Positions 1 to 62,351 of a DNA stretch of 62,351 nucleotides are shown here, piece by piece (position 1 is the stretch's first letter; the number at the start of each line of letters is the position of its first letter). Under the pieces are notes generated by a model. It was not told the DNA's origin, did no database searches, and was given only the letters and a program-made list of their open reading frames with translations. The DNA is from Lentihominibacter sp. GTDB lineage: Bacteria > Bacillota > Clostridia > Peptostreptococcales > Anaerovoracaceae. Location: positions 1 through 62,351 of the forward strand of contig JAZNNY010000037.1 of the NCBI GenBank assembly GCA_045580505.1, given 5' to 3'. The translations under genes were made by a program, and so were the position numbers.

Positions 1-11
1 CCCTCCCTTCC

Positions 12-333
12 CCATGTCGTTCTCTGAGCCAGGGAGTTGTGTGATGAAATTGTCTTCCTAAGACCGCTTGGCCCTCCGACTTCCCATCTTCTTCAAGTGG
101 CGGGATGAATTGCATAAAAAGCGCACAGCATAAAAAGAACACTTGTTCCTAAGTCGGATCGTAGCCATGTCGTTCTGTGAGCCAAGGAGTTGTGTGATGA
201 AATTGTCTTCCTAAGACCGCTTGGCCCTCCGACTTACTGAATCCATTATACCACGGTCTCACTTCAGGAACAAGTGTTCTTTTTATGCTGTGCACTTTTT
301 ATGCAATTCATCCCGCCACTTGAAGAAGATGGG
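12..333. repeat. Composite repeat A-B-A-spacer-B(inverted)
   Basis: 71-bp direct repeat at 12-82 and 165-235 (2 mismatches); 68-bp unit at 83-150 with an inverted copy at 266-333 (1 mismatch). Confidence 0.9.
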
Positions 334-347
334 GGATTTCTTGTTCA

Positions 348-584
348 CTATATGTTAAAATCCTCAGACGCACAAAGCCAGGTTTCATACTCCTTCCCTT
401 CGATCCGCCCCGTTCCGTGCAGGAGCCGGTAGTGCAGATGCGGGATCCCCAATATGCTGAGCAATCTGTCCGTGACAAGTTCATTCACACACTCATGCCC
501 CGTGATTCCGTGCACGCTGTCAAAGCAGGACAGTTTATAATATAATTTCTTCCCGTCTATCGTTTCCTGCAAAAAAGTTGACAT
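348..584 (-). pseudogene. Fragment of a HipA-like kinase-family protein
   Basis: YYKLS...GHECVNEL..DRLL..LGIPH..Y.L...C.SEDF resembles the N-lobe of HipA-like proteins; only 78 aa and ends at the repeat block. Confidence 0.45.
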
Positions 585-665
585 TCGTCAACCAATCAGG
601 TTGTCAATTGTCAACTATTTATTCACCAACTTGTTTCACGGCAGCGCCTTAGCGCGCACTGCCAC

Positions 666-1502
666 CTATCTTCTCGCCCCGATCCTGACCTCGGTCACGT
701 ACATGTCCTTACTGTTTGTGGTCCAGCAGTCGGTCACGTAGCGCTCCCAGGAATCCTCCGCCAGCTTATAGCCATGTTCCTTAGCGTAGCGCTCCATCTT
801 CGCGTAGGTCTCGCCGATCGCTTCGATCGGGCCGATGTGATAGCAGGACATCATCATCTCGCCGCCCATCTGCACCAGCTGCTCGGGCTTTGCCGGCAGG
901 ATCATCTTCTGCATGATGCGCATGTTCTTGCATTTACCGGCCAGGCGGTCCCGCCAGGAGGGGTAGGTGATGTTCACCGCTCCCGTAATGTCGTTGCCGA
1001 TCGACTCCAGATAATCCGTCCATTCCAGGTTGATGATGGCTTCCATCTCATCGGCGATGTATTCCTGGTCCATAAAGCCGTATTCCTTTGATTCCACGTA
1101 CTTCACGGACACATCCCTTGCATCGTTGTCGATCACGGTCTGCGCCTCCACCAGGAGCTCATACCAGTCCGTGACAGAGGTCAGCTTGACATTGACGGCC
1201 ATCTGCTCATCCTGCAGCTCGTTGATTTTCTCCAGGAACCCCCGCTCGATGATCCGGTACTCCTCACTGTTCAGGAGGTTTGTGATCTCCTGCAGCTTAA
1301 AGCCCATCTGCTTATAGTACTTGACGATGGTCAGGTTCAAAAGCGATTTCCTGGAATAGTAACGATAATGGGTTGACTCATCCACCTTGTCCGGACTGAT
1401 GATCCCGATCTCATCGTAAAACCTGAGTGCCTTCTTGGACACATTACAGATCTTGCTGACTTCTCCAATCGAATAGAGTTTCTCTCCGGCCCGTTCTTTC
1501 AT
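666..1502 (-). CDS. MerR-family transcriptional regulator with GyrI-like effector domain
   Basis: YSIGEVSK...ALRFYDEIG...YRYY HTH; C-terminal YHIGP...ERY...TEV. Confidence 0.9.
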   Translation of the reverse strand: MKERAGEKLYSIGEVSKICNVSKKALRFYDEIGIISPDKVDESTHYRYYSRKSLLNLTIVKYYKQMGFKLQEITNLLNSEEYRIIERGFLEKINELQDEQMAVNVKLTSVTDWYELLVEAQTVIDNDARDVSVKYVESKEYGFMDQEYIADEMEAIINLEWTDYLESIGNDITGAVNITYPSWRDRLAGKCKNMRIMQKMILPAKPEQLVQMGGEMMMSCYHIGPIEAIGETYAKMERYAKEHGYKLAEDSWERYVTDCWTTNSKDMYVTEVRIGARR

Positions 1503-1522
1503 CGTCTCTTTCCCCCGCTCTA

Positions 1523-2140
1523 CTATCTGCGCTGTGCTGCCTCCGCTGCCTCCAGACTGTCATACCCATAGAAGCTCACGAGTGACTTCTGGATCTCGAC
1601 TACTGGATTGTCTATCCTCTTCACATCCTGCAAAAGCAGGCCCAAGGTTGTTTCCGAATATGTTTTATACTCTCCGATGCTGTAATCTCTGATGGAGGTA
1701 TCTGCCTGACTCTGCTGCGCGGGCCGGCCTGCCTTTGCAAGATTCGGATAGGCCGAAGCATACTTCCGGTAGCCCAGCAGCTCTATGCTGACGATCTGCG
1801 CGATCAGCTGCGCCTTCTCCTCGGACAGCTGCGGCAGGTGCGCCTTCAGATTCGCTTCGTAGTAGGCCGGATCTGTGAACTCCATCATGTAGGCGTACTT
1901 CTCGGTGATCAGATTTCTTCCCGCCATCTGGGCCGCGATCAGGTCATTGCGGTAACTCTCCAGCGTCTCCGCCGACCAGGCGTGGTGCTGGCTGTAGCGG
2001 TTGGCATAGAAAGTGTCGAACTGGTCCTGGCAGGCCGCCCTGCCGCCGATGTTCTGCGTCTTCTGGAACATGGCCCATTCGCGGTTAATGATATCGTTTA
2101 TGACCGAATCCTTCGGGGTGTTGTTTCTGATCATGCTCAT
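1523..2140 (-). CDS. DUF4125-like protein
   Basis: EWAMFQ..QNIGGRA.CQD, GRNLITEKYAYMME, GE.KTYS motifs. Confidence 0.75.
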   Translation of the reverse strand: MSMIRNNTPKDSVINDIINREWAMFQKTQNIGGRAACQDQFDTFYANRYSQHHAWSAETLESYRNDLIAAQMAGRNLITEKYAYMMEFTDPAYYEANLKAHLPQLSEEKAQLIAQIVSIELLGYRKYASAYPNLAKAGRPAQQSQADTSIRDYSIGEYKTYSETTLGLLLQDVKRIDNPVVEIQKSLVSFYGYDSLEAAEAAQRR

Positions 2141-2158
2141 TGCTTGTCTCCTGTTTAA

Positions 2159-3094
2159 TCATTCCGCGTCTGCCATCACGTGCAGGCCGCGGATCTGGGG
2201 GTCTGCGATCCCGCCCATGATCGCCGGCAGGTGGCTCTGCAGGAAGGGATCCGTCGCATTCGAGAAGCCCTGCCTCTGCAGTTCGACTGCCACCGAGCCG
2301 CAGATGGACTCGATCAGGCTCTGCCGCTGCGGCGCCGTCTCCGGTCCGTTGCCCAGGGCAATCAGCTGGGACAGCTGCCGGGCCGGCTGCAGGCATGTAC
2401 CGAAGTCCTGCATCCCCCGGAAGGCCCATTTATAGAACGGCATATACTTGCGTTCCAGCAGATACAGCATCCCGAGCGCCGCGTTCACGAACTCCGCCTG
2501 AGCCAGGTAGGCCGCGTTCTGGTCTCCCCGGTTCATGCAGCGCGGGAAATTGTACTGCCCGCTCTGGGACATGACCGCTGCCCTTGCCGCCAGCTTCTTG
2601 CGGAGCACGTCCGCCGGATAGAACTGCTGCAGCCTGGTCCGGATCCGGGTGAATTCCCCTTCCGGGTCCGTGAAGACCTCGCCGTTGGTCGCAATCGAAA
2701 GGAACCGCTCCGGAATCCGCATCCATTCGAGGTTGGTCTGCGGCACATCCGTGCAATTGGTATACCTGGCGTAGAACCGGTCGATCGGAATCACGCCGAC
2801 ACGGCCCGCTCCCTCAGCGGTCTCCTGCCGTGCAAAGACCTGATAGCTCTTCGGCAGCGCCTCATAGGCGGCCTGCAGTTCGTTTCCGATCTCCTGAGCC
2901 GTCTTCCTGGTGATCCAGATGCAGAACCCCGGTCCGAAATCGTGGTCGCGGGAGATCTGATCGTCATAGCCGTAGCACTCGGATCCCTCTCCGACCAGGC
3001 CGAACGCCATCTTATCCGCATACTGCGGAAATCTCTGGCGGATCTGATCTGCGTATTCGTTGTAATAGCCCTTGGCGAGCTCCATTCCGTTCAT
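2159..3094 (-). CDS. DUF4037-like protein (possible nucleotidyltransferase fold)
   Basis: GLVGEGSECYGYDD.IS.DHDFGPGFC; GQYN..RC; PFYKW. Confidence 0.75.
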   Translation of the reverse strand: MNGMELAKGYYNEYADQIRQRFPQYADKMAFGLVGEGSECYGYDDQISRDHDFGPGFCIWITRKTAQEIGNELQAAYEALPKSYQVFARQETAEGAGRVGVIPIDRFYARYTNCTDVPQTNLEWMRIPERFLSIATNGEVFTDPEGEFTRIRTRLQQFYPADVLRKKLAARAAVMSQSGQYNFPRCMNRGDQNAAYLAQAEFVNAALGMLYLLERKYMPFYKWAFRGMQDFGTCLQPARQLSQLIALGNGPETAPQRQSLIESICGSVAVELQRQGFSNATDPFLQSHLPAIMGGIADPQIRGLHVMADAE

Positions 3095-3888
3095 TAGATC
3101 TGCTCCCTTACTGTCTCCAGGTTTTTCTGCATCATTTCATAGAACTGATTGCGGCCGTAATCCCGCTCGATCAGCTCCATTGCCTTCTCGAAGTACGGCG
3201 CAGCCTCCGCCGGCTTCTTCCAGAAGTAGTACAGGTTACCCATGGCAGCGTTCGCCGCCGCGTAATGAGTATCCCTTCCCTGCGTCTCGATCTCATAGAT
3301 GGAAAGCGACAGTTCCAGCGAGTTCCTCGCGTCCTCAAACTTCTCCAGTCTGGTCTGGACTTCACCCAGGTTGATCAGACTGGTCGCCATTTCGATCTTG
3401 TTCTCCGGCATCTGTGCGATGATCGCGATGGACTTCATTGCAGCCTCTTCCGCTGCCGCAAACTCTTCCTTCTGCCGATAAGCTGCGCTGAGATTATTGC
3501 AGAGCGCCGCCATCCGGTAATCATTGTTCATGCCTCTGTAGGCCAGAATCTGCTCCGCTGTCTTAAACATCTGCAGTGCCGTATCCAGATCGCCGGCCAC
3601 CATCAGAACGTTAGCTCCGTTCTGCAGCGCAACTGCGAAGTTCTCCGTCGTCTCCTGCCCCATGTTCTTCAGCACCTGCAGCACATTCTGCGACAGCCTG
3701 ATGGCATCGTCCACCTTGCCGGATGCCCGGTAAAAGCCCGCGAGTTCATTGCTGACCGCCACGATCGCCGCCGGATCATCATCCGTCCTCGCCCTGGTCA
3801 GTGAATCCTCCAGGTACTTCTCGATCGCTGCCGTATCATGTCCGGCAAACAGCTCATCCAGTTTCGTATAAAAATCAGCTACGTTCAT
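3094..3888 (-). CDS. Tetratricopeptide-repeat protein
   Basis: Repeated A.SL.NLG/A..NNL helical units; stop abuts the next start; AGGAG RBS. Confidence 0.85.
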   Translation of the reverse strand: MNVADFYTKLDELFAGHDTAAIEKYLEDSLTRARTDDDPAAIVAVSNELAGFYRASGKVDDAIRLSQNVLQVLKNMGQETTENFAVALQNGANVLMVAGDLDTALQMFKTAEQILAYRGMNNDYRMAALCNNLSAAYRQKEEFAAAEEAAMKSIAIIAQMPENKIEMATSLINLGEVQTRLEKFEDARNSLELSLSIYEIETQGRDTHYAAANAAMGNLYYFWKKPAEAAPYFEKAMELIERDYGRNQFYEMMQKNLETVREQI

Positions 3889-4088
3889 CTGTTATCTCCT
3901 TCTTATTATCTCTCTGAATTCTCTCGGTTGGTCATATTCACATATCTATACATAGTCTATTATCCCACAAATCTCCGGAATTACAAGGGGTTTTGCATTT
4001 GTTACGGCGAGCTTCCCGGTAATGACGCCTATATGAATACCCTTGGAACGTACCTAAGAGCTCGAACATCCAATGACGTACGTCACCC

Positions 4089-4292
4089 TGTGTAAACAAT
4101 CGGCACGAGTCAGGTGTTTTTCACAGGGCCCCACCTGCGGCCGGGGTTTCAAGTCCAGAATGTGAAAAACTGATTTCGCGGACAAAGGTTTTTACACAAA
4201 GAATCCCCCCAGGAAGCCCTCCGGAATGGTGATCATCTGTAGATTCTCCATTTCTTGTGTAAACCAGCTTCGCTCAGAAAATTGTTTTCACA
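4089..4292. repeat. Three 37-38 bp boxes TGTG(T/A)AAA-N-TTT(T/A)CACA
   Basis: Boxes at 4089-4125, 4161-4198 (inverted) and 4256-4292 with unrelated interiors. Confidence 0.6.
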
Positions 4293-4439
4293 AAAAGCCC
4301 TGTTTGTGAGCCTGTCAATCCGAGTGACGTGCTCGATGCGCCGGGAGAGAGCATAGCGGGAATCAGGATTCTGTGGTAAGATACTTGGTGTGTGGTCCAT
4401 CACCAGATACTGACCGCGCTGAAGAAAGGAAGCGGTAAA

Positions 4440-5774
4440 ATGGATTATATAAATGAATACAGGAATAAACTGCGTACTCCCCAGGAAGCCGTAAAGGTGG
4501 TCAAAAGCGGAGACTGGATCGACTATTCCACCAGCCTTGGTTTCCCGGAACTACTGGACGCGGCCCTGGCTGAACGGGCTGAAGAGCTGACCGGTGTGAA
4601 AATCAGGGGCAATCTCATCTTCTCACCCCTTCGGACGGTGGAAACGGACCCCCATCGGGAGCACTTCATTTACAACAGCTGGCACTGTTCCGCGTATGAA
4701 CGCAAGCTGTGCGATCAGGGCCTCTGCAATTTCATTCCCATGATATTCCGGAATCTGGTTCCCTACTACCGTCATTTTCTCACCGTCAATGTGGCCATGT
4801 GCGCGGCGACGCCCATGGACCGGCACGGATACTTCAATCTCTCGGTAGCATCCGGCGTGGCAAAGGGCATTCTTGAGACCGCAGATGTGGTCATTCTGGA
4901 GATCAACGAGCGGCTGCCCAAGGTGTGCGGCGGTTTCGGCCAGGCGATTCACATCTCGGATGTGGACATCATCGTGGAAGGGGAACACGGCCCCCTGCCA
5001 ACGGTGCCCATGCATCCGGAAACTGCAGAAGATCGAGCCATCGCCCAGGAAATCATCACTATGATTCCCGATGGCGCTACCCTTCAGTTCGGCATCGGCG
5101 GCATGCCCAACGTACTTGGGAGCATGCTGGCGCACTCTGACCTCAAAGATCTGGGAATGCACACGGAGCTCTGCTCAGACGCCTATGTTTCCCTGACCGA
5201 AGCCGGCAAGCTCAACAATGCAAAAAAAAGTTTCATGCCGGGCATCGGTGTGACCGGCATGGCATTTGGTACAGAAAAGGTCTATGATTTTGTAGATGAA
5301 AATCCCGGCGTTGCCTTCATGCCTCTTGAACTGGTGAATTCACCCGAGACCATCAGCAGAATCGACAACATGATCTCCATCAACAACTGCATCGCCGTAG
5401 ACCTGTTCGGACAGGTCAGCGCCGAGAGCGTTGGCATGCGTAAGATCAGCGGCACCGGCGGACAGCTGGACTACCTCACCGGAGCAGCCATGTCCAGAGG
5501 CGGCAAGGCCTTCCTATGCATGACCTCCACCTACCGTGAAAAAAGCGGCCGCCTTCGTTCTCGGATCGTCCCCACCTTCAATGGAGACATCGTCACCGAT
5601 CCCCGCAGTCAGGCCTACTACATGGTCACCGAATACGGCATGGTCAACCTGGTAGGCCGCAGCACCTGGGAACGGGCAGAACTACTCATCTCCATCGCCC
5701 ACCCCAACTTCCGGGATCAGTTGATCCGGGAAGCCGAGGAGCACGGCATATGGATCCAGTCGAATAAGAGATAA
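4440..5774 (+). CDS. Acetyl-CoA hydrolase/transferase family, butyryl-CoA:acetate CoA-transferase-like
   Basis: EY..KL.TP.EAVKVVKSGDW.DY, LQFGIGGMPN, DLG.HTE, ISGTGGQLD, LISIAHP.FR; ATG 4440 follows AAAGGA. Confidence 0.85.
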   Translation: MDYINEYRNKLRTPQEAVKVVKSGDWIDYSTSLGFPELLDAALAERAEELTGVKIRGNLIFSPLRTVETDPHREHFIYNSWHCSAYERKLCDQGLCNFIPMIFRNLVPYYRHFLTVNVAMCAATPMDRHGYFNLSVASGVAKGILETADVVILEINERLPKVCGGFGQAIHISDVDIIVEGEHGPLPTVPMHPETAEDRAIAQEIITMIPDGATLQFGIGGMPNVLGSMLAHSDLKDLGMHTELCSDAYVSLTEAGKLNNAKKSFMPGIGVTGMAFGTEKVYDFVDENPGVAFMPLELVNSPETISRIDNMISINNCIAVDLFGQVSAESVGMRKISGTGGQLDYLTGAAMSRGGKAFLCMTSTYREKSGRLRSRIVPTFNGDIVTDPRSQAYYMVTEYGMVNLVGRSTWERAELLISIAHPNFRDQLIREAEEHGIWIQSNKR

Positions 5775-5837
5775 GGTTTTGTAGCCGGCGACTACAATCT
5801 GTCCCCACTCGGGGGCAGGACCTCGCCGAACCAGATC

Positions 5838-5902
5838 AAAATAAAAAATGTCATGATTTCGGGGCTCCTCTCGGGCCTTCAATCATGACATTTTCATTTT
5901 TT
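5838..5902. terminator. Bidirectional intrinsic terminator
   Basis: AAAATGTCATGATT...AATCATGACATTTT stem with A/T tracts, between convergent genes. Confidence 0.75.
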
Positions 5903-5985
5903 AATTAGGTAGCGCCCCCTGCGCCCTTCGGGCTCGGCGGCAATACGCTCGCCGATTCTCTGTCTGGCTTCGCCAGACCGGCTCG

Positions 5986-7638
<1,653 letters not shown>

Positions 7639-7652
7639 TTATTATAACTATC

Positions 7653-7931
7653 TTATTCAACGATCGCCAGGATGTCTCTCTGGCTCATGATCATGACTTC
7701 TTCACCATTGAACTTGACATCTGTTCCGGCATACTTGGAGAAGATTACCTTGTCTCCAACCTTCACTTCCATCTTCTCATCTTCCGTTCCCGGACCTACT
7801 GCCAGGACCTCAGCCATCTGCGGCTTCTCCTGTGCGGAGCCCGGCAGAACGATTCCGCTGGCCGTCTTCTCTTCAGCGACCATTTCCTTGATAACTACTC
7901 TTGTGCCAAGCGGCTTGATTCCATAACTCAT
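7653..7931 (-). CDS. groS: Co-chaperonin GroES
   Basis: IKPLG.RV, TASGIVLP, VLAVGPG, KYAGT. Confidence 0.99.
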   Translation of the reverse strand: MSYGIKPLGTRVVIKEMVAEEKTASGIVLPGSAQEKPQMAEVLAVGPGTEDEKMEVKVGDKVIFSKYAGTDVKFNGEEVMIMSQRDILAIVE

Positions 7932-7985
7932 CGTGTCATCTCCTTTTACTTTAATAATGAGCCTTAACGGCTCTTTCTTTCTTTG

Positions 7986-8012
7986 TTAGCACTCAATTCT
8001 CCCGAGTGCTAA
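7986..8012. promoter_or_regulatory. CIRCE element (HrcA operator)
   Basis: Perfect TTAGCACTC-N9-GAGTGCTAA upstream of groES. Confidence 0.98.
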
Positions 8013-8016
8013 CTAT

Positions 8017-8045
8017 AATTTACAGCAGTCCACTGCCTTTGTCAA
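8017..8045 (-). promoter_or_regulatory. Sigma-A promoter of groESL
   Basis: TTGACA-N17-TAAATT just upstream of CIRCE. Confidence 0.75.
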
Positions 8046-8073
8046 CCTCTTTTTTCGGGAATACGGGGATTTT

Positions 8074-8095
8074 GCAAAGGCAGGCCTGCCTTTGC
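8074..8095. repeat. Perfect 22-bp palindrome made of two copies of the over-represented motif
   Basis: GCAAAGGCAGGCCTGCCTTTGC directly after the stop codon at 8099. Confidence 0.9.
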
Positions 8096-8098
8096 TCA

Positions 8099-8914
8099 CT
8101 AGACCAGTTTCCGAACGTCCAGATCGACCTTCGTGATGTTGAACATGGTCATCTCTTCGATCTGGTGGGCCACCCGTCTCTGGAAGGCTTCAGCCTTGGC
8201 GGGCAGGTCCGGTCCGTACTTGAGGTCGGCCAGGATGTAGAGTTCCATGCCCTCGCCCTTCTCGATCCTCTCGCCGCGCACGATGACCTTCTCCAGGTGG
8301 CTGACCGTGCCCAGTTCCTGCTTCACGCAGGCCGCGATATCGGCCATGACCTTCTCGGAGATCTCATAGCCGCCCAGGTAGCTGTAGGTGGGACGGACTA
8401 CGGACTTCTCGGCAGTCTCCTTCCAGGGGGACAGCCCCTTCAGCACCTTCATGGGCGACATGAAGTAGCCGGAGAACTGCCTTTTCAGCTGGAAGGTGGG
8501 GGCCGGAATGACGTGCTCCCCCATCTCGTGCCGCTGCTTGTAGGCGATCTCCCGTTCCGACTCGGTCGTGATGTCTTCTATATAGATGCGCTCGTCGATC
8601 TCGTGCAGGCCGAGCCGTGCTGCGATCTTTTCAACCATCCGGTCCGAGGTGCCGATGACGAGCAGGGTCTCAGGATCCGCCTTCGCGATCGCCTCCCGCA
8701 CGCTCTCCATATGGTCGTCCTCATGGAAGAGCGCCGTTCGAACCGCCGCGATCTTGGTCGCCTGCCGCTTGGCCGAGATGCCGGCGAGCACGGTGTTGTG
8801 GCAGATAAATAATCCGTCATCGATGATGCTCTCTATATTTTTTTCCTTGCAAAGGTTGACCGCCTGAAAGCTCTTGCCTGTACCGCTCTTGCCGACCAGC
8901 GCGAATATTTTCAT
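8099..8914 (-). CDS. P-loop protein with C-terminal Asp23/Gls24-like domain
   Basis: GKSGTGKS Walker A, IIDDGL, KSVVRPTYSYLG. Confidence 0.7.
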   Translation of the reverse strand: MKIFALVGKSGTGKSFQAVNLCKEKNIESIIDDGLFICHNTVLAGISAKRQATKIAAVRTALFHEDDHMESVREAIAKADPETLLVIGTSDRMVEKIAARLGLHEIDERIYIEDITTESEREIAYKQRHEMGEHVIPAPTFQLKRQFSGYFMSPMKVLKGLSPWKETAEKSVVRPTYSYLGGYEISEKVMADIAACVKQELGTVSHLEKVIVRGERIEKGEGMELYILADLKYGPDLPAKAEAFQRRVAHQIEEMTMFNITKVDLDVRKLV

Positions 8915-9018
8915 AATGTTGACCTCATCCTTATCTCCCCGAGTGTTAGTCTTGTCTTACAAGGGAGACGTCTGCTATAATCCATTTATCAGTAATAAAT
9001 ATCAAAGGAGGATATATT

Positions 9019-9189
9019 ATGGCTTATGTAATTAGCGACGACTGCATTAACTGCGGAGCTTGCATCGAAGAATGTCCGGTAGAGGCTATCACAGCTGGCG
9101 ACGACAAGCACGTAATCGATCCTGATACTTGCATCGATTGTGGCGCTTGCGCTGGAGTTTGCCCGGTAGACGCACCGCAGGAAGGCTAA
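9019..9189 (+). CDS. fdx: Clostridial-type 2[4Fe-4S] ferredoxin (56 aa, absent from the ORF track)
   Basis: Manual translation MAYVISDDCINCGACIEECPVEAITAGDDKHVIDPDTCIDCGACAGVCPVDAPQEG; AAGGAGG RBS; TATAAT upstream. Confidence 0.97.
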   Translation: MAYVISDDCINCGACIEECPVEAITAGDDKHVIDPDTCIDCGACAGVCPVDAPQEG

Positions 9190-9216
9190 ACGACAGTTTA
9201 TCAATCCTAAGGAATT

Positions 9217-9251
9217 AATAACCGTTTCGCAATGAAACGGTTATTTTCTTT
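9217..9251. terminator. Intrinsic terminator between fdx and rex
   Basis: AATAACCGTTTC-GCAAT-GAAACGGTTATT followed by a T-rich tail. Confidence 0.8.
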
Positions 9252-9274
9252 GCCGGAATTCTTCGTCCGCCACT

Positions 9275-9916
9275 CTATTTCTCGTTGTTCTTCTTGTTCA
9301 TGTGGTAAGCCAGAGAGTGCAGGCTGTCGCTGATGTGCACATTCTCCACCGCGACATGCGACGGAGTCTCGATGTCCACCGGCGCAAAATTCCACAGACC
9401 GTCCACGCCCGCGAAGCACAGCTTGTCCGCCACTTCCTGGGCCGCGTCCTTGGTCGTGCAGATGACGCCGATATCGATGTTCTCCTGCTCCACGAACTCT
9501 ACGATGTTCTCGTAGTCCATGACCTCAACGCCGTTGATCGTCGTTCCGATCAGCTTGGGATCGACTTCAAAGATCCCGGTGACGATGAAGCCCGTCTTGT
9601 AATAATATGTATGATTGACGATTGCCTGCCCCAGATGTCCTGCGCCGACCACGACCATCTTGTATCCCCGGTCCAGACCGAGAATCGCACTGATCTCATT
9701 GTACAGTCCCTCGACGCTGTAGCCGTAGCCCTGCTGCCCGAATCCGCCAAAATTATTCAGGTCCTGCCGGATCTGAGACGCCGTGTAACCGATCAGATGG
9801 CTGAACTCACTGGAGGAGATCTTGTCGACTCCCTTCTTTCTCAGTTCATTCAGGTATCTGCGGTATCTTGGCAGCCGCTTGATGACGGCATTGGATATCT
9901 TCGTCTGTTTTGCCAT
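9275..9916 (-). CDS. rex: Redox-sensing repressor Rex
   Basis: RLPRY.RYL, QIRQDL..FG.FG..G.GY, VGAG.LG, WNFAP. Confidence 0.97.
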   Translation of the reverse strand: MAKQTKISNAVIKRLPRYRRYLNELRKKGVDKISSSEFSHLIGYTASQIRQDLNNFGGFGQQGYGYSVEGLYNEISAILGLDRGYKMVVVGAGHLGQAIVNHTYYYKTGFIVTGIFEVDPKLIGTTINGVEVMDYENIVEFVEQENIDIGVICTTKDAAQEVADKLCFAGVDGLWNFAPVDIETPSHVAVENVHISDSLHSLAYHMNKKNNEK

Positions 9917-9918
9917 GG

Positions 9919-10146
9919 TTATTTCCTTGCTTCTACATATTCCACCATGTCTCTGACGGTCCGGAATTTCTCCGCGTCCTCGTCAGGGATCTCAATATCG
10001 AATTCTTCCTCGACCGCCATGATGATCTCGACCGCGTCCAGCGAATCGGCCTCCAGATCCTTCATGAGGTCGGAATCTATGTCTACGAGTTCCGGATCAA
10101 TGCTGAGCTGATCAACGACGAACTCTTTGACTTTCTCCAGCACCAT
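9919..10146 (-). CDS. acpP: Acyl carrier protein
   Basis: [11 protein letters not shown] phosphopantetheine motif; start could be GTG 10155. Confidence 0.95.
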
Positions 10147-10182
10147 TTCTCTCACACCTCCACAATTAACGAATTAATTCTA

Positions 10183-12171
10183 TCAAACGGACTCCTGCAA
10201 TTCAACCCATTTTTCATAGGCCGCATCCAGCCGCTCCTGCCTGTCCGCAAGGGCATCGCTGAGCTTCTGCAGCTTCCCGGCGTCCGTCATGACCTCCGGC
10301 CTCGCAAGTTCCTGCTGCAGGCCTTCGATTTCCTCCTCCAGGGCCGCGATCTCCTCTTCAGCTGCTTCCCTCTGCCTCTTAAGGCGCCGCTCGGCAGCTT
10401 CCTTCTTCTTCTGCAGCTGCCTCCTTTCGGCAGCGCTGAGATTCTCCTCTTCCAAAGGCAGGTCCGCCTCGTCCGCACCCTGCGCTGTCTCTGTCCTGCC
10501 TTTGGACCCGAGCTCCTGCAGATACTGCTTGCCGGAGGACATCATCTGCTCCTTCTTCTCGACGTAATAGTCGTATTTGCCGAGGTAGGTGAGCAGCCCG
10601 CCGGGCGTCAGCTCGCAGATCCTGGTCGGGATCCTGTTCAGAAAGTACCGGTCGTGGGAAACGATGATGCAGGTCCCCGGAAACTCCAGGAGCGCGTCCT
10701 CGAAGATCTCCTTGGACACGATGTCCAGGTGGTTGGTCGGCTCGTCCAGGATCAGCACGTTGGCTCCGGACAGCATCAGCTTGAGAAGGGCAAGCCGCGC
10801 CTTCTCGCCGCCGCTGAGCGAGCCCACCGGCAGGAAGACCTGCTCTCCCCGAAAGAGGAATCTGCCGAGGATGTTCCTGAGTTCTCCGTCTGTATAGAGA
10901 TGATAGGCGTCCTGCAGCTCCTCGATGACGGTCAGCTCATCGTGAAGCCCCTGCTGGCCCTGGTCGTAGTAACCGAACTGCACGTTGTGGCCGATCCGGA
11001 TGCGCCCGCTGCCCGGTTCGATCTCCCCGAGGAGCATCCGAAGCAGGGTCGTCTTGCCGGTGCCGTTGTCCCCGACGATGCAGACCCGCTCGCCCCGCTT
11101 CACATCCAGTTCCACGTCCTGAAAGAGCTCCTTTCGCTCGCGCCCGTACCCGAAGGCCTTGGACAGGTCCTCAGCCAGGAGCACGTCCCTGCCGCTCTGG
11201 AATTCCTGATGAAAATGCAGGCTCATCCTGCCGTGCTCCCCGTCCGGGCGCTCCATCCGGTCCATGCGCTCCAGCTGCTTCTCCCTGGAGGCCGCGCGCT
11301 TTGCCAGCTTCTCGGTACCGCGCTGCTTAAAACGACGGATCATGTCCTCCTGGCGGGCAATCTCCTTCTGCTGCTTCTCCCAGGTCCGGAGTTCCGTCTC
11401 ACGACGAACCTTCCGCTCCCTGGCATAAAAGGCGTAGTTGCCTTCATATATATTCAGTCTGTGGTTTTCGATCTCGAAGATCCGGGTGACTGTCTCGTTC
11501 AGAAAATACCGGTCATGGGAGACCAGGATGATCGTCCCCCGGTAGCCCTTCAGATACTGCTCCAGCCACTTGAGCGTGCCGATGTCCAGGTGGTTGGTCG
11601 GCTCATCGAGGAAGAGGATGTCCGGCTTCTCCAGAAGCAGAAGGGCCAGGGCGAGCCTGGTTTTCTCTCCGCCGCTTAAGGTTGAAATCTTCTTGTCGTA
11701 CATGCTCTCATCAAAGGCCATGCTGGTCAGGATCCCCTTGAGCTCGCTTTGATAGGAGTAGCCGCCCATCCGGTCGTAGCGGCCGGCGATCTGCTCGTAC
11801 CTGGTCATGAGCCGGCTGCTCTCCTCCGGGTCCGCCGCAGCTTCCGACACCTGCGCCAGCAGCTGCTCCATCTCGCGCTCCATCTGCGGGAAATGCCGGA
11901 ACACGGCACGCGCCTCCTCGATGACCGTCTTCTCGGAGTCAAAGCCGGCGTCCTGTTTCAGGTAGCCCACCCTGAGATCTCCGGAAATAAAAAGATCGCC
12001 TTCCTCCGCGGAAAGCTCTCCGGTCAGCATCTTCAGCAGGGTCGTCTTGCCGGCTCCGTTGATGCCGATGATCCCGACCCGTTCTCCCTGGTTGATATGA
12101 AAGGAGACCCGGCTCAGGATCACGTCTGTTCCATATGCTTTTGTCAGATTCCTTGCGGAAACAACGATCAT
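10183..12171 (-). CDS. ABC-F family ATPase (YdiF/YheS-like)
   Basis: Two NBDs (LSGGEK, LDEPTNHLD), no transmembrane segments, C-terminal coiled coil. Confidence 0.93.
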   Translation of the reverse strand: MIVVSARNLTKAYGTDVILSRVSFHINQGERVGIIGINGAGKTTLLKMLTGELSAEEGDLFISGDLRVGYLKQDAGFDSEKTVIEEARAVFRHFPQMEREMEQLLAQVSEAAADPEESSRLMTRYEQIAGRYDRMGGYSYQSELKGILTSMAFDESMYDKKISTLSGGEKTRLALALLLLEKPDILFLDEPTNHLDIGTLKWLEQYLKGYRGTIILVSHDRYFLNETVTRIFEIENHRLNIYEGNYAFYARERKVRRETELRTWEKQQKEIARQEDMIRRFKQRGTEKLAKRAASREKQLERMDRMERPDGEHGRMSLHFHQEFQSGRDVLLAEDLSKAFGYGRERKELFQDVELDVKRGERVCIVGDNGTGKTTLLRMLLGEIEPGSGRIRIGHNVQFGYYDQGQQGLHDELTVIEELQDAYHLYTDGELRNILGRFLFRGEQVFLPVGSLSGGEKARLALLKLMLSGANVLILDEPTNHLDIVSKEIFEDALLEFPGTCIIVSHDRYFLNRIPTRICELTPGGLLTYLGKYDYYVEKKEQMMSSGKQYLQELGSKGRTETAQGADEADLPLEEENLSAAERRQLQKKKEAAERRLKRQREAAEEEIAALEEEIEGLQQELARPEVMTDAGKLQKLSDALADRQERLDAAYEKWVELQESV

Positions 12172-12173
12172 AA

Positions 12174-13190
12174 TTACAACTCCAGATTCGGGATGGCGTC
12201 CAGGTCGAGCCCGGAGACTTCTCCCGCCATATACTTATAATACGCGGCGCATCCGATCATGGCCGCATTGTCCGTGCAGAGCACTGGCGGCGGATAATAG
12301 AGGCCCAGCCCGTGTTTGTCACAGGCCTCCTTCAGCATCTGCCGCAGACGGCTGTTGGCTGCGACGCCGCCCGCCACGACGATCCGCTTCTCCCCGCGCG
12401 CAAGCGCCGCGCTGACGGTCTTGTTCACGACAACCTCCAGCACCGCCTCCTGAAACGCAGCCGCCACATCGGGAACGCTGATCTCGCGTCCGGCCTGCTT
12501 TTGCCCGTTGATATAGTTGAGCACGCCGGTTTTGATTCCGCTGAAGGAAAAGTCCAGACTGCCCTTCTCCAGGTAGACCCGCTTGAATTCGACGGCATGC
12601 GGATTGCCCTCTTTCGCGATCTTATCGATCAGCGGGCCTCCGGGATATCCGAGGCCGAGCACGCGCGCGACCTTGTCATAGGCTTCCCCCGCGGCGTCGT
12701 CCCGCGTTCCGCCCAGCACCTGGTAGGTCCGGTAGTCTTTCACGTCCACGATGTTCGTGTGCCCGCCGGAAATGACCAGCGCCATGAAGGGCGGCTCCAG
12801 CTCGGGATGCGCGATGTAGTTGGCGCAGACGTGGCCCTGAATGTGGTGCACGCCGATCAGCGGCTTTCCCGTCGCGAGCGCATAGGCTTTCGCCGTCGCA
12901 AGTCCGATCAGCAGCGCGCCTACGAGACCAGGCCCATAGGTCACGGCGATGGCGTCGATCTCGTCCATGGTGGTATCCGCCTCCGCCAGCGCCTGATCCA
13001 CGACCGGATTCACGTTGTCCAGATGATGCCGAGAGGCGATCTCCGGCACCACGCCGCCGTAGAGTTTATGTATCTCGATCTGGGATGAGATGATGTTCGA
13101 ACGGACATCCCGTCCATCCAGAACAACGGCCGCCGCCGTCTCATCGCAGCTTGATTCAATTGCCAGAATAGCACATTTGCCGTCCTTCAT
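12174..13190 (-). CDS. tsaD: t6A synthase TsaD
   Basis: [38 protein letters not shown]. Confidence 0.98.
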
Positions 13191-13645
13191 TGGTTCTCCT
13201 TTTCGTGCTTCCACATGATCAGCGCATCCTCATGGCCGACCCGGTAATAGCCCCTGCGGACGCCTTCGACCTCAAAGCCGAATTTCTCATACAGGGCCCG
13301 TGCGGAAATGTTGCTCGCCCGCACCTCCAGTGTATAGTGCCGGATGCCTTCTTTGCCTGTATGGTCGAGCAGGACCTCGATGATCTGTGAGCCGATCCGC
13401 CGGTTTCGAAAGCCCGGCTTCACCGCCACGTTGGTGATATGTCCTTCGTCTACAATCCACCAGAGGCCCGCATAGCCGACGACCTCACCTTCAATCTCAG
13501 CCACGACATAAAAGGCCCGCGGGTTTTCCGTCAGTTCCGAATGGATGGAAGCCCTGCTCCATGGATCCGGAAAGCACATTTTCTCGATCTCGTAAATCGC
13601 ATCAGCATCCGCCGCGCCTGCCTGGCGTATCGTCATCTCGTTCAT
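13187..13645 (-). CDS. rimI: Ribosomal protein alanine N-acetyltransferase
   Basis: GNAT: [21 protein letters not shown]...EDA.IM. Confidence 0.92.
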
Positions 13646-13647
13646 GG

Positions 13648-14508
13648 TTATTTCTTCTCCGCTGCCATCTTATCGCGCAGCTTCTTCTCCGCCTCCGCCA
13701 TACGCAGGTACTCCGGCTGCAGCTCCATGTAGCCGCAGGTCTTCCCCTCCTGCAGCAGCTGCCAGCCGCGCAGGGCGACCTCGGCCGCGTCCTGATAGCG
13801 GACCTCCTTCGGCGCGCAGCTCACCTCTGCAAAGGCAGGCCACTCCCCGATGATCTCTCCGCAGGTGTCGATCCCATCGCCGATAAAGCAGATTCGCTCG
13901 AATCCCTCTTCGCGCAGTCCGGAAAGCTTCTCCAGGAAATCCGTCATGAGGCAGGAAGCCGGCGGGATAATGCAGGTGAGTCCACCGGTCAGCTCGTAGG
14001 CCGCGCCGTAGACCTGCTTCCTGCGCGCGTCCAGAATCGGACAGATCAGGGTCCTGCCGCCGGGTCCTTGCAGCTGGGCCGGGGCGGCTTCGCCTGCGGC
14101 CGGGGTTGCCTCGCCTGCGGCCGCCCGCAGCGCGAGCGCCTCCAGGCTGGAGACCGCGATGCAGGGGATGTCCAGAATCTGAGCCAGCGCCCGCGCCGTC
14201 GACACGCCGATCCGGATGCCGGTAAAGGATCCGGGGCCGTGCGACACCGCGATCGCCCCTATATCGCCTATCTGCAATGCGCTGTCCTGCAGGATCTGAC
14301 TGATCTGCGGCGTCAGGTTCTGCAGATGTGAGTACCGGTCGCTGCCGTGGATGACGCCGAGGATCCGAAAGCCTGACACGGCGCCTGCGGACGTTCCGGT
14401 GCGTGTGGACGTTCCGGCGCCTGCGGCCAGGTCGGCCGCCGTGTCCGGGCCCTGCAGCAACGCCACCGATGCGAATGCGCCTGTTGTTTCTATTGCTAAA
14501 ATGTACAT
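13648..14508 (-). CDS. tsaB: t6A complex subunit TsaB, with two low-complexity insertions
   Basis: MYILAIET, GPGSFTGIRIG, DARR.QVY, P.YLR..EAE. Confidence 0.93.
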   Translation of the reverse strand: MYILAIETTGAFASVALLQGPDTAADLAAGAGTSTRTGTSAGAVSGFRILGVIHGSDRYSHLQNLTPQISQILQDSALQIGDIGAIAVSHGPGSFTGIRIGVSTARALAQILDIPCIAVSSLEALALRAAAGEATPAAGEAAPAQLQGPGGRTLICPILDARRKQVYGAAYELTGGLTCIIPPASCLMTDFLEKLSGLREEGFERICFIGDGIDTCGEIIGEWPAFAEVSCAPKEVRYQDAAEVALRGWQLLQEGKTCGYMELQPEYLRMAEAEKKLRDKMAAEKK

Positions 14509-14924
14509 GTATAAATGCGCTCCTCTTCTCCCTGTCCGTAGGCGATGCTGATCCTGAGGGCATCCTCCGGGATGAGTTCCTCGATCAGGTCCGCCCACTC
14601 GACCACGCAAAGGCCGTCTCCGAAGAAGTATTCTTCGTATCCCAGCTCGTACATCTCGTCGATGTCTCCGATCCGGTATACGTCAAAATGAAACAGCGGC
14701 AGTCTGCCGCTTCTGTATTCCTTTACGATCGTAAAAGTCGGGCTCGTGATCGTTTCGCTGATCCCAAGCCCGGCGGCGATCGCCTTGGTCAATGTTGTCT
14801 TGCCGGCTCCGAGATCTCCCGTCAGGGCGATCACCTGTCCGGCCACGGCCTCGCGGCCAAGCCGTCTGCCGTATTCCATTACCTCCTGCTCGCTGTGCAG
14901 GAGTATTGTTTCGGTTTTATTCAT
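14496..14924 (-). CDS. tsaE: t6A complex ATPase TsaE
   Basis: GDLGAGKT, SPTFTIV.EY, HFDVYR, VEWA. Confidence 0.97.
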   Translation of the reverse strand: MNKTETILLHSEQEVMEYGRRLGREAVAGQVIALTGDLGAGKTTLTKAIAAGLGISETITSPTFTIVKEYRSGRLPLFHFDVYRIGDIDEMYELGYEEYFFGDGLCVVEWADLIEELIPEDALRISIAYGQGEEERIYTCTF

Positions 14925-14939
14925 TTCCGGTGTTTCCTC

Positions 14940-15503
14940 CTAGCGGTGCAGGAATCCGGAGATCCGCTTATATACCAGGAAGGTAACGAGACCGTTGATC
15001 CCTGCCTTGATCGCATTGAAGCCGGCGATGAACGGCATCAGCTGCCAGACGACGGATCTCGGCACGCCCATGAAGATCGGTGTGATGACCATATTGGCCC
15101 CGATCATGATGACGGTCATGGCGATCACGCCGCAGACCACTGCGATCACTGCGCTCTTTCTGGTTTTATTACGGCTGTAGATCAAACCCGCTGTGATAAC
15201 CAGCGCGCTGGTAGCGATCACGTGCATCAGGATCCCGTAGACTCCGCTGGCCGCGCTGACCGTCACTCCCTGAATGATCGATGTGACCACCGTCAGCAGC
15301 ACGCCCGCGAGCGGTCCGAACGCAAACGTCCCGATCAGGATCGGAATGTCCGCCGGATCATACTCCAGGAACGCCACCGCCGGGAATATCGGGAAGTGGA
15401 TCAGGTAAACGAGTACAACGGATATAGCGACCAGCATGCCCATCTTGGCAAGACGGGCCGGGCTTATCTTCTGGCCTGTTTTTTGGGGTTCTGTCTGGTT
15501 CAT
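14940..15503 (-). CDS. ECF transporter S-component (RibU/PanT-like, substrate unresolved)
   Basis: About 6 TM helices, FP...FLEYDPADIP; GGAGG RBS before ATG 15503. Confidence 0.85.
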   Translation of the reverse strand: MNQTEPQKTGQKISPARLAKMGMLVAISVVLVYLIHFPIFPAVAFLEYDPADIPILIGTFAFGPLAGVLLTVVTSIIQGVTVSAASGVYGILMHVIATSALVITAGLIYSRNKTRKSAVIAVVCGVIAMTVIMIGANMVITPIFMGVPRSVVWQLMPFIAGFNAIKAGINGLVTFLVYKRISGFLHR

Positions 15504-15522
15504 GTGCACCTCCTGCCTTTGA

Positions 15523-15551
15523 ATTATACCCATCATCGCAGGCTGTGTCAA
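15523..15551 (-). promoter_or_regulatory. Consensus sigma-A promoter of the ECF-S/tsa operon
   Basis: TTGACA-N17-TATAAT. Confidence 0.85.
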
Positions 15552-15585
15552 CGAAACAGACTCTTTCCCGGGCGCCAGCCTGCGG

Positions 15586-15844
15586 GCTCTGCAGATTTCC
15601 TGTTTTCAGGGCCTTTTCGCAGAGTTCATTTCCTGCAAAGGCAGGCCAACCCCGCCAAACTCTGCATATATCACTAAAACAGGTATGTTTTGCAGAGTTA
15701 AGAAAAACTAACTGGCCGTTTTTTCGCCTGAACTCTGCGGGAATGCTCTATTTGTGCTACTTGCACAGAGTTTGACCAGATATTTCCAAAATATGTGCAA
15801 TAAACTCTGCGGATTTCGCGTTTGACCTGCCTTTTCGCAGAGTT
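15586..15844. repeat. Periodic array of four 41-bp boxes ACTCTGC-N26-GCAGAGTT
   Basis: Boxes start at 15586, 15659, 15732 and 15804 (period 73/73/72). Confidence 0.85.
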
Positions 15845-15899
15845 CCTAAAATATATGCCCCTGTTTGACACATTCTTTCTCCCATGCCATAATCCAATC

Positions 15900-16523
15900 A
15901 TGGACAAGGACATGAATCTGATACAAAGAACCACCGAGTTCGCCCTGTATATCGCGCGCGCGTATGCGAAGCCGGGCGATACGCTCATCGACGCCACCTG
16001 CGGGGGCGGGCATGATACCCTGGCGCTTGCCGGCATGCAGCCCGGAAAACTTTATGCCTTCGACATCCAGCCGGAAGCGATCGATCGAACGCGCTCCCTG
16101 CTGGAGGAAAGCGGCTACGCGGAGGCCCTGGCGGACGGCACTATTACGCTCTGCTGCGCCGGGCACGAACAGATGGGAGCCTACCTGCGCGGCGAGGCCG
16201 ACACCGATCCCGACCCCCGAACCGAAACCTTCGCAGCCCTCATCCTCTTTAACCTGGGCTATCTGCCCGGCGGCGACAAGACGGTGACTACCCGCACGGA
16301 TACGACCCTGGCGGCGGTGCAGGGTGCCTTGCCCCTGCTGAAGAAGGACGGCCTCATCTGCATCACCATGTACAGCGGGCACCCGGAAGGAGCAGAAGAA
16401 AAACGAGCCCTTCTGGCTTTCGCCGAAGGACTCGATTCGAAGCGCTGGCATGTGAGCTATGTCAGCATGCTCAATCAGAAGCACGATCCGCCGGAGATCC
16501 TGCTGATCTCCCGCAAGCGCTGA
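15900..16523 (+). CDS. Class I SAM methyltransferase, YtqB/MnmM-like
   Basis: IDATCG.GHDT, AFDIQ..A, FNLGYLPGGDK, Y.GH..G.EE; TTGACA-N17-CATAAT ends 6 nt before ATG 15900 (alternative ATG 15912). Confidence 0.8.
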   Translation: MDKDMNLIQRTTEFALYIARAYAKPGDTLIDATCGGGHDTLALAGMQPGKLYAFDIQPEAIDRTRSLLEESGYAEALADGTITLCCAGHEQMGAYLRGEADTDPDPRTETFAALILFNLGYLPGGDKTVTTRTDTTLAAVQGALPLLKKDGLICITMYSGHPEGAEEKRALLAFAEGLDSKRWHVSYVSMLNQKHDPPEILLISRKR

Positions 16524-16583
16524 CCGCGCGGGCCGAGGCAGCGCCCGCCGCGCCAGCCAAAACCGCGCCGGCCAAAACCGCGC

Positions 16584-18173
16584 CTACCGGAAGACGACCT
16601 TGATGTTCGTCTTCTTTTTTATTTTCAATTTATAGGTATACTTCAGTTTCTTCTTCTGCTTCCCGTTAATGGTAACAGACTCTAAGGCGTGGCCCGGTGC
16701 TGGCTTTATCTTCAGCACATAAGTCTTGCCGTACTTGACCTTGGCGGTTTTCGAAACGGTTCCCTTGCCTTTTTTCGTGACTTTGACGCGGAAGGTCTTG
16801 ATGGCGGCGTTCAGCTTCGCGGTGTAGCTGGCATGGACGGCTTCCAGGGCCTCCATGGTTTTCGCCTGGTTCATGGCTTTCTTTCCGTTGGCCAGGAGTT
16901 TCTTCACTTTCTTCTGGTTGTAGGCCTTCTTCTTGTACTTCTTGTTCCAGGCCTGCAGATATTTAGCCCTGGTGTCCTTCAGCTCTTTCGTGAGTACGGG
17001 CACCCGGTTCATGGCCGTCAGGTACTTAGTCCACAGGGCGGAAGCTTCTTTCTGCGTGTAGCAGGATTCCATCTTCCCGGAATAGTCATAGAATACCTCT
17101 GTGAGCAGCTCAGCCCCATGCACACTGTACAGGCTGCGGTTATACGCATAGTATTTCTGCTCCATCTTGTTCAGCCAACGGGTGATGTCGGAGTCGGTCA
17201 GTTCGCCTGCCGGATCGAGCGCAAGCCGGGCCTGGATGTAGGGATCGTATTCCGCGTCGAACTTTTTGTTGATTTTATCAAACAATTTAACGATCATATT
17301 CAGGTCCTGGAGCTGCTGCGCATTCTTGGTGAAGTCCTTCACCATCTGCTGCAGGGCTTTTGACGGGCGGAACGGCTTCCATGGCACGTCCTTCTCCGCC
17401 TCGATCAGTCCGCTAAGCTCTTCCTGGCCCGCTTCAATGGCGCCCGCAACCAGGTCCTTGTTTACGATCGAGTAGGGCTCGATGCTGTTCTCCATCAGGA
17501 ATCCGGAAAGCGATGCTCCTTCTCCCTCATCCATATCGATCCACATTTCTTCATCGTCCGTAGACAGGGCCTCTGCAAAGGAAAGGAACAGATCCTGCTG
17601 GCTGGCGTCGAGATAGCCTTTCAAGTCATGGATGCCGTCGATGGCCTTTTTTGCCGCCGCCCTCTGCACCACGTACTTATCCCAGTACCAGTTATTGTAG
17701 TCCGCGCGCTTCACGCCGGATGTGATCGTATTATAATTCGTCCGCAGCAACTTCTTCAGGCTGCCAATATCGCTGCTGCCCTGATAGACCTCTCTGGTCA
17801 GCGGCATCAGGCTCTCGAGCTTCAAAAGCCGCTTCTGGACCTCTTCCGAGACCATGATGAAGATCGATACTGCCTCGATCTCACCCGGATGTGCTTTAAC
17901 GTACTCGATCGCTTCGGCGTACGTTCCGTTGATCTCCGCCAGAACGTCCGCTGCATAGTAATCCTCCGTCAACGGCTGCCCCTCTTCTATGGTCATCTGC
18001 ATGAGTTCTTCCATCATCTGCAGGCCCAGCACCCCGCTGTTTTCCTGCGCAGCCGGCGCTGTCCCCCCTATGCTGGAGGCCGCAAAGGCAGGCCCCGGCG
18101 CAAGGCTTACGCACAGGCTGATGGCCAGGAGCAGGGCAAGGATCTGTCTCGTCATAGCTGTCTTCATATTCAT
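16584..18173 (-). CDS. Secreted helical protein with Lys-rich C-terminal beta domain
   Basis: Signal peptide ending AFA; basic C-terminus; no catalytic motif recognised. Confidence 0.7.
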   Translation of the reverse strand: MNMKTAMTRQILALLLAISLCVSLAPGPAFAASSIGGTAPAAQENSGVLGLQMMEELMQMTIEEGQPLTEDYYAADVLAEINGTYAEAIEYVKAHPGEIEAVSIFIMVSEEVQKRLLKLESLMPLTREVYQGSSDIGSLKKLLRTNYNTITSGVKRADYNNWYWDKYVVQRAAAKKAIDGIHDLKGYLDASQQDLFLSFAEALSTDDEEMWIDMDEGEGASLSGFLMENSIEPYSIVNKDLVAGAIEAGQEELSGLIEAEKDVPWKPFRPSKALQQMVKDFTKNAQQLQDLNMIVKLFDKINKKFDAEYDPYIQARLALDPAGELTDSDITRWLNKMEQKYYAYNRSLYSVHGAELLTEVFYDYSGKMESCYTQKEASALWTKYLTAMNRVPVLTKELKDTRAKYLQAWNKKYKKKAYNQKKVKKLLANGKKAMNQAKTMEALEAVHASYTAKLNAAIKTFRVKVTKKGKGTVSKTAKVKYGKTYVLKIKPAPGHALESVTINGKQKKKLKYTYKLKIKKKTNIKVVFR

Positions 18174-18182
18174 TCCCTCCTG

Positions 18183-20573
18183 CTACTTCTTCACCTTAAC
18201 GGTCTTGACCTTTGACCAGCCGTTCCAGCCGATCTTTCCGGCCTTATTGAACTTGGCCCGCACGCGGTAACTGCTGGTCTTCTTCAGTTTCTTATCCGTA
18301 AACTTCGTCTTTTTAATGGTTTTGATCGTCTTCCACTTGCCGCCCGCGGCCTTCTTCTGTACCTGATATGCGGTCGCGCACGGAATCTTCTTCCAGGTCA
18401 GGATGGCCTTCTTCTTGTTCTTTGACTTCTTCACCTTCAGGCCGTAATCTTTTCCGGCGTAACTCTTCTTGGTGATGATCACCTTGCAGGATTCATATGT
18501 TCCGTTCTCCGTCTTCGCGATGACAAAGCAGACGCCCGCCTTCAGCGCCTTGAAGGCTCCTGTCTTCGGGTCGATCCTGCCTCTGTTGTTGTTGACAGAC
18601 CAGGTGATCTCCGGGTGATAAGCAGACGGGTCTGCAACGCGCGCCCGGAAGTTAAAGCTTTCCCCGATATCCAGCTGACCTCTCTTCTGCGTCATCCGGA
18701 TATCCGAAACGGCGTTCCACACGGTGACGGTCATCTCGTCCACCTTGTTCTCGTCTTTATAGCCTTTCCCGTCCCAAAGGGTCACGGTCACCGTTCCCGG
18801 TTTTTTTGGCGTGTAGTATCCAAGGGAATCCACGAACAGAATGTCGTTATTACTGGAACTGAATTCATATCCCGCCTGCGCGGTCTCCGGCTGCAGGGAA
18901 GCGACGATCTGACCTCCGTTATCCCAGGCGGAAGGATCAATGACAATGCCGTCCTTCTCCCATTTATCCTTGTCCCTGATGGAGAGCGACGGCTCCTCCG
19001 CATCCTTTACCGTAACCAGCACCTGCTCCGATGCGCTGCTGCACGCTACGCGTATCATGACATCACCGGCCGCAATGCCCGTGACCGTACCAGTCTCATC
19101 CACGGTCGCAATGCTCTCATCCGCAGAGGACCACTGCACCGGCTGCAGGCAGGCCGCCGGCTGCACGAGAGCCGTCAGGGCCAGGCTGGTTCCCTTCGGG
19201 ATGATCGTCTTCCGGACGGTGTCCTTCTCCTTGATGCTGAGAGATTCCGCCGCCGTCTCCTCCGAGGCTGCAAGCGCTGCCTGCACCGCGGCCTCGGCGT
19301 CGATGTTGCCGTAGGCGAGGTCTTCATCGAAGGGCTTTCCCTGCTGCGATTCCTTCGTGGTTGCGCAGATGATGTTCTTGACCTGGGCCGGGGTGAGATC
19401 CGGGTTCACGTCGAGCACCAGTCCGCAGATTCCGGCTACGACCGGGGATGCCATGGAGGTACCGGACATAACTGCATAGGAACCCGGAACGGTCGACATG
19501 ATGTTGAATCCGGGCGCTGAAATATCTTTGTACTGTCCGTAGTCGGAGAAATACGCAGCGTTGCCTCCCCGATCAGCCGCATTGACCGCGATTACAGTCG
19601 CATAATCGCAGGGGGTCGAATAGGCGTCCGAACCGTCGTTGCCGGAGGCTGCTACGAATACGGTGCCGTCCTGTTCATAGTGGCTGCGGATGCACCGCTC
19701 CATCATAGGATCGAAGCCGGGCCCGCCAAAGCTCATGTTGATGACTCTGGCATGCTGCTCGCCTGCAGTATAATCGATGGCGCGGCAGATATCGTAGGTG
19801 TACAGACTCTCGTCCGCGGCCGCGCAAGTCGTGATGACCTGAACCAGGCCGTTGCTGTGGCCGCTGGCCACGCCGCTGCCGCCCTTGCCGTTGCCGTAGT
19901 CCGCGCCGATAATGCCGGTCACATGGGTTCCGTGTCCGAAGAAATCATCCTGAAGATCCTCTTCTTCCCCATAAGCAAATCCCTTGTATGTCCCCTTGGC
20001 ATCCAGAGTCATCAGGTTTTTCTTCAGGTCTTCATGGTGACTGTCCACACCGGTGTCGACGACCCCGACGATGGTCTCCGCTTTCTGATTCGCTTCCGCC
20101 AGATCCCAGGCGGCCTCAGCGTTGACTGTCTCCAGGTAGTACTGGTAGACCGCCGTCTTCGCCGGATCGAGATAGGGGTCTGAAGGCTTTCCCGCCTTCG
20201 GGTCAGCGGCCGCGCTGTAGCGGTAGTTCGGCTGGACGGTCAGCGCCTTACCTGCCTTGTCCAGGATCTTCGCCGCCTTGACCTCATCTTTCGTCAGGTC
20301 CACCAGCACCATCTTCTGGTCCTCCAGGGATGTCACATCCGCGACAGAGCCAACTTTACTTACATCTCTTCGGATGGCCTTGCTGCTGGTGTCCTCGTCG
20401 TAGGTTACGATCAGCTGGTCCTCCGCATGCGGCGCTTCCTCCGACGCGATGATCTCGCTGAAGGACTGCCCTCCCTCTTCAGCTGCCGGCTGCGCGTACA
20501 CATCCGCGCCTGTTCCCAGGCAGAACATGACCGCCACCAGCACTGACATCACACTGCTCAGGCATCTTCTCAT
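18183..20573 (-). CDS. Secreted S8 subtilisin-like serine protease with Big_2 Ig-like and Lys-rich FN3-like domains
   Basis: VVDTG, HGTHVTG, AASGN, SGTSMASP; WSSADESIATVD. Confidence 0.92.
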   Translation of the reverse strand: MRRCLSSVMSVLVAVMFCLGTGADVYAQPAAEEGGQSFSEIIASEEAPHAEDQLIVTYDEDTSSKAIRRDVSKVGSVADVTSLEDQKMVLVDLTKDEVKAAKILDKAGKALTVQPNYRYSAAADPKAGKPSDPYLDPAKTAVYQYYLETVNAEAAWDLAEANQKAETIVGVVDTGVDSHHEDLKKNLMTLDAKGTYKGFAYGEEEDLQDDFFGHGTHVTGIIGADYGNGKGGSGVASGHSNGLVQVITTCAAADESLYTYDICRAIDYTAGEQHARVINMSFGGPGFDPMMERCIRSHYEQDGTVFVAASGNDGSDAYSTPCDYATVIAVNAADRGGNAAYFSDYGQYKDISAPGFNIMSTVPGSYAVMSGTSMASPVVAGICGLVLDVNPDLTPAQVKNIICATTKESQQGKPFDEDLAYGNIDAEAAVQAALAASEETAAESLSIKEKDTVRKTIIPKGTSLALTALVQPAACLQPVQWSSADESIATVDETGTVTGIAAGDVMIRVACSSASEQVLVTVKDAEEPSLSIRDKDKWEKDGIVIDPSAWDNGGQIVASLQPETAQAGYEFSSSNNDILFVDSLGYYTPKKPGTVTVTLWDGKGYKDENKVDEMTVTVWNAVSDIRMTQKRGQLDIGESFNFRARVADPSAYHPEITWSVNNNRGRIDPKTGAFKALKAGVCFVIAKTENGTYESCKVIITKKSYAGKDYGLKVKKSKNKKKAILTWKKIPCATAYQVQKKAAGGKWKTIKTIKKTKFTDKKLKKTSSYRVRAKFNKAGKIGWNGWSKVKTVKVKK

Positions 20574-20619
20574 AAGCTCGCTTCTCCTTCCTGTCACTTC
20601 CACTGCTGCTTCTTATTTT

Positions 20620-21966
20620 TTACTGCTCCTTATGATCCTCCATCCAGACGCGCCAGCTGCCCTTCTCCAAAGGCTCCCACGGGTCGTCCACACGGAGGCC
20701 CTTCAGATTGTTCTCCAGCGCCCGAAGCACACCGCTGTGCGCGACGATGATGATGTTCCGCGCATAGTCATCCGCCAGGATGTCCCGCAGGGCTGCTACC
20801 GCCCGGTACTGCATATCATAGAAATTCTCGGACCCGTTGCCGATCTTGAAGGTGAACAGGTCCTTGCCGCGCCGCTCATAGAGCTCCGGCTCTTCCTCCT
20901 GTATCTCCCGGATCGCCCGGCCGTCCCAGGATCCGAGGTGGATCTCACGCAGTCCCTCCACCGGGCTGACCTCCGCCCAGATCCGTTCCTTCCGGTAGGT
21001 ATCGTTGATCTTATCCGCGATGATCTGCGCGGTCTCCTTGGCCCGGCACAGGTCGCTGCACCAGACGTGCTCGATGGCCGGCAGCGGCTGCTTGCCGAGG
21101 GAAACCCCTTCGACCCAGTTCGTCTCCGCATAGACATCATCCGCGATCAGCTGCGCGATCTCTTCACCGACAGCGGCTGCCTGCATCCGTCCGTCCTCGT
21201 CCAGGGCCACGTCATACTGGCCGATGAACATGGGCTCGGAGTGCTGCTGGGTCTGTCCATGCCGGACCAGAATGATCCGCTTCCTGGAAGAAAGCACTTC
21301 CAGTTTCTCTCGCTTAAAGCCCTTCTCCACAAAGTGGCGGATAGCCTCGTAGTTCTCCGGTGTATCCATGTCAAGCAGAACCTCTTCATCCGGCACCGGC
21401 ACCCGGACCATCTTCTCCGGCTCCCGGTCGGTGATACCCTTCAGGCCGTCATCCCCTTCGTAACCGGCGATCTCATCGACGCGTCCTGCCGGGACAAGCA
21501 GCGGATGTCCTTTCTTACCTTCAAAGGTCGGCACGAAAAAGCAGGTCTTCCCTTCTTCACCCGCCTCATCCGAGGCCCGCATCAGTTCCCGCAGCGCGCG
21601 GATCGTGATCAGTGGGCAGTCCACCGGTACAAGGAAGAATCCCTTCTTGTCCTTAAAGGACTGGCCTGCCTTTGCGAGACCCGCCTGGATAGAGGTGAAC
21701 ATCCCCCCTTCGTATCTGTCGTTGTAGCACTCGTCCAGCCGCAGCCGGTCGAGTTCTTCCTTCAGGTCCTCCCTCTGGTGTCCGGTCACGACGAGAATGT
21801 CCGTGACGCCCGCGCTGCGCAGGCTCTCTACGAGTCCCGTGATCGCAGGTCTCCCGTCAACCGGGAGCATCGGCTTGAATGCGCTCATGCGCGAGGAAAG
21901 CCCCGCTGCCAGAATGACCGCCCCGTACTTTGCCGGGTCTGCGGCCCTGTTATATCCAATGTTCAT
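20620..21966 (-). CDS. MocA-like NTP transferase fused to a histidine-phosphatase domain
   Basis: ILAAGLSSRM..FKP, GMFTSIQ.G, PVD.P, GHP, DMDTP; then LVRHGQT, SDL.RA..TA, VAHSG. Confidence 0.85.
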   Translation of the reverse strand: MNIGYNRAADPAKYGAVILAAGLSSRMSAFKPMLPVDGRPAITGLVESLRSAGVTDILVVTGHQREDLKEELDRLRLDECYNDRYEGGMFTSIQAGLAKAGQSFKDKKGFFLVPVDCPLITIRALRELMRASDEAGEEGKTCFFVPTFEGKKGHPLLVPAGRVDEIAGYEGDDGLKGITDREPEKMVRVPVPDEEVLLDMDTPENYEAIRHFVEKGFKREKLEVLSSRKRIILVRHGQTQQHSEPMFIGQYDVALDEDGRMQAAAVGEEIAQLIADDVYAETNWVEGVSLGKQPLPAIEHVWCSDLCRAKETAQIIADKINDTYRKERIWAEVSPVEGLREIHLGSWDGRAIREIQEEEPELYERRGKDLFTFKIGNGSENFYDMQYRAVAALRDILADDYARNIIIVAHSGVLRALENNLKGLRVDDPWEPLEKGSWRVWMEDHKEQ

Positions 21967-21992
21967 ACTATGCTTTCTCCTGTGGTTGTCTT

Positions 21993-22862
21993 TTATGCAT
22001 GCAGCAGCGCTGTGCTGTCTGTTTTCTCTTCTTCTGGTGTGAGCTGCGACCGCACCTGAATGATCTCCGCCGCAATGCTGACGCCGATCTCCTCCGGGGT
22101 CTCCGATCCGATCTCAAGGCCGATCGGTGCGTGTACGTCCTGCAGCTGCTCCTCGCTGAATCCTTCTTCCCGCAGAGTCTCAAACAGCAGGTTGTTCTTC
22201 CTGCGGCTTCCGATCATCCCAAGATAAGCGTGGGGTTTCTTAAGCGCCTGCCGCAGCACCGTCAGGTCGCCCTTATGTCCCCGGGTCACGATGATCAGAT
22301 AACTGTCCTCGTCGACCTCGATCTCATCGAAGCAGTGTTCAAAATCGCTGCAGACGATGGTCGCCGCTACCTCGGGGAAGCGCTCTGCATTCGCGTACTC
22401 CTCGCGGTCATCGATGATGTAGGTATCGAAATCCACGTGCCGCAGGACCGGTTCCAGCGCCTTGGCCACGTGGCCGCCGCCGAAGATGTAGGCCCGGCTC
22501 TGCTCTTTGAAATCCTCCACGAAGCTGCCCGGATCCGCCGCGCTTATGTAGTCGATCTGAATGGTCGCGTCGCCGCCGCAGCCCATCTCCAGCGCGCCCT
22601 TATCCTTCTGCTTCTCGTCCAGAATGAATTCGTAGGTCATGGTTTTTTCTTTGGTCTTCAGCATCTGCCGGCAGAGTTTCTCAGTCTCCGCCTCGAGCAG
22701 ACCGCCGCCGACGGTCCCGACGGTGTGTCCGCCATCCCGCATCAGCATGACCGCCCCGCGGTGCCGCGGCGCCGACCCCTTCGTGCTGACCACTCTGGCC
22801 ACGACGAAATCGTATCCTTCTTCAATGTATTTTCTCGCGATGTACGAAATCGGTTCTCCCAT
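21993..22862 (-). CDS. xdhC: XdhC/CoxI family Moco-insertion chaperone
   Basis: GSAPR..GA.M, GTVGGG..E, MGCGG, YLGMIGSRRK, APIGL.IG.ETPEEI. Confidence 0.92.
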   Translation of the reverse strand: MGEPISYIARKYIEEGYDFVVARVVSTKGSAPRHRGAVMLMRDGGHTVGTVGGGLLEAETEKLCRQMLKTKEKTMTYEFILDEKQKDKGALEMGCGGDATIQIDYISAADPGSFVEDFKEQSRAYIFGGGHVAKALEPVLRHVDFDTYIIDDREEYANAERFPEVAATIVCSDFEHCFDEIEVDEDSYLIIVTRGHKGDLTVLRQALKKPHAYLGMIGSRRKNNLLFETLREEGFSEEQLQDVHAPIGLEIGSETPEEIGVSIAAEIIQVRSQLTPEEEKTDSTALLHA

Positions 22863-22896
22863 GATTCTCCTCCTCCAAAGGCAGGCCTGCCTTTGT

Positions 22897-23613
22897 CTAT
22901 AATGGTTTCACGGCCTCGAGCAGGAAATAGCCAAACCGGCGCTGCTTACCGCCCGCTTCCGTCTTGATGTACTTGTTCAGCTGCCGCAGCGCCTCCTGCG
23001 GATCCGCTGCCTCCGTGAGGAGGCTGTCCAGTTCTTCTGAATGGTCCTCAAAAGTCTTGACCTGAAAACCGGTCTCTTCCAGCTGGCGGATGAGCAGATC
23101 CTTGTAGAAGGCTCCCTCAAAGCGGAAGTCGACGAACTTAAGGCCCCTGTCCTCGCAGTCGCCTTCCTGGTGCGGGATCCTGCTCTGCCGGTCCGCTTCA
23201 ATCTGCACCGCCCTGACCTGCTTCGGATCCGGATCTTTCTCATAAAGGTCGCTGATGATCAGTCTGCCGCCCTTCTTCAGAACGCAGTAAGCTTCGTGCA
23301 TGGCCTCGTCCGGCATGTTGATCAGGGAGAGCGTGCTCTCCATCATGATCCCGTCAAAGGTGTAGGACATGTAGCTGTCCAGGAATTCCCCGTCGCCGAA
23401 CTTCACGTCGATGCCGGGGTGTTTCTCCTTGGCCTTCGATATGGCAGACAGGTTCATGTCGATGCCTTCGGCCTGCATGCCGCGCTCTGCCAGCAGGGCC
23501 ACGGTATCTCCTTCTCCGCAGCCGATATCCAGGATCCGGCTGCCTTCCTTCCATGCGGCGAGGTCAATTCCTCTCTCGGTCAGTTTCTCTTGGCCGGGTA
23601 TATTCGCGCTCAT
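22897..23613 (-). CDS. Class I SAM-dependent methyltransferase
   Basis: ILDIGCGEG, LKKGG.L.ISDLY; co-oriented with xdhC. Confidence 0.85.
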   Translation of the reverse strand: MSANIPGQEKLTERGIDLAAWKEGSRILDIGCGEGDTVALLAERGMQAEGIDMNLSAISKAKEKHPGIDVKFGDGEFLDSYMSYTFDGIMMESTLSLINMPDEAMHEAYCVLKKGGRLIISDLYEKDPDPKQVRAVQIEADRQSRIPHQEGDCEDRGLKFVDFRFEGAFYKDLLIRQLEETGFQVKTFEDHSEELDSLLTEAADPQEALRQLNKYIKTEAGGKQRRFGYFLLEAVKPL

Positions 23614-23660
23614 TCATTCTCCTCTCAAAACTGCTATTTTAAGATATGCTCTGACGTACG

Positions 23661-23702
23661 AAAACCTGACTCGGAAAGCTTGTTACTGTTCCGGAGTCAG
23701 GT
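23661..23702 (-). terminator. Intrinsic terminator after DUF2149 gene
   Basis: ACCTGACTC(C)GGAA...TTCCGAGTCAGGT then TTT on the minus strand. Confidence 0.65.
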
Positions 23703-23725
23703 CCTGCGTTCATCATGATTCTCTA

Positions 23726-24043
23726 TTATTCCGCCATCACATAGTACTTGCCGGTCTCGGGATCCATATAAACGGTTCCCATTTCCTGCAGGTTGGTGTT
23801 GGCATCGATCTCCTGTGTGACCGTCCCGTCCATGCCGTTGATCTCATAGGTCGCGTTTGCTCCGCCTTTGCTGATCTCACCGGTCTCACTGACGTTAACA
23901 TTCCAGCTGAGAATCAGCGCAAGGATCAGGCCGCAGGCGAAAACAAGCATCGCATCCGCCATGTTGCCAACGCCCTCCATCGGACTGAAATCCTCCGGCT
24001 TCCTGGATACTCTGAGACGTCCTCTTGTTCCTACGACTTTCAT
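23726..24043 (-). CDS. DUF2149-family protein (ExbD/MotB-like TM with Asp), copy 2
   Basis: PMEGVGNMADAMLVFACGL TM; C-terminal G.VY.DP.TGKYY. Confidence 0.85.
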   Translation of the reverse strand: MKVVGTRGRLRVSRKPEDFSPMEGVGNMADAMLVFACGLILALILSWNVNVSETGEISKGGANATYEINGMDGTVTQEIDANTNLQEMGTVYMDPETGKYYVMAE

Positions 24044-24046
24044 TGA

Positions 24047-25291
24047 CTACTGCCTCCCATCTCTCGGCGCAAAGCTTTCGAGCAGGTCATCCAGTGACTG
24101 GATCTGCTCCATTTCTTTGGCCACTGCTGCCTCTGCCTGAGCTGCCTCCGCAGCTCTTACATCTGCCTGAAACTGCTGGGCGTCATATCCCGCGATCGTC
24201 TTGCTGTTTGCCTGTGCAAAAGTCGGCTTGGCCGTCACGCGCTGCGCTTCTGTCTGAGCGGGCGCTGTCTGGGCCGGACGAGCGGGTGCTGCCTGAGCCG
24301 GACGGGCCATCTGCTGCGCAGGCTGGGCTGCTGCCCGGACTGCCTGAACAGGCTGTCCTGCGCGAGCCGGCTGTGCCGGGGCCTGCTGTGCCTGAGCCGC
24401 CTGAGCTGCTCCTGCAGCTGCCGGTGCCGCCGTCTTGGCTGCACGCACTCCCGGATGCATTGCCGCTGCCTGGGCTGCCGCCTTGCGCGCTGTCCCCTGC
24501 GAAGGAGCCGCCGGACGGGCCGGAGCCGCATGTGCTGCCGCTGCAGTCAGTTCATCTTTCGCAATCGTGACGGTGTCTCTGGAAGCACCGGACGGAGCGG
24601 CTTCAGAACCAGTGTGACCTGCCTTTGCAGCATCGGCTGCCTTCTTCTGCTGCAGCGCCTTACGGCGTTCTGTGTTCTGTACATCCAGAACGGTCTCCAT
24701 AACCGTTTCCAGACCGATCATATATTCCTCATACCATCCTTTACGGATGCCGGAAATGACAAAGCTGATGGCGCCGCTGATCAAGCCTGCGACCGTGGTG
24801 TCAAAGGCGGTCAGCATGGACTGGGACAGGGTCGCCGCATCGCCTTCACCGAGCGCGATGAGTCCGGGGCCGAGCGGAATCAAGGTTCCCATCAGACCGA
24901 ACATCGGGGCGACTCTCGCCGTCAGGTCGGTGACCTTGACGATCTTGCTGTATCTGGCTTCTTCATCCGCGATCAGCTGCCGGGCCAGAGCCTCTCTGGT
25001 GTCGTCCGGATAGCTGACTCTGCTGATCAGTTCCTGAATCGCCGCTTTCTGGCGCATCAGCAGGGTGCTCCCCGCAATGACATCCTTCATCTCCGCAGTT
25101 GTCTTCCCCTGCAGTTCATCGACCAACTTCGGAATGTTCAGCTTCAGTGTCTTCCGTTCCGTCACGATCTCCGCAATGAAGGTTCCAAGCATGAGTATGG
25201 CCAGCAGAATCAAAAGGATCAAAATGATGATCGTCGGAATCTGCAACCCGCTGCTGACTGCCCTTAGTATGCCTCTGACTATTTCTCCCAT
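24047..25291 (-). CDS. MotA/TolQ/ExbB proton-channel family protein with a long Ala/Gln/Pro tail, copy 2
   Basis: APMFGLMGTLIPLGPGL...AFDTTVAGL. Confidence 0.9.
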   Translation of the reverse strand: MGEIVRGILRAVSSGLQIPTIIILILLILLAILMLGTFIAEIVTERKTLKLNIPKLVDELQGKTTAEMKDVIAGSTLLMRQKAAIQELISRVSYPDDTREALARQLIADEEARYSKIVKVTDLTARVAPMFGLMGTLIPLGPGLIALGEGDAATLSQSMLTAFDTTVAGLISGAISFVISGIRKGWYEEYMIGLETVMETVLDVQNTERRKALQQKKAADAAKAGHTGSEAAPSGASRDTVTIAKDELTAAAAHAAPARPAAPSQGTARKAAAQAAAMHPGVRAAKTAAPAAAGAAQAAQAQQAPAQPARAGQPVQAVRAAAQPAQQMARPAQAAPARPAQTAPAQTEAQRVTAKPTFAQANSKTIAGYDAQQFQADVRAAEAAQAEAAVAKEMEQIQSLDDLLESFAPRDGRQ

Positions 25292-25321
25292 GGTTTCCTC
25301 CTAGGTTAATGTGTTACTTGT

Positions 25322-26788
25322 TTATTTCTTTCTGAATTTCTTCAGTGGGTTTCTTGATTTATCTTCGTTCTGGGTCTTTGCGCCAGGCTTGGCGTTGGCC
25401 TGAGTCTTTGCGCCAGCCTGGTCGGCGGTTCCTCCGGTCGTCTTCTTACCGAACCGCTTCCTGCCGCCGTCCGCCGCCTTACCGGTCACTGCCGCTGCAG
25501 CGGCCTTGCCGATATCCAGATTGAACCTGCGGACTCTGCCGACTGCGCCCGCTCCGCACGCTGCGACTGCTACTGCTGCCGATCCAGCGGCTGCCGGGAA
25601 CGAAACGCCGTCTTCATCATAATCTTCTTCTACGCCTTCTTCCCCTTCCATGAACTCTTCCTCGTCAATGGGATTTCCATTTTCATCGTAGTACTGCGGC
25701 TCCTCCGGAATCGTCTCCGTCAGATAAACTTCCTTCACCTTCATCGTCTGGAAGGATGGAGTCGCCGTCGACCCCGTCTGCGTCGGCCTCGTCGCCGTCG
25801 TCGTCACCGTCAGACCCGTACGGGTGGTCACGCCCGGCCGGGTGGTTGGCCGGTAGGGGCGGTAAGTATAGCCGGTGTACTTGCGGGTGGTGTACTTACG
25901 GGTGGTGTATTTGTTGGAAGAGGTTTTTTTCGTGCTTGTTTTTTTGGTACTGGTTTTTTTGGTGGTCTTTTTAGTTGTTGACTCAGTGGTCTTCTTAGTA
26001 GCTTTCCCTGTAAAAGAAACCTTTGCATCGTTATCCAGATAATCGAATGTGCTATCCGCGGCCTTAGCTGTTATGCTGATGCTTCCGCTCTTCTTTATGG
26101 TTGCCTTCAACTGACCGGACTCTCCCGAAGTGGTAGAACTGGCCAGCTTTACTCTGCTGTTTCCCGTCCATGTCAACTTGGTCATGTCACTGGAGTAGCC
26201 ATCGCTGCCCTTGAAGAATTTATCAATGTCCAGTGAATATGAAATTGTGATGGTGTCTCCGACTTTCGGATTTGTTGGTTTGGCAGAAGGCTTATTCTTG
26301 AACTGAATTGGATTTCTATCAATTTTTGACTTGATCCGATAAACATCCGTCCCAAGCGGTCCCACCTCATCGAAAAGGTCCCAGCTCTCTCCATTTTTCA
26401 CCAAGTAAACAGCGCCTGTATCAACCGGACTGCTGTCATCGTTGAGTGTAACCTCACTGTCTGAAAGGCCGGCTTTACTCAATATATTCGAGAGCTTTCT
26501 TGCCTTGACCGTTTCTGTGACCGGATTTCCCTCGTCATCAAACTCTCCGGTTTCATAGGTCAGATCCTCTGGATCAACACCTGTGATCCAACTGCTGCTA
26601 TCCTTTTGTGCCGTAGATCCATTCGAGTATTCCGCAATAAATGTAACATCACCCGCCGCATGCACTCCATCCGACAATGCCGGCATTACAACAAAGCACT
26701 GCAGCACGGCAATGCATACAATACAAAGCACCGCCACGATGCGGCGGCCGGTTCTGGAATTCTTGATTGTAGATCTGTCTCGGCTCAT
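25322..26788 (-). CDS. Exported protein with Lys/Thr-rich linker and C-terminal membrane anchor
   Basis: Signal peptide (..VHA), KKTT/KYTTR repeats, AAAGSAAVAVAACGAGAVGRVRR; ATG 26788 follows AAGGA. Confidence 0.75.
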   Translation of the reverse strand: MSRDRSTIKNSRTGRRIVAVLCIVCIAVLQCFVVMPALSDGVHAAGDVTFIAEYSNGSTAQKDSSSWITGVDPEDLTYETGEFDDEGNPVTETVKARKLSNILSKAGLSDSEVTLNDDSSPVDTGAVYLVKNGESWDLFDEVGPLGTDVYRIKSKIDRNPIQFKNKPSAKPTNPKVGDTITISYSLDIDKFFKGSDGYSSDMTKLTWTGNSRVKLASSTTSGESGQLKATIKKSGSISITAKAADSTFDYLDNDAKVSFTGKATKKTTESTTKKTTKKTSTKKTSTKKTSSNKYTTRKYTTRKYTGYTYRPYRPTTRPGVTTRTGLTVTTTATRPTQTGSTATPSFQTMKVKEVYLTETIPEEPQYYDENGNPIDEEEFMEGEEGVEEDYDEDGVSFPAAAGSAAVAVAACGAGAVGRVRRFNLDIGKAAAAAVTGKAADGGRKRFGKKTTGGTADQAGAKTQANAKPGAKTQNEDKSRNPLKKFRKK

Positions 26789-26833
26789 ATTATCCTTCGT
26801 GTCCTGTTTAGTCTCAAAACCATTACCCGATTC

Positions 26834-26862
26834 ATTATATCGGATTTCACCTGTTCTTTCAA
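26834..26862 (-). promoter_or_regulatory. Sigma-A promoter of the second ExbB module
   Basis: TTGAAA-N17-TATAAT; TTCACC/GGTGAA inverted repeats immediately upstream (26871-26963). Confidence 0.7.
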
Positions 26863-26969
26863 TGAAGACTTGGTGAAGATTCACCGGGGGTATCGCTTTT
26901 GAGCGAAACAAAAAATATTCAGCATTCACCAAATTCCCGTCCCAAAGCTATACATTTGGTGAAATACGG

Positions 26970-27121
26970 TTATGGCCCTGGCCGCGGAGCGCGGATGCCA
27001 TAAGGCCAGAGGATCCTGCTGCGATGCGGCGGCCTTTCAGGGCGGCCGCCGCAAGCAGCATCCCTCATTCTGAAGGCCTTGCCGGAGCAGATGACAAACT
27101 CACTCATCCGCGAGCGGAGTG
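26970..27121. other. GC-rich three-hairpin intergenic element of unknown class
   Basis: Stems at 26970-27003, 27002-27080 (core TGCGGCGGCC/GGCCGCCGCA) and 27101-27121. Confidence 0.5.
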
Positions 27122-27539
27122 GACTGGCGACGCTTTGACAGAAATCCCAGAAAAGAAGCGTTTTTATCAAAGGGATCCGTGATATTTTGATACATTTTGC
27201 GGAAAAAATTGTGATATGGAAATAGCCCGCACAAATGTCTGCCATGTATCGCGGGTCTGTGTAATTGTGACAGTTTATGTCCTGCCTTTACATCCCCTGA
27301 CCGGGTGAGAGGAGGCGAAGTTAACGGTGCTTTGACAAAACTCCCTATATATCAGAATTTGTATCAATTATTGGTTTCGAGCCTTGATAAAACCGGATGA
27401 ATAACGCGTTTTGTATCAATCGACGCCTTCTCGAGCTCGGACTCGGGCTCGAGCTCAGGCCCTGGCTCCGGCTTCCGAAACATGCACGCCGGCCCGGGCG
27501 GTCCACCCTGCCCTGACCGCGGAGAAGAAGCGGAGCGCC

Positions 27540-28838
27540 CTACCTGCCTTTGCGGTAGGCTGCGGCGAGGCAGCAGAAGGCGACTGCCAGCATCAGGGCA
27601 AATAAGCCATAGACCGGGACATAGCTGCCCATGTGGTCTGCGCTGATGCCGGGCATGGTGGCGAAGATCATGGCGCCGGCCGCGTAGATGAGCTGCAGGC
27701 GGCGCAGGGTATCCGCGTAGTGCTCCTGCGACACCAGGTCGCCGGCCCAGATTGGAATGCCAACTGTTGAAATCGGGCAGCCCATGCCAAACAGCACGGC
27801 CGCGAGCATGGCCAGGGGCACGCTCCGGAGGAAGGCCAGGCAGCACAGCAGATTGCTCAGACAGAAGATCCCGTAGAACAGGGCGGATGCCCGAAAGCCC
27901 CCGAGCCGGTCTGCTGCCTCGCCGCAGACCACTTTGAACGCGGTCATGACGATGCCCGCCACGCTGATCACAAGGGCGACGGTCATGGGGGCGAAGCCCT
28001 CGCTCGTATAGAGCACCGTCAGGTGCATGAAGCCCGGGTTGGCCAGGGCGCCCATGGTCACGCAGACGATGCCCATCAGGATCCATCCGCGCAGGGGAAG
28101 CGTTGCCGCCATGGCGGCGTCCACACCTCCAGCAGTTGAATTGTCCACACCTCCGGCAACTGAATTGTCCGGACCCTTCCCTGCCTCGCGCCTTGCCCGG
28201 TAGGCTGCCAGCACCGACGCCCGGTCCCCGCCCAGCGGCTCGAGGCCTTTGTCCGAAGGCTTTTCCCGAATCAGGGCGAAAATCAGAACCGAAGACAGCA
28301 GCACATACCCCGCCGTAACCAGGAAGGCCGCCCTAAGAGAAAAACGCAGAATGATTCCCGTCAGCATCGGCGGGAGCACGACGATTGCAAGGCTTGAGCC
28401 CGCGCTGCAGATTCCGATGGCCAGGGCCCGGTGACTGACAAACCAGCGATTCATCAGGATCGCGACCGGGATCATACTCCCGAGGCCGTAGCTGATGCCC
28501 GCCACACTGGCGCCGATGCAGAACTGCAGATAACTGCCCGCAAAACTATAGATCACATAGGCCGCGCAGCAGAGAAGCGCTGCAAGAGAGGTCCCCAGCC
28601 GGTAGCCCACCCTGTCGTAGTAGTGACCGATCAGGAGCATCGAAACAAAGGCAAACGTACACCGCAGCGTCACCAGCGATGACGTTTGTGCATTCGTCAG
28701 CCCGAAGTCCCTCATGATATATGGCATGAAGACGGACAGCCCGTTCGAGGCTGTCCCCATCGTGATAAACAGAAGCAGGGTGCATACGCCGCATACGACC
28801 CAGCCGTAAAACACTTTGCTGTCAGATTCCTTACCCAT
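27540..28838 (-). CDS. MFS transporter (OFA/MCT-like)
   Basis: FYGWVV, D+VG.R, NRWF..RALA.G, ADRLG; about 12 TMs; ATG 28838. Confidence 0.88.
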   Translation of the reverse strand: MGKESDSKVFYGWVVCGVCTLLLFITMGTASNGLSVFMPYIMRDFGLTNAQTSSLVTLRCTFAFVSMLLIGHYYDRVGYRLGTSLAALLCCAAYVIYSFAGSYLQFCIGASVAGISYGLGSMIPVAILMNRWFVSHRALAIGICSAGSSLAIVVLPPMLTGIILRFSLRAAFLVTAGYVLLSSVLIFALIREKPSDKGLEPLGGDRASVLAAYRARREAGKGPDNSVAGGVDNSTAGGVDAAMAATLPLRGWILMGIVCVTMGALANPGFMHLTVLYTSEGFAPMTVALVISVAGIVMTAFKVVCGEAADRLGGFRASALFYGIFCLSNLLCCLAFLRSVPLAMLAAVLFGMGCPISTVGIPIWAGDLVSQEHYADTLRRLQLIYAAGAMIFATMPGISADHMGSYVPVYGLFALMLAVAFCCLAAAYRKGR

Positions 28839-28909
28839 ACATTTAGGATATACCCGCGCGGGGGCGAAATCAAGGCCGGGCCTGCTTTTGCAAAGGCAGG
28901 TCCATCCCT

Positions 28910-31336
28910 CTATTCCGCATCCTTCAAGGCGGTCGTCATCGGAATCTTCCGAATCCGGCGCGTGAGGATCAGGCTGACCAGGAAGTAGCAGACGATGCCG
29001 GTTCCGACCAGGACAGGAACGCCCCAGGGCGCGGCGTAGAAGGTCAGCCATCCGGTGAAGGACTGCATCATGGTGTAGTAGATCACCCGGATGAGCCTGA
29101 GGCCAAGTACGCCCGAAAGCACCAGGGAGATCACCACCACGATGCCCGTCGCGCTGTTATACAGATGCCCCGCCTCCCGGTTGGTGTAGCCCAGGATCTT
29201 CAGCATGGAAATGGCGTAGGCGTTGCGCTCGGCGACCATCTTGGCCAGCAGATAGACCATCAGGATGAACATGACGATCGAAAAGATCAGGAACAGCCGG
29301 AAGGCGCCGCCCATGGAATCCTCGAGCTGGTTTGACGTCGTCAGCAGGTCCTCCTCGGTAATGACCGCCGCCACCTTCGTCTCCGGAATGTCCGTCAGTT
29401 CCTCATTACTGAAATAGCCGGAGTAATAGTTGTCTTTCAGGTCGAAGACTTCCCGGAACTGGTCGATGTTCATGAAGACCGCGAGCGAAGCCGGATAATC
29501 GTACATGCCCTCCGCCGTGAAGGCGTACTTATCCGAGGTGAACTCCTCGGTGAGCACCAGGTCTGTTCCCGGCTCGATTCCGTATTTGTCAAAGTAGCTG
29601 TTGGAAAGGAGCACTTCAGTTCCCTCAAGCTCCCGGATCTTTGAAGTGTCCAGATACCGTGAATCGGGCTGTACCCCGTAGACCGTCAGACTCTCCCCGC
29701 GCTCGTTCTCCAGCGTTGTGACCGCGTACTTCTCGGCCCCGGATACCTCAGTGTCAACCTGCTCCTTCAGCATATACTGGTAAGTGCAGAATTCCGACTC
29801 CTGGATGGTGTCCTTGAACTGGTGCAGCAAAGGCAGGAATAACGAGCCGAACAGGAAGATGACGCTCGAAAGAAAGATGCCCGCAAACAAAAGCAGATAC
29901 GTCGACTTGTTCTGCAGCATCACCCGCAGGCGAAAGCGCGTCACAAAGCGGAAAGCCGGCAGCTTTACCGCTCTTCCCTGTTTTCCGCGCTTCAGGTCCC
30001 GCCGCAGGAATTTGAGCGGCGGAAGCGACAGCGACCGCCCGATGACGAGCATCTCGACCAGGATCACGAGCGCGCAGGGGATCAGGGTCGTCTTGACAAA
30101 GGCCTCCGCGCTCCAGACGGTCGTATAGGTCGGCAGCGAATAGGAATGATAATACATATTCGCCATCACGTGCTTCAAGGCGGTGTAGCCCAGCACGTTG
30201 CCCACGAGGGCTGCTGCTCCCGTCACGAGCGCGGGCAGCAGGATGTAGTGCGCGAGCAGTTCTTCCCGGGTAAACCCGGAGGCCCGCAGGGTACCGATGG
30301 TCTTCGCCTCCTGCTCAATCGTACTCCTCGTTGTGATTGCGAAGGCGAAGGCGAGAACTATGGTCACGATGTACAGGAACCATTCGAACATGATCTTGTC
30401 GCTGCCCATATCCTCCCCGGTAAACTGAATCGCCTGGTTGTCCTGCCTTGACACAAATTCATCCAGCGGCGCATCCGCCTCGATCTCGTGCAATTCGCTG
30501 CCGTCATCAAAGGCATCCGCCGACAGCAGCATGTTCCAGACCATCGGGCTCCAGGAACTGTCCGCGCCTAGCATGGAGTTCTCATATACGACCTCCATCA
30601 GGTCGTTCGCCCGCCGCCGCTGCTCATCATCGGAGAGCGACTGATCCTTGTATCTCCAGGCGTAGCAGTAAACGAGCCCGCCGCTTCCCAGCTTCTGATA
30701 CTGGGCGTCCGTCACGAGGGCGATACTGAAGGCGCTCGCATTGAACATCATGTCGGAGTTGCTTTTGAACATGGAACTGTAGTCGCCAAGCGATACGAAG
30801 CCGGTGACCTTCAGATCCTGGTCTTCGATCCTCATGACATCGCCGACCTCGACCCCGTTGTTCTCCGCAAAGAGCCGGTCGATGACGATCTCGCCCTCCC
30901 TCTCCGGAAGCCGTCCCTCCATGACATCAGCGCCGTTGATCTTCACCTCGCCGCCTTCCGAACCAGCGTCACCACCGCTGTACCGGTCCTCCTGCCGGTA
31001 GATCCGGATGGTCTTCTGCTCGCCGGCAAGTTCCGTCTGCTTATCCTTGTAGAACAGCTCGTGGAGGGTCACACCCTCATCCTCGATGTTGCGGATCGCC
31101 CGCTTGGTCAGTTTCAGGTCGCAGTTAAAATGGCCGTTTTCAATCTTGAATTTCTCGAAACTGTTGTCATAGGCCTTGATCATGCTCCCGTCCGCAACGA
31201 TAAAGCCCGAAACCAGGCCGATCATCATGGCCATAAACAAAAACAGCGCGATGTATTTCCCCAGGTCCTTTCTCAGTTCTCTGGGGATTCGCTTCATCAG
31301 CGGGTTCTTCCGGGATGTCCTGCCTTTGCCTCTCAT
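28910..31336 (-). CDS. FtsX/MacB-like ABC permease
   Basis: IGTLRASG and ISMLKILGY motifs; two large extracellular loops. Confidence 0.9.
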   Translation of the reverse strand: MRGKGRTSRKNPLMKRIPRELRKDLGKYIALFLFMAMMIGLVSGFIVADGSMIKAYDNSFEKFKIENGHFNCDLKLTKRAIRNIEDEGVTLHELFYKDKQTELAGEQKTIRIYRQEDRYSGGDAGSEGGEVKINGADVMEGRLPEREGEIVIDRLFAENNGVEVGDVMRIEDQDLKVTGFVSLGDYSSMFKSNSDMMFNASAFSIALVTDAQYQKLGSGGLVYCYAWRYKDQSLSDDEQRRRANDLMEVVYENSMLGADSSWSPMVWNMLLSADAFDDGSELHEIEADAPLDEFVSRQDNQAIQFTGEDMGSDKIMFEWFLYIVTIVLAFAFAITTRSTIEQEAKTIGTLRASGFTREELLAHYILLPALVTGAAALVGNVLGYTALKHVMANMYYHSYSLPTYTTVWSAEAFVKTTLIPCALVILVEMLVIGRSLSLPPLKFLRRDLKRGKQGRAVKLPAFRFVTRFRLRVMLQNKSTYLLLFAGIFLSSVIFLFGSLFLPLLHQFKDTIQESEFCTYQYMLKEQVDTEVSGAEKYAVTTLENERGESLTVYGVQPDSRYLDTSKIRELEGTEVLLSNSYFDKYGIEPGTDLVLTEEFTSDKYAFTAEGMYDYPASLAVFMNIDQFREVFDLKDNYYSGYFSNEELTDIPETKVAAVITEEDLLTTSNQLEDSMGGAFRLFLIFSIVMFILMVYLLAKMVAERNAYAISMLKILGYTNREAGHLYNSATGIVVVISLVLSGVLGLRLIRVIYYTMMQSFTGWLTFYAAPWGVPVLVGTGIVCYFLVSLILTRRIRKIPMTTALKDAE

Positions 31337-31337
31337 G

Positions 31338-32036
31338 CTACCACTCCAGATCTGCCGCCGGCGTCTTCGTCTCGTTGTTGTATTCCCTGCGGATCTGGCC
31401 GTCCTTTAAGATCACGACCTTGTCGGCCATCTCCTTGATCGCGTCGTTGTGGGTCACCAGGACCACGGTGCTCCCGTACTTGCGGTTGACCTCCTCGATC
31501 AGGGCCAGGATCTCCTTCGACGTCTTGTAGTCCAGCGCGCCCGTCGGCTCATCGCAGAGCAGAATGTCCGGGTTCTTGATGATAGCCCGCCCGATGGCGG
31601 TCCGCTGCTGCTGCCCGCCGGAGATCTGATTGGGCAGCTTGTTCCTGTGCTCTGCGAGGCCCAGCGTCTCGATCAGGTCATCGAGCTGCAAAGGCTGGTC
31701 AGACAGGTACGCCCCCACTTCGATGTTCTCCTGGACGGTGAGGTTCGGGATCAGGTTATAGGACTGGAACACGTAGCCGAGGTGCTGCCGCCGGTACCTG
31801 GAAAGCGCTTTCTCGTTCATGTGCTCGATGGTGTCGCCGCCGATGCTGACGCTGCCGCTGTCTACGGTCTCGATCCCGCCCAGAATGTTGAGCAGCGTGG
31901 ACTTGCCCGAGCCGGACGGCCCCAGCAGTACGCAGATCTTCCCCCGGTCCAGCCCCAGTGAAATCCCCTTCAGCACTTGCGTGCGACTGCCGCTCTCCCC
32001 GTAGGATTTCGTGATGTCTTTCAGTTCCAGATACAT
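31338..32036 (-). CDS. ABC ATPase (LolD/MacB-like)
   Basis: [24 protein letters not shown]. Confidence 0.95.
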
Positions 32037-32054
32037 GTGCCTAGTCCTCTTCCC

Positions 32055-32109
32055 GTGGTTAGTTTGCCTTAACTAACCACATTCTACAGGAGGACCTGCT
32101 TTTTGTCAA
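32055..32109 (-). promoter_or_regulatory. Promoter plus palindromic operator of the ABC exporter
   Basis: TTGACA-N17-TAGAAT (32081-32109) then GTGGTTAGTT-N6-AACTAACCAC (32055-32080). Confidence 0.75.
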
Positions 32110-32126
32110 CTTTTGAACGCCCGAAC

Positions 32127-32155
32127 TTGACATTAAACCCCTTTATTGGTAAAAT
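32127..32155 (+). promoter_or_regulatory. Sigma-A promoter
   Basis: TTGACA-N17-TAAAAT. Confidence 0.7.
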
Positions 32156-32220
32156 ATGTCTGCTTTGGAGGCGCTTGCAGGGACTAGCAGGCATCCCGGA
32201 GACCTTAAAAGCATGGGGCA

Positions 32221-32370
32221 TGGGGCTGCTCCTGTATTTCCTTGGGTCTTTAGTCCCATGCCTTTTCCTAAAGCAGCCCCATAGCTCGGGTCAGCAAGCC
32301 TCCGGTTCTGGGTCTGATATTAGCAAACCCATGGGTCTTTAGACCCATACGTTTCAGGGAATAAGACCCA
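32221..32370. repeat. Two nested-palindrome units of about 61 bp
   Basis: Outer IRs TGGGGCTGCT/AGCAGCCCCA and TGGGTCT/AGACCCA, each around a central TGGGTCTTTAG(T/A)CCCA. Confidence 0.7.
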
Positions 32371-32407
32371 GAGGCGAAATCGGCAATTTCAGAAAGGGGA
32401 AAAGCAA

Positions 32408-33082
32408 ATGGCAAGCAGGTTCATGGAAGAGATAAAAATCGAACAGAAGCGAATTCAGAGGCTCATCTCAATTAGCGCCCAGAAGGATTTCTCTGGTCTT
32501 GGATCACTTTCTCTGTCCGAACGTGGGAACCAAACCTATGCCTATGAGAGGTGGCAGAGAAAGGGAAGAAACAAGACCAAGGAATACCTTGGCAATGTAC
32601 ATTCCCAGAAGGTGCGCCAGCATATCGCTGATAAAATAACCTCTGTCCGGCTGCCCATTCTCCTGCAGAATCAGAAACTGCTCCAGAAACTGGAGCAGAA
32701 ATACAAAGATGATAGCTGTCAGGCTATCCTTTCTGGCTTGTCTAAGGACTACCGCAAGGCAGCCAGGGAGAACAGTTTCAATGAGCGTTACGAAAAAATC
32801 AAGGCATGGGCCAATGAGCCATATGAGAAGAACCCCTACCCTTTCCCCGACTCCAAGAACTATGCGAAGGATGGGACGCTCATCATCATCGAGCATCTGG
32901 GAAAGCTGGGCAATCTGGGATACGCGATCGACTTCGGTGAGCGCTGCCACTGGTTTCTTCAGGAGGATTTCATCCTCGGCAAAAACTTTTTCGTTACCAG
33001 CGATGATAAGAACTTCGGCACCGACAGCGCCATGATCGCGAAGCTCGTCGACCGGATCGAGCGGATGTTCTACGGCTACTGA
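32408..33082 (+). CDS. Hypothetical protein, possibly an internally deleted PD-(D/E)XK-like family member
   Basis: W....Y..NP...DG runs directly into IIIEHLG.L....Y; AAAGGGA RBS. Confidence 0.5.
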   Translation: MASRFMEEIKIEQKRIQRLISISAQKDFSGLGSLSLSERGNQTYAYERWQRKGRNKTKEYLGNVHSQKVRQHIADKITSVRLPILLQNQKLLQKLEQKYKDDSCQAILSGLSKDYRKAARENSFNERYEKIKAWANEPYEKNPYPFPDSKNYAKDGTLIIIEHLGKLGNLGYAIDFGERCHWFLQEDFILGKNFFVTSDDKNFGTDSAMIAKLVDRIERMFYGY

Positions 33083-33114
33083 GCCCGCCTACAGTCTACG
33101 GCCTACACAGCAGC

Positions 33115-34122
33115 CTACAGCCCTACATACTCTGCGTACACTGCCCGGGCCTTGGCCTCGTCCGAGGTTCCGCCGATGATGGCGCGGCCATCGGCAAAGA
33201 GTTTGATCTGGTAGGCCCCGGTGTCCAGGTCCACCGTAAAACGACCCCGCTTCAAAGAGCCGAGTTTCTCCCAGCGCGAGGCGACCTCATCAAAATCCAC
33301 AGCGGAAGGCGTTTCCGGCGAAATCTGCACCGCATCCCTTCCGCAAAGGCTGGCTGCCTGGCTTCCGCCGCCCTTGCCGTAGTACCTGTATTCCCCGCGC
33401 CCGCAGACCGGACACTCAGGATTGCGGACCACTTCCATCTCGTCGAACTCGTTGTTCCAGATATCAAAGGCGAGCAGGGTCCGCCGTACATCGGGAGATC
33501 CGATCAGAATCTTAACCGCCTCCGTGCACTGAATCGAGGAGACGATCGAAGTAAGCATTCCCAGAACGCCCGCCGTGGCGCAGGTCTCCCCGTCCGGAAC
33601 CGATTCTCCGAACATGCAGTGATAACAGGGGGCATCCTCTCCCGGCAGGATATTCATGGTCATCCCGTAGGAGGCCAGCGCTCCGCCGTAGATCCAGGGC
33701 TTTCCCAGCGCGTGACAGGCCTCGTTCAGGAGCAGGCGCACTTCCACATTGTCCGTGGCGTCGATCACCAGGTCAACGTCCTCGATCAACCCCCTGATAT
33801 TGCCGCCGTTCACATGGGCGATCACCGGCTCCAGCTCGATCTCCGAGTTGATCTCCGCCAGGTGCTCCGCACAGGCAATCGCCTTCGGTGCGGCTTCCAA
33901 CGCATCCTGCTCCGTATAGAGCATCTGCCGCTGCAGATTGGAACACTCCACATAGTCGCGGTCGACAAGGCGCAGGAAACCAACGCCGGCGCGCGCCAAA
34001 AGATTGGCCGAGGCGCTCCCCAAAGCGCCGAGGCCGACCACGCACACACGGCTTGCCAGCAGTTTTTCCTGCCCGGCTTCACCTACTCCGAAAAATGCTT
34101 CCTGCCTGGAATAGCGTTCCAT
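33115..34122 (-). CDS. moeB: MoeB/ThiF-family adenylyltransferase
   Basis: RYSRQ, GLGALGS, DRD.VE.SNLQRQ, CYHC and CPVC Zn sites; in operon with moaD. Confidence 0.85.
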   Translation of the reverse strand: MERYSRQEAFFGVGEAGQEKLLASRVCVVGLGALGSASANLLARAGVGFLRLVDRDYVECSNLQRQMLYTEQDALEAAPKAIACAEHLAEINSEIELEPVIAHVNGGNIRGLIEDVDLVIDATDNVEVRLLLNEACHALGKPWIYGGALASYGMTMNILPGEDAPCYHCMFGESVPDGETCATAGVLGMLTSIVSSIQCTEAVKILIGSPDVRRTLLAFDIWNNEFDEMEVVRNPECPVCGRGEYRYYGKGGGSQAASLCGRDAVQISPETPSAVDFDEVASRWEKLGSLKRGRFTVDLDTGAYQIKLFADGRAIIGGTSDEAKARAVYAEYVGL

Positions 34123-34171
34123 AGAATCTCCTCCCAATGCCGGTCCCGCATCGTCTGACGCAGCTACCGGC

Positions 34172-34339
34172 TTATTTCTCCCGGATCTCGATCGTTACGT
34201 CCATGCCCTCTTCGTAGCCCTTCAGGGTCTTCACGAGGCCGAGCACGGTCTCCTTCACGATCGCTTCCACAAACGGAACCATGGGGACGTCTTCCCCGTC
34301 AAACTTCAGGACCAGATCCTTTTCTCCGGCTTCTTTCAT
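34172..34339 (-). CDS. 55-aa protein resembling the C-terminal domain of clostridial MobB (absent from the ORF track)
   Basis: MKEAGEKDLVLKFDGEDVPMVPFVEAIVKETVLGLVKTLKGYEEGMDVTIEIREK; ATGA overlap with the mobB stop. Confidence 0.75.
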   Translation of the reverse strand: MKEAGEKDLVLKFDGEDVPMVPFVEAIVKETVLGLVKTLKGYEEGMDVTIEIREK

Positions 34340-34827
34340 AGCTGCGTGCTCCTTTCTTCAATCAGGTCGACCAGTGCCGCCACATCCTTCGTGGCATCGA
34401 TCACCGGCAGCCCGTCATACTTGCTCATTTCCCCTGAGATGATCCCGGAAAAGCCGATGGTGTTTTCGTCCCTGCGCTCATCCAGCTGCTCAGGACTCTT
34501 CCCACACACGATATTGGCAAACCCCATCCCGTCTTCTCCCTCGGATACCAGGAAGTCTTCCTCGTACAGGTGGATCACATCCGCGAGCTCCACCCGGCGC
34601 TGGAACAGCACATCCGTCTCCCCGTTTCCGATGATGATGACCGTGGATGCGCCTGCCTTTGCATGGCGGTAGCTGTCCGTGCCCGGGGTGTCAATGGCAA
34701 ACTCCGGGAAGTGCGTGTTCTTCAGGCTTCCGACCGAATATCCGCGCCGCGCCAGTTCCTCGATGACCAGCGTGCAGGTGGTCGTCTTGCCGGTCTTCTT
34801 GAATCCTTTGATCGTGATGGCTCTCAT
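34336..34827 (-). CDS. mobB: Molybdopterin-guanine dinucleotide biosynthesis protein B
   Basis: G.KKTGKTT, RGYSVGS.K..H, D.PGTDS.RH..AGA. Confidence 0.9.
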   Translation of the reverse strand: MRAITIKGFKKTGKTTTCTLVIEELARRGYSVGSLKNTHFPEFAIDTPGTDSYRHAKAGASTVIIIGNGETDVLFQRRVELADVIHLYEEDFLVSEGEDGMGFANIVCGKSPEQLDERRDENTIGFSGIISGEMSKYDGLPVIDATKDVAALVDLIEERSTQL

Positions 34828-34830
34828 ATT

Positions 34831-35070
34831 TTAGCCCCCCGACACCTGCGACCAGGCCTTCAGCTCATCGCCCTCCTCCAGGCGGTCGTAGATGAAACAG
34901 CGCTTGCCGTTGCGCACGACAAATCCGAACCGCGGAATCTCCCGGTAGTTCATGCCGATGCACTGCAGCGCCTCATCGCACGTGCAGTTGTCCGGCACCT
35001 CGACGATGCGGAATTCCTCGCCGGGCATGTATTTTTTCAGCGTTCCGCGCATTGTGATCTTGATTTTCAT
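34831..35070 (-). CDS. moaD: MoaD/ThiS sulfur carrier
   Basis: 79 aa beta-grasp ending L.EGDEL.....VSGG. Confidence 0.85.
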   Translation of the reverse strand: MKIKITMRGTLKKYMPGEEFRIVEVPDNCTCDEALQCIGMNYREIPRFGFVVRNGKRCFIYDRLEEGDELKAWSQVSGG

Positions 35071-35172
35071 ATTCGTAGCCCTCCCGGCTTCATTTTATCA
35101 CATCCCGCAAAAGCAGGAAAGGCTGCAGAGAATCTCCCTGCAGCCGTTTCGTCTCATGTGATCAGCTCACTT

Positions 35173-36939
35173 TTACAGCTCGTCGAGCATAGCCTGCGGC
35201 AGGCATCCGTTCTCATCCCAGCCCATGATCTCATAGTACTGGCTGAGCATATCCTGGAAGCCTTCCTTGGTCATAACCTGACCGTCTGCCGGACCGCCCT
35301 TCAGCGGATCCTTGAAGAGTCTCTCCGGAACCACGTCATGCTCGCGGGTGAAGCCCTCTCTCTGGTTGAAGGCACGGCCGATGTTGAGGACTCTGCGTCC
35401 GACAACGCCCATCTCCTCCTCGGTCCACTCGCGGCCGGTGATCAGCGTCAGCAGCTCTGCCATGATGGCATAATCTACTGTACCCCAAAGGTCGCACAGG
35501 CAGCAGGAGAACTTGATGGCGTTGAATTCGCCCAGATCATAGAGGACCTGGCCCTTGCCTTCGTGGGTGTACGGCGGGCAGGATGCTTCGAAGACTTCCT
35601 CGTTCGCCGTGTAGGACCGCATGTGGCAGGCGCCGCGGTCGGATACAGCGTAGGAAGCTGCCATGCCGAAGGAGCCACGCGGCTCATACTGCGGGAATTC
35701 CAGTCCCTTGGAGTGCATCGCGAAGTCGGTGCCGCCCCACTTCTCGGAAGCGACCTTGACGCCGTCCGCCAGTTCCGCGCCCTCGCCTCTTCTGTAGGCC
35801 ATATCCTTCAGAATGGCGATCATTTCTTCTTCGTTGCCGAAGTGGACGCCGAAGTCGTGGATGCCCTTCTCGGCCATCTCCATCGCCCATGCTACGGTGA
35901 CGCCGGCACTGATGGAGTCCATACCCAGATCATCGACGACCTGGTTGAACCGGACGTTGTGCTCGATGCTGACGATGTCGCACTGCGGGCCGGATGCCGC
36001 CGTGGTCTCGTATTCCGGACCCTCGACGATCGCATCGCCGACCTTCATGAAGTTGCCGCAGCCGAGGCCGCAGGATCCGCAGCCACGCTTGCCCAGGCGG
36101 TATTTCTTCATGACCGCGCCGTTGTACTTATCCCAGTTGACGTCGGTCGCCGCGCTGAAGTTGTGCGCCGGCAGGATGCCGCCGTCGTTACAGGCCTCGA
36201 GGAAGGCGTAGGTACCTTCGTCGAAGACGAACTCGTTGTCTTCGGAGAGGCAGTTCTCATGGAAGATCTCCAGGATTCTGTCGGTCGTCTCCTTGATATT
36301 CGGAACCTTGACGCCCTGGGTGCCCTTGATCAGGATCGCCTTGAGCTTCTTGCTTCCCATGACAGCGCCGATGCCTCCGCGGCCGGCCTGTCTGTAGTAG
36401 TCACTGTTGATGCAGGAGATGTAGTTCAGATTCTCTCCCGCAGGTCCGATGGAAAGGCAGCTGTACTCAGTGCCGTACTCTTCGATCAGGGCCTTCTCCG
36501 CCTCGTGGGAGGTCTTGCCCCAGAGGTCCGAAGCATCGTGGAAGGTGATCTTGTCATCCTCGATCACGATGTAGGACGGCTTGTCCATCTGTCCCTCGAA
36601 TACGACCATGTCGTATCCTGCGAACTTGAGCCGGATGCCGGCGTGACCGCCGATGGAGCAGTCGTTCATGGTTCCCGTTGCCGGGGACTTGGCCGCTACG
36701 GACAGTTTGCCGGAGCATGGAATCGGGGTACCTGTCATCGGTCCCGTGGTCAGATAGAGGTTGTTCTCCGGTCCGAGCGGGTCGATGCCGGGCTTCATGT
36801 CTTCGTACATGTAGCGGATGGCCAGGCCCTTGGATCCAACGTATTTCTCAGCGAACTCCATGTTCAGGGGTTCGGTTCTCGTTTCCTGTTTCGTGCAGTC
36901 GATGCGCAGCACCTTGTTCTGATATGCAGACATAATCAT
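35173..36939 (-). CDS. aor: Aldehyde:ferredoxin oxidoreductase (tungsten AOR family)
   Basis: KSPATG, AGRGG.GAVMGSK.LKA, CxxCxxxC, EGPEYET, D.LGMD.IS, SDRGACH. Confidence 0.95.
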   Translation of the reverse strand: MIMSAYQNKVLRIDCTKQETRTEPLNMEFAEKYVGSKGLAIRYMYEDMKPGIDPLGPENNLYLTTGPMTGTPIPCSGKLSVAAKSPATGTMNDCSIGGHAGIRLKFAGYDMVVFEGQMDKPSYIVIEDDKITFHDASDLWGKTSHEAEKALIEEYGTEYSCLSIGPAGENLNYISCINSDYYRQAGRGGIGAVMGSKKLKAILIKGTQGVKVPNIKETTDRILEIFHENCLSEDNEFVFDEGTYAFLEACNDGGILPAHNFSAATDVNWDKYNGAVMKKYRLGKRGCGSCGLGCGNFMKVGDAIVEGPEYETTAASGPQCDIVSIEHNVRFNQVVDDLGMDSISAGVTVAWAMEMAEKGIHDFGVHFGNEEEMIAILKDMAYRRGEGAELADGVKVASEKWGGTDFAMHSKGLEFPQYEPRGSFGMAASYAVSDRGACHMRSYTANEEVFEASCPPYTHEGKGQVLYDLGEFNAIKFSCCLCDLWGTVDYAIMAELLTLITGREWTEEEMGVVGRRVLNIGRAFNQREGFTREHDVVPERLFKDPLKGGPADGQVMTKEGFQDMLSQYYEIMGWDENGCLPQAMLDEL

Positions 36940-36952
36940 TCCAAGCCACCTC

Positions 36953-37348
36953 CTATTCAAACGTCAGGGCGCCGTGCGGGCAAGCCTTGACACAGTTCGG
37001 ATCGCCTTCGCAGGTGTCGCAGATGTAAGCAAACTTCTCGCGGATCTGGACCACATGCTTCGGGCACTTCTTAGCGCAGAGACCGCAGCCCTTGCACTTC
37101 TCCGGATCAACGTGGATCCAGCCATTGTCCATATCGATGGCATCGAACGGGCACGCCTTCATGCACATCCCGCACAGGATGCAGTAATTGTCGATGTACT
37201 TCAGTGAGCCGTCATCATAGCATGTCTCGATCGCGATCCGCGCCTTGGAAGGAATGTACTCACCCTCCTTGTAAGCGGAGCAGACCTGCGAACACAGCTG
37301 GCACCCGATACAAAGCGCCTTCTTGAATTTCAAACGTTTCGTCGCCAT
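36953..37348 (-). CDS. 4Fe-4S dicluster electron-transfer subunit of AOR
   Basis: Four Cys-cluster motifs; GGGAGAGG RBS before ATG 37348. Confidence 0.92.
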   Translation of the reverse strand: MATKRLKFKKALCIGCQLCSQVCSAYKEGEYIPSKARIAIETCYDDGSLKYIDNYCILCGMCMKACPFDAIDMDNGWIHVDPEKCKGCGLCAKKCPKHVVQIREKFAYICDTCEGDPNCVKACPHGALTFE

Positions 37349-37436
37349 AGCTTCCTCTCCCTTATTAAAAAACATTGTCCTTTTGCTCTGCCTCGTGCCC
37401 CCTGCCAGTAAACAAAAAAGCAAAGGGAACCAGACG

Positions 37437-37527
37437 GTCTCCTTTGCGCACTGGCGGGCTCCGGAATCACTCCCGAAACCTATCGCTCTGACCGGCACGC
37501 CGCGCGTGTCGAGAAAGAGTCGGAGTC
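37437..37527 (-). ncRNA. Variant Moco/Tuco-like riboswitch candidate upstream of the AOR operon
   Basis: CUCCGA...GACAC..UGCCGGU..CGAUAGG..GAGUGAUUC..CCGCC-N5-GCAAAGGAG; homologous to 55315-55400. Confidence 0.7.
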
Positions 37528-37536
37528 TTTTAATAC

Positions 37537-37565
37537 ATTATAAGATATTTTTATGATAATGGCAA
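37537..37565 (-). promoter_or_regulatory. Sigma-A promoter of the AOR operon
   Basis: TTGCCA-N17-TATAAT about 10 nt before the RNA element. Confidence 0.75.
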
Positions 37566-37580
37566 AACTTTTTTGCCTTC

Positions 37581-38069
37581 TCAGTCCTCGAGTTCGATCT
37601 TTTCCACCATCCGGATCCAGTAAGCGGAGTCCGATTCCGGAATGATGATCCGCACCGGGGCTTCCTCCTCCCCCAGCGGCTGCCCGTCGATTCCGAAGGC
37701 CAGGATGATGTCCTCGCTTCCAAGCACATCCGGTCCCAGTTTCACATCGTACTCGTCCTTAGCATAGATATGAATCTTCTTCACATCCGCCTGGCTCATC
37801 CCGAACTGGCTCAGCACCGTGTCCAGTGTCGGCCCGGTCGCCCGGACCACCCCGATCTTATCGCTCGTGCTCTCGGTCTTCTTCGTCACGCAGTCCATGG
37901 CCTTCAGGTCGGCGATGGTCAGCGTAATGTCATCGTCCGTAATCCCCGTCAGGGTGATCGTCTCGTTCTCATATCCCGAGATGTCGATGTCATCCGTGCC
38001 GCAGCCGCTCATGCAAAGGCAGGCCACCCCCAGCAGGACCGCCAGGATCAGTTTATTCCTCAACCACAT
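37581..38069 (-). CDS. Lipoprotein with one sulfite-oxidase-type molybdopterin-binding-like domain
   Basis: Lipobox ..MSGC; LTIADLKAM, G.TL..VL, AKDEY, ILAFGIDGQPL...PVRIII, WIRMVEKIE. Confidence 0.75.
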   Translation of the reverse strand: MWLRNKLILAVLLGVACLCMSGCGTDDIDISGYENETITLTGITDDDITLTIADLKAMDCVTKKTESTSDKIGVVRATGPTLDTVLSQFGMSQADVKKIHIYAKDEYDVKLGPDVLGSEDIILAFGIDGQPLGEEEAPVRIIIPESDSAYWIRMVEKIELED

Positions 38070-38361
38070 AGTACTTCCCCGTCTTCGGGTCCTGATAGAC
38101 CCGTCCCATATCCTTGAGATCTTCGGTCACCTCGGCGTCCTCTTCCACAGACTGGCCGATGTTATCAACCTCGTATTTCACTTCCTGCTTCTGAATCTCT
38201 CCGGTCTCGCTCACGTTCACATTCCAGCTGATGATCAGTGCCAGGAGCAGCCCGCATGCGAAAACCAGCATGGCGTCCGCCATGTTGCCCACGCCCTCCA
38301 TGGGGGAGAAGTCCTCACCGAGTTCCTTCATACGGAAGCTTTTATTGCTGTCCATCTTCAT
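38053..38361 (-). CDS. DUF2149-family protein (ExbD/MotB-like), copy 1
   Basis: EDFSPMEGVGNMADAMLVFACGL identical to copy 2. Confidence 0.85.
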   Translation of the reverse strand: MKMDSNKSFRMKELGEDFSPMEGVGNMADAMLVFACGLLLALIISWNVNVSETGEIQKQEVKYEVDNIGQSVEEDAEVTEDLKDMGRVYQDPKTGKYYVVEE

Positions 38362-39092
38362 CTCGGAAGCACCCCCTCCGGAGCAGCGGTCCCCTGCACC
38401 GCCCCCTGCGCTGCGGCGGCATCCTGCTCCGCCTTCTTCTTCTGCAGCTGTTTGTAGATCTTCTTGCGCTCCGCCTGCTGCACGGTCAGAATCGTTTCCA
38501 TGATGGTCTGCGTCCAGGACATGTACTGCTCGTACCAGCCTTTGCGTATGCCGGAGATGAAGTAGGAGACTGCGCCGCTGACCAGGCCCGCGATGGTCGT
38601 ATCAAAGGCGATCATCAGGGAGTCCGACAGGGTCTTGGTGTCGCCCTGGCCGAGGGCGATGAGTCCCGGCCCCAGCGGGATCAGGGTTCCCATCAGGCCG
38701 AACATCGGAGCGATCCGGGCGATGAGGTCTGTGATCTTGACCGTCCTCCTGTAGCGGTATTCTTCGTCCGCCGCGATCTGCCGCGCCAGGGCTTCCCGCA
38801 GGTCATCCGGAAGGGCCGTGCGCTTCACGACCTCCTGGTAGCCCTGCTTTTGCCTGGGCAGAAGGCCGCTGCCGTCGATGATCTTCTCCACGTCTGCGAT
38901 GGATTTGCCATGCAGACTGTCGACCAGTTCCGGTATGCTCACCTTCAGCAGCCGCCGCTCGGTCACCGCCTCCACCACGAAACTGCCGAGCATGACGATG
39001 GTCGCCAGAATCAGCAAAAGCAGTATGATGACGGTCGGGATCTGCAGCGATTCCGCAACCACCCTTAATGTGTCAATTAATGTGCTGGACAT
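38358..39092 (-). CDS. MotA/TolQ/ExbB proton-channel family protein, copy 1
   Basis: APMFGLMGTLIPLGPGL...AFDTTIAGL; overlaps the DUF2149 start. Confidence 0.9.
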   Translation of the reverse strand: MSSTLIDTLRVVAESLQIPTVIILLLLILATIVMLGSFVVEAVTERRLLKVSIPELVDSLHGKSIADVEKIIDGSGLLPRQKQGYQEVVKRTALPDDLREALARQIAADEEYRYRRTVKITDLIARIAPMFGLMGTLIPLGPGLIALGQGDTKTLSDSLMIAFDTTIAGLVSGAVSYFISGIRKGWYEQYMSWTQTIMETILTVQQAERKKIYKQLQKKKAEQDAAAAQGAVQGTAAPEGVLPR

Positions 39093-39112
39093 CTATGATT
39101 ACCTCCCAAGTA

Positions 39113-40546
39113 TTATCGTTTCCATCCCTTCAGAATCGTGCGGTATCTGCGGAAGCGGATGATCCCTCCCGCGCCGGCCGCCGCAAGCGCCGCAGCGGAT
39201 GCGCCGGCCGCAGTGCCCTGATGGTGGGTATCCTGCTCCTTCAGGGCTGCTTCGTTTTCTTCCATGGCGTGCTGGCCCACGCTCTGCTCCTGCGGCTTTG
39301 CTTCATCCACTCTGCCGCCGAGACTCAGCTCGCGCAGATGGACCTTCGCCTTCGTCTGCTCCGGTGCTTTTGTCGTTGTCGTCGTTGTTGTCGCCTGCTG
39401 TGTCTGCTCCTTCTCGTCGGAGGAAGTCTTCTGCGTCGCAGCCGCCCGGGTCCTTTCCTGTGTCGTCGTTTCCCTGCTCGCCTTCGCCTCCTGCTCTGTC
39501 CGCTTCGCCTTGCCCGTGCCGTTGATGGTCACAGAGGCGCTCATCCCATTCTCGGCAGTGACGGTGATGGTCACCGTGCCGGCCTTCAGAATCGTGACGT
39601 TACCGCTTTGATCAACCTTAGCGATGGACGGGTCGCTGGACGTCCACTTCAGCCTGCCCAGCGCCTTGCCGAAGTCCTTCGCAAAGAGCTCGTCTCCCGC
39701 AATGCTGATCTGCAGCTTCGTCACGCTGCCCACCTTCAGCTTCGAGTCCACCGGGTCGATCCCGATGCCGGTGACCGGCGAGCCTGCCAGGGTGACGTCG
39801 ATGCCGTAGATGCTGTGGACGGAGTCCATTGAGGAAACGTCTCCTCCCCCGTAGCCGGCTCTGGTCTGAACGCCCTCGTTTAGAGGCGTCTGTCCCATAC
39901 AGAAACGGTATGTTTTCTTCGTTTCCATCAGATCCGTCAGGTCGGGCGCATAAACGTATTTCCCCTTCTTTTCCGCAAACCTCAGTGCAAGTATGGATGG
40001 CACCGGCTGTGCATCGGCCAATGCTCCTTCCTTCGGTATCAGGGTTCCGTTTTCTCCGCTACTATATAGCGAAGATAGATATGGATAAAAGAATCTGTTC
40101 CCTTCTGTCAGGTGCTGGTCAATGGTAAAGTCCTTGGTGTACCCCGAATAGTTGTCGGTCGTTCGGAATGTTACGTAATTGACCGAATCCAGTTCTATAC
40201 CCGATGCTGCGATAATATCGGTTACCGCCGGCCCGTATGCCGCCATGGACATGACATCACCCACATTCGTAATGTTGGAATAATAGCATGTCTGTATCCC
40301 ACTTTCAGCCGCTATGGCCTCCAGGTCGCTTCGGCTGAATCTGGCCTTCTCCCGGATCATATCCCCGCGCTCGCCGAAGTACTGGACCCGCACGCTCAGG
40401 GTCTGTCCTGCTGTTTCCGCGTGGGCTTCCTGCACGAAGGCAGGCCAAAGCAGCACGCATTGTGCGATTGCAATGGCCACGGCGCAGACTGCCGCCGCAA
40501 TTCTGTACCAGGCGGATATGCAGTTGTCAGATCTGCCTTTGCTCAT
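39113..40546 (-). CDS. Exported protein: Moco-binding-like domain + Big_2 Ig domain + Thr-rich linker + C-terminal TM
   Basis: Signal ..AHA; FSRSDLEAI, GPAVTDII, TTDNY, YRFCMGQ; WTSSDPSIAKVD; AAGASAAALAAAGAGGIIRFRR. Start could be TTG 40552. Confidence 0.72.
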   Translation of the reverse strand: MSKGRSDNCISAWYRIAAAVCAVAIAIAQCVLLWPAFVQEAHAETAGQTLSVRVQYFGERGDMIREKARFSRSDLEAIAAESGIQTCYYSNITNVGDVMSMAAYGPAVTDIIAASGIELDSVNYVTFRTTDNYSGYTKDFTIDQHLTEGNRFFYPYLSSLYSSGENGTLIPKEGALADAQPVPSILALRFAEKKGKYVYAPDLTDLMETKKTYRFCMGQTPLNEGVQTRAGYGGGDVSSMDSVHSIYGIDVTLAGSPVTGIGIDPVDSKLKVGSVTKLQISIAGDELFAKDFGKALGRLKWTSSDPSIAKVDQSGNVTILKAGTVTITVTAENGMSASVTINGTGKAKRTEQEAKASRETTTQERTRAAATQKTSSDEKEQTQQATTTTTTTKAPEQTKAKVHLRELSLGGRVDEAKPQEQSVGQHAMEENEAALKEQDTHHQGTAAGASAAALAAAGAGGIIRFRRYRTILKGWKR

Positions 40547-40548
40547 CC

Positions 40549-41679
40549 TCAATATCCCAGTTCATCCCTCGTGAACGTCCTGCCGTAGGACAGTTCATAA
40601 AAAGCATCCACGTGTTCCTCCAGCGTCTTCCCGTCCATAAACTGCGGATGCATCACGTGCATCATATAGTCGATGCCCAGCGTGCTGACGACCCCGGGGA
40701 ATTCCCAGGAGTCCGCCTCGGCCGGCATTTGATAAACGTGCTTGTTCTTCACCGCGCTGATCTCGGACCAGGAGGGGTCCTGAAGGATATCCTCCGCGGT
40801 GTAGACCGCGCTCTCGCTGTTCGTGATAAAGATGTAGTCCGGGTTCCAGGCGAAGATCTGTTCTGCGCCCGCCGTCGGCCAGAGCTCCGTGGCCTTCAGG
40901 TCTGCCGCGCAGTTGACCGCCCCGGCCTGCTCCAGCATGATGCCCTGCAGCATGGAGCCGTCCGCGACCTTTCCAATGGAGGAGCCCATGACAATGGCCT
41001 TCGGTTTATCCGCATCGTCTATCTGCGATACAAGATTTCTTGATGCCTCGATCCGGGACTCGTAGTAGTCGATCAGCTCACCCGCCTTGTCGCGGGCGCC
41101 GCAGACCTTGCCCAGAAGATCCAGCGCTGCGACCATATCCTCCGGGGTCTCGACCTCGATGCCGATGGCGGGAATGCCGATGTTTTCCACCGCGTCGAGC
41201 GTCTTCACATCGCTGGCCTTGTGAATGAAAAGGTCCGGCTTCAGCTCGGCCAGTGCTTCGATGTCCGCCACGCCTTTGCCGACGTCCATGCAGTCCGCAA
41301 GCGACGGCTGCAGTTCTTCCAGGAAAGGCTCGCTCTTGCCGATGCCTTTGATCTTGTCGCCCTGATCGAGCGAGAGCAGAAAGCGAATGGCAACGCGGTA
41401 GCAGAGAGCGATGGTCTCGGGGTTCTTCTTCACTGTAACCTCACGGCCGGCCTGGTCGACGATGGTCATTTGGGCGTCATCTTCGGACAGGATGGTTCCG
41501 GCCGGCTCACCGCTTTCGGAGACAGCCGGGCTGCTTTGATCGGCACCCTCTTCTCCGCCCGCACTGCAGGCGGTCATGCAAAGGCAGGCCAGCCCCAGGA
41601 TCGCGCACAGAATCAGCGCCAGCATTTTTATTCGGTTTATTGACTGCTTTGTTGACTCTTTCATTGACTCTCTTACCAT
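40549..41679 (-). CDS. ABC substrate-binding lipoprotein, BtuF/FhuD (class III) type
   Basis: Lipobox ..MTAC; TIVDQAGREV, E.L..LKPDL, WNPDYI, AVKN..VY. Confidence 0.9.
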   Translation of the reverse strand: MVRESMKESTKQSINRIKMLALILCAILGLACLCMTACSAGGEEGADQSSPAVSESGEPAGTILSEDDAQMTIVDQAGREVTVKKNPETIALCYRVAIRFLLSLDQGDKIKGIGKSEPFLEELQPSLADCMDVGKGVADIEALAELKPDLFIHKASDVKTLDAVENIGIPAIGIEVETPEDMVAALDLLGKVCGARDKAGELIDYYESRIEASRNLVSQIDDADKPKAIVMGSSIGKVADGSMLQGIMLEQAGAVNCAADLKATELWPTAGAEQIFAWNPDYIFITNSESAVYTAEDILQDPSWSEISAVKNKHVYQMPAEADSWEFPGVVSTLGIDYMMHVMHPQFMDGKTLEEHVDAFYELSYGRTFTRDELGY

Positions 41680-41688
41680 CGTGCCGAT

Positions 41689-42474
41689 TTACTCCTTCAG
41701 CCCCGGCATCAGGCAGGCCGTCCGGCCCAACTGCTCCACCCACATCAGGTACAGTTCTACTCCATAGATTTCCCGCAGGTTTTCCTCGGTGATAATCTGC
41801 CGGCTCTCTCCCTGCATGATTTTCCCGTCCCTTCCGACGATGGCCGCCTGGTCTCCGAGGAGCAGGGTGTGGTCCGGGTTATGCGTGGTGATGATGACCG
41901 AGAAGCCCTCCGACGCCATCTGCTTTACCCGCTGCAGCACCCGCTGCTGGTTACCGTAGTCCAGGTGAGCGGTCGGCTCATCGAAGAGGACCGCCTTCGG
42001 CTGCTGGGCGATGGCCCGGGCGATCAGGACCTGCTGGCGCTCTCCGCCGCTGATGTTCTGATAGGATTTCTCCGCCAGGTGTCCGATGCCCATGCTCTCC
42101 AGGGCCTGCAGGGCAAACCACTCGTCCTCCTTCTTCGGCCGGGCGAACATGCCCATCTGGGGCGTGCGTCCCATCAGGACGAAATCCAGCACCCGGTAGT
42201 CGAAGGCCGGCGTGTGCACCTGCGGAACGTAGCCGATGAGCCGGGCGATCTCCCGCTCGCTCATCTCGTGCAAATCCCTGCCGCAGAGCCGGATGCTCCC
42301 GCCCTCCGGCTGCAAAAGCCCCGCCATGCAATTCAGCAGTGTAGTCTTACCCGCTCCGTTCGGGCCCAGGATGCAGAGGATCTCTCCCTCGCGCAGCTGC
42401 AGGTTCGCCTCGTCCAGGACCTTCCTGCCGCCCCGCTCATATGAAAATGTCAGATCTTTTACTTCGTAGATCAT
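41689..42474 (-). CDS. ABC ATPase, FecE/BtuD type
   Basis: GPNGAGKTT, SGGERQ, DEPTAHLD.GNQ. Confidence 0.95.
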   Translation of the reverse strand: MIYEVKDLTFSYERGGRKVLDEANLQLREGEILCILGPNGAGKTTLLNCMAGLLQPEGGSIRLCGRDLHEMSEREIARLIGYVPQVHTPAFDYRVLDFVLMGRTPQMGMFARPKKEDEWFALQALESMGIGHLAEKSYQNISGGERQQVLIARAIAQQPKAVLFDEPTAHLDYGNQQRVLQRVKQMASEGFSVIITTHNPDHTLLLGDQAAIVGRDGKIMQGESRQIITEENLREIYGVELYLMWVEQLGRTACLMPGLKE

Positions 42475-42495
42475 GTTCTTTTCCTTAATTATGCC

Positions 42496-43509
42496 CTACC
42501 TCAGCGTCCGCCGCTGCCGATACAAAAGCCATGCGAAGACCGGCGCCCCGATGATGCCGGTCAGGATGCTCACCGGCATTTCCGCGGGTCCGATGATCCG
42601 CGTCACGGTATCCACGAGCAGCATGAAAATCCCGCCCATCAGGATGGAAGCCGGAAGCAGGATCCGGTTGTCGGAGCCGACCAGCATCCGCCCGAAGTGG
42701 GGAATCACAAGGCCTACCCAGCCGATGGTTCCTGCGATGCAGACCGCCCCTGCCGTCAGCACCGTCGCGCACACGATGCAGACGCCCCGCAGCAGGCTCA
42801 CCTTCGCCCCCAGGCTCCTGGCCTCCTGCTCTCCGAGCGAGAGCACGTTGATCCACCAGGAAAGGAGCAGCAGAATGACCCCCGCCGCAATGCTGAGCGG
42901 GAGCACGCTGAGCACAGCCCGGTTATCCACATAGGCGAAGCTTCCAAGCTGCCAGTAGGTAATGGCCGCCAGCTGCGTCTGCGGATCTGCGATGTATTTG
43001 ATGAAGCCCAGGATCGAAGTCATGGCTCCGCTCACTATGATCCCGGCGAGCACCAGCATGATATTGGAATCAGACCGGAGCATCCGCGGAATCAGAACGG
43101 TCAGACTGACCGCAAGCACGCCGCCGATGAAGGCAAACCCCTGCACCAGGACTGCCGCGCAGGACAGCAGAATGGCGATGGCCGCCCCCACGCAGGCCCC
43201 GGCTGAAACTCCCAGGAAATCCGGCGATACAAGCGGGTTCTTGAAGATGCTCTGGTAGACCGCTCCGGACAGGGCCAGTGCCGCTCCGACGAGCACCGTC
43301 GCCAGCGTCCTGGGCAGGCGTACCCCGAGCAGAAGATTGGCGTCCATCGGATCTGCCTTTGCACCAAAGAGAATCGCAAAGACCTCTCCCGGGGACAGTG
43401 AGTACTTCCCCACGCAAAGGCCGGCCAGGCACAACCCCAGCAGCACCACAAGAAGGCCGGCGATGACCGGCCATCTTCTGGATTTCTGTTGTTTCCCGAA
43501 CATTTTCAT
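42496..43509 (-). CDS. ABC permease, FecCD/BtuC type
   Basis: RLPR, Q..F.NPL.SP..LG, G.IGWVGL.IPH; own promoter TTGAAT-N17-TATAAT at 43516-43544. Confidence 0.95.
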   Translation of the reverse strand: MKMFGKQQKSRRWPVIAGLLVVLLGLCLAGLCVGKYSLSPGEVFAILFGAKADPMDANLLLGVRLPRTLATVLVGAALALSGAVYQSIFKNPLVSPDFLGVSAGACVGAAIAILLSCAAVLVQGFAFIGGVLAVSLTVLIPRMLRSDSNIMLVLAGIIVSGAMTSILGFIKYIADPQTQLAAITYWQLGSFAYVDNRAVLSVLPLSIAAGVILLLLSWWINVLSLGEQEARSLGAKVSLLRGVCIVCATVLTAGAVCIAGTIGWVGLVIPHFGRMLVGSDNRILLPASILMGGIFMLLVDTVTRIIGPAEMPVSILTGIIGAPVFAWLLYRQRRTLR

Positions 43510-43620
43510 GTCTTGATTATATCTGATTTCAAAACAGCATTCAATGATACGGATTTGACCCGTTGTGTCTGCAGGAGTAGATGAGGACCAGCATTATGCT
43601 GATCCTCACTGCGTTTTACC

Positions 43621-46600
43621 TTACTTCTTCGCCTTGATCTTCTTTTTAGCTGAATACTTACCGTATACCTTCACCATCTTTCCTGCCGGGTTTTTCACCA
43701 ACTTGTATGGACGAATCTTGTAGTAGTACTTTTTCTTTGCCTTAAGTCCTCTGTTCGTGAATTTCACTCTTTTAGCATTGGGGATGGTCTTGATCAGTTT
43801 ATACTTACCATTCTTCTTTGTAGCACGGTAGATCGCATATCCGTCAGCATTTTTCACCTTTTTCCAAGACAGTTTTGCCTTCTTGCCCTTCAAGGCTTTC
43901 ACCTTGAATCCCTTGATTTTCATCATTTTGGCCTTGGCTGCCTTGACCGCCGCCACGTATGCGGCCTGCGCTTCTGCAGCCTTTTTCTTCGCAGCAGCTT
44001 TTTCATCCGCAGCTTTCTTGTCCGCCGCTGCCTTTTCATCTGCCGCGGCTTTCTGCTCAACCAGTGTGTCGATCGATCCCTTGGCCTGAGTGACAGCTGT
44101 ATCAATGGCATCAGCATCTGCTGAGTTTGTGATTGCAACAACTGCATCCAGTGCAGCCTTCGTTGCTGCCGCAATATCAGCCTTGCCTTTATTCTCCTCC
44201 AGATACTCCATGACAGCCTGGATTGCCTGTGCACGTTTCTCTGCCAACGCCTTCTCCGCAGCCTTCTCAAGGACTTCGGATGCAATGTCATTGATGCTCT
44301 GAACCGCTTCTGCAGTAATCGGAGCTACGTTTTCAATTTTTCCGATCTCATCGATCTTCGCCTTGGCAGCGTCTGCAATTTTGTCGATCTTGTTTTCTGC
44401 CGCCTTCTTTGCATCTTTGTCCTCAAGATCCTTCAAACTGTCTTTGGCAGTCCTGGACGCTGTATCAACGGCTTTTTCCGCTTCCGTTTTAGCTTCGGCC
44501 AGTTCCTGTGCCTTCTGCTCAGAGGTTTTGATCTGATCGATTACCGCCTTGGCCGCCGCAAGGGCTTCCTCGACTTTATTCAACTTGTCTGCCTCGTAGA
44601 TTGCTTTGGAGGCATTTGCTATCGCTGCGCCCAGTTCCTTCTGCTCAGGCTTATCGTAGTCCGCAGGGTCTGCGTAGGTCATAATCTCCTCGACCGCCGC
44701 ATCCTGAGCCAGTTCGACTTCAGTCGGAAGGTCGATCCGGATTTCCTTAACATCGCTTACCCAATTCTCGACGTTAACATCCTCCGCATCGCTCTGCCCG
44801 ATGACCAACTGCAACGGAAGCTTCGCGTTCTCACTGGATGACCATGCTATGATCGGCAGGTAGTTATCTTTATCCGCCGTCTCAATTATGCTAAGGTCAA
44901 ACTTCTTCTCCGTGTTATCAGTAGAGATCACTGTGAAGGATCTTGCATTCTTCGTCATGCCGATGATGCTGAACAGAACCTTCAGGGTCACACCTGTAAA
45001 TTCGGTCGTGCCGGTCTGTCCTTCTGCGTCTTTCCAGCTGTAGGACTCTACTGTGTTGTTATCTTTGATACCTTCTGTGTTCTTTAGCGATTTAATCGTG
45101 AAGTATCCATTCTTCACTGCCCCGTCACCATATACGGTAAAGGCTGTATCATCGGTCTTCTCTCCGATGGTTTCCTTCTTCGGCACCGCATCAATCTCTG
45201 CCAATGTTTCTGTCTTAACCGCACTGATCGCAGCCGAAGTCTTAGCGCTCTTGATCGATGCCTTTGCTGTTTTGATTGCAGACTTGATCGTCACCTTGTT
45301 CTCCGCTGTGTACTCAGTCAGATCAGCGCTTTCCTTGAGTTCCTCAATCGCTTCATACTGCTCAGTTTCCAAGGCAGTCGGCAGGTCGACGCGAATCTCG
45401 ACCACATCGCTTAGCCAACTTCCCTTATTTGGCGTCTCACGATCCGTCTGACCGATGACAAGCTTCGGATTGATCTTCTTGTTGTCAGGATCTTCGTCTG
45501 ACTGCCAAGCGATCATCGGCTTATTGCCATCAAGATCGACTTCCTCGATGTCGTCAAGATCCAGTTGTTTTTCTTTTCCATCGCTGGCGATGACCGTGAT
45601 ATATTTCACTTCATTCTCGATTTCCACGACATCCTTCAACAGGTTGTCCAGGCAGACGCCTTGGAAATCATTATAACCTATGGTTCCGCTCTTGTTCATC
45701 CAACGATAAGTCGCATCGACCTTCGTCACGCCTTCTGCGTTCTTAAGTGTCTTGACTGAGAAATATCCATTTTTCTTCACTCCTCTGCCATCGACGACCA
45801 GGGCTGCCGAATCCACGGTCTCACCTCCGACGGACTCTTTCGAGGATGCCGGTTCTTCTCCCAGCACCTGCAGGCCGCCGGAAGAACCGACATAGGCTGT
45901 TCCATCGTTCATAAAGGACAGGAAGTAAACGTTATTTCTGTTTTCGCTGCTCCAGGAGCCTGTCTCCTTAGCATACTGAGCGGAAACATTAAATGTTCCG
46001 TCCGCATTCGGCTTCGGATTGTCTACCTTGAGCACGCCGTCTGCTGAGGTACCAAACCAGAGTGCGCCGTCCTTATCCACGGCTACAACTCTGACCTCGG
46101 CTGTGTCCTTTCCGTCCAGGTAATCTCCGAAGACCTGATCGCCGGTGTACTTCGTCGGCTCACCTGTACCGTCCTTAATCTTCCAGATCGTTCCACCTTC
46201 ATTCTCCTGCAGGTTGGTGCCGCTGGCAACGACCCAGACGGTTCCCCTCTGATCGATGGCAATGCTGCGTACCCATGCCTGGGCCAGTTTGCTGGTCGAT
46301 CCATCTTTCGTCATTTCTCCGGTCACGACCGTCTTCTCGCTGACAACGCCATCCTTATCGATGTGGCAGAAGCCTCCGGTATACGGATCCGCTTCTGTTC
46401 CCGCGCCGTCCGGATAGAATCCAAGCCATGCGCCGCCTTCATCGTCCAGCGTGATCGTATTGATCGAGGTCGCCGGGAAGTCCTTGTTCTCTTTGTTATA
46501 CGTCGTCCAGGTGTCCGTCTGCGGATCGTAGATGGTCAGTCCACCGAAAGATCCAAACCAGACCTTGCCGTCCGTGCCGACCTTGATCGCCTGTACGTAG

Positions 46601-49600
46601 TTATCTGCAATCGTTGCCGGATTATCCTCCGCCTTATAGTGCGTGACCTTGCCGTCCTTGATGTACATGACGCCCTGGTTTCCGGACGGATCCGTGTAGG
46701 ACGCATTCTGGCTGACCCAGATGCCGCCATCCGCATCCGCTGCTGCTCCGGAGGTGAAATCCGTCTGCAGAGCAGGATCGCTCTTCGTGTTCAGCACACG
46801 GAAGGACCGGTTGCCGGCATCCTTGTAGAAGAGGCCGCCGCCGTAGGTTCCTACCCACAGGGTGTTGTCCGGATCCAGAACTGCCGAACGCACGCTGGAG
46901 GTCGCATATTCCTTAAACTTCGTTACCTCAGGCAGTTCAAGCGTAATCCCGTTGATATTGGTGCAGCGGTTGCGCCAGTCGGCCGTAGGGTCTTTGCCCA
47001 AAGCTTCGTTATAGTTTCTGTAGATTCTGATCACGGAGATATTCTTTGCCTCGGTCTTATCGACATCTTCGATATTCTCCCAAGCTTTGGTCTCCTCATT
47101 CCAGATCTGGTAAGCAACGAAATAGTTCTGCTTCGCAGCATCCTTCAGGGTGATATCCTTATAGGAAGCCTCCTCGTTCTCATATCCGTCTGTCGCATTC
47201 AACGTAATCTTCGTATTCTCAAGTTCTACGCCTTTAGCTGCAAGCAGAGCCTGCAGGAATATACCCTTGACTTTATCCGTTCCCTTCTTGTGAGTGAACG
47301 TCGCCTCAGCCTGTCCGATCTTATCTCCAGCTGCATTCTCCAGTTTGGAGATGTCGTCCGCCGACAGCTGGATATCCTCTTCCAGACCCTTAATCGTAAA
47401 GGCCGCCGTATCCTGAGCAGCGCCGGCCTCTCCCACGGTGATCTTGATCTTCTTCACGTAGGTCAAAGACGCGCCCTGGTTGTTATGAGTCACAAGACGG
47501 ATCGGGCCGCCGTTATTTCCAATCGTAGCGTCGTATCCTTCTGTGTTCCCATGAGACTTATCTCCGATGACCAGCGGAGCACCATTAACTCCGTAAGCCA
47601 GAATGATTGGAACATAGGACTCGCCATCCTTGACGCCATCCTGCAGCGCATCCATTCCGAAGATGGAACGCAGTTCCTTACTGAAACCGTCTGCAGCCGT
47701 GACATCGACAGTGATTGGATCATCGATTCCCTCGATACCGGCTGTTTCCTGCTTAATAAACTTCCAGAAGTTGATGCCTTCCCAGGTATCCATCTGGGTC
47801 GTCTTTGCCTTGATCTGCTCGATTAGGGATGTCTGTTCCTCGATGTCTCCAACGGTATAATCCTTATTTAACAGTTCCTTCCCCTGCTTGTCGACAACCT
47901 GCAGGTTAATATTCTCAGTCAGGTACTGTTTGTAAATCTCACTGACGCTGTGGTTCCAGCTGGTGATCTCGGATGCGGTCACTTCAATCGACTTGACCAT
48001 CTTCATGTTTTTGCCGCTGTTGACATCACCGGCCTCCGTCTGTCCAACTGCCAGACGAATCGGTCCTCCGTTGTTGCCGTAGTCTGCATTATATCCTTCA
48101 CTGGATTCTTCCGCGACCAAAGGCAGGCCATCTTCCTTATCTTCATCTCCTGCCTTTCCGGCTCCGTAGGCCAGAATCACCGGAAGATCCTCATCTCCGG
48201 TCCGCGTGTTCTTATATTTCTTGCGGATCTCAGACAAAGTGAATTCCTTCTTCTCATTGTCAGTCGTCGTGATGATGACCTTGTCTGCATTGCTCTTAAG
48301 GCCGACCGCTGTCGAGGTCAAAAGCGCATACAGATCGATTCCGCGATATCTGGTCTGAGTAGCTTCCGTCGCTCCGTCCTTCAGGATACTGTAATCTCCT
48401 GTAAAGGCGATCGTCTGCTTACCCTCCAGTTCGGAAACGGTGAAGTCTTTTCCCTCTGCCAGTCTGGTTCCTTCCCCGAAGATGTTGATTGTGTTGTCCT
48501 TATACGCATCGTATGGTGCCTTGGTGTGCGCGTATTTATCGGCGGACAGGTTCACCGTGATGGAATTGATTCCCGTGATCGTCTTCTCCGACATCTCCGT
48601 ATTGCCTTCTACGGTAGGGAAGGTCAGCTGCAGCGGACCGCCACTGTTCTTGATGGTTACGGTATTCTCGTAATCGGTTCCGGCAGCCAGCGTGACACTG
48701 TCCTCATAGCCGTCGGCTTGTTCCTTGCTTGCGACCATGGGAGATCCGTTCTTGCCGAAGGCGAGAACCGGCTTCAGTCCGCTCTTGCCGGTATCGGCGT
48801 TGCTTCCGGATGCTTTCAGGACATCCTCCAAGTTGAGGGAAATCGCATTCTTTCCATTGCTGAACGTGATGGTGCCCTTGTAGCCCGGAATTTCGACCAC
48901 ATCGGTCAGGAAATACTGCAGATCAACTCCCTCATAGAGGTCACTGTATACGATGTTGTTTTTTGATACACCGTAGAAATCTTTGATTTTTGCCTTTTTG
49001 AGCTGCGTTGCCGTCAGCTTGCCCCCGTAGATCAGGTCCTCCAGGTCGCCGACTGCGTAATCTTTCTCTTTCATTACAGCCGCGTCCGCGTCGGGTCCGT
49101 TCAGAACCTTAACACTCAGCTTGCTATCTGCCAGATTCTTATATACATCCTTATCGGAATACTTGTGCGTGCTGTAGTGGTACTTGTCCTCACCGACCAG
49201 AACCTTGTCCAGGAGCTTCGCCTGGTTGGACCCGTTGGCGTGGTTGTACTTTATCTTGCCGGAAATGATCCGCAGCGGACCTCCGTCATTCTGCAGTCCG
49301 GAAAGGTAGCCTTCCTGAGAGTCCTTCTCCACATACGGGTATCCGTTGACTCCATAGGCCACGAGGACCGGGTATCCAACGCGGAGCTTGTCTCCAGTGC
49401 TAACATCATTGTTCGTTCTGATGTTTTCATTTCCGACATACTTGCCGTCATTCAGATCTGCAGGATTTTTCTCATAGAATCCAAAGCTATCAGGATCCGC
49501 CACCTGCTTGGTTGTGAACTTATCCGTTGCCGCATAGCCATCCGTTGCGGTCGAGCTGACGATTGTTTCATCGTCGCTGGCAAAGCTTGCCGGAAGACCT

Positions 49601-51657
49601 GATTTCAAAAGCAGTTTCCACAGCTGTACGCCCTCATATTCGTTGACGTACCAGTAGGTAGAGTTGGCCAGACTGTACTCGTCCCGATAGCCCATCCCGT
49701 TGTTGTCCGGTTTGCCATCGGCATCGTAGGCGACCATATCCTCCAGTTGCTTCACAGTATAGTTGACTTCCCGTCCGATTTTCTCACCGGTAACCGTCAG
49801 CACATAGTTTGAAATGTCGGCTGACTGGTACGGATCTTTATCGTGCTTGTATCCGGGAGTTTCCGCTTCGGCCACATAAATGTATGCCATGTTTCCAAAG
49901 GTCGTATATCCGGTATTGGTATCTCCCGTAATAGCGCTCTTGTTATAGACAAGCTTAATGCAGCCGTCCTCATTACCCAGCGTTTTGTCCGCTCCTTCGC
50001 CGTTGTCGAAGACAAACGGCCGGATGTTCGTTCCGTCCTTATAGGACGTTCCGTAGGCGACCATGATTGGCGTATCAGTCTTGCTCGCCTCCTTAACCTG
50101 GTTAATGGAAAATTCAGCGATGGTGTTTCGGTTCCTGTTCTTAATCTGGACCTTCGCCGCTTTATCCGTCATTTTGATTCCGTTGTCCCCGGAAGTCATT
50201 TTGGTTAGTATGTAATTCAGGTCAATCCCTTCGTATTTTCTCGTTGTATCGACCCCGCTCCTCTTATCGGTATACTCCGCTCTCTTCACCCCGGCATCTC
50301 TGCCTTCCAAATCGCGAACGGATACCGGCACGCTCTTCTCAACGCCGGGGCCCTCTACGGTCAGAGTCGCGCCTGTGATTGCATCGATGTTGTACGGCGC
50401 GCTTCCTCCCTGTCCGCCGTTGGTGATGTGCTTATAAGGGCTGCTTGAAAAGTCCTCTCCAGAGGCCTTCGTGACGGTAATCTTATTAACCATCTTAGCC
50501 GGCTTTCCGTTCTCATCGCTTCCGTAAAGAGAGAACACGCCCCACTTCGTCTTGTCCTTTTTAGCTGTCTCGTAAATGCCGGCCAGATCCCCCGAGCTCG
50601 TGCCCTTCTCGTAGCCCAGCATGTAGTCATTGTCGATGAGTTGCTTTACGGTATAGCCGCTCGCCGCCACTTCATAGCCGTCTGCAGATTCGAATGTAAC
50701 AACATCGCTGTCATCATATCCGGCCAGCAGCTCAGCCATCGGTACGCCGCGGACGTACTCTGTGATGTCTGTACCACTTGAATTAGTAAAGGTGTACGCC
50801 TTCTCTGCATACTTCATCAACAGGACATCAGCTCTGGTATATCCGGTGCTTCCTACCGTGAGGACCGGATCCGTTACCTTAAACTTGCTGTCCTTGCCAA
50901 TCGGATTTCCTACCTGAACGCGATTGACAGACTTACTTTTGCTCTTCCCGTTAAACAGCGGGTAATTTCGGTCATCCGGGCTACTGTATTGTCCAACCAT
51001 GAGCCGCAGATAATCCTGCTCAACCGTCGCGGCCGGCATTTGCGGCAGTCCCGCCGCCGGATCATTCTCATCGATTTCATCTGTTTCGAAGGCCCAGCTG
51101 ATCAGCGCAGGAACTTCCACTCCCTTTGCCGGGTCGAAACTGTCAAAATAGTATCTTGGCTCATTCAGGCCTGGTTTCGGCGTTTGGGCACTGTCATCCT
51201 CGACATCATAAGTCTGTCCTTTAACAAACGTGCTGCTGTAATTATCCGATGCCAGAATGGCGATCGGATCCGTGATGTCTGATACCGACATCTGGCTTCT
51301 CTGGAGCAACACATCCACCGGGATGCCATCCGCAATAGCATAGGCCATATGCCTGTTGCCGTTGCTTTCTGATTTCCTTGCGGAATATTTCACCCCGGAA
51401 AGGGCTCCTTCCATTGCCTTGAGTTCGTCCAAAGAATAGGACTTTTCTTTTGATACATTGTCGGCTGAATAGGCGCCGCCTATCAGGCCCGTACCGGTCA
51501 CAACTACAGCCGGACTCCCCTGTACATCAAATCCGCCGCTTGCAGCATAGGAAATATTCCTGCTGCCCAGAGGCATCATAGTGAACACGAGAGCGACCGC
51601 CAGTATTGCTACCAGCAGCCTCGCCGCCGCAGTCTTGCATGCACTCGCTGTATGCAT
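43621..51657 (-). CDS. Giant secreted protein (2678 aa): about 10 Moco-binding-like domains, beta-propeller, helical stalk, Lys-rich FN3-like tail
   Basis: Signal ..SYA; recurring LxVxG..(Y/F)(T/S)xxxL..YxG(V/I)xL..(A/T)xDGY..LAYG.NG.P..GGP(I/L)RL..VxxIxV; LWVGTYGGGL/VWFGSFGGL/LWFGTSADGV blades. Confidence 0.8.
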   Translation of the reverse strand: MHTASACKTAAARLLVAILAVALVFTMMPLGSRNISYAASGGFDVQGSPAVVVTGTGLIGGAYSADNVSKEKSYSLDELKAMEGALSGVKYSARKSESNGNRHMAYAIADGIPVDVLLQRSQMSVSDITDPIAILASDNYSSTFVKGQTYDVEDDSAQTPKPGLNEPRYYFDSFDPAKGVEVPALISWAFETDEIDENDPAAGLPQMPAATVEQDYLRLMVGQYSSPDDRNYPLFNGKSKSKSVNRVQVGNPIGKDSKFKVTDPVLTVGSTGYTRADVLLMKYAEKAYTFTNSSGTDITEYVRGVPMAELLAGYDDSDVVTFESADGYEVAASGYTVKQLIDNDYMLGYEKGTSSGDLAGIYETAKKDKTKWGVFSLYGSDENGKPAKMVNKITVTKASGEDFSSSPYKHITNGGQGGSAPYNIDAITGATLTVEGPGVEKSVPVSVRDLEGRDAGVKRAEYTDKRSGVDTTRKYEGIDLNYILTKMTSGDNGIKMTDKAAKVQIKNRNRNTIAEFSINQVKEASKTDTPIMVAYGTSYKDGTNIRPFVFDNGEGADKTLGNEDGCIKLVYNKSAITGDTNTGYTTFGNMAYIYVAEAETPGYKHDKDPYQSADISNYVLTVTGEKIGREVNYTVKQLEDMVAYDADGKPDNNGMGYRDEYSLANSTYWYVNEYEGVQLWKLLLKSGLPASFASDDETIVSSTATDGYAATDKFTTKQVADPDSFGFYEKNPADLNDGKYVGNENIRTNNDVSTGDKLRVGYPVLVAYGVNGYPYVEKDSQEGYLSGLQNDGGPLRIISGKIKYNHANGSNQAKLLDKVLVGEDKYHYSTHKYSDKDVYKNLADSKLSVKVLNGPDADAAVMKEKDYAVGDLEDLIYGGKLTATQLKKAKIKDFYGVSKNNIVYSDLYEGVDLQYFLTDVVEIPGYKGTITFSNGKNAISLNLEDVLKASGSNADTGKSGLKPVLAFGKNGSPMVASKEQADGYEDSVTLAAGTDYENTVTIKNSGGPLQLTFPTVEGNTEMSEKTITGINSITVNLSADKYAHTKAPYDAYKDNTINIFGEGTRLAEGKDFTVSELEGKQTIAFTGDYSILKDGATEATQTRYRGIDLYALLTSTAVGLKSNADKVIITTTDNEKKEFTLSEIRKKYKNTRTGDEDLPVILAYGAGKAGDEDKEDGLPLVAEESSEGYNADYGNNGGPIRLAVGQTEAGDVNSGKNMKMVKSIEVTASEITSWNHSVSEIYKQYLTENINLQVVDKQGKELLNKDYTVGDIEEQTSLIEQIKAKTTQMDTWEGINFWKFIKQETAGIEGIDDPITVDVTAADGFSKELRSIFGMDALQDGVKDGESYVPIILAYGVNGAPLVIGDKSHGNTEGYDATIGNNGGPIRLVTHNNQGASLTYVKKIKITVGEAGAAQDTAAFTIKGLEEDIQLSADDISKLENAAGDKIGQAEATFTHKKGTDKVKGIFLQALLAAKGVELENTKITLNATDGYENEEASYKDITLKDAAKQNYFVAYQIWNEETKAWENIEDVDKTEAKNISVIRIYRNYNEALGKDPTADWRNRCTNINGITLELPEVTKFKEYATSSVRSAVLDPDNTLWVGTYGGGLFYKDAGNRSFRVLNTKSDPALQTDFTSGAAADADGGIWVSQNASYTDPSGNQGVMYIKDGKVTHYKAEDNPATIADNYVQAIKVGTDGKVWFGSFGGLTIYDPQTDTWTTYNKENKDFPATSINTITLDDEGGAWLGFYPDGAGTEADPYTGGFCHIDKDGVVSEKTVVTGEMTKDGSTSKLAQAWVRSIAIDQRGTVWVVASGTNLQENEGGTIWKIKDGTGEPTKYTGDQVFGDYLDGKDTAEVRVVAVDKDGALWFGTSADGVLKVDNPKPNADGTFNVSAQYAKETGSWSSENRNNVYFLSFMNDGTAYVGSSGGLQVLGEEPASSKESVGGETVDSAALVVDGRGVKKNGYFSVKTLKNAEGVTKVDATYRWMNKSGTIGYNDFQGVCLDNLLKDVVEIENEVKYITVIASDGKEKQLDLDDIEEVDLDGNKPMIAWQSDEDPDNKKINPKLVIGQTDRETPNKGSWLSDVVEIRVDLPTALETEQYEAIEELKESADLTEYTAENKVTIKSAIKTAKASIKSAKTSAAISAVKTETLAEIDAVPKKETIGEKTDDTAFTVYGDGAVKNGYFTIKSLKNTEGIKDNNTVESYSWKDAEGQTGTTEFTGVTLKVLFSIIGMTKNARSFTVISTDNTEKKFDLSIIETADKDNYLPIIAWSSSENAKLPLQLVIGQSDAEDVNVENWVSDVKEIRIDLPTEVELAQDAAVEEIMTYADPADYDKPEQKELGAAIANASKAIYEADKLNKVEEALAAAKAVIDQIKTSEQKAQELAEAKTEAEKAVDTASRTAKDSLKDLEDKDAKKAAENKIDKIADAAKAKIDEIGKIENVAPITAEAVQSINDIASEVLEKAAEKALAEKRAQAIQAVMEYLEENKGKADIAAATKAALDAVVAITNSADADAIDTAVTQAKGSIDTLVEQKAAADEKAAADKKAADEKAAAKKKAAEAQAAYVAAVKAAKAKMMKIKGFKVKALKGKKAKLSWKKVKNADGYAIYRATKKNGKYKLIKTIPNAKRVKFTNRGLKAKKKYYYKIRPYKLVKNPAGKMVKVYGKYSAKKKIKAKK

Positions 51658-51692
51658 CTTTCATCCTCCTTCTGCTTGCTAAAAGATAATGA

Positions 51693-53303
51693 TTATTTGA
51701 CTTTTTTATATTTCACAGCACTGTAACTGCTATATACGATACGTCCGGGAATCTTCCGGAATGCCTTGATTTTATAGTAGTATGTCTTTTTCTTTTTAAG
51801 TTTTTTATTCTTCCAACTGACTGTTGACCCCTTGGAAATGGTCTTAACCAACTTGTAGCCGCTTTTCTTTTTAGTAGAACGGTAAATCCGGTACCCTGAG
51901 GCGCCTTTTACCCTGTTCCATCTTAGAGTTGCAGTCCTTTTCTTGAGAGTGATTTTTTTTAGAACCGGTTTTGCAAGCGTTGGCGGTGTTATAGTTAGCT
52001 GTAGATCTTTGACCGACACATTTCTGATTGTGTATGCTTCATTTTTTACAGTTATTTCAAAACTGCTCTGGTTGAGTCCCGCCCCATACTTCCCTGGATT
52101 CGTCGCGGTAATCACCGTCGGCTTCTTCAGAGCAACTTCAACCAGATCATTGTGGGTTGACGACCAACTAAATCCACTGACGGTATGAGGTTTTCCATCA
52201 TATACCGCAGTTCCTGTTCTTCCCGTTATCTTAAGGTCGATGGGATTCCTGACCTGATACCTGAATTCTGTCACCTCACTGTCGCGCTTCCCATCTCCAA
52301 TCACCTTTGCTTTGATTACGTACTCCCCGGCTTCCATCGGTTTCGGCCGGTTCATCTTCTCTATGTCAGAAAAATCGTCGTCCTGATGTCCGTTGTTGTT
52401 ATAGTTGTACTGCGTTGATGACAGCGTTGGTTCGGACCCATCTGTAGTATAGTAGATCCAATATCTGGAGCCCCTCTTCTGGTATTCGTTCACCCCTCTC
52501 CGGAAGGTAATCTCGTCTCCGGTAAAAATGATTCCTGCCTTGGGGCTGGTTTCTTCCAGCGCATTCCATTGCGGAGCCTGTCCACTGCGAATAATAATGC
52601 AACTTCTCCAGGATGTCTCTGCGATAGGGTCGCTGATTGTTCTGGGCGGGTCTTTCAGCATATTCTGAACCCACTCAGGTTTGTTCTGTTCGCTTGGCAC
52701 AATCTGTCCGCAGAGGAACCTTCCTCCCTTTTTCTCATTTGTAGTGATGACCGGCGGGACCTTCTCTCTGTCCTCGTATAGCGGACTGGTTTCCGGCACT
52801 GCCTCTCCATACCAGTTGATTTCAGCGATTGCCTTCGGATAGTAATATCTGTCACAGAAAAGCTGACCTTTAGTGAACACGGCACGGTATGGCTCATCTT
52901 CGGAGTGTTCCCTGATCTCGATTACCTGATCCTCTGCGATCTCCGCGACCGATTTCGGAAGTCCTTCCCCCGTATCCTTCAGCGAAATATCCAGTATCCC
53001 CTCCACTGTCGCGCCTTCAATCCCTGTGACCTCTTCATAAGAAGGATGCAGATTTGTGTTCAGTCCGGAATACTTATACTCCCTTGGAGTCCCATTATTT
53101 TCTGCCTCTGCCAGTGCCTCAATTTCTGCTTTTGTAAATGACTTTAGAAGTTGATCATCGTAGTACACATCCAGAGCCGGAATTTCCGCAGTCGGTTCTT
53201 CTGCAAAGGCAGGTCCCGCCTTCGCCTGGCTCACGCCGGCGACAAGCAACAGAGTCGCCATGACCAGTATCGTTATGAACGTGTGCGTTTTGACCTTTGT
53301 CAT
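51693..53303 (-). CDS. Secreted protein: divergent Moco-binding-like domain + chitobiase/Fn3-associated domain + Lys-rich FN3-like tail
   Basis: Signal ..AFA; FTKAEIEAL, EGATVEGIL, GRFLCGQ; YYTTDGSEPT; GGAGG before ATG 53303. Confidence 0.7.
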   Translation of the reverse strand: MTKVKTHTFITILVMATLLLVAGVSQAKAGPAFAEEPTAEIPALDVYYDDQLLKSFTKAEIEALAEAENNGTPREYKYSGLNTNLHPSYEEVTGIEGATVEGILDISLKDTGEGLPKSVAEIAEDQVIEIREHSEDEPYRAVFTKGQLFCDRYYYPKAIAEINWYGEAVPETSPLYEDREKVPPVITTNEKKGGRFLCGQIVPSEQNKPEWVQNMLKDPPRTISDPIAETSWRSCIIIRSGQAPQWNALEETSPKAGIIFTGDEITFRRGVNEYQKRGSRYWIYYTTDGSEPTLSSTQYNYNNNGHQDDDFSDIEKMNRPKPMEAGEYVIKAKVIGDGKRDSEVTEFRYQVRNPIDLKITGRTGTAVYDGKPHTVSGFSWSSTHNDLVEVALKKPTVITATNPGKYGAGLNQSSFEITVKNEAYTIRNVSVKDLQLTITPPTLAKPVLKKITLKKRTATLRWNRVKGASGYRIYRSTKKKSGYKLVKTISKGSTVSWKNKKLKKKKTYYYKIKAFRKIPGRIVYSSYSAVKYKKVK

Positions 53304-53357
53304 CTGCTTTCCTCCAAAATGAAAAAGCCCCACACCGAAAACAAGCGCAGCCCTATT

Positions 53358-53387
53358 GAAAAACCGGTTTCCGAAAGGAAACCGGCT
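53358..53387 (-). terminator. Leader terminator (riboswitch expression platform)
   Basis: GCCGGTTTCC-TTTC-GGAAACCGGT followed by TTTT, between aptamer and start codon. Confidence 0.75.
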
Positions 53388-53437
53388 CATCATCAAATCA
53401 TCACTTCGACGCCACGATCTGAGTCATGGCATCCGCT

Positions 53438-53545
53438 GCCGCTTTTCTTTCCAAGTGTGGGAGGCATGGCCGTTTCCCGCCATACCCTAAACGCCTGTAG
53501 GCCGTAGACCGCTGCTGATCCGTAGGCCGTCGAGGTCGAAAAGGC
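53438..53545 (-). ncRNA. Moco (molybdenum cofactor) riboswitch, P3-containing type
   Basis: P1 CUUUUC/GAAAAG; GGCCUA..CUACGGCC P3; AGGGUAUGGC-GGGAAACG-GCCAUGCCUCCC-N6-GGAAAG; promoter TTGTCA-N17-TATAAT at 53568-53596. Confidence 0.85.
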
Positions 53546-53597
53546 ATGTTATTCTGTTTGTTGTTTTATTATACAAAAATTTTGATGTTATGACAAC

Positions 53598-53640
53598 AAA
53601 AAAGCCTATACCCTGTTGCCGAAACAATGGTACAGGCTTG
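53598..53640 (-). terminator. Intrinsic terminator after the flavoprotein gene
   Basis: GCCTGTACC...GGTATAGGC followed by a T tract. Confidence 0.7.
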
Positions 53641-53674
53641 CGGTATTTTCTTCGGTGCAACTCCGCTGCGATCC

Positions 53675-55195
53675 TCATCTCTGCCTGGCGCCCCTGTGTG
53701 TAAACGGTGCCGCCGGTTTAAAGTCGACCTCATGATTTTCCTTCCAACGGAGAATGATCTGCCGTGCTTCTTCCTCGCCCGCGCCGCGCCGGTAGGCATC
53801 CATGAGTTCGGGCGCGAGTTCGGATGCGTTGATCAGCAGGATCCCGGCGATGATGCCGTCCTGCAGGGAGACCCGGATGTACCGTTCCCTCTGGTAGTCG
53901 AAGATCTCCACGTCGGCATGGCGGATGTAGACGCCGTCGGTTCCCGCGCCGGAGCTGTCGGCCATGGTGAAGACTTCGGTATCGAAGCCCGTGAAAACAT
54001 GTTCTGCAGTGACTGGGTGGTAGGCTCGTACTACCTCTCCCAGCGCCGCATTGGTTCCGGCCACCCTACCCATCTCCCGGGCTTCATCCCAGATGGCGTC
54101 ATTGCGCCCGTTCACGGCAGCGCAGTCTCCAGCCGCGTAGATGTCCGGATCGCTGGTCCGGCAGTATTCGTCTACAGCGATCCAGCGAGGGCCGCTGAAT
54201 GCGGGACAATTCTGGACCCCGGCTGCCGGGCAGCCCTGGCTATTCGATGCGGGGCAGCCTTGGCTATTCGATGCGGGACAGCCCTGGCCGCATGCTGCAT
54301 CACAGGATTCACCGGGTAGTATGTCTGTACTACCGACAAGTGCCGGGCCGGTGACCTCCAGGCTGGCGGCCTCTCCCAGCGCGGAATTCGGGGTGACTCC
54401 CGTCGACAGGATCACCAGGTCCGCAGGGATCGTAACCAGTTCGGCCGAAGCAGTGTCCGCCCCGGTTTTTCCCTCCGCGGCATCCTGCGCTGAGGTCTCC
54501 TGCAGGAAACTCACGTACCCGTCTCCGATCTCGGTCACGGTCGCGTTGACATAGACGGGAACGCCCAAGCGCTCGATCCGCTTTTTCATCAGGTTGCCTG
54601 CGGACTGGTCGATCTGGCCGAAGGCGACGCGCTGCTTTTGCTCGACGATTGCTACGTCCAGCTTTTCTTCGCGCAGAGCCCAGGCGTCCTCGAGGCCGAG
54701 CATGCCGCCGCCGATCACGACCGCATTCCGCGCTTGACGCATCGCCGCGCGGATCTTCTGCATATCCTCGCGGGTGCGCACCACGAAAACCTGGTCTCCG
54801 TCCGCGCCCGGGATAGGCGGGATCGTGACCTCAGCGCCGAGCGCGTAGATCAGTTTATCATAGGACTCCCTTTCGCAGCCGCTGCTTGCCGTACCTGCAC
54901 TGCCCCCTGCGCCGCCTGCCATGGCCAGCAGCACTTCCTTCTTCTCCCGGTCGATTGCCTCTGCCTGCACTCCGAGGCGAACTTCCACGCCGTGCTGGGC
55001 AGGCCAGGTCTGCTGCTGCTCAAAGAGCGCTGCCCCGGAGCCGTCCAGGGCGAACTCGCCGATCAGCATCGGCCGGTTAAAGCATAGCTCCTTCTCCGCG
55101 GAGATCATCAGAATCTCTGCGCCCGGTTCCGTCTCCCGGATCGCTTCCGCAGCGGCCATGCCTGCGATGCCGCTTCCCAAAATGATGTATTTCAT
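53675..55195 (-). CDS. FAD/NAD(P)-dependent oxidoreductase (NirB/rubredoxin reductase-like)
   Basis: GSGIAG, GGGMLGLE, TSDPDIYAAGDCA; contains a Cys-repeat insertion. Confidence 0.88.
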   Translation of the reverse strand: MKYIILGSGIAGMAAAEAIRETEPGAEILMISAEKELCFNRPMLIGEFALDGSGAALFEQQQTWPAQHGVEVRLGVQAEAIDREKKEVLLAMAGGAGGSAGTASSGCERESYDKLIYALGAEVTIPPIPGADGDQVFVVRTREDMQKIRAAMRQARNAVVIGGGMLGLEDAWALREEKLDVAIVEQKQRVAFGQIDQSAGNLMKKRIERLGVPVYVNATVTEIGDGYVSFLQETSAQDAAEGKTGADTASAELVTIPADLVILSTGVTPNSALGEAASLEVTGPALVGSTDILPGESCDAACGQGCPASNSQGCPASNSQGCPAAGVQNCPAFSGPRWIAVDEYCRTSDPDIYAAGDCAAVNGRNDAIWDEAREMGRVAGTNAALGEVVRAYHPVTAEHVFTGFDTEVFTMADSSGAGTDGVYIRHADVEIFDYQRERYIRVSLQDGIIAGILLINASELAPELMDAYRRGAGEEEARQIILRWKENHEVDFKPAAPFTHRGARQR

Positions 55196-55264
55196 AAACA
55201 AGTTGCTCCTTTTCGTAGTTACTGTTCCAGTTTAACAGATTCAAAGCCGCTTAGGAAGTTTTGA

Positions 55265-55294
55265 TTGACAAACCTGCGGGCCTGCCTTTAGAAT
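55265..55294 (+). promoter_or_regulatory. Promoter of the mop leader
   Basis: TTGACA-N18-TAGAAT; a second TTGACA-N18-TAAAAT with extended -10 lies at 55684-55713. Confidence 0.6.
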
Positions 55295-55314
55295 AAGACC
55301 AGAACAACTGAATA

Positions 55315-55400
55315 TCTCCGACCCTCATGCGACACCCGCTGCCGGTGAGGGCGATAGGGTAGGAAGAGCGATCCTCCTGCCTGCCATTGTGCGAAGGAGA
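55315..55400 (+). ncRNA. Variant Moco/Tuco-like riboswitch candidate upstream of the Mo aldehyde oxidoreductase
   Basis: UCUCCGA-CCCUCA..GACAC..UGCCGG-UGAGGG-CGAUAGGGUAGGA-AGAGCGAUCC-UCCUGCCUGCC-N5-GCGAAGGAGA; homologous to 37437-37527. Confidence 0.7.
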
Positions 55401-55427
55401 CTCCAGACAGCATCACATTGCTGGGAG

Positions 55428-55542
55428 GCCTGCCTGCGCACTTTTTTATTTAGAAGTCTTTTCGATTCTAAAAAAGATCATCTTTTTTAAGTTCGTTTTG
55501 CTTGCTTGATTTCAGATAAAAAAGTGCGCAGACAGGCTTTTT
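55428..55542 (+). terminator. Long inverted repeat with U tract in the mop leader
   Basis: GCCTGCCTGCGCACTTTTTTAT ... ATAAAAAAGTGCGCAGACAGGC-TTTTT. Confidence 0.6.
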
Positions 55543-55790
55543 AATTACTGAGTCTGCCTGATCCCGCAGCCTTAAAATCAGGCCCCTTGTTGCCCCGCAA
55601 ACATCGGGCTTTTCGTTTTTTTGTTTTCAACAACATAGTTGTCGCAACCCGGCAAGTCAGTCCCGTTTCGGACCTGCCTTTTCTTGACACTTGACAGCAA
55701 AAACTGATAAAATATTGTCAGAATTTTTTATTCTATTTCAAGCAAGCAAAACGTTACAGTCCACAAGTTAATAATCAAACGGAGGAAAAA

Positions 55791-58700
55791 ATGAACTTAA
55801 AAAAGATGACGTTGAACATCAACGGCGCTGACCGGATGTTCATCTGTGACCCTGCCAAGGATACCCTGGCAGATGTTTTGCGTCGTATTGGTCTGACCGG
55901 AACCAAGGTCGGATGCGGCATGGGTGCCTGCGGCGCATGCTCTGTCATCGTAGATGGCAAAGTGGTCCGCTCCTGTATGCAGAAGATGTCCAAGATGGAA
56001 GAGTATCAGAAGATCACGACCATCGAAGGCCTCGGAAGCGTCAACTATCCTCATCCACTGCAGTCCATGTGGGTCGCTCTCGGCGCAGTCCAGTGCGGAT
56101 TCTGCGTACCGGGCTTTATTGTCTCGGCATACCAGCTTTTGCAGGAGAATCCGGATCCGACCAGAGAAGAGGTCAGAGACTGGTTCCAGAAGCACCGCAA
56201 CGTCTGCCGCTGCACAGGCTATAAGCAGATCGTAGACGCTGTTATGGCAGCTGCCGCCATCATGCGCGGCGAGAAGACAGTCGAAGACTACAGATACGAC
56301 TGGAAGAAGGACATCGGCAACTTCTACGGCAAGCCGCTGGAGCGTCCGAACGCTCTGCCGAAGGCCTGCGGTGTCTGTGACTACGGCGATGACGTCGAAC
56401 TGCACATGCCGGCTGAGACCCTGAAGGTCGAGATGGTAATGCCGAGAATCACCCACCACGCTAAGATCAAGAAGATCGACTTCGAAGAAGCTGAGAAGAT
56501 GCCTGGCGTCGTCAAGGTCATCACGGCCAAGGACGTGAAAGCACTGGGCTGCAAGAACAACTTCATGGCCTTCGGTTTCTCCGAGAGAACCGTTGAGCTG
56601 CAGGAGCACCACCACATCCTGGCAGAGGATGAGATCGTATGGTACGGCGATGTCGTCGCACTGGTCGTCGCTGACACCAGAGACCACGCCAAGGCTGCTG
56701 CTGACAAGGTCAAGGTAGAGATCGAAGAAGAAGAAGCATACATGAACTTCCTGCAGGCGGTTGCACCGGATGCCAAGCAGCTGTACGATTGGATGCCGGA
56801 CACCTATGCACCGAACACCTACTGCCACCTGCCGGTTCTGAAGGGTGATGACGAGCACGTTGCCGAGATGATCGACAAGGCTCCGTATTCCGTAGAAGGT
56901 TCCTTCTACTCCTCCAGAGAACCGCACATGTCCATCGAGGGCGATGTGGCACAGACCTACTATGACGAAGATAATAAGCTGTGCGTCCACTGCAAGACCA
57001 TGACCCTGTACTGGGATAAGGACGAGATGGCAAACGCTCTGGGCCTGGATTCCGAGAACGACATCCGTCTGATCGAGAACCCGACCGGCGGTTCCTTCGG
57101 CTGGGCAATGAACGCTCACAACTGGACCCTGTGCGCATATGCGACCATGGTCACCAAGATGCCGTGTTCCCTGTCCATGGATTACAAGCAGTTCATGGCA
57201 GTTACCGGTAAGCGTTCCCCGTCCTACTGGAATGCACGTCTTGCGTGCGACGAGAAGGGCAGATTCATCGCCGGCGAATGGGACGGCGGACTGGATGCCG
57301 GCTGCTTCGCTGACTTCGGCGATGACAAGCTGACCAAGTTCTCCCGGTTCATGTTCTATCCTTACTACATGCCAAATGCAGTCGGTATGAACAGAGCGGC
57401 TCTGTCCAACCACGTCTGGACAACAGCATACAGAGGCTACGGCGCGCCGCAGGCTTACACCTGCTCTGAAGCGATCGTCGACATGCTGGCTGAGAAGGCC
57501 GGAATCGACCCGTTCGAATTCAGATACATCAACATCGCCCGTACTCCGGAAGAAACCAACATCAACCAGCTGCCTTACCTCCACTATCCGATGGAAGAGA
57601 TGATGGACAAGCTCCGTCCGATCTACGACGAGAAGAAGGCAGAGGCGGATGCATGGAATAAGGATCACGAAGACATCAAGAAGGGTGTCGGAATCGCATG
57701 GGGCGGCTACAACGTCGGCCTGGGCGGCATCGACGAAGCCCACGTTGCCATCGAGCTGATGCCGGACGGCACATTCAGAAAGTATGACACTTGGCAGGAT
57801 CAGGGCCAGGGCGGCGACCAGGGTTCCCTGATCTGCACGCTGGAAGCTCTGAAGCCGTACTTCCCGAACATCACTCCGGATGACATCAAGCTGATCCAGG
57901 ATGACTCCAAGTACTGCCCGAACACGGGTGAGTCCGCTGGTTCCAGATCCCATTATGCGAATGGTAAGGCTTCCATCGTAGCAGCGAAGAACATCGCAGA
58001 CGCTATGAGAAAGGAAGACGGAACCTACAGAACATACGATGAAATGGTAGCGGAAGGCCTGCCGACAAGATATGACGGCGATTGGGCAACCATCGACGAG
58101 TACAACTACTTCTATGACCTCGATCCGAACGATGGAACCGGTAACCCGACCTACACCTACACCTACGCTCTGTTCCTGGCAACAGTCGATGTAGAAGTTG
58201 CGACAGGTAAGACCGAGTGCACAGGCATGACCTGCGTTGAGTGGATCGGTAAGCCTGGTAACATTCAGGCGGTCGAAGGCCAGATCTACGGCGGCATGTC
58301 CCACGCGATCGGCTTCGCTCTCTCCGAGCAGTACGAAGACGTCAAGAAGCACTGGAACATGGCAGCAGCCGGTATGCCGTACATCAAGGACATCCCGGAC
58401 TATCCGAACTTCAACTACATTCACATTGACGGCGAAGATCCGCGTGGACCGTTCGGTTCCTCCGGCGCTTCCGAGGCATTCCAGTCCTCCGACCACATGG
58501 CCGTCATCAATGCGATCAATAACGCTGTCGGCGTCCGTATCTACGAACTGCCGGCAACCAAGGATAAAGTTCTCGCCGGAATCAAGGCCAAGGCCGCTGG
58601 CGAACCGAATCCGAACAAGCCTGAGAAGTACTTCCTTGGCTCTGACCTGTATGACGCAGTCAAGCAGATCAAGGACAACCCGATGCAGCCGACCAATCCG

Positions 58701-58799
58701 GAAGACATCGAATTCGGTGAACTCGGTGCTGAGGGCGTACGCTGGAAGCCGGGCCAGGCAGATCAGTATCTGAACTACAGAGACAAGATCCGCAAATAA
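55791..58799 (+). CDS. Molybdopterin-dependent aldehyde oxidoreductase (MOP-like, xanthine oxidase family; 2x[2Fe-2S] + MCD domain)
   Basis: GTKVGCG.G.CGAC, QCGFC.PG, RN.CRCTGY, GGSFG, AYRGYGAPQ, GSRS, G.SE. Confidence 0.95.
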   Translation: MNLKKMTLNINGADRMFICDPAKDTLADVLRRIGLTGTKVGCGMGACGACSVIVDGKVVRSCMQKMSKMEEYQKITTIEGLGSVNYPHPLQSMWVALGAVQCGFCVPGFIVSAYQLLQENPDPTREEVRDWFQKHRNVCRCTGYKQIVDAVMAAAAIMRGEKTVEDYRYDWKKDIGNFYGKPLERPNALPKACGVCDYGDDVELHMPAETLKVEMVMPRITHHAKIKKIDFEEAEKMPGVVKVITAKDVKALGCKNNFMAFGFSERTVELQEHHHILAEDEIVWYGDVVALVVADTRDHAKAAADKVKVEIEEEEAYMNFLQAVAPDAKQLYDWMPDTYAPNTYCHLPVLKGDDEHVAEMIDKAPYSVEGSFYSSREPHMSIEGDVAQTYYDEDNKLCVHCKTMTLYWDKDEMANALGLDSENDIRLIENPTGGSFGWAMNAHNWTLCAYATMVTKMPCSLSMDYKQFMAVTGKRSPSYWNARLACDEKGRFIAGEWDGGLDAGCFADFGDDKLTKFSRFMFYPYYMPNAVGMNRAALSNHVWTTAYRGYGAPQAYTCSEAIVDMLAEKAGIDPFEFRYINIARTPEETNINQLPYLHYPMEEMMDKLRPIYDEKKAEADAWNKDHEDIKKGVGIAWGGYNVGLGGIDEAHVAIELMPDGTFRKYDTWQDQGQGGDQGSLICTLEALKPYFPNITPDDIKLIQDDSKYCPNTGESAGSRSHYANGKASIVAAKNIADAMRKEDGTYRTYDEMVAEGLPTRYDGDWATIDEYNYFYDLDPNDGTGNPTYTYTYALFLATVDVEVATGKTECTGMTCVEWIGKPGNIQAVEGQIYGGMSHAIGFALSEQYEDVKKHWNMAAAGMPYIKDIPDYPNFNYIHIDGEDPRGPFGSSGASEAFQSSDHMAVINAINNAVGVRIYELPATKDKVLAGIKAKAAGEPNPNKPEKYFLGSDLYDAVKQIKDNPMQPTNPEDIEFGELGAEGVRWKPGQADQYLNYRDKIRK

Positions 58800-58803
58800 A
58801 AAC

Positions 58804-58942
58804 AAGACAGGGGACGGTTCTCTGTCCTACTGAAAAAGAGTTAAAAAAGAGGGTTCCTCGATGGACCCTCTTTTTATGTTCTGGTGCTTTTTATGTTCTG
58901 GTACTGCTGCAGGGGGTAAGACAGAGAACCGTCCCCTGTCTT
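58804..58942. repeat. Inverted pair of 27-bp REP-like repeats flanking a terminator
   Basis: AAGACAGGGGACGGTTCTCTGTC(C/T)TAC at 58804-58830 and inverted at 58916-58942. Confidence 0.8.
58843..58875. terminator. Bidirectional terminator
   Basis: AAAAAAGAGGGTTC-CTCGAT-GGACCCTCTTTTT. Confidence 0.8.
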
Positions 58943-61900
58943 ACTTGACCTTGATCCTGACGACAACCGTGCGGGTGGCCGGCATATAGTTGCCATTGCC
59001 CGATGCCTTCACCCTGATCGTCATCTTATAGGTGCCCTTCTTCACACCCTTCTTGACGGTGATCTTGCCGGTCTTCTTGTTGATGGTGAACTTCTTGGCG
59101 ATTTTCTTCTTCTTGTTCACCTTCACCTTAGTGTAGGTCAGCTTGCCCTGCACGCCGGAAACAACCATTGCCTTCTTCCGGGTGATGTTCTGTTTCTTCT
59201 TCTTCAGCTTCTTGGCCTTGAGCTTAGGCGCCTTGGCCTTGACTTTCAGCGTGCCCGCTGCTTTGCCGATGGTGTAGCTGACGCTGGCCTGGCCTGTATA
59301 GTTTGCAAGGCCGGTCACGGTCACCTTGTAAGTGCCCGCGTTGGTGCTGTTCTTGTTGGACCAGGTTGCCTTGTAATCCGTTCCTTCTTTCAGGACCGAT
59401 CCGCCCGCCGTCACCTTCAGGGCCGGCCGCTGAGCCTTTCTGTTGTAGATGAATTTGGCTTTGGAAAGCGTGACCTTGCTGTTCTTAAGGTCTCCCTTCA
59501 CGATGGCGTAGTCCACACTGACCTGACCCTCGCAGTTTCCTTTGCCCTGAATGGACGCGGTATAGTCTCCGATGTCCACGGATTTCTCCGGCCAAACGAC
59601 AGTATAGTCCCTGTCTTCCGTCAGAGCATTTCCTTCAGACATAACTTTGAGCGCCGGTCTCTGCTCACTTCCGTTATAAGGAACCTGTTTTGAGAATTCG
59701 ATATCTTCGGCCGTGATTTCCTTCGTCGCTATGGTGTAGTTCTTGGTGACAGGATCGGTGGTGAACCCTTCTCCTTCTTTCATCTTTACTGTGACAGTAT
59801 ACGTTCCCACGTTCATACTGCCTTCGTCCGAATAGGTCACCTCATACTGTCTCGGAGGAATCGTTTCTCCCTGGAACTTGACCTCTACCTCCGGCTTCTG
59901 CACGTTTCCGTTATAGACGAACGCTTTTCTGCTCAAATTGACCAGATCACCGGTAAACGGAACTGCTTCTTCCGGGTCGATTTTGTCAATTGATTCTGTT
60001 CTCGTCGCATGACAGACCTCGCAGGTAAACGTTCTGACGCCCTCACTCGTAGGAGTCGGCCAGACCGTCACTTCCCCGTCATTCCATTCATGTGCCTTTG
60101 TCTCGGTATGGGCCGGATCATTCTGGCACACTCTCTGATGCTGATCACCGTCGAGTTTCATCCAGTCGCCCCACTTATGGCCGAGTTTGCTGATCGGGGC
60201 CTCTCTGATATCAGTGTAGGTCTGTTTCTGACTGCCTTCACCATACGAAGCAACTGCCGTGTACACGATTTTACCATCTTCCTCACAGGTCGCCTCTATT
60301 TTGGTTGCCGTTACTTTTGCCTCCAGCGATGGATGCTCACAGCCTTCATTCTGGCAGTTCAGACTTGCAGACTGGCAGTCATTGCTCCAGTTCCACTGAT
60401 AGGCGTGTCCTGTTGCCGGAATGATCGGCGCTTCGATTTCATTTGCTGTCTCCGCATCTGCTCCATCAAAGCACCTGCCACATCCGAACTCTCCCTGGCA
60501 GACCCAGTAGGCCTCACAGCCATCAGCTTCACAGGTTGCTACCTGTGCTTCGACCGGAACCAGTGTGTGTACGTGATCTTTTTTCGGGATCGGACGGGTG
60601 TCTTTCTCCCCGCATCCTTCCCGCTGACATGTACGGACCTCCTGACCTTCTGTGGTCTCCGTAACAGGGGTTACGGTCTCCCATTCACCCCAGTCGTGTC
60701 CCAGGGCAGGAATGTCATTCACTACAACGGAATCCGACGCAAAGTCCTGATTTTCGAACACTGCCGTATAGGTGGTTTCTCCATTTTCTGTGCAGGTCGG
60801 CTGCTTCGTTACCTCGTGGGTCACATTTGCCAACTCTGTATCAAAGTGATGCGCTCCGTCCTTCGTGCAGGCCCTCTTAGCCAGCACCTGTGTCCTATCA
60901 TCCGTCCATGTGAGGCCTGGTTCACTCCACTCGTGTTCCCCGGTTTTAGGCACCCTCTGTACAAGAGTATTCGTATAGGGACCCTCGCCCTGGAACATGA
61001 CGGCTGCTGTATAGTTGATGACACCTTCCTGATTGTGGGTTGCTTCCTGCTGCACTACTTTATCGATCTCATCGTCCGCCACCTGAACCTTGTGCGGCTC
61101 ACCTGCCTTGCAGGTGAAGGTTGCCGTAGCCGACTCGTATCCGTTCCACTCCCAGGTCGGAGTTGGGTCCTCTCCGCAGTCATGCACCACATCTACACTA
61201 ATGACTGACCTCAGCATCAGTTCGAGCGCAGTCACACTGTCTTTTTCTCCAGGTGCCGTCCCGTTTACCGCGACCTTCACGTCAGGCGGGAAATAATATC
61301 CAAAAGCAGGTGCGACAAAGCTGAATGCTTCGCAACTTCCGCCCCCGGTCATAACTCCCTCAAAGTATCCGAGGCCGCCATTGATCGTCCAGCAGTCTCT
61401 CTGTATGGTGACAACGTCATCTGACGGCAGCGCGGTGACCTTGAGGCCCGGCGTGTGGTCGGGCTTTCCGTCCTCGCCCAGCTTGACTTCAGTTCCGCAG
61501 ACCGGTTTTTCAATGGTCAGAGCCACTTCCTCAATGGGTTTGTACCAGTGAACATAGAAGGTCCTGCCGAGCTTATCGATGCGTTCTCCGCCATGACCTT
61601 CTGTATCCTGCCGCTCCGCCTGCCGGTAGGCTTCTATGCTTTCGTAGTCTTTCAGCTGCTTCAGGCCGACGGTCTTCGTCCATTTGTTTCCGTACTCGCC
61701 GTCTTCGCCATCGTACTGGATCCCCGCTTTCTTAAGAGTCGCGCAGATTCTTTCTTCGGCCTTGGCTACCGGCACGTCCTCAAACATCTGGGTCGTGACA
61801 ACGGTGCCCTCTGCGGTCGCGCTGTCCGCTTCCGCTTTGTTCAGTTCTTCTGCGATCTTCTGAGCGATCGCTTCGTGGCCTTTACCCGCGTCGATCCTAA

Positions 61901-62351
61901 CCGTCACCGTTTCCGGTGCGTATTCATAGACCGCGATCAGTTTCATGTCTTTGGAGACTTTGATCTTCTCGCCTGCCTTCCTGGCGGCGTCATCTTCTTC
62001 GCCTTCGGCCTTCCAGCCTTTGAAGGTATAATCCCGCGGCGCTATGAAAGAGCACTGGGGAAGCTTATAGACTGCTCCACAGACCGCGTCAGCAGCTTCC
62101 ATGCTGTGTTCCTCGTCTTCGCGTCCTTCGCCTTTATCAAAACTGATCTTCGTCGGTACGCCGAGAATCGCTTCGCCCTCCTCATTCTCTCCAATCGCGT
62201 ACCTATCTTTCTTATCCGCACTGGAGAAGCACTTCACTTCTCCCTTGCCCTCAAGGCCTGAAGTGATAACGACCGGCATTTCCGCCGTCGGCACCGGACT
62301 TGCAGTAACGCTTATATCCGAATCTGCGCTGAGGAAGTCGGAGGCCAAGCG
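58941..62351 (-). CDS. Large surface protein, 5' end outside the window (Cys/His-rich ATCxxxG repeats, Ig-like stalk repeats, Lys-rich tail)
   Basis: PTCTENG/ATCEADG/LGHDWGEW repeats; YNG..Q+P...GTDY..N.N.GTY.V.V.G repeats; frame open to the window edge. Confidence 0.8.
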   Translation of the reverse strand, partial: RLASDFLSADSDISVTASPVPTAEMPVVITSGLEGKGEVKCFSSADKKDRYAIGENEEGEAILGVPTKISFDKGEGREDEEHSMEAADAVCGAVYKLPQCSFIAPRDYTFKGWKAEGEEDDAARKAGEKIKVSKDMKLIAVYEYAPETVTVRIDAGKGHEAIAQKIAEELNKAEADSATAEGTVVTTQMFEDVPVAKAEERICATLKKAGIQYDGEDGEYGNKWTKTVGLKQLKDYESIEAYRQAERQDTEGHGGERIDKLGRTFYVHWYKPIEEVALTIEKPVCGTEVKLGEDGKPDHTPGLKVTALPSDDVVTIQRDCWTINGGLGYFEGVMTGGGSCEAFSFVAPAFGYYFPPDVKVAVNGTAPGEKDSVTALELMLRSVISVDVVHDCGEDPTPTWEWNGYESATATFTCKAGEPHKVQVADDEIDKVVQQEATHNQEGVINYTAAVMFQGEGPYTNTLVQRVPKTGEHEWSEPGLTWTDDRTQVLAKRACTKDGAHHFDTELANVTHEVTKQPTCTENGETTYTAVFENQDFASDSVVVNDIPALGHDWGEWETVTPVTETTEGQEVRTCQREGCGEKDTRPIPKKDHVHTLVPVEAQVATCEADGCEAYWVCQGEFGCGRCFDGADAETANEIEAPIIPATGHAYQWNWSNDCQSASLNCQNEGCEHPSLEAKVTATKIEATCEEDGKIVYTAVASYGEGSQKQTYTDIREAPISKLGHKWGDWMKLDGDQHQRVCQNDPAHTETKAHEWNDGEVTVWPTPTSEGVRTFTCEVCHATRTESIDKIDPEEAVPFTGDLVNLSRKAFVYNGNVQKPEVEVKFQGETIPPRQYEVTYSDEGSMNVGTYTVTVKMKEGEGFTTDPVTKNYTIATKEITAEDIEFSKQVPYNGSEQRPALKVMSEGNALTEDRDYTVVWPEKSVDIGDYTASIQGKGNCEGQVSVDYAIVKGDLKNSKVTLSKAKFIYNRKAQRPALKVTAGGSVLKEGTDYKATWSNKNSTNAGTYKVTVTGLANYTGQASVSYTIGKAAGTLKVKAKAPKLKAKKLKKKKQNITRKKAMVVSGVQGKLTYTKVKVNKKKKIAKKFTINKKTGKITVKKGVKKGTYKMTIRVKASGNGNYMPATRTVVVRIKVK

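Follow-up and report, generated by a model that had tools for sequence, protein, structure and literature searches.

What does a locus of nine genes, all on one strand with a Moco RNA at their head, bring into the cell of the gut bacterium Lentihominibacter sp. (contig JAZNNY010000037.1)? The window analyzed here is the whole stretch of 62,351 nucleotides from this contig, and the features of the locus are listed in Table 1. Re-checked gene calls agreed with the gene list, order, and strand given in an earlier note on this DNA, which had read the locus as a surface relay, motor, and ABC importer. Our analysis indicates that the operon probably imports a ready-made tungsten or molybdenum (W/Mo) pyranopterin cofactor, or a late pterin intermediate, through capture by sulfite-oxidase-fold (SUOX-fold, or SO) domains and a type II ABC importer. 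For the first exported protein, the longest open reading frame reaches 53396 (567 aa), and the true start is probably the ATG at 53303, giving about 536 aa. The downstream AOR operon has a promoter-like site of its own at 37565-37537.

Table 1. Features of the locus and its surroundings, with positions in the window.
Feature	Position	Strand	Basis or remark
Sigma-70-type promoter-like site, TTGTCA-17-TATAAT, 11/12	53568..53596	-	directly before Moco RNA
Moco RNA motif RF01055, no stem P3, tungsten-linked "Tuco" variant	53428..53553	-	Rfam match
Hairpin, 12 pairs, into U tract; predicted terminator-type expression platform	53358..53388	-	folding
Exported protein: one SUOX-fold domain, Fn3-associated domain, Lys-rich C-terminal module	51693..53303	-	
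Giant, 2678-aa exported protein: ten Cys-less SUOX-fold repeats, propeller, helical spacers, Lys-rich Fn3-like C-terminus	43621..51657	-	
Flavinylation-like motif D-x-I-T-G-A-T in giant, aa 423-433, repeat 2/3 junction	50359..50391	-	
Strong hairpin, no U tract, between giant gene and permease	43582..43608	-	z -5.77
Internal promoter-like site, TTGAAT-17-TATAAT, 10/12, before permease	43516..43544	-	
FecCD/BtuC-type permease, 337 aa	42496..43509	-	
ABC ATPase, 261 aa	41689..42474	-	
PF01497 substrate-binding lipoprotein (SBP)	40549..41679	-	
479-aa protein: signal, SUOX-fold domain, Big_2, Thr/Gln stalk, predicted C-terminal anchor	39113..40552	-	
MotA/TolQ/ExbB-family protein, 244 aa	38358..39092	-	
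DUF2149 protein, 102 aa, conserved Asp at start of membrane segment	38053..38361	-	
162-aa lipoprotein, single SUOX-fold domain closest to PruR	37581..38069	-	
Ferredoxin, AOR, mobB, moeB/thiF	33115..37565	-	downstream context
Divergent xanthine-oxidase-family molybdoenzyme (MOP-like)	55791..58799	+	context

Thirteen SUOX-fold domains are spread over four exported proteins, of which the giant has ten and the other three have one apiece. Pfam PF00174 matched the 162-aa lipoprotein (46 bits) and the giant (64 bits over the whole protein) and gave no match in the 567-aa and 479-aa proteins. Pairwise BLAST among the window proteins did not link the SO domains, a lipoprotein HMM scored the other SO-domain proteins only weakly, and single-sequence searches of the PDB returned no SUOX match under E 0.1. 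Since BLAST was silent and the HMM weak, profile-profile and structure comparisons were needed. The N-terminal domain of the anchored 479-aa protein matched that of the 567-aa protein at 99%, repeat 1 of the giant at 98%, and the lipoprotein at 92%, against 0-4% for four unrelated control domains. The ten best structural matches to its AlphaFold model all belong to the SUOX/PruR family (Z 7.6-11.3, rmsd 2.7-3.2 over 126-135 residues), and the next fold has a Z of 5.6. Foldseek with this domain gave no match at E <= 0.001, the best being 7kou (E 0.012). The lipoprotein model is matched best by the PruR structures 7kom (TM 0.80) and 7kp2 (TM 0.78; both by target), and an Atlas look-up of a lipoprotein homolog returned PF00174 clusters only. 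The earlier claim of one sulfite-oxidase-type domain common to the four proteins is therefore borne out by profiles and predicted structures. A single-sequence search, of low power, found no SO domain in the 536-aa protein that precedes the second exbB pair. The different depths predicted for the relay proteins stand only in part: all four proteins are exported, but the C-terminal segment of the 479-aa protein, which is conserved, Ala/Gly-rich, and ends in a basic tail, falls under the hydropathy threshold applied, so we infer its tethering to the membrane.

Sulfite oxidase family enzymes are exported loaded via Tat. A search of the 45 N-terminal residues of 11 proteins found no Tat motif ([ST]RRxF), and Cys is present in the Mo-ligand window of 1/238 giant-type, 5/63 lipoprotein-type, 12/59 anchored-type, and 6/70 secN-type domains. 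Because the Mo-ligating Cys and Tat signals are lacking, active sulfite-oxidase enzymes were rejected, and the domains here are likely binders. In the lipoprotein, Ser69 of an invariant T68-S69-D70 occupies the position of the Mo-ligand Cys and aligns, in a weak alignment, with the Cys of SoxC. Residues D105, Y107, and W151 are invariant in 44/44 rows, as are R140 and R153, and the first three correspond by motif position to N102, Y104, and W160, the pterin contacts of PruR in the accessible text of PMC11194511. This triad (N/D-x-Y plus W) is full in the lipoprotein and partial in the other domains, including most giant repeats. One alternative is that the ligand of the domains is not the metal cofactor but a simple pterin, folate, or flavin, with a role in salvage or sensing like that of PruR. 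PruR is the closest fold and a binder of simple pterins (PMC11194511), and phosphoesterases, ECF modules, and apbE would also fit flavin handling. However, the regulator found is a Moco RNA, with no FMN or THF riboswitch at cut-off in any region scanned; no DcpA-type cyclase or kinase occurs among the operon neighbors, including those adjoining the lipoprotein; and the Pro-Trp motif that PruR has at the Cys position is absent, its Trp being replaced by Ser. We regard this alternative as very unlikely.

The description of the giant was amended from the earlier one to ten SUOX-fold repeats plus a Reg_prop beta-propeller at about aa 1586-1935. Its flavinylation-like motif matches the [S/T]GA[S/T] definition in the accessible text of PMC8238504 and is intact in 15 of the 17 homologs covering the site. 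This conserved motif is a new observation of the present analysis. The FMN_bind Pfam match on the giant is weak (E 0.096), and the host has one apbE homolog (contig C27, 35% identity). These features raise the possibility of an extracellular redox system, in which a pterin or cofactor held by the SO domains and a covalent flavin form an electron path and uptake is secondary. It would fit the apbE gene within the operon at 4/38 loci, the FMN_bind-SO fusions in L063 and L064, the apbE, NusG_II, and PF07456 genes that follow the ECF module in G001, and a match of the giant, below cut-off, to the "GEGP motif diheme protein" model. We think it quite unlikely, because the first strand of repeat 3 coincides in part with the motif, two homologs carry a G-to-S change that breaks it, the giant-type domains lack the ligand Cys and the Tat motif as described above, and the constant partners of the SO domains are importers, not membrane electron carriers.

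Regulation points to the Mo/W cofactor. The Moco RNA scored 57.1 bits against a cut-off of 36 and is the only copy found in the host genome. Stem P3 is missing in all 23 aligned cluster RNAs (that of the window and 22 related), a mark of tungsten-linked Moco RNAs in the accessible text of PMC2408646. The downstream hairpin has a z of -3.56, and one of 200 shuffles folds equally well. Among 38 carriers, 13 have a Moco RNA over cut-off on the same strand within 17 kb upstream, as do 11 of the 18 that have 17 kb of contig there, and it is present in 14/19 Bacillota genomes whose clusters were fetched. Six carriers, all with NTPase_1-led clusters, have no upstream Moco RNA, even with a tailored RNA model. 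The Moco RNA directly precedes the giant gene in five genomes (G008, G001, G048, G097, and G173) and the ABC genes in three (G097, G051, and G120). The latter arrangement eases the earlier caveat of a separate promoter for the ABC and motor genes, although such a site exists and a similar one stands before the permease in 8/21 relatives. The alternative expectation that homologous clusters sit under cobalamin riboswitches was not supported: RF00174 is absent from the window, and in none of the regions scanned does a cobalamin switch stand directly before a gene with an SO domain. Such a switch accompanies the permease next in similarity (G148, 53-54%), which lacks an SO gene. The link to Mo/W-cofactor regulation proposed earlier is supported, as is a role in uptake.

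The gene order of the window recurs in 29/38 related loci, and a wider form (SO-anchor, ExbB, DUF2149, and often an ECF importer) is spread across Bacillota. An ExbB/DUF2149 pair follows the stalked SO-domain protein in 37/38 close loci and in 15/15 phylum loci having the pair. A second importer class is also tied to the SO domain, namely ECF modules with a PF09819 S component, to which the SO domain is fused in L078.

The importer in the window has the complete type II (FecCD/BtuCD) make-up, with a PF01032 permease, an ATPase, and a PF01497 lipoprotein. The nearest solved relatives of the SBP are 4hn9, 4ovk, and HI_1472 (3psa/3psh). The BtuF model scored 28 bits against a cut-off of 234, and the NCBIfam heme, siderophore, and B12 SBP models all fell far under cut-off. 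The motor pair is of ExbB type, a PF01618 protein with a DUF2149 partner that has a membrane Asp, and Pfam found no TonB-type transducer or outer-membrane receptor in the operon. The pair is absent from minimal forms in G051 and G120, so the motor is, by gene content, accessory. These parts could instead serve an importer of iron or another metal chelate under Tuco control that supplies Fe-S clusters for tungsten enzymes, as proposed for Eubacterium limosum FetABC1/2. In its accessible text, PMC11725836 reads two FecCD-type transporters behind P3-less switches as iron importers, and ExbB and DUF2149 are the hmuU and hmuV of a Bacteroidota heme operon (PMC10434189, accessible text). The iron assignment in the former, as far as that text goes, rests on annotation and total cell iron, and fetABC1 rose on tungsten limitation (PMC11725836), as would be expected of a W-cofactor importer. 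Since the iron reading also leaves the SUOX-fold arrays unexplained and is at odds with the SBP scores, we hold it to be highly improbable.

Whether cofactor or bare metal is imported was addressed through cofactor synthesis. The host genome keeps moaA, moaC, MOSC-mogA, a short moeA-like gene, modABC, and a second modA, so loss of moaA in the host, which the earlier note had raised, was rejected. Among AOR-bearing genomes in the family sample, 8/45 have no moaC match, and five of these eight combine an SO gene with an importer and a Moco RNA (completeness: G097 98%, G051 98%, G008 96%, G120 90%, G074 87%). PF00994 matched CinA only, or nothing, in those five, in a search that recovered MogA and the short MoeA in G000. 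Several near-complete carriers therefore retain tungsten-type AOR genes with no moaC, MoeA, or MogA found, which favors import of intact cofactor over bare metal, since without MoeA and MogA imported metal could not be assembled into cofactor. On the choice between cofactor and metal scavenging that the earlier note had left, these carriers favor the cofactor. moaC was found in 26/38 close carriers (completeness not given) and 20/24 phylum carriers. SO or ABC-subclade genes occur in 5/8 moaC-less genomes versus 10/37 others as first counted, a weak association (P = 0.09), and those of the permease subclade alone in 3/8 versus 1/37 (P = 0.014); both comparisons are post hoc with kin that are not independent. 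The permease tree, with a branch length of 10 in two rows and low support, was uninformative. One genome, G049 (99% complete), has AOR, no moaC, a PF00994 match of CinA length only, and no SO match or Moco RNA found.

High-affinity uptake of tungstate, molybdate, or a W/Mo chelate, by a MolABC-like ABC importer with SO domains that trap metal, is the alternative on which these data bear. It would account for HI_1472, which we take to be MolA, as a distant third-best solved relative of the SBP (E 3e-17, 65.6 bits), and for the host having AOR and no PF12849 (TupA-type) match in a genome that is 87.6% complete. PF12849 also matches PstS-type proteins, and its matches in G097, G074, and G173 were not counted as TupA. 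Regulators resembling ModE plus TupA lie upstream of two phylum clusters, and Moco RNAs often lead oxyanion transporters according to the accessible text of PMC2408646. On the other side, bare metal would be useless to the carriers in which no MoeA or MogA was found, tupA-type ABC genes already lie beside SO clusters in G085, G032, and G001, the host already owns modABC and a second modA, and a pterin-type fold with vitamin-type ECF partners suits an organic ligand better. We consider metal uptake unlikely.

For import of the pyranopterin cofactor, we propose that the Cys-less SUOX-fold domains would fold empty outside the cell, catch cofactor at the wall and membrane, and bind the pterin as PruR does. 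The ligand may then travel from the arrays in the wall through the stalked protein and the lipoprotein to the SBP, and the type II ABC importer would carry it inward to supply AOR and the MOP-like enzyme. In cells with ample cofactor, the Moco RNA would stop transcription at the downstream hairpin. Against this proposal, free Moco is oxygen-labile, the cleft of PruR is reported to be too short for Moco (accessible text of PMC11194511), and most giant repeats retain the PruR triad only in part. Most speculatively, a covalent flavin on the giant might keep the cofactor reduced, and ion flow through ExbB/DUF2149 might move the stalked protein or free the ligand. With synthesis apparently still possible in the host, uptake would be optional salvage. 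A bolder picture, which we offer as doubtful, is that W/Mo-pyranopterin is a shared vitamin of anaerobes in the gut and elsewhere, gathered and protected by a ten-domain flavinylated wall protein, moved on by a TonB-like step in which the ExbB/DUF2149 motor pulls a stalked receptor with no outer membrane, and brought to tungsten enzymes by ABC or ECF import, even in cells lacking the whole synthesis pathway.

To our knowledge, the general view is that bacteria synthesize the molybdenum or tungsten cofactor themselves. We found no description of a bacterial importer of it in the literature covered on uptake, salvage, ECF, DUF2149, and gut cross-feeding, a body that holds few subscription papers. 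If a dedicated importer is real, the Mo/W cofactor would be a cross-fed vitamin like B12, which would account for genomes that encode tungsten enzymes yet have no moa genes. Tuco-controlled "iron" transporters would be reassigned, many surface proteins mislabeled "molybdopterin-dependent oxidoreductase" would gain a function, and the role of ExbB/DUF2149 could be approached in a simple test bed, a single-membrane cell.

Several known systems resemble parts of this operon. BtuFCD and group I ECF modules such as YkoEDC are riboswitch-controlled cofactor importers and likewise place a type II ABC or ECF importer behind an RNA that senses a cofactor; the switch and capture domain differ, and the operon here adds surface arrays and a motor pair. 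Isd/NEAT is a Gram-positive heme relay in which repeated wall and membrane binding domains feed a type II ABC importer. It has no motor, whereas the operon proteins have no NEAT domains or LPxTG/sortase anchors by Pfam and motif check. Haemophilus MolABC, a molybdate/tungstate importer, likewise has a type II ABC with a PF01497 SBP and lacks a surface relay. In the accessible text of PMC10434189, HmuU and HmuV of hmuYRSTUV are a MotA/ExbB and DUF2149 pair that also ends a cofactor-uptake operon, in a Bacteroidota host with an outer membrane and TonB receptors, neither of which is present here. The E. limosum FetABC1 and FetABC2 systems, likened by description and not by sequence, share a FecCD-type ABC of similar sizes, a P3-less Moco RNA, and a gut anaerobe with AOR-family enzymes, but are listed, in the accessible text of PMC11725836, as sets of three or four genes that include none for an SO-fold, ExbB, or DUF2149 protein. 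PruR (7kom, 7kp2, 7kou, and 7rkb) is likewise an exported Cys-less SUOX fold, and the lipoprotein keeps its Asn/Asp-x-Tyr and Trp; as described in the accessible text of PMC11194511, it is a single domain of Proteobacteria that signals to DcpA and has Trp at the Cys site. Unlike PruR, the operon here belongs to Bacillota, has up to ten repeats per protein and a Ser in the lipoprotein, and joins these domains to importers and a Moco RNA.

The nine co-oriented genes of the cluster have the number, order and strand that the earlier note gave them, and lie on a contig of a 2.17-Mb host genome that is 87.6% complete. Upstream is a Moco RNA, with no second copy found on searching the host genome; it lacks stem P3, and a promoter-like site lies 5' of it and a U-tract hairpin of 12 pairs 3' of it. 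The P3-less variant is linked to tungsten-cofactor genes in the available text of PMC2408646. GC content is 47–51% (GC3 52–61%) in the two large surface genes and 53–62% (GC3 70–84%) in the ABC and motor genes, a step that is not an assembly join because one relative (G153) has the same arrangement. The downstream AOR operon has a separate promoter-like site. Another precedes the permease gene, which agrees with an initial caveat that the ABC and motor genes have their own promoter, but this is not general among relatives, because the RNA lies directly 5' of the ABC genes in G097, G051 and G120 and the gap before the permease is at most 37 bases in 5 of 21.

Features of the window, of the host synthesis operon and of two clusters elsewhere in the phylum
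Feature	Position	Strand	Remarks
GA-cis RNA (RF02987)	5904-5990	-	37 bits; just after groEL
Exported subtilase, 529-aa and 1135-aa proteins	16584-20603 and 58941-62348	-	Lys-rich C-terminal modules resembling those of the two large SO proteins; a probable tag for wall binding throughout the family
Second exbB and DUF2149 pair	23726-26932	-	exbB 59-64%, DUF2149 60% to first pair
Two large surface genes	43621-53396		
Moco RNA	53553-53428		57.1 bits; cut-off 36
NirB/NADH-oxidase-like flavoprotein	53675-55201	-	Just 5' of riboswitch; short Cys-containing tandem repeats
1002-codon open frame	55797-58805	-	Antisense to MOP-like gene; no Pfam or NCBIfam match; probably a shadow frame
Host synthesis operon (contig C30)	L007:8463-14789		Short MoeA-like gene without PF03453; MOSC-MogA fusion; moaD and moaE not noticed among its genes
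ModE-type helix-turn-helix fused to TupA-like domain	L123:5643-6839, L127:2848-4032		Directly 5' of two phylum clusters

The second motor pair is preceded by the gene for a stalked protein of 536 aa, whose C-terminal segment is similar but in which no SO domain was detected; 3' of the pair are genes for a methyltransferase and XdhC and a fusion of MobA-like and histidine-phosphatase domains. Genes similar to the flavoprotein adjoin the cluster in L013, L018, L023, L024 and L053.

Conservation of the cluster, which the earlier note proposed to check, was found in a GTDB scan that yielded 38 related loci. Of these, 29 have permease, ATPase, SBP, anchored protein, exbB, DUF2149 and lipoprotein genes all present in that order (in one, permease and ATPase read as a single ORF); seven others are interrupted by a contig end and two lack the ABC genes. 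In 22/38, the distance to an AOR gene is at most 10 kb. The 17 kb upstream contain a co-oriented Moco RNA over the cut-off in 13/38, or in 11 of the 18 loci with 17 kb of contig available; among the other seven, one has a weak copy, and six start with an NTPase_1 gene with no Moco RNA found upstream. Stem P3 is absent from all 23 aligned cluster RNAs. The nearest outside permease (G148) has a cobalamin switch and no SO gene.

Farther afield, the anchored-type domain was identified in 24 of 400 phylum genomes, from 14 other families, and 20 regions from 19 of these were examined. ExbB and DUF2149 are present in 15/19 genomes, always immediately 3' of the SO-domain gene, a Moco RNA in 14/19 and an ECF S component in 6/19; no FecCD permease was seen in the 20 regions. 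A cobalamin switch occurs in two regions, once before cobT and once before a different gene group upstream. ECF versions are present within the window's own family too, including an S component fused to an SO domain (L078), and G051 and G120 have minimal forms without the motor. What stays constant is thus the combination of SO domain, importer and Moco RNA; the window's FecCD version is specific to its lineage. In many kin (L047-L052, L059, L087, L090, L072) the importer is preceded or flanked by an NTPase_1 gene (PF03266), and ECF versions come with phosphoesterases (PF00149, PF01663), in one case (L078) as a fusion with the T component; these could supply trimming and re-activation steps of salvage.

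The proposal that four proteins share an SO-type domain was half visible in Pfam, where PF00174 matched the lipoprotein and the giant, and was substantiated by profile-profile comparison and VIA-align. The former, run on alignments of related loci, groups ten giant repeats with the lipoprotein and with the N-terminal domains of the 479-aa protein and the 567-aa protein, against 0–4% for four controls. The predicted lipoprotein model (pLDDT 90) best matches PruR (7kom, E 4e-8, rmsd 2.2), with sulfite dehydrogenases next. For the anchored-domain model of the 479-aa protein (pLDDT 91), Foldseek returned no match at E<=0.001; the top ten VIA-align matches were all SUOX or PruR chains (Z 7.6–11.3; next fold 5.6).

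Judged by Cys and Tat sequence tests, the SO-fold proteins are likely not enzymes. A Cys occurs in the Mo-ligand window of 1/238 giant-type domains, the invariant Ser69 of the lipoprotein aligns, weakly, with the Mo-ligating Cys position, and no Tat motif was found in any cluster protein examined, so the proteins are probably exported in an unfolded, cofactor-free state. An extracellular redox system is thus distinctly unlikely, even with FMN_bind-SO fusions in kin and apbE within the operon in 4/38 loci. The giant carries D-x-I-T-G-A-T at aa 425-431, intact in 15/17 homologues, and the accessible part of PMC8238504 gives the ApbE target as [S/T]GA[S/T]; because the motif coincides with a structural strand, flavinylation is a lead only. 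Lipoprotein residues D105, Y107 and W151, kept in 44/44 rows, occupy the motif positions of N102, Y104 and W160, the pterin contacts of PruR, whose cleft is reported as too short for Moco in the available portion of PMC11194511. A simple pterin or flavin as the ligand seems very improbable.

Synthesis genes bear on whether cofactor or metal is taken up. AOR is present in 45 of 150 family genomes, in 13/20 with a lipoprotein-profile match vs 32/130 others, kin not being independent. Eight of the 45 gave no moaC match, although MAG gaps may conceal operons. Five of these have Moco RNA, SO gene and importer (FecCD in G097, G051 and G120; ECF in G008 and G074). A PF00994 search matched only CinA in G097, G008 and G074 and nothing in G051 and G120, while recovering MogA and the short MoeA of the host; moaA was likewise not found in the three of the five searched. 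Neither moaA nor moaC was found in 11/38 close carriers, of which nine have at most a CinA-type PF00994 match (called by Pfam for G165 and G097/G184, by match length for others), G172 none and G154 a MoeA-length match. The same pattern occurs outside the family in G293 (two contigs, 98%) and G514. Bare tungstate would be unusable in cells with no MoeA or MogA, which therefore need finished cofactor if their AORs work, and oxyanion uptake is unlikely as the cluster's role. However, the window host has moaA, moaC, MOSC-mogA, short moeA and modABC, so the suggested association with moaA loss fails there; moaC is present in 26/38 close and 20/24 phylum carriers, and the enrichment of SO/importer genes among moaC-less AOR genomes is weak and post hoc. 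G049 (99% complete) has AOR, with no moaC, MoeA-length match, SO system or Moco RNA found. G029 and G109 have AOR and keep MoeA-type genes, with no moaC match or SO system found, a hint of uptake of an earlier intermediate.

On balance, we favor import of finished W/Mo cofactor with some confidence. From the established parts, folds, linkage and regulator type, we infer that the Moco RNA would turn expression off when cofactor is abundant, and that wall arrays of SO domains would capture the ligand, which the stalked protein and the lipoprotein would then hand on to the SBP for ATP-driven import. Motor-driven ligand release and flavin-based protection are speculative additions.

The available text of a 2026 review describes membrane passage of pterins as unknown (PMC13259868), and a listing-level literature search found no work on a bacterial Moco importer or on this SO-domain cluster. 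PruR is the nearest known system by fold. Others among the nearest are HmuU/V (PMC10434189, as excerpted) and the Tuco-led FetABC of E. limosum, interpreted as iron importers in the accessible text of PMC11725836, where fetABC1 is up on tungsten limitation. Iron uptake by the present cluster has very little likelihood. The cluster is a real, conserved and previously undescribed uptake-type system, which in its predicted mode of action resembles a riboswitch-controlled vitamin salvage relay. By analogy, its nearest systems are BtuFCD, YkoEDC and Isd. What is new relative to known relays is the capture domain and, probably, the substrate.
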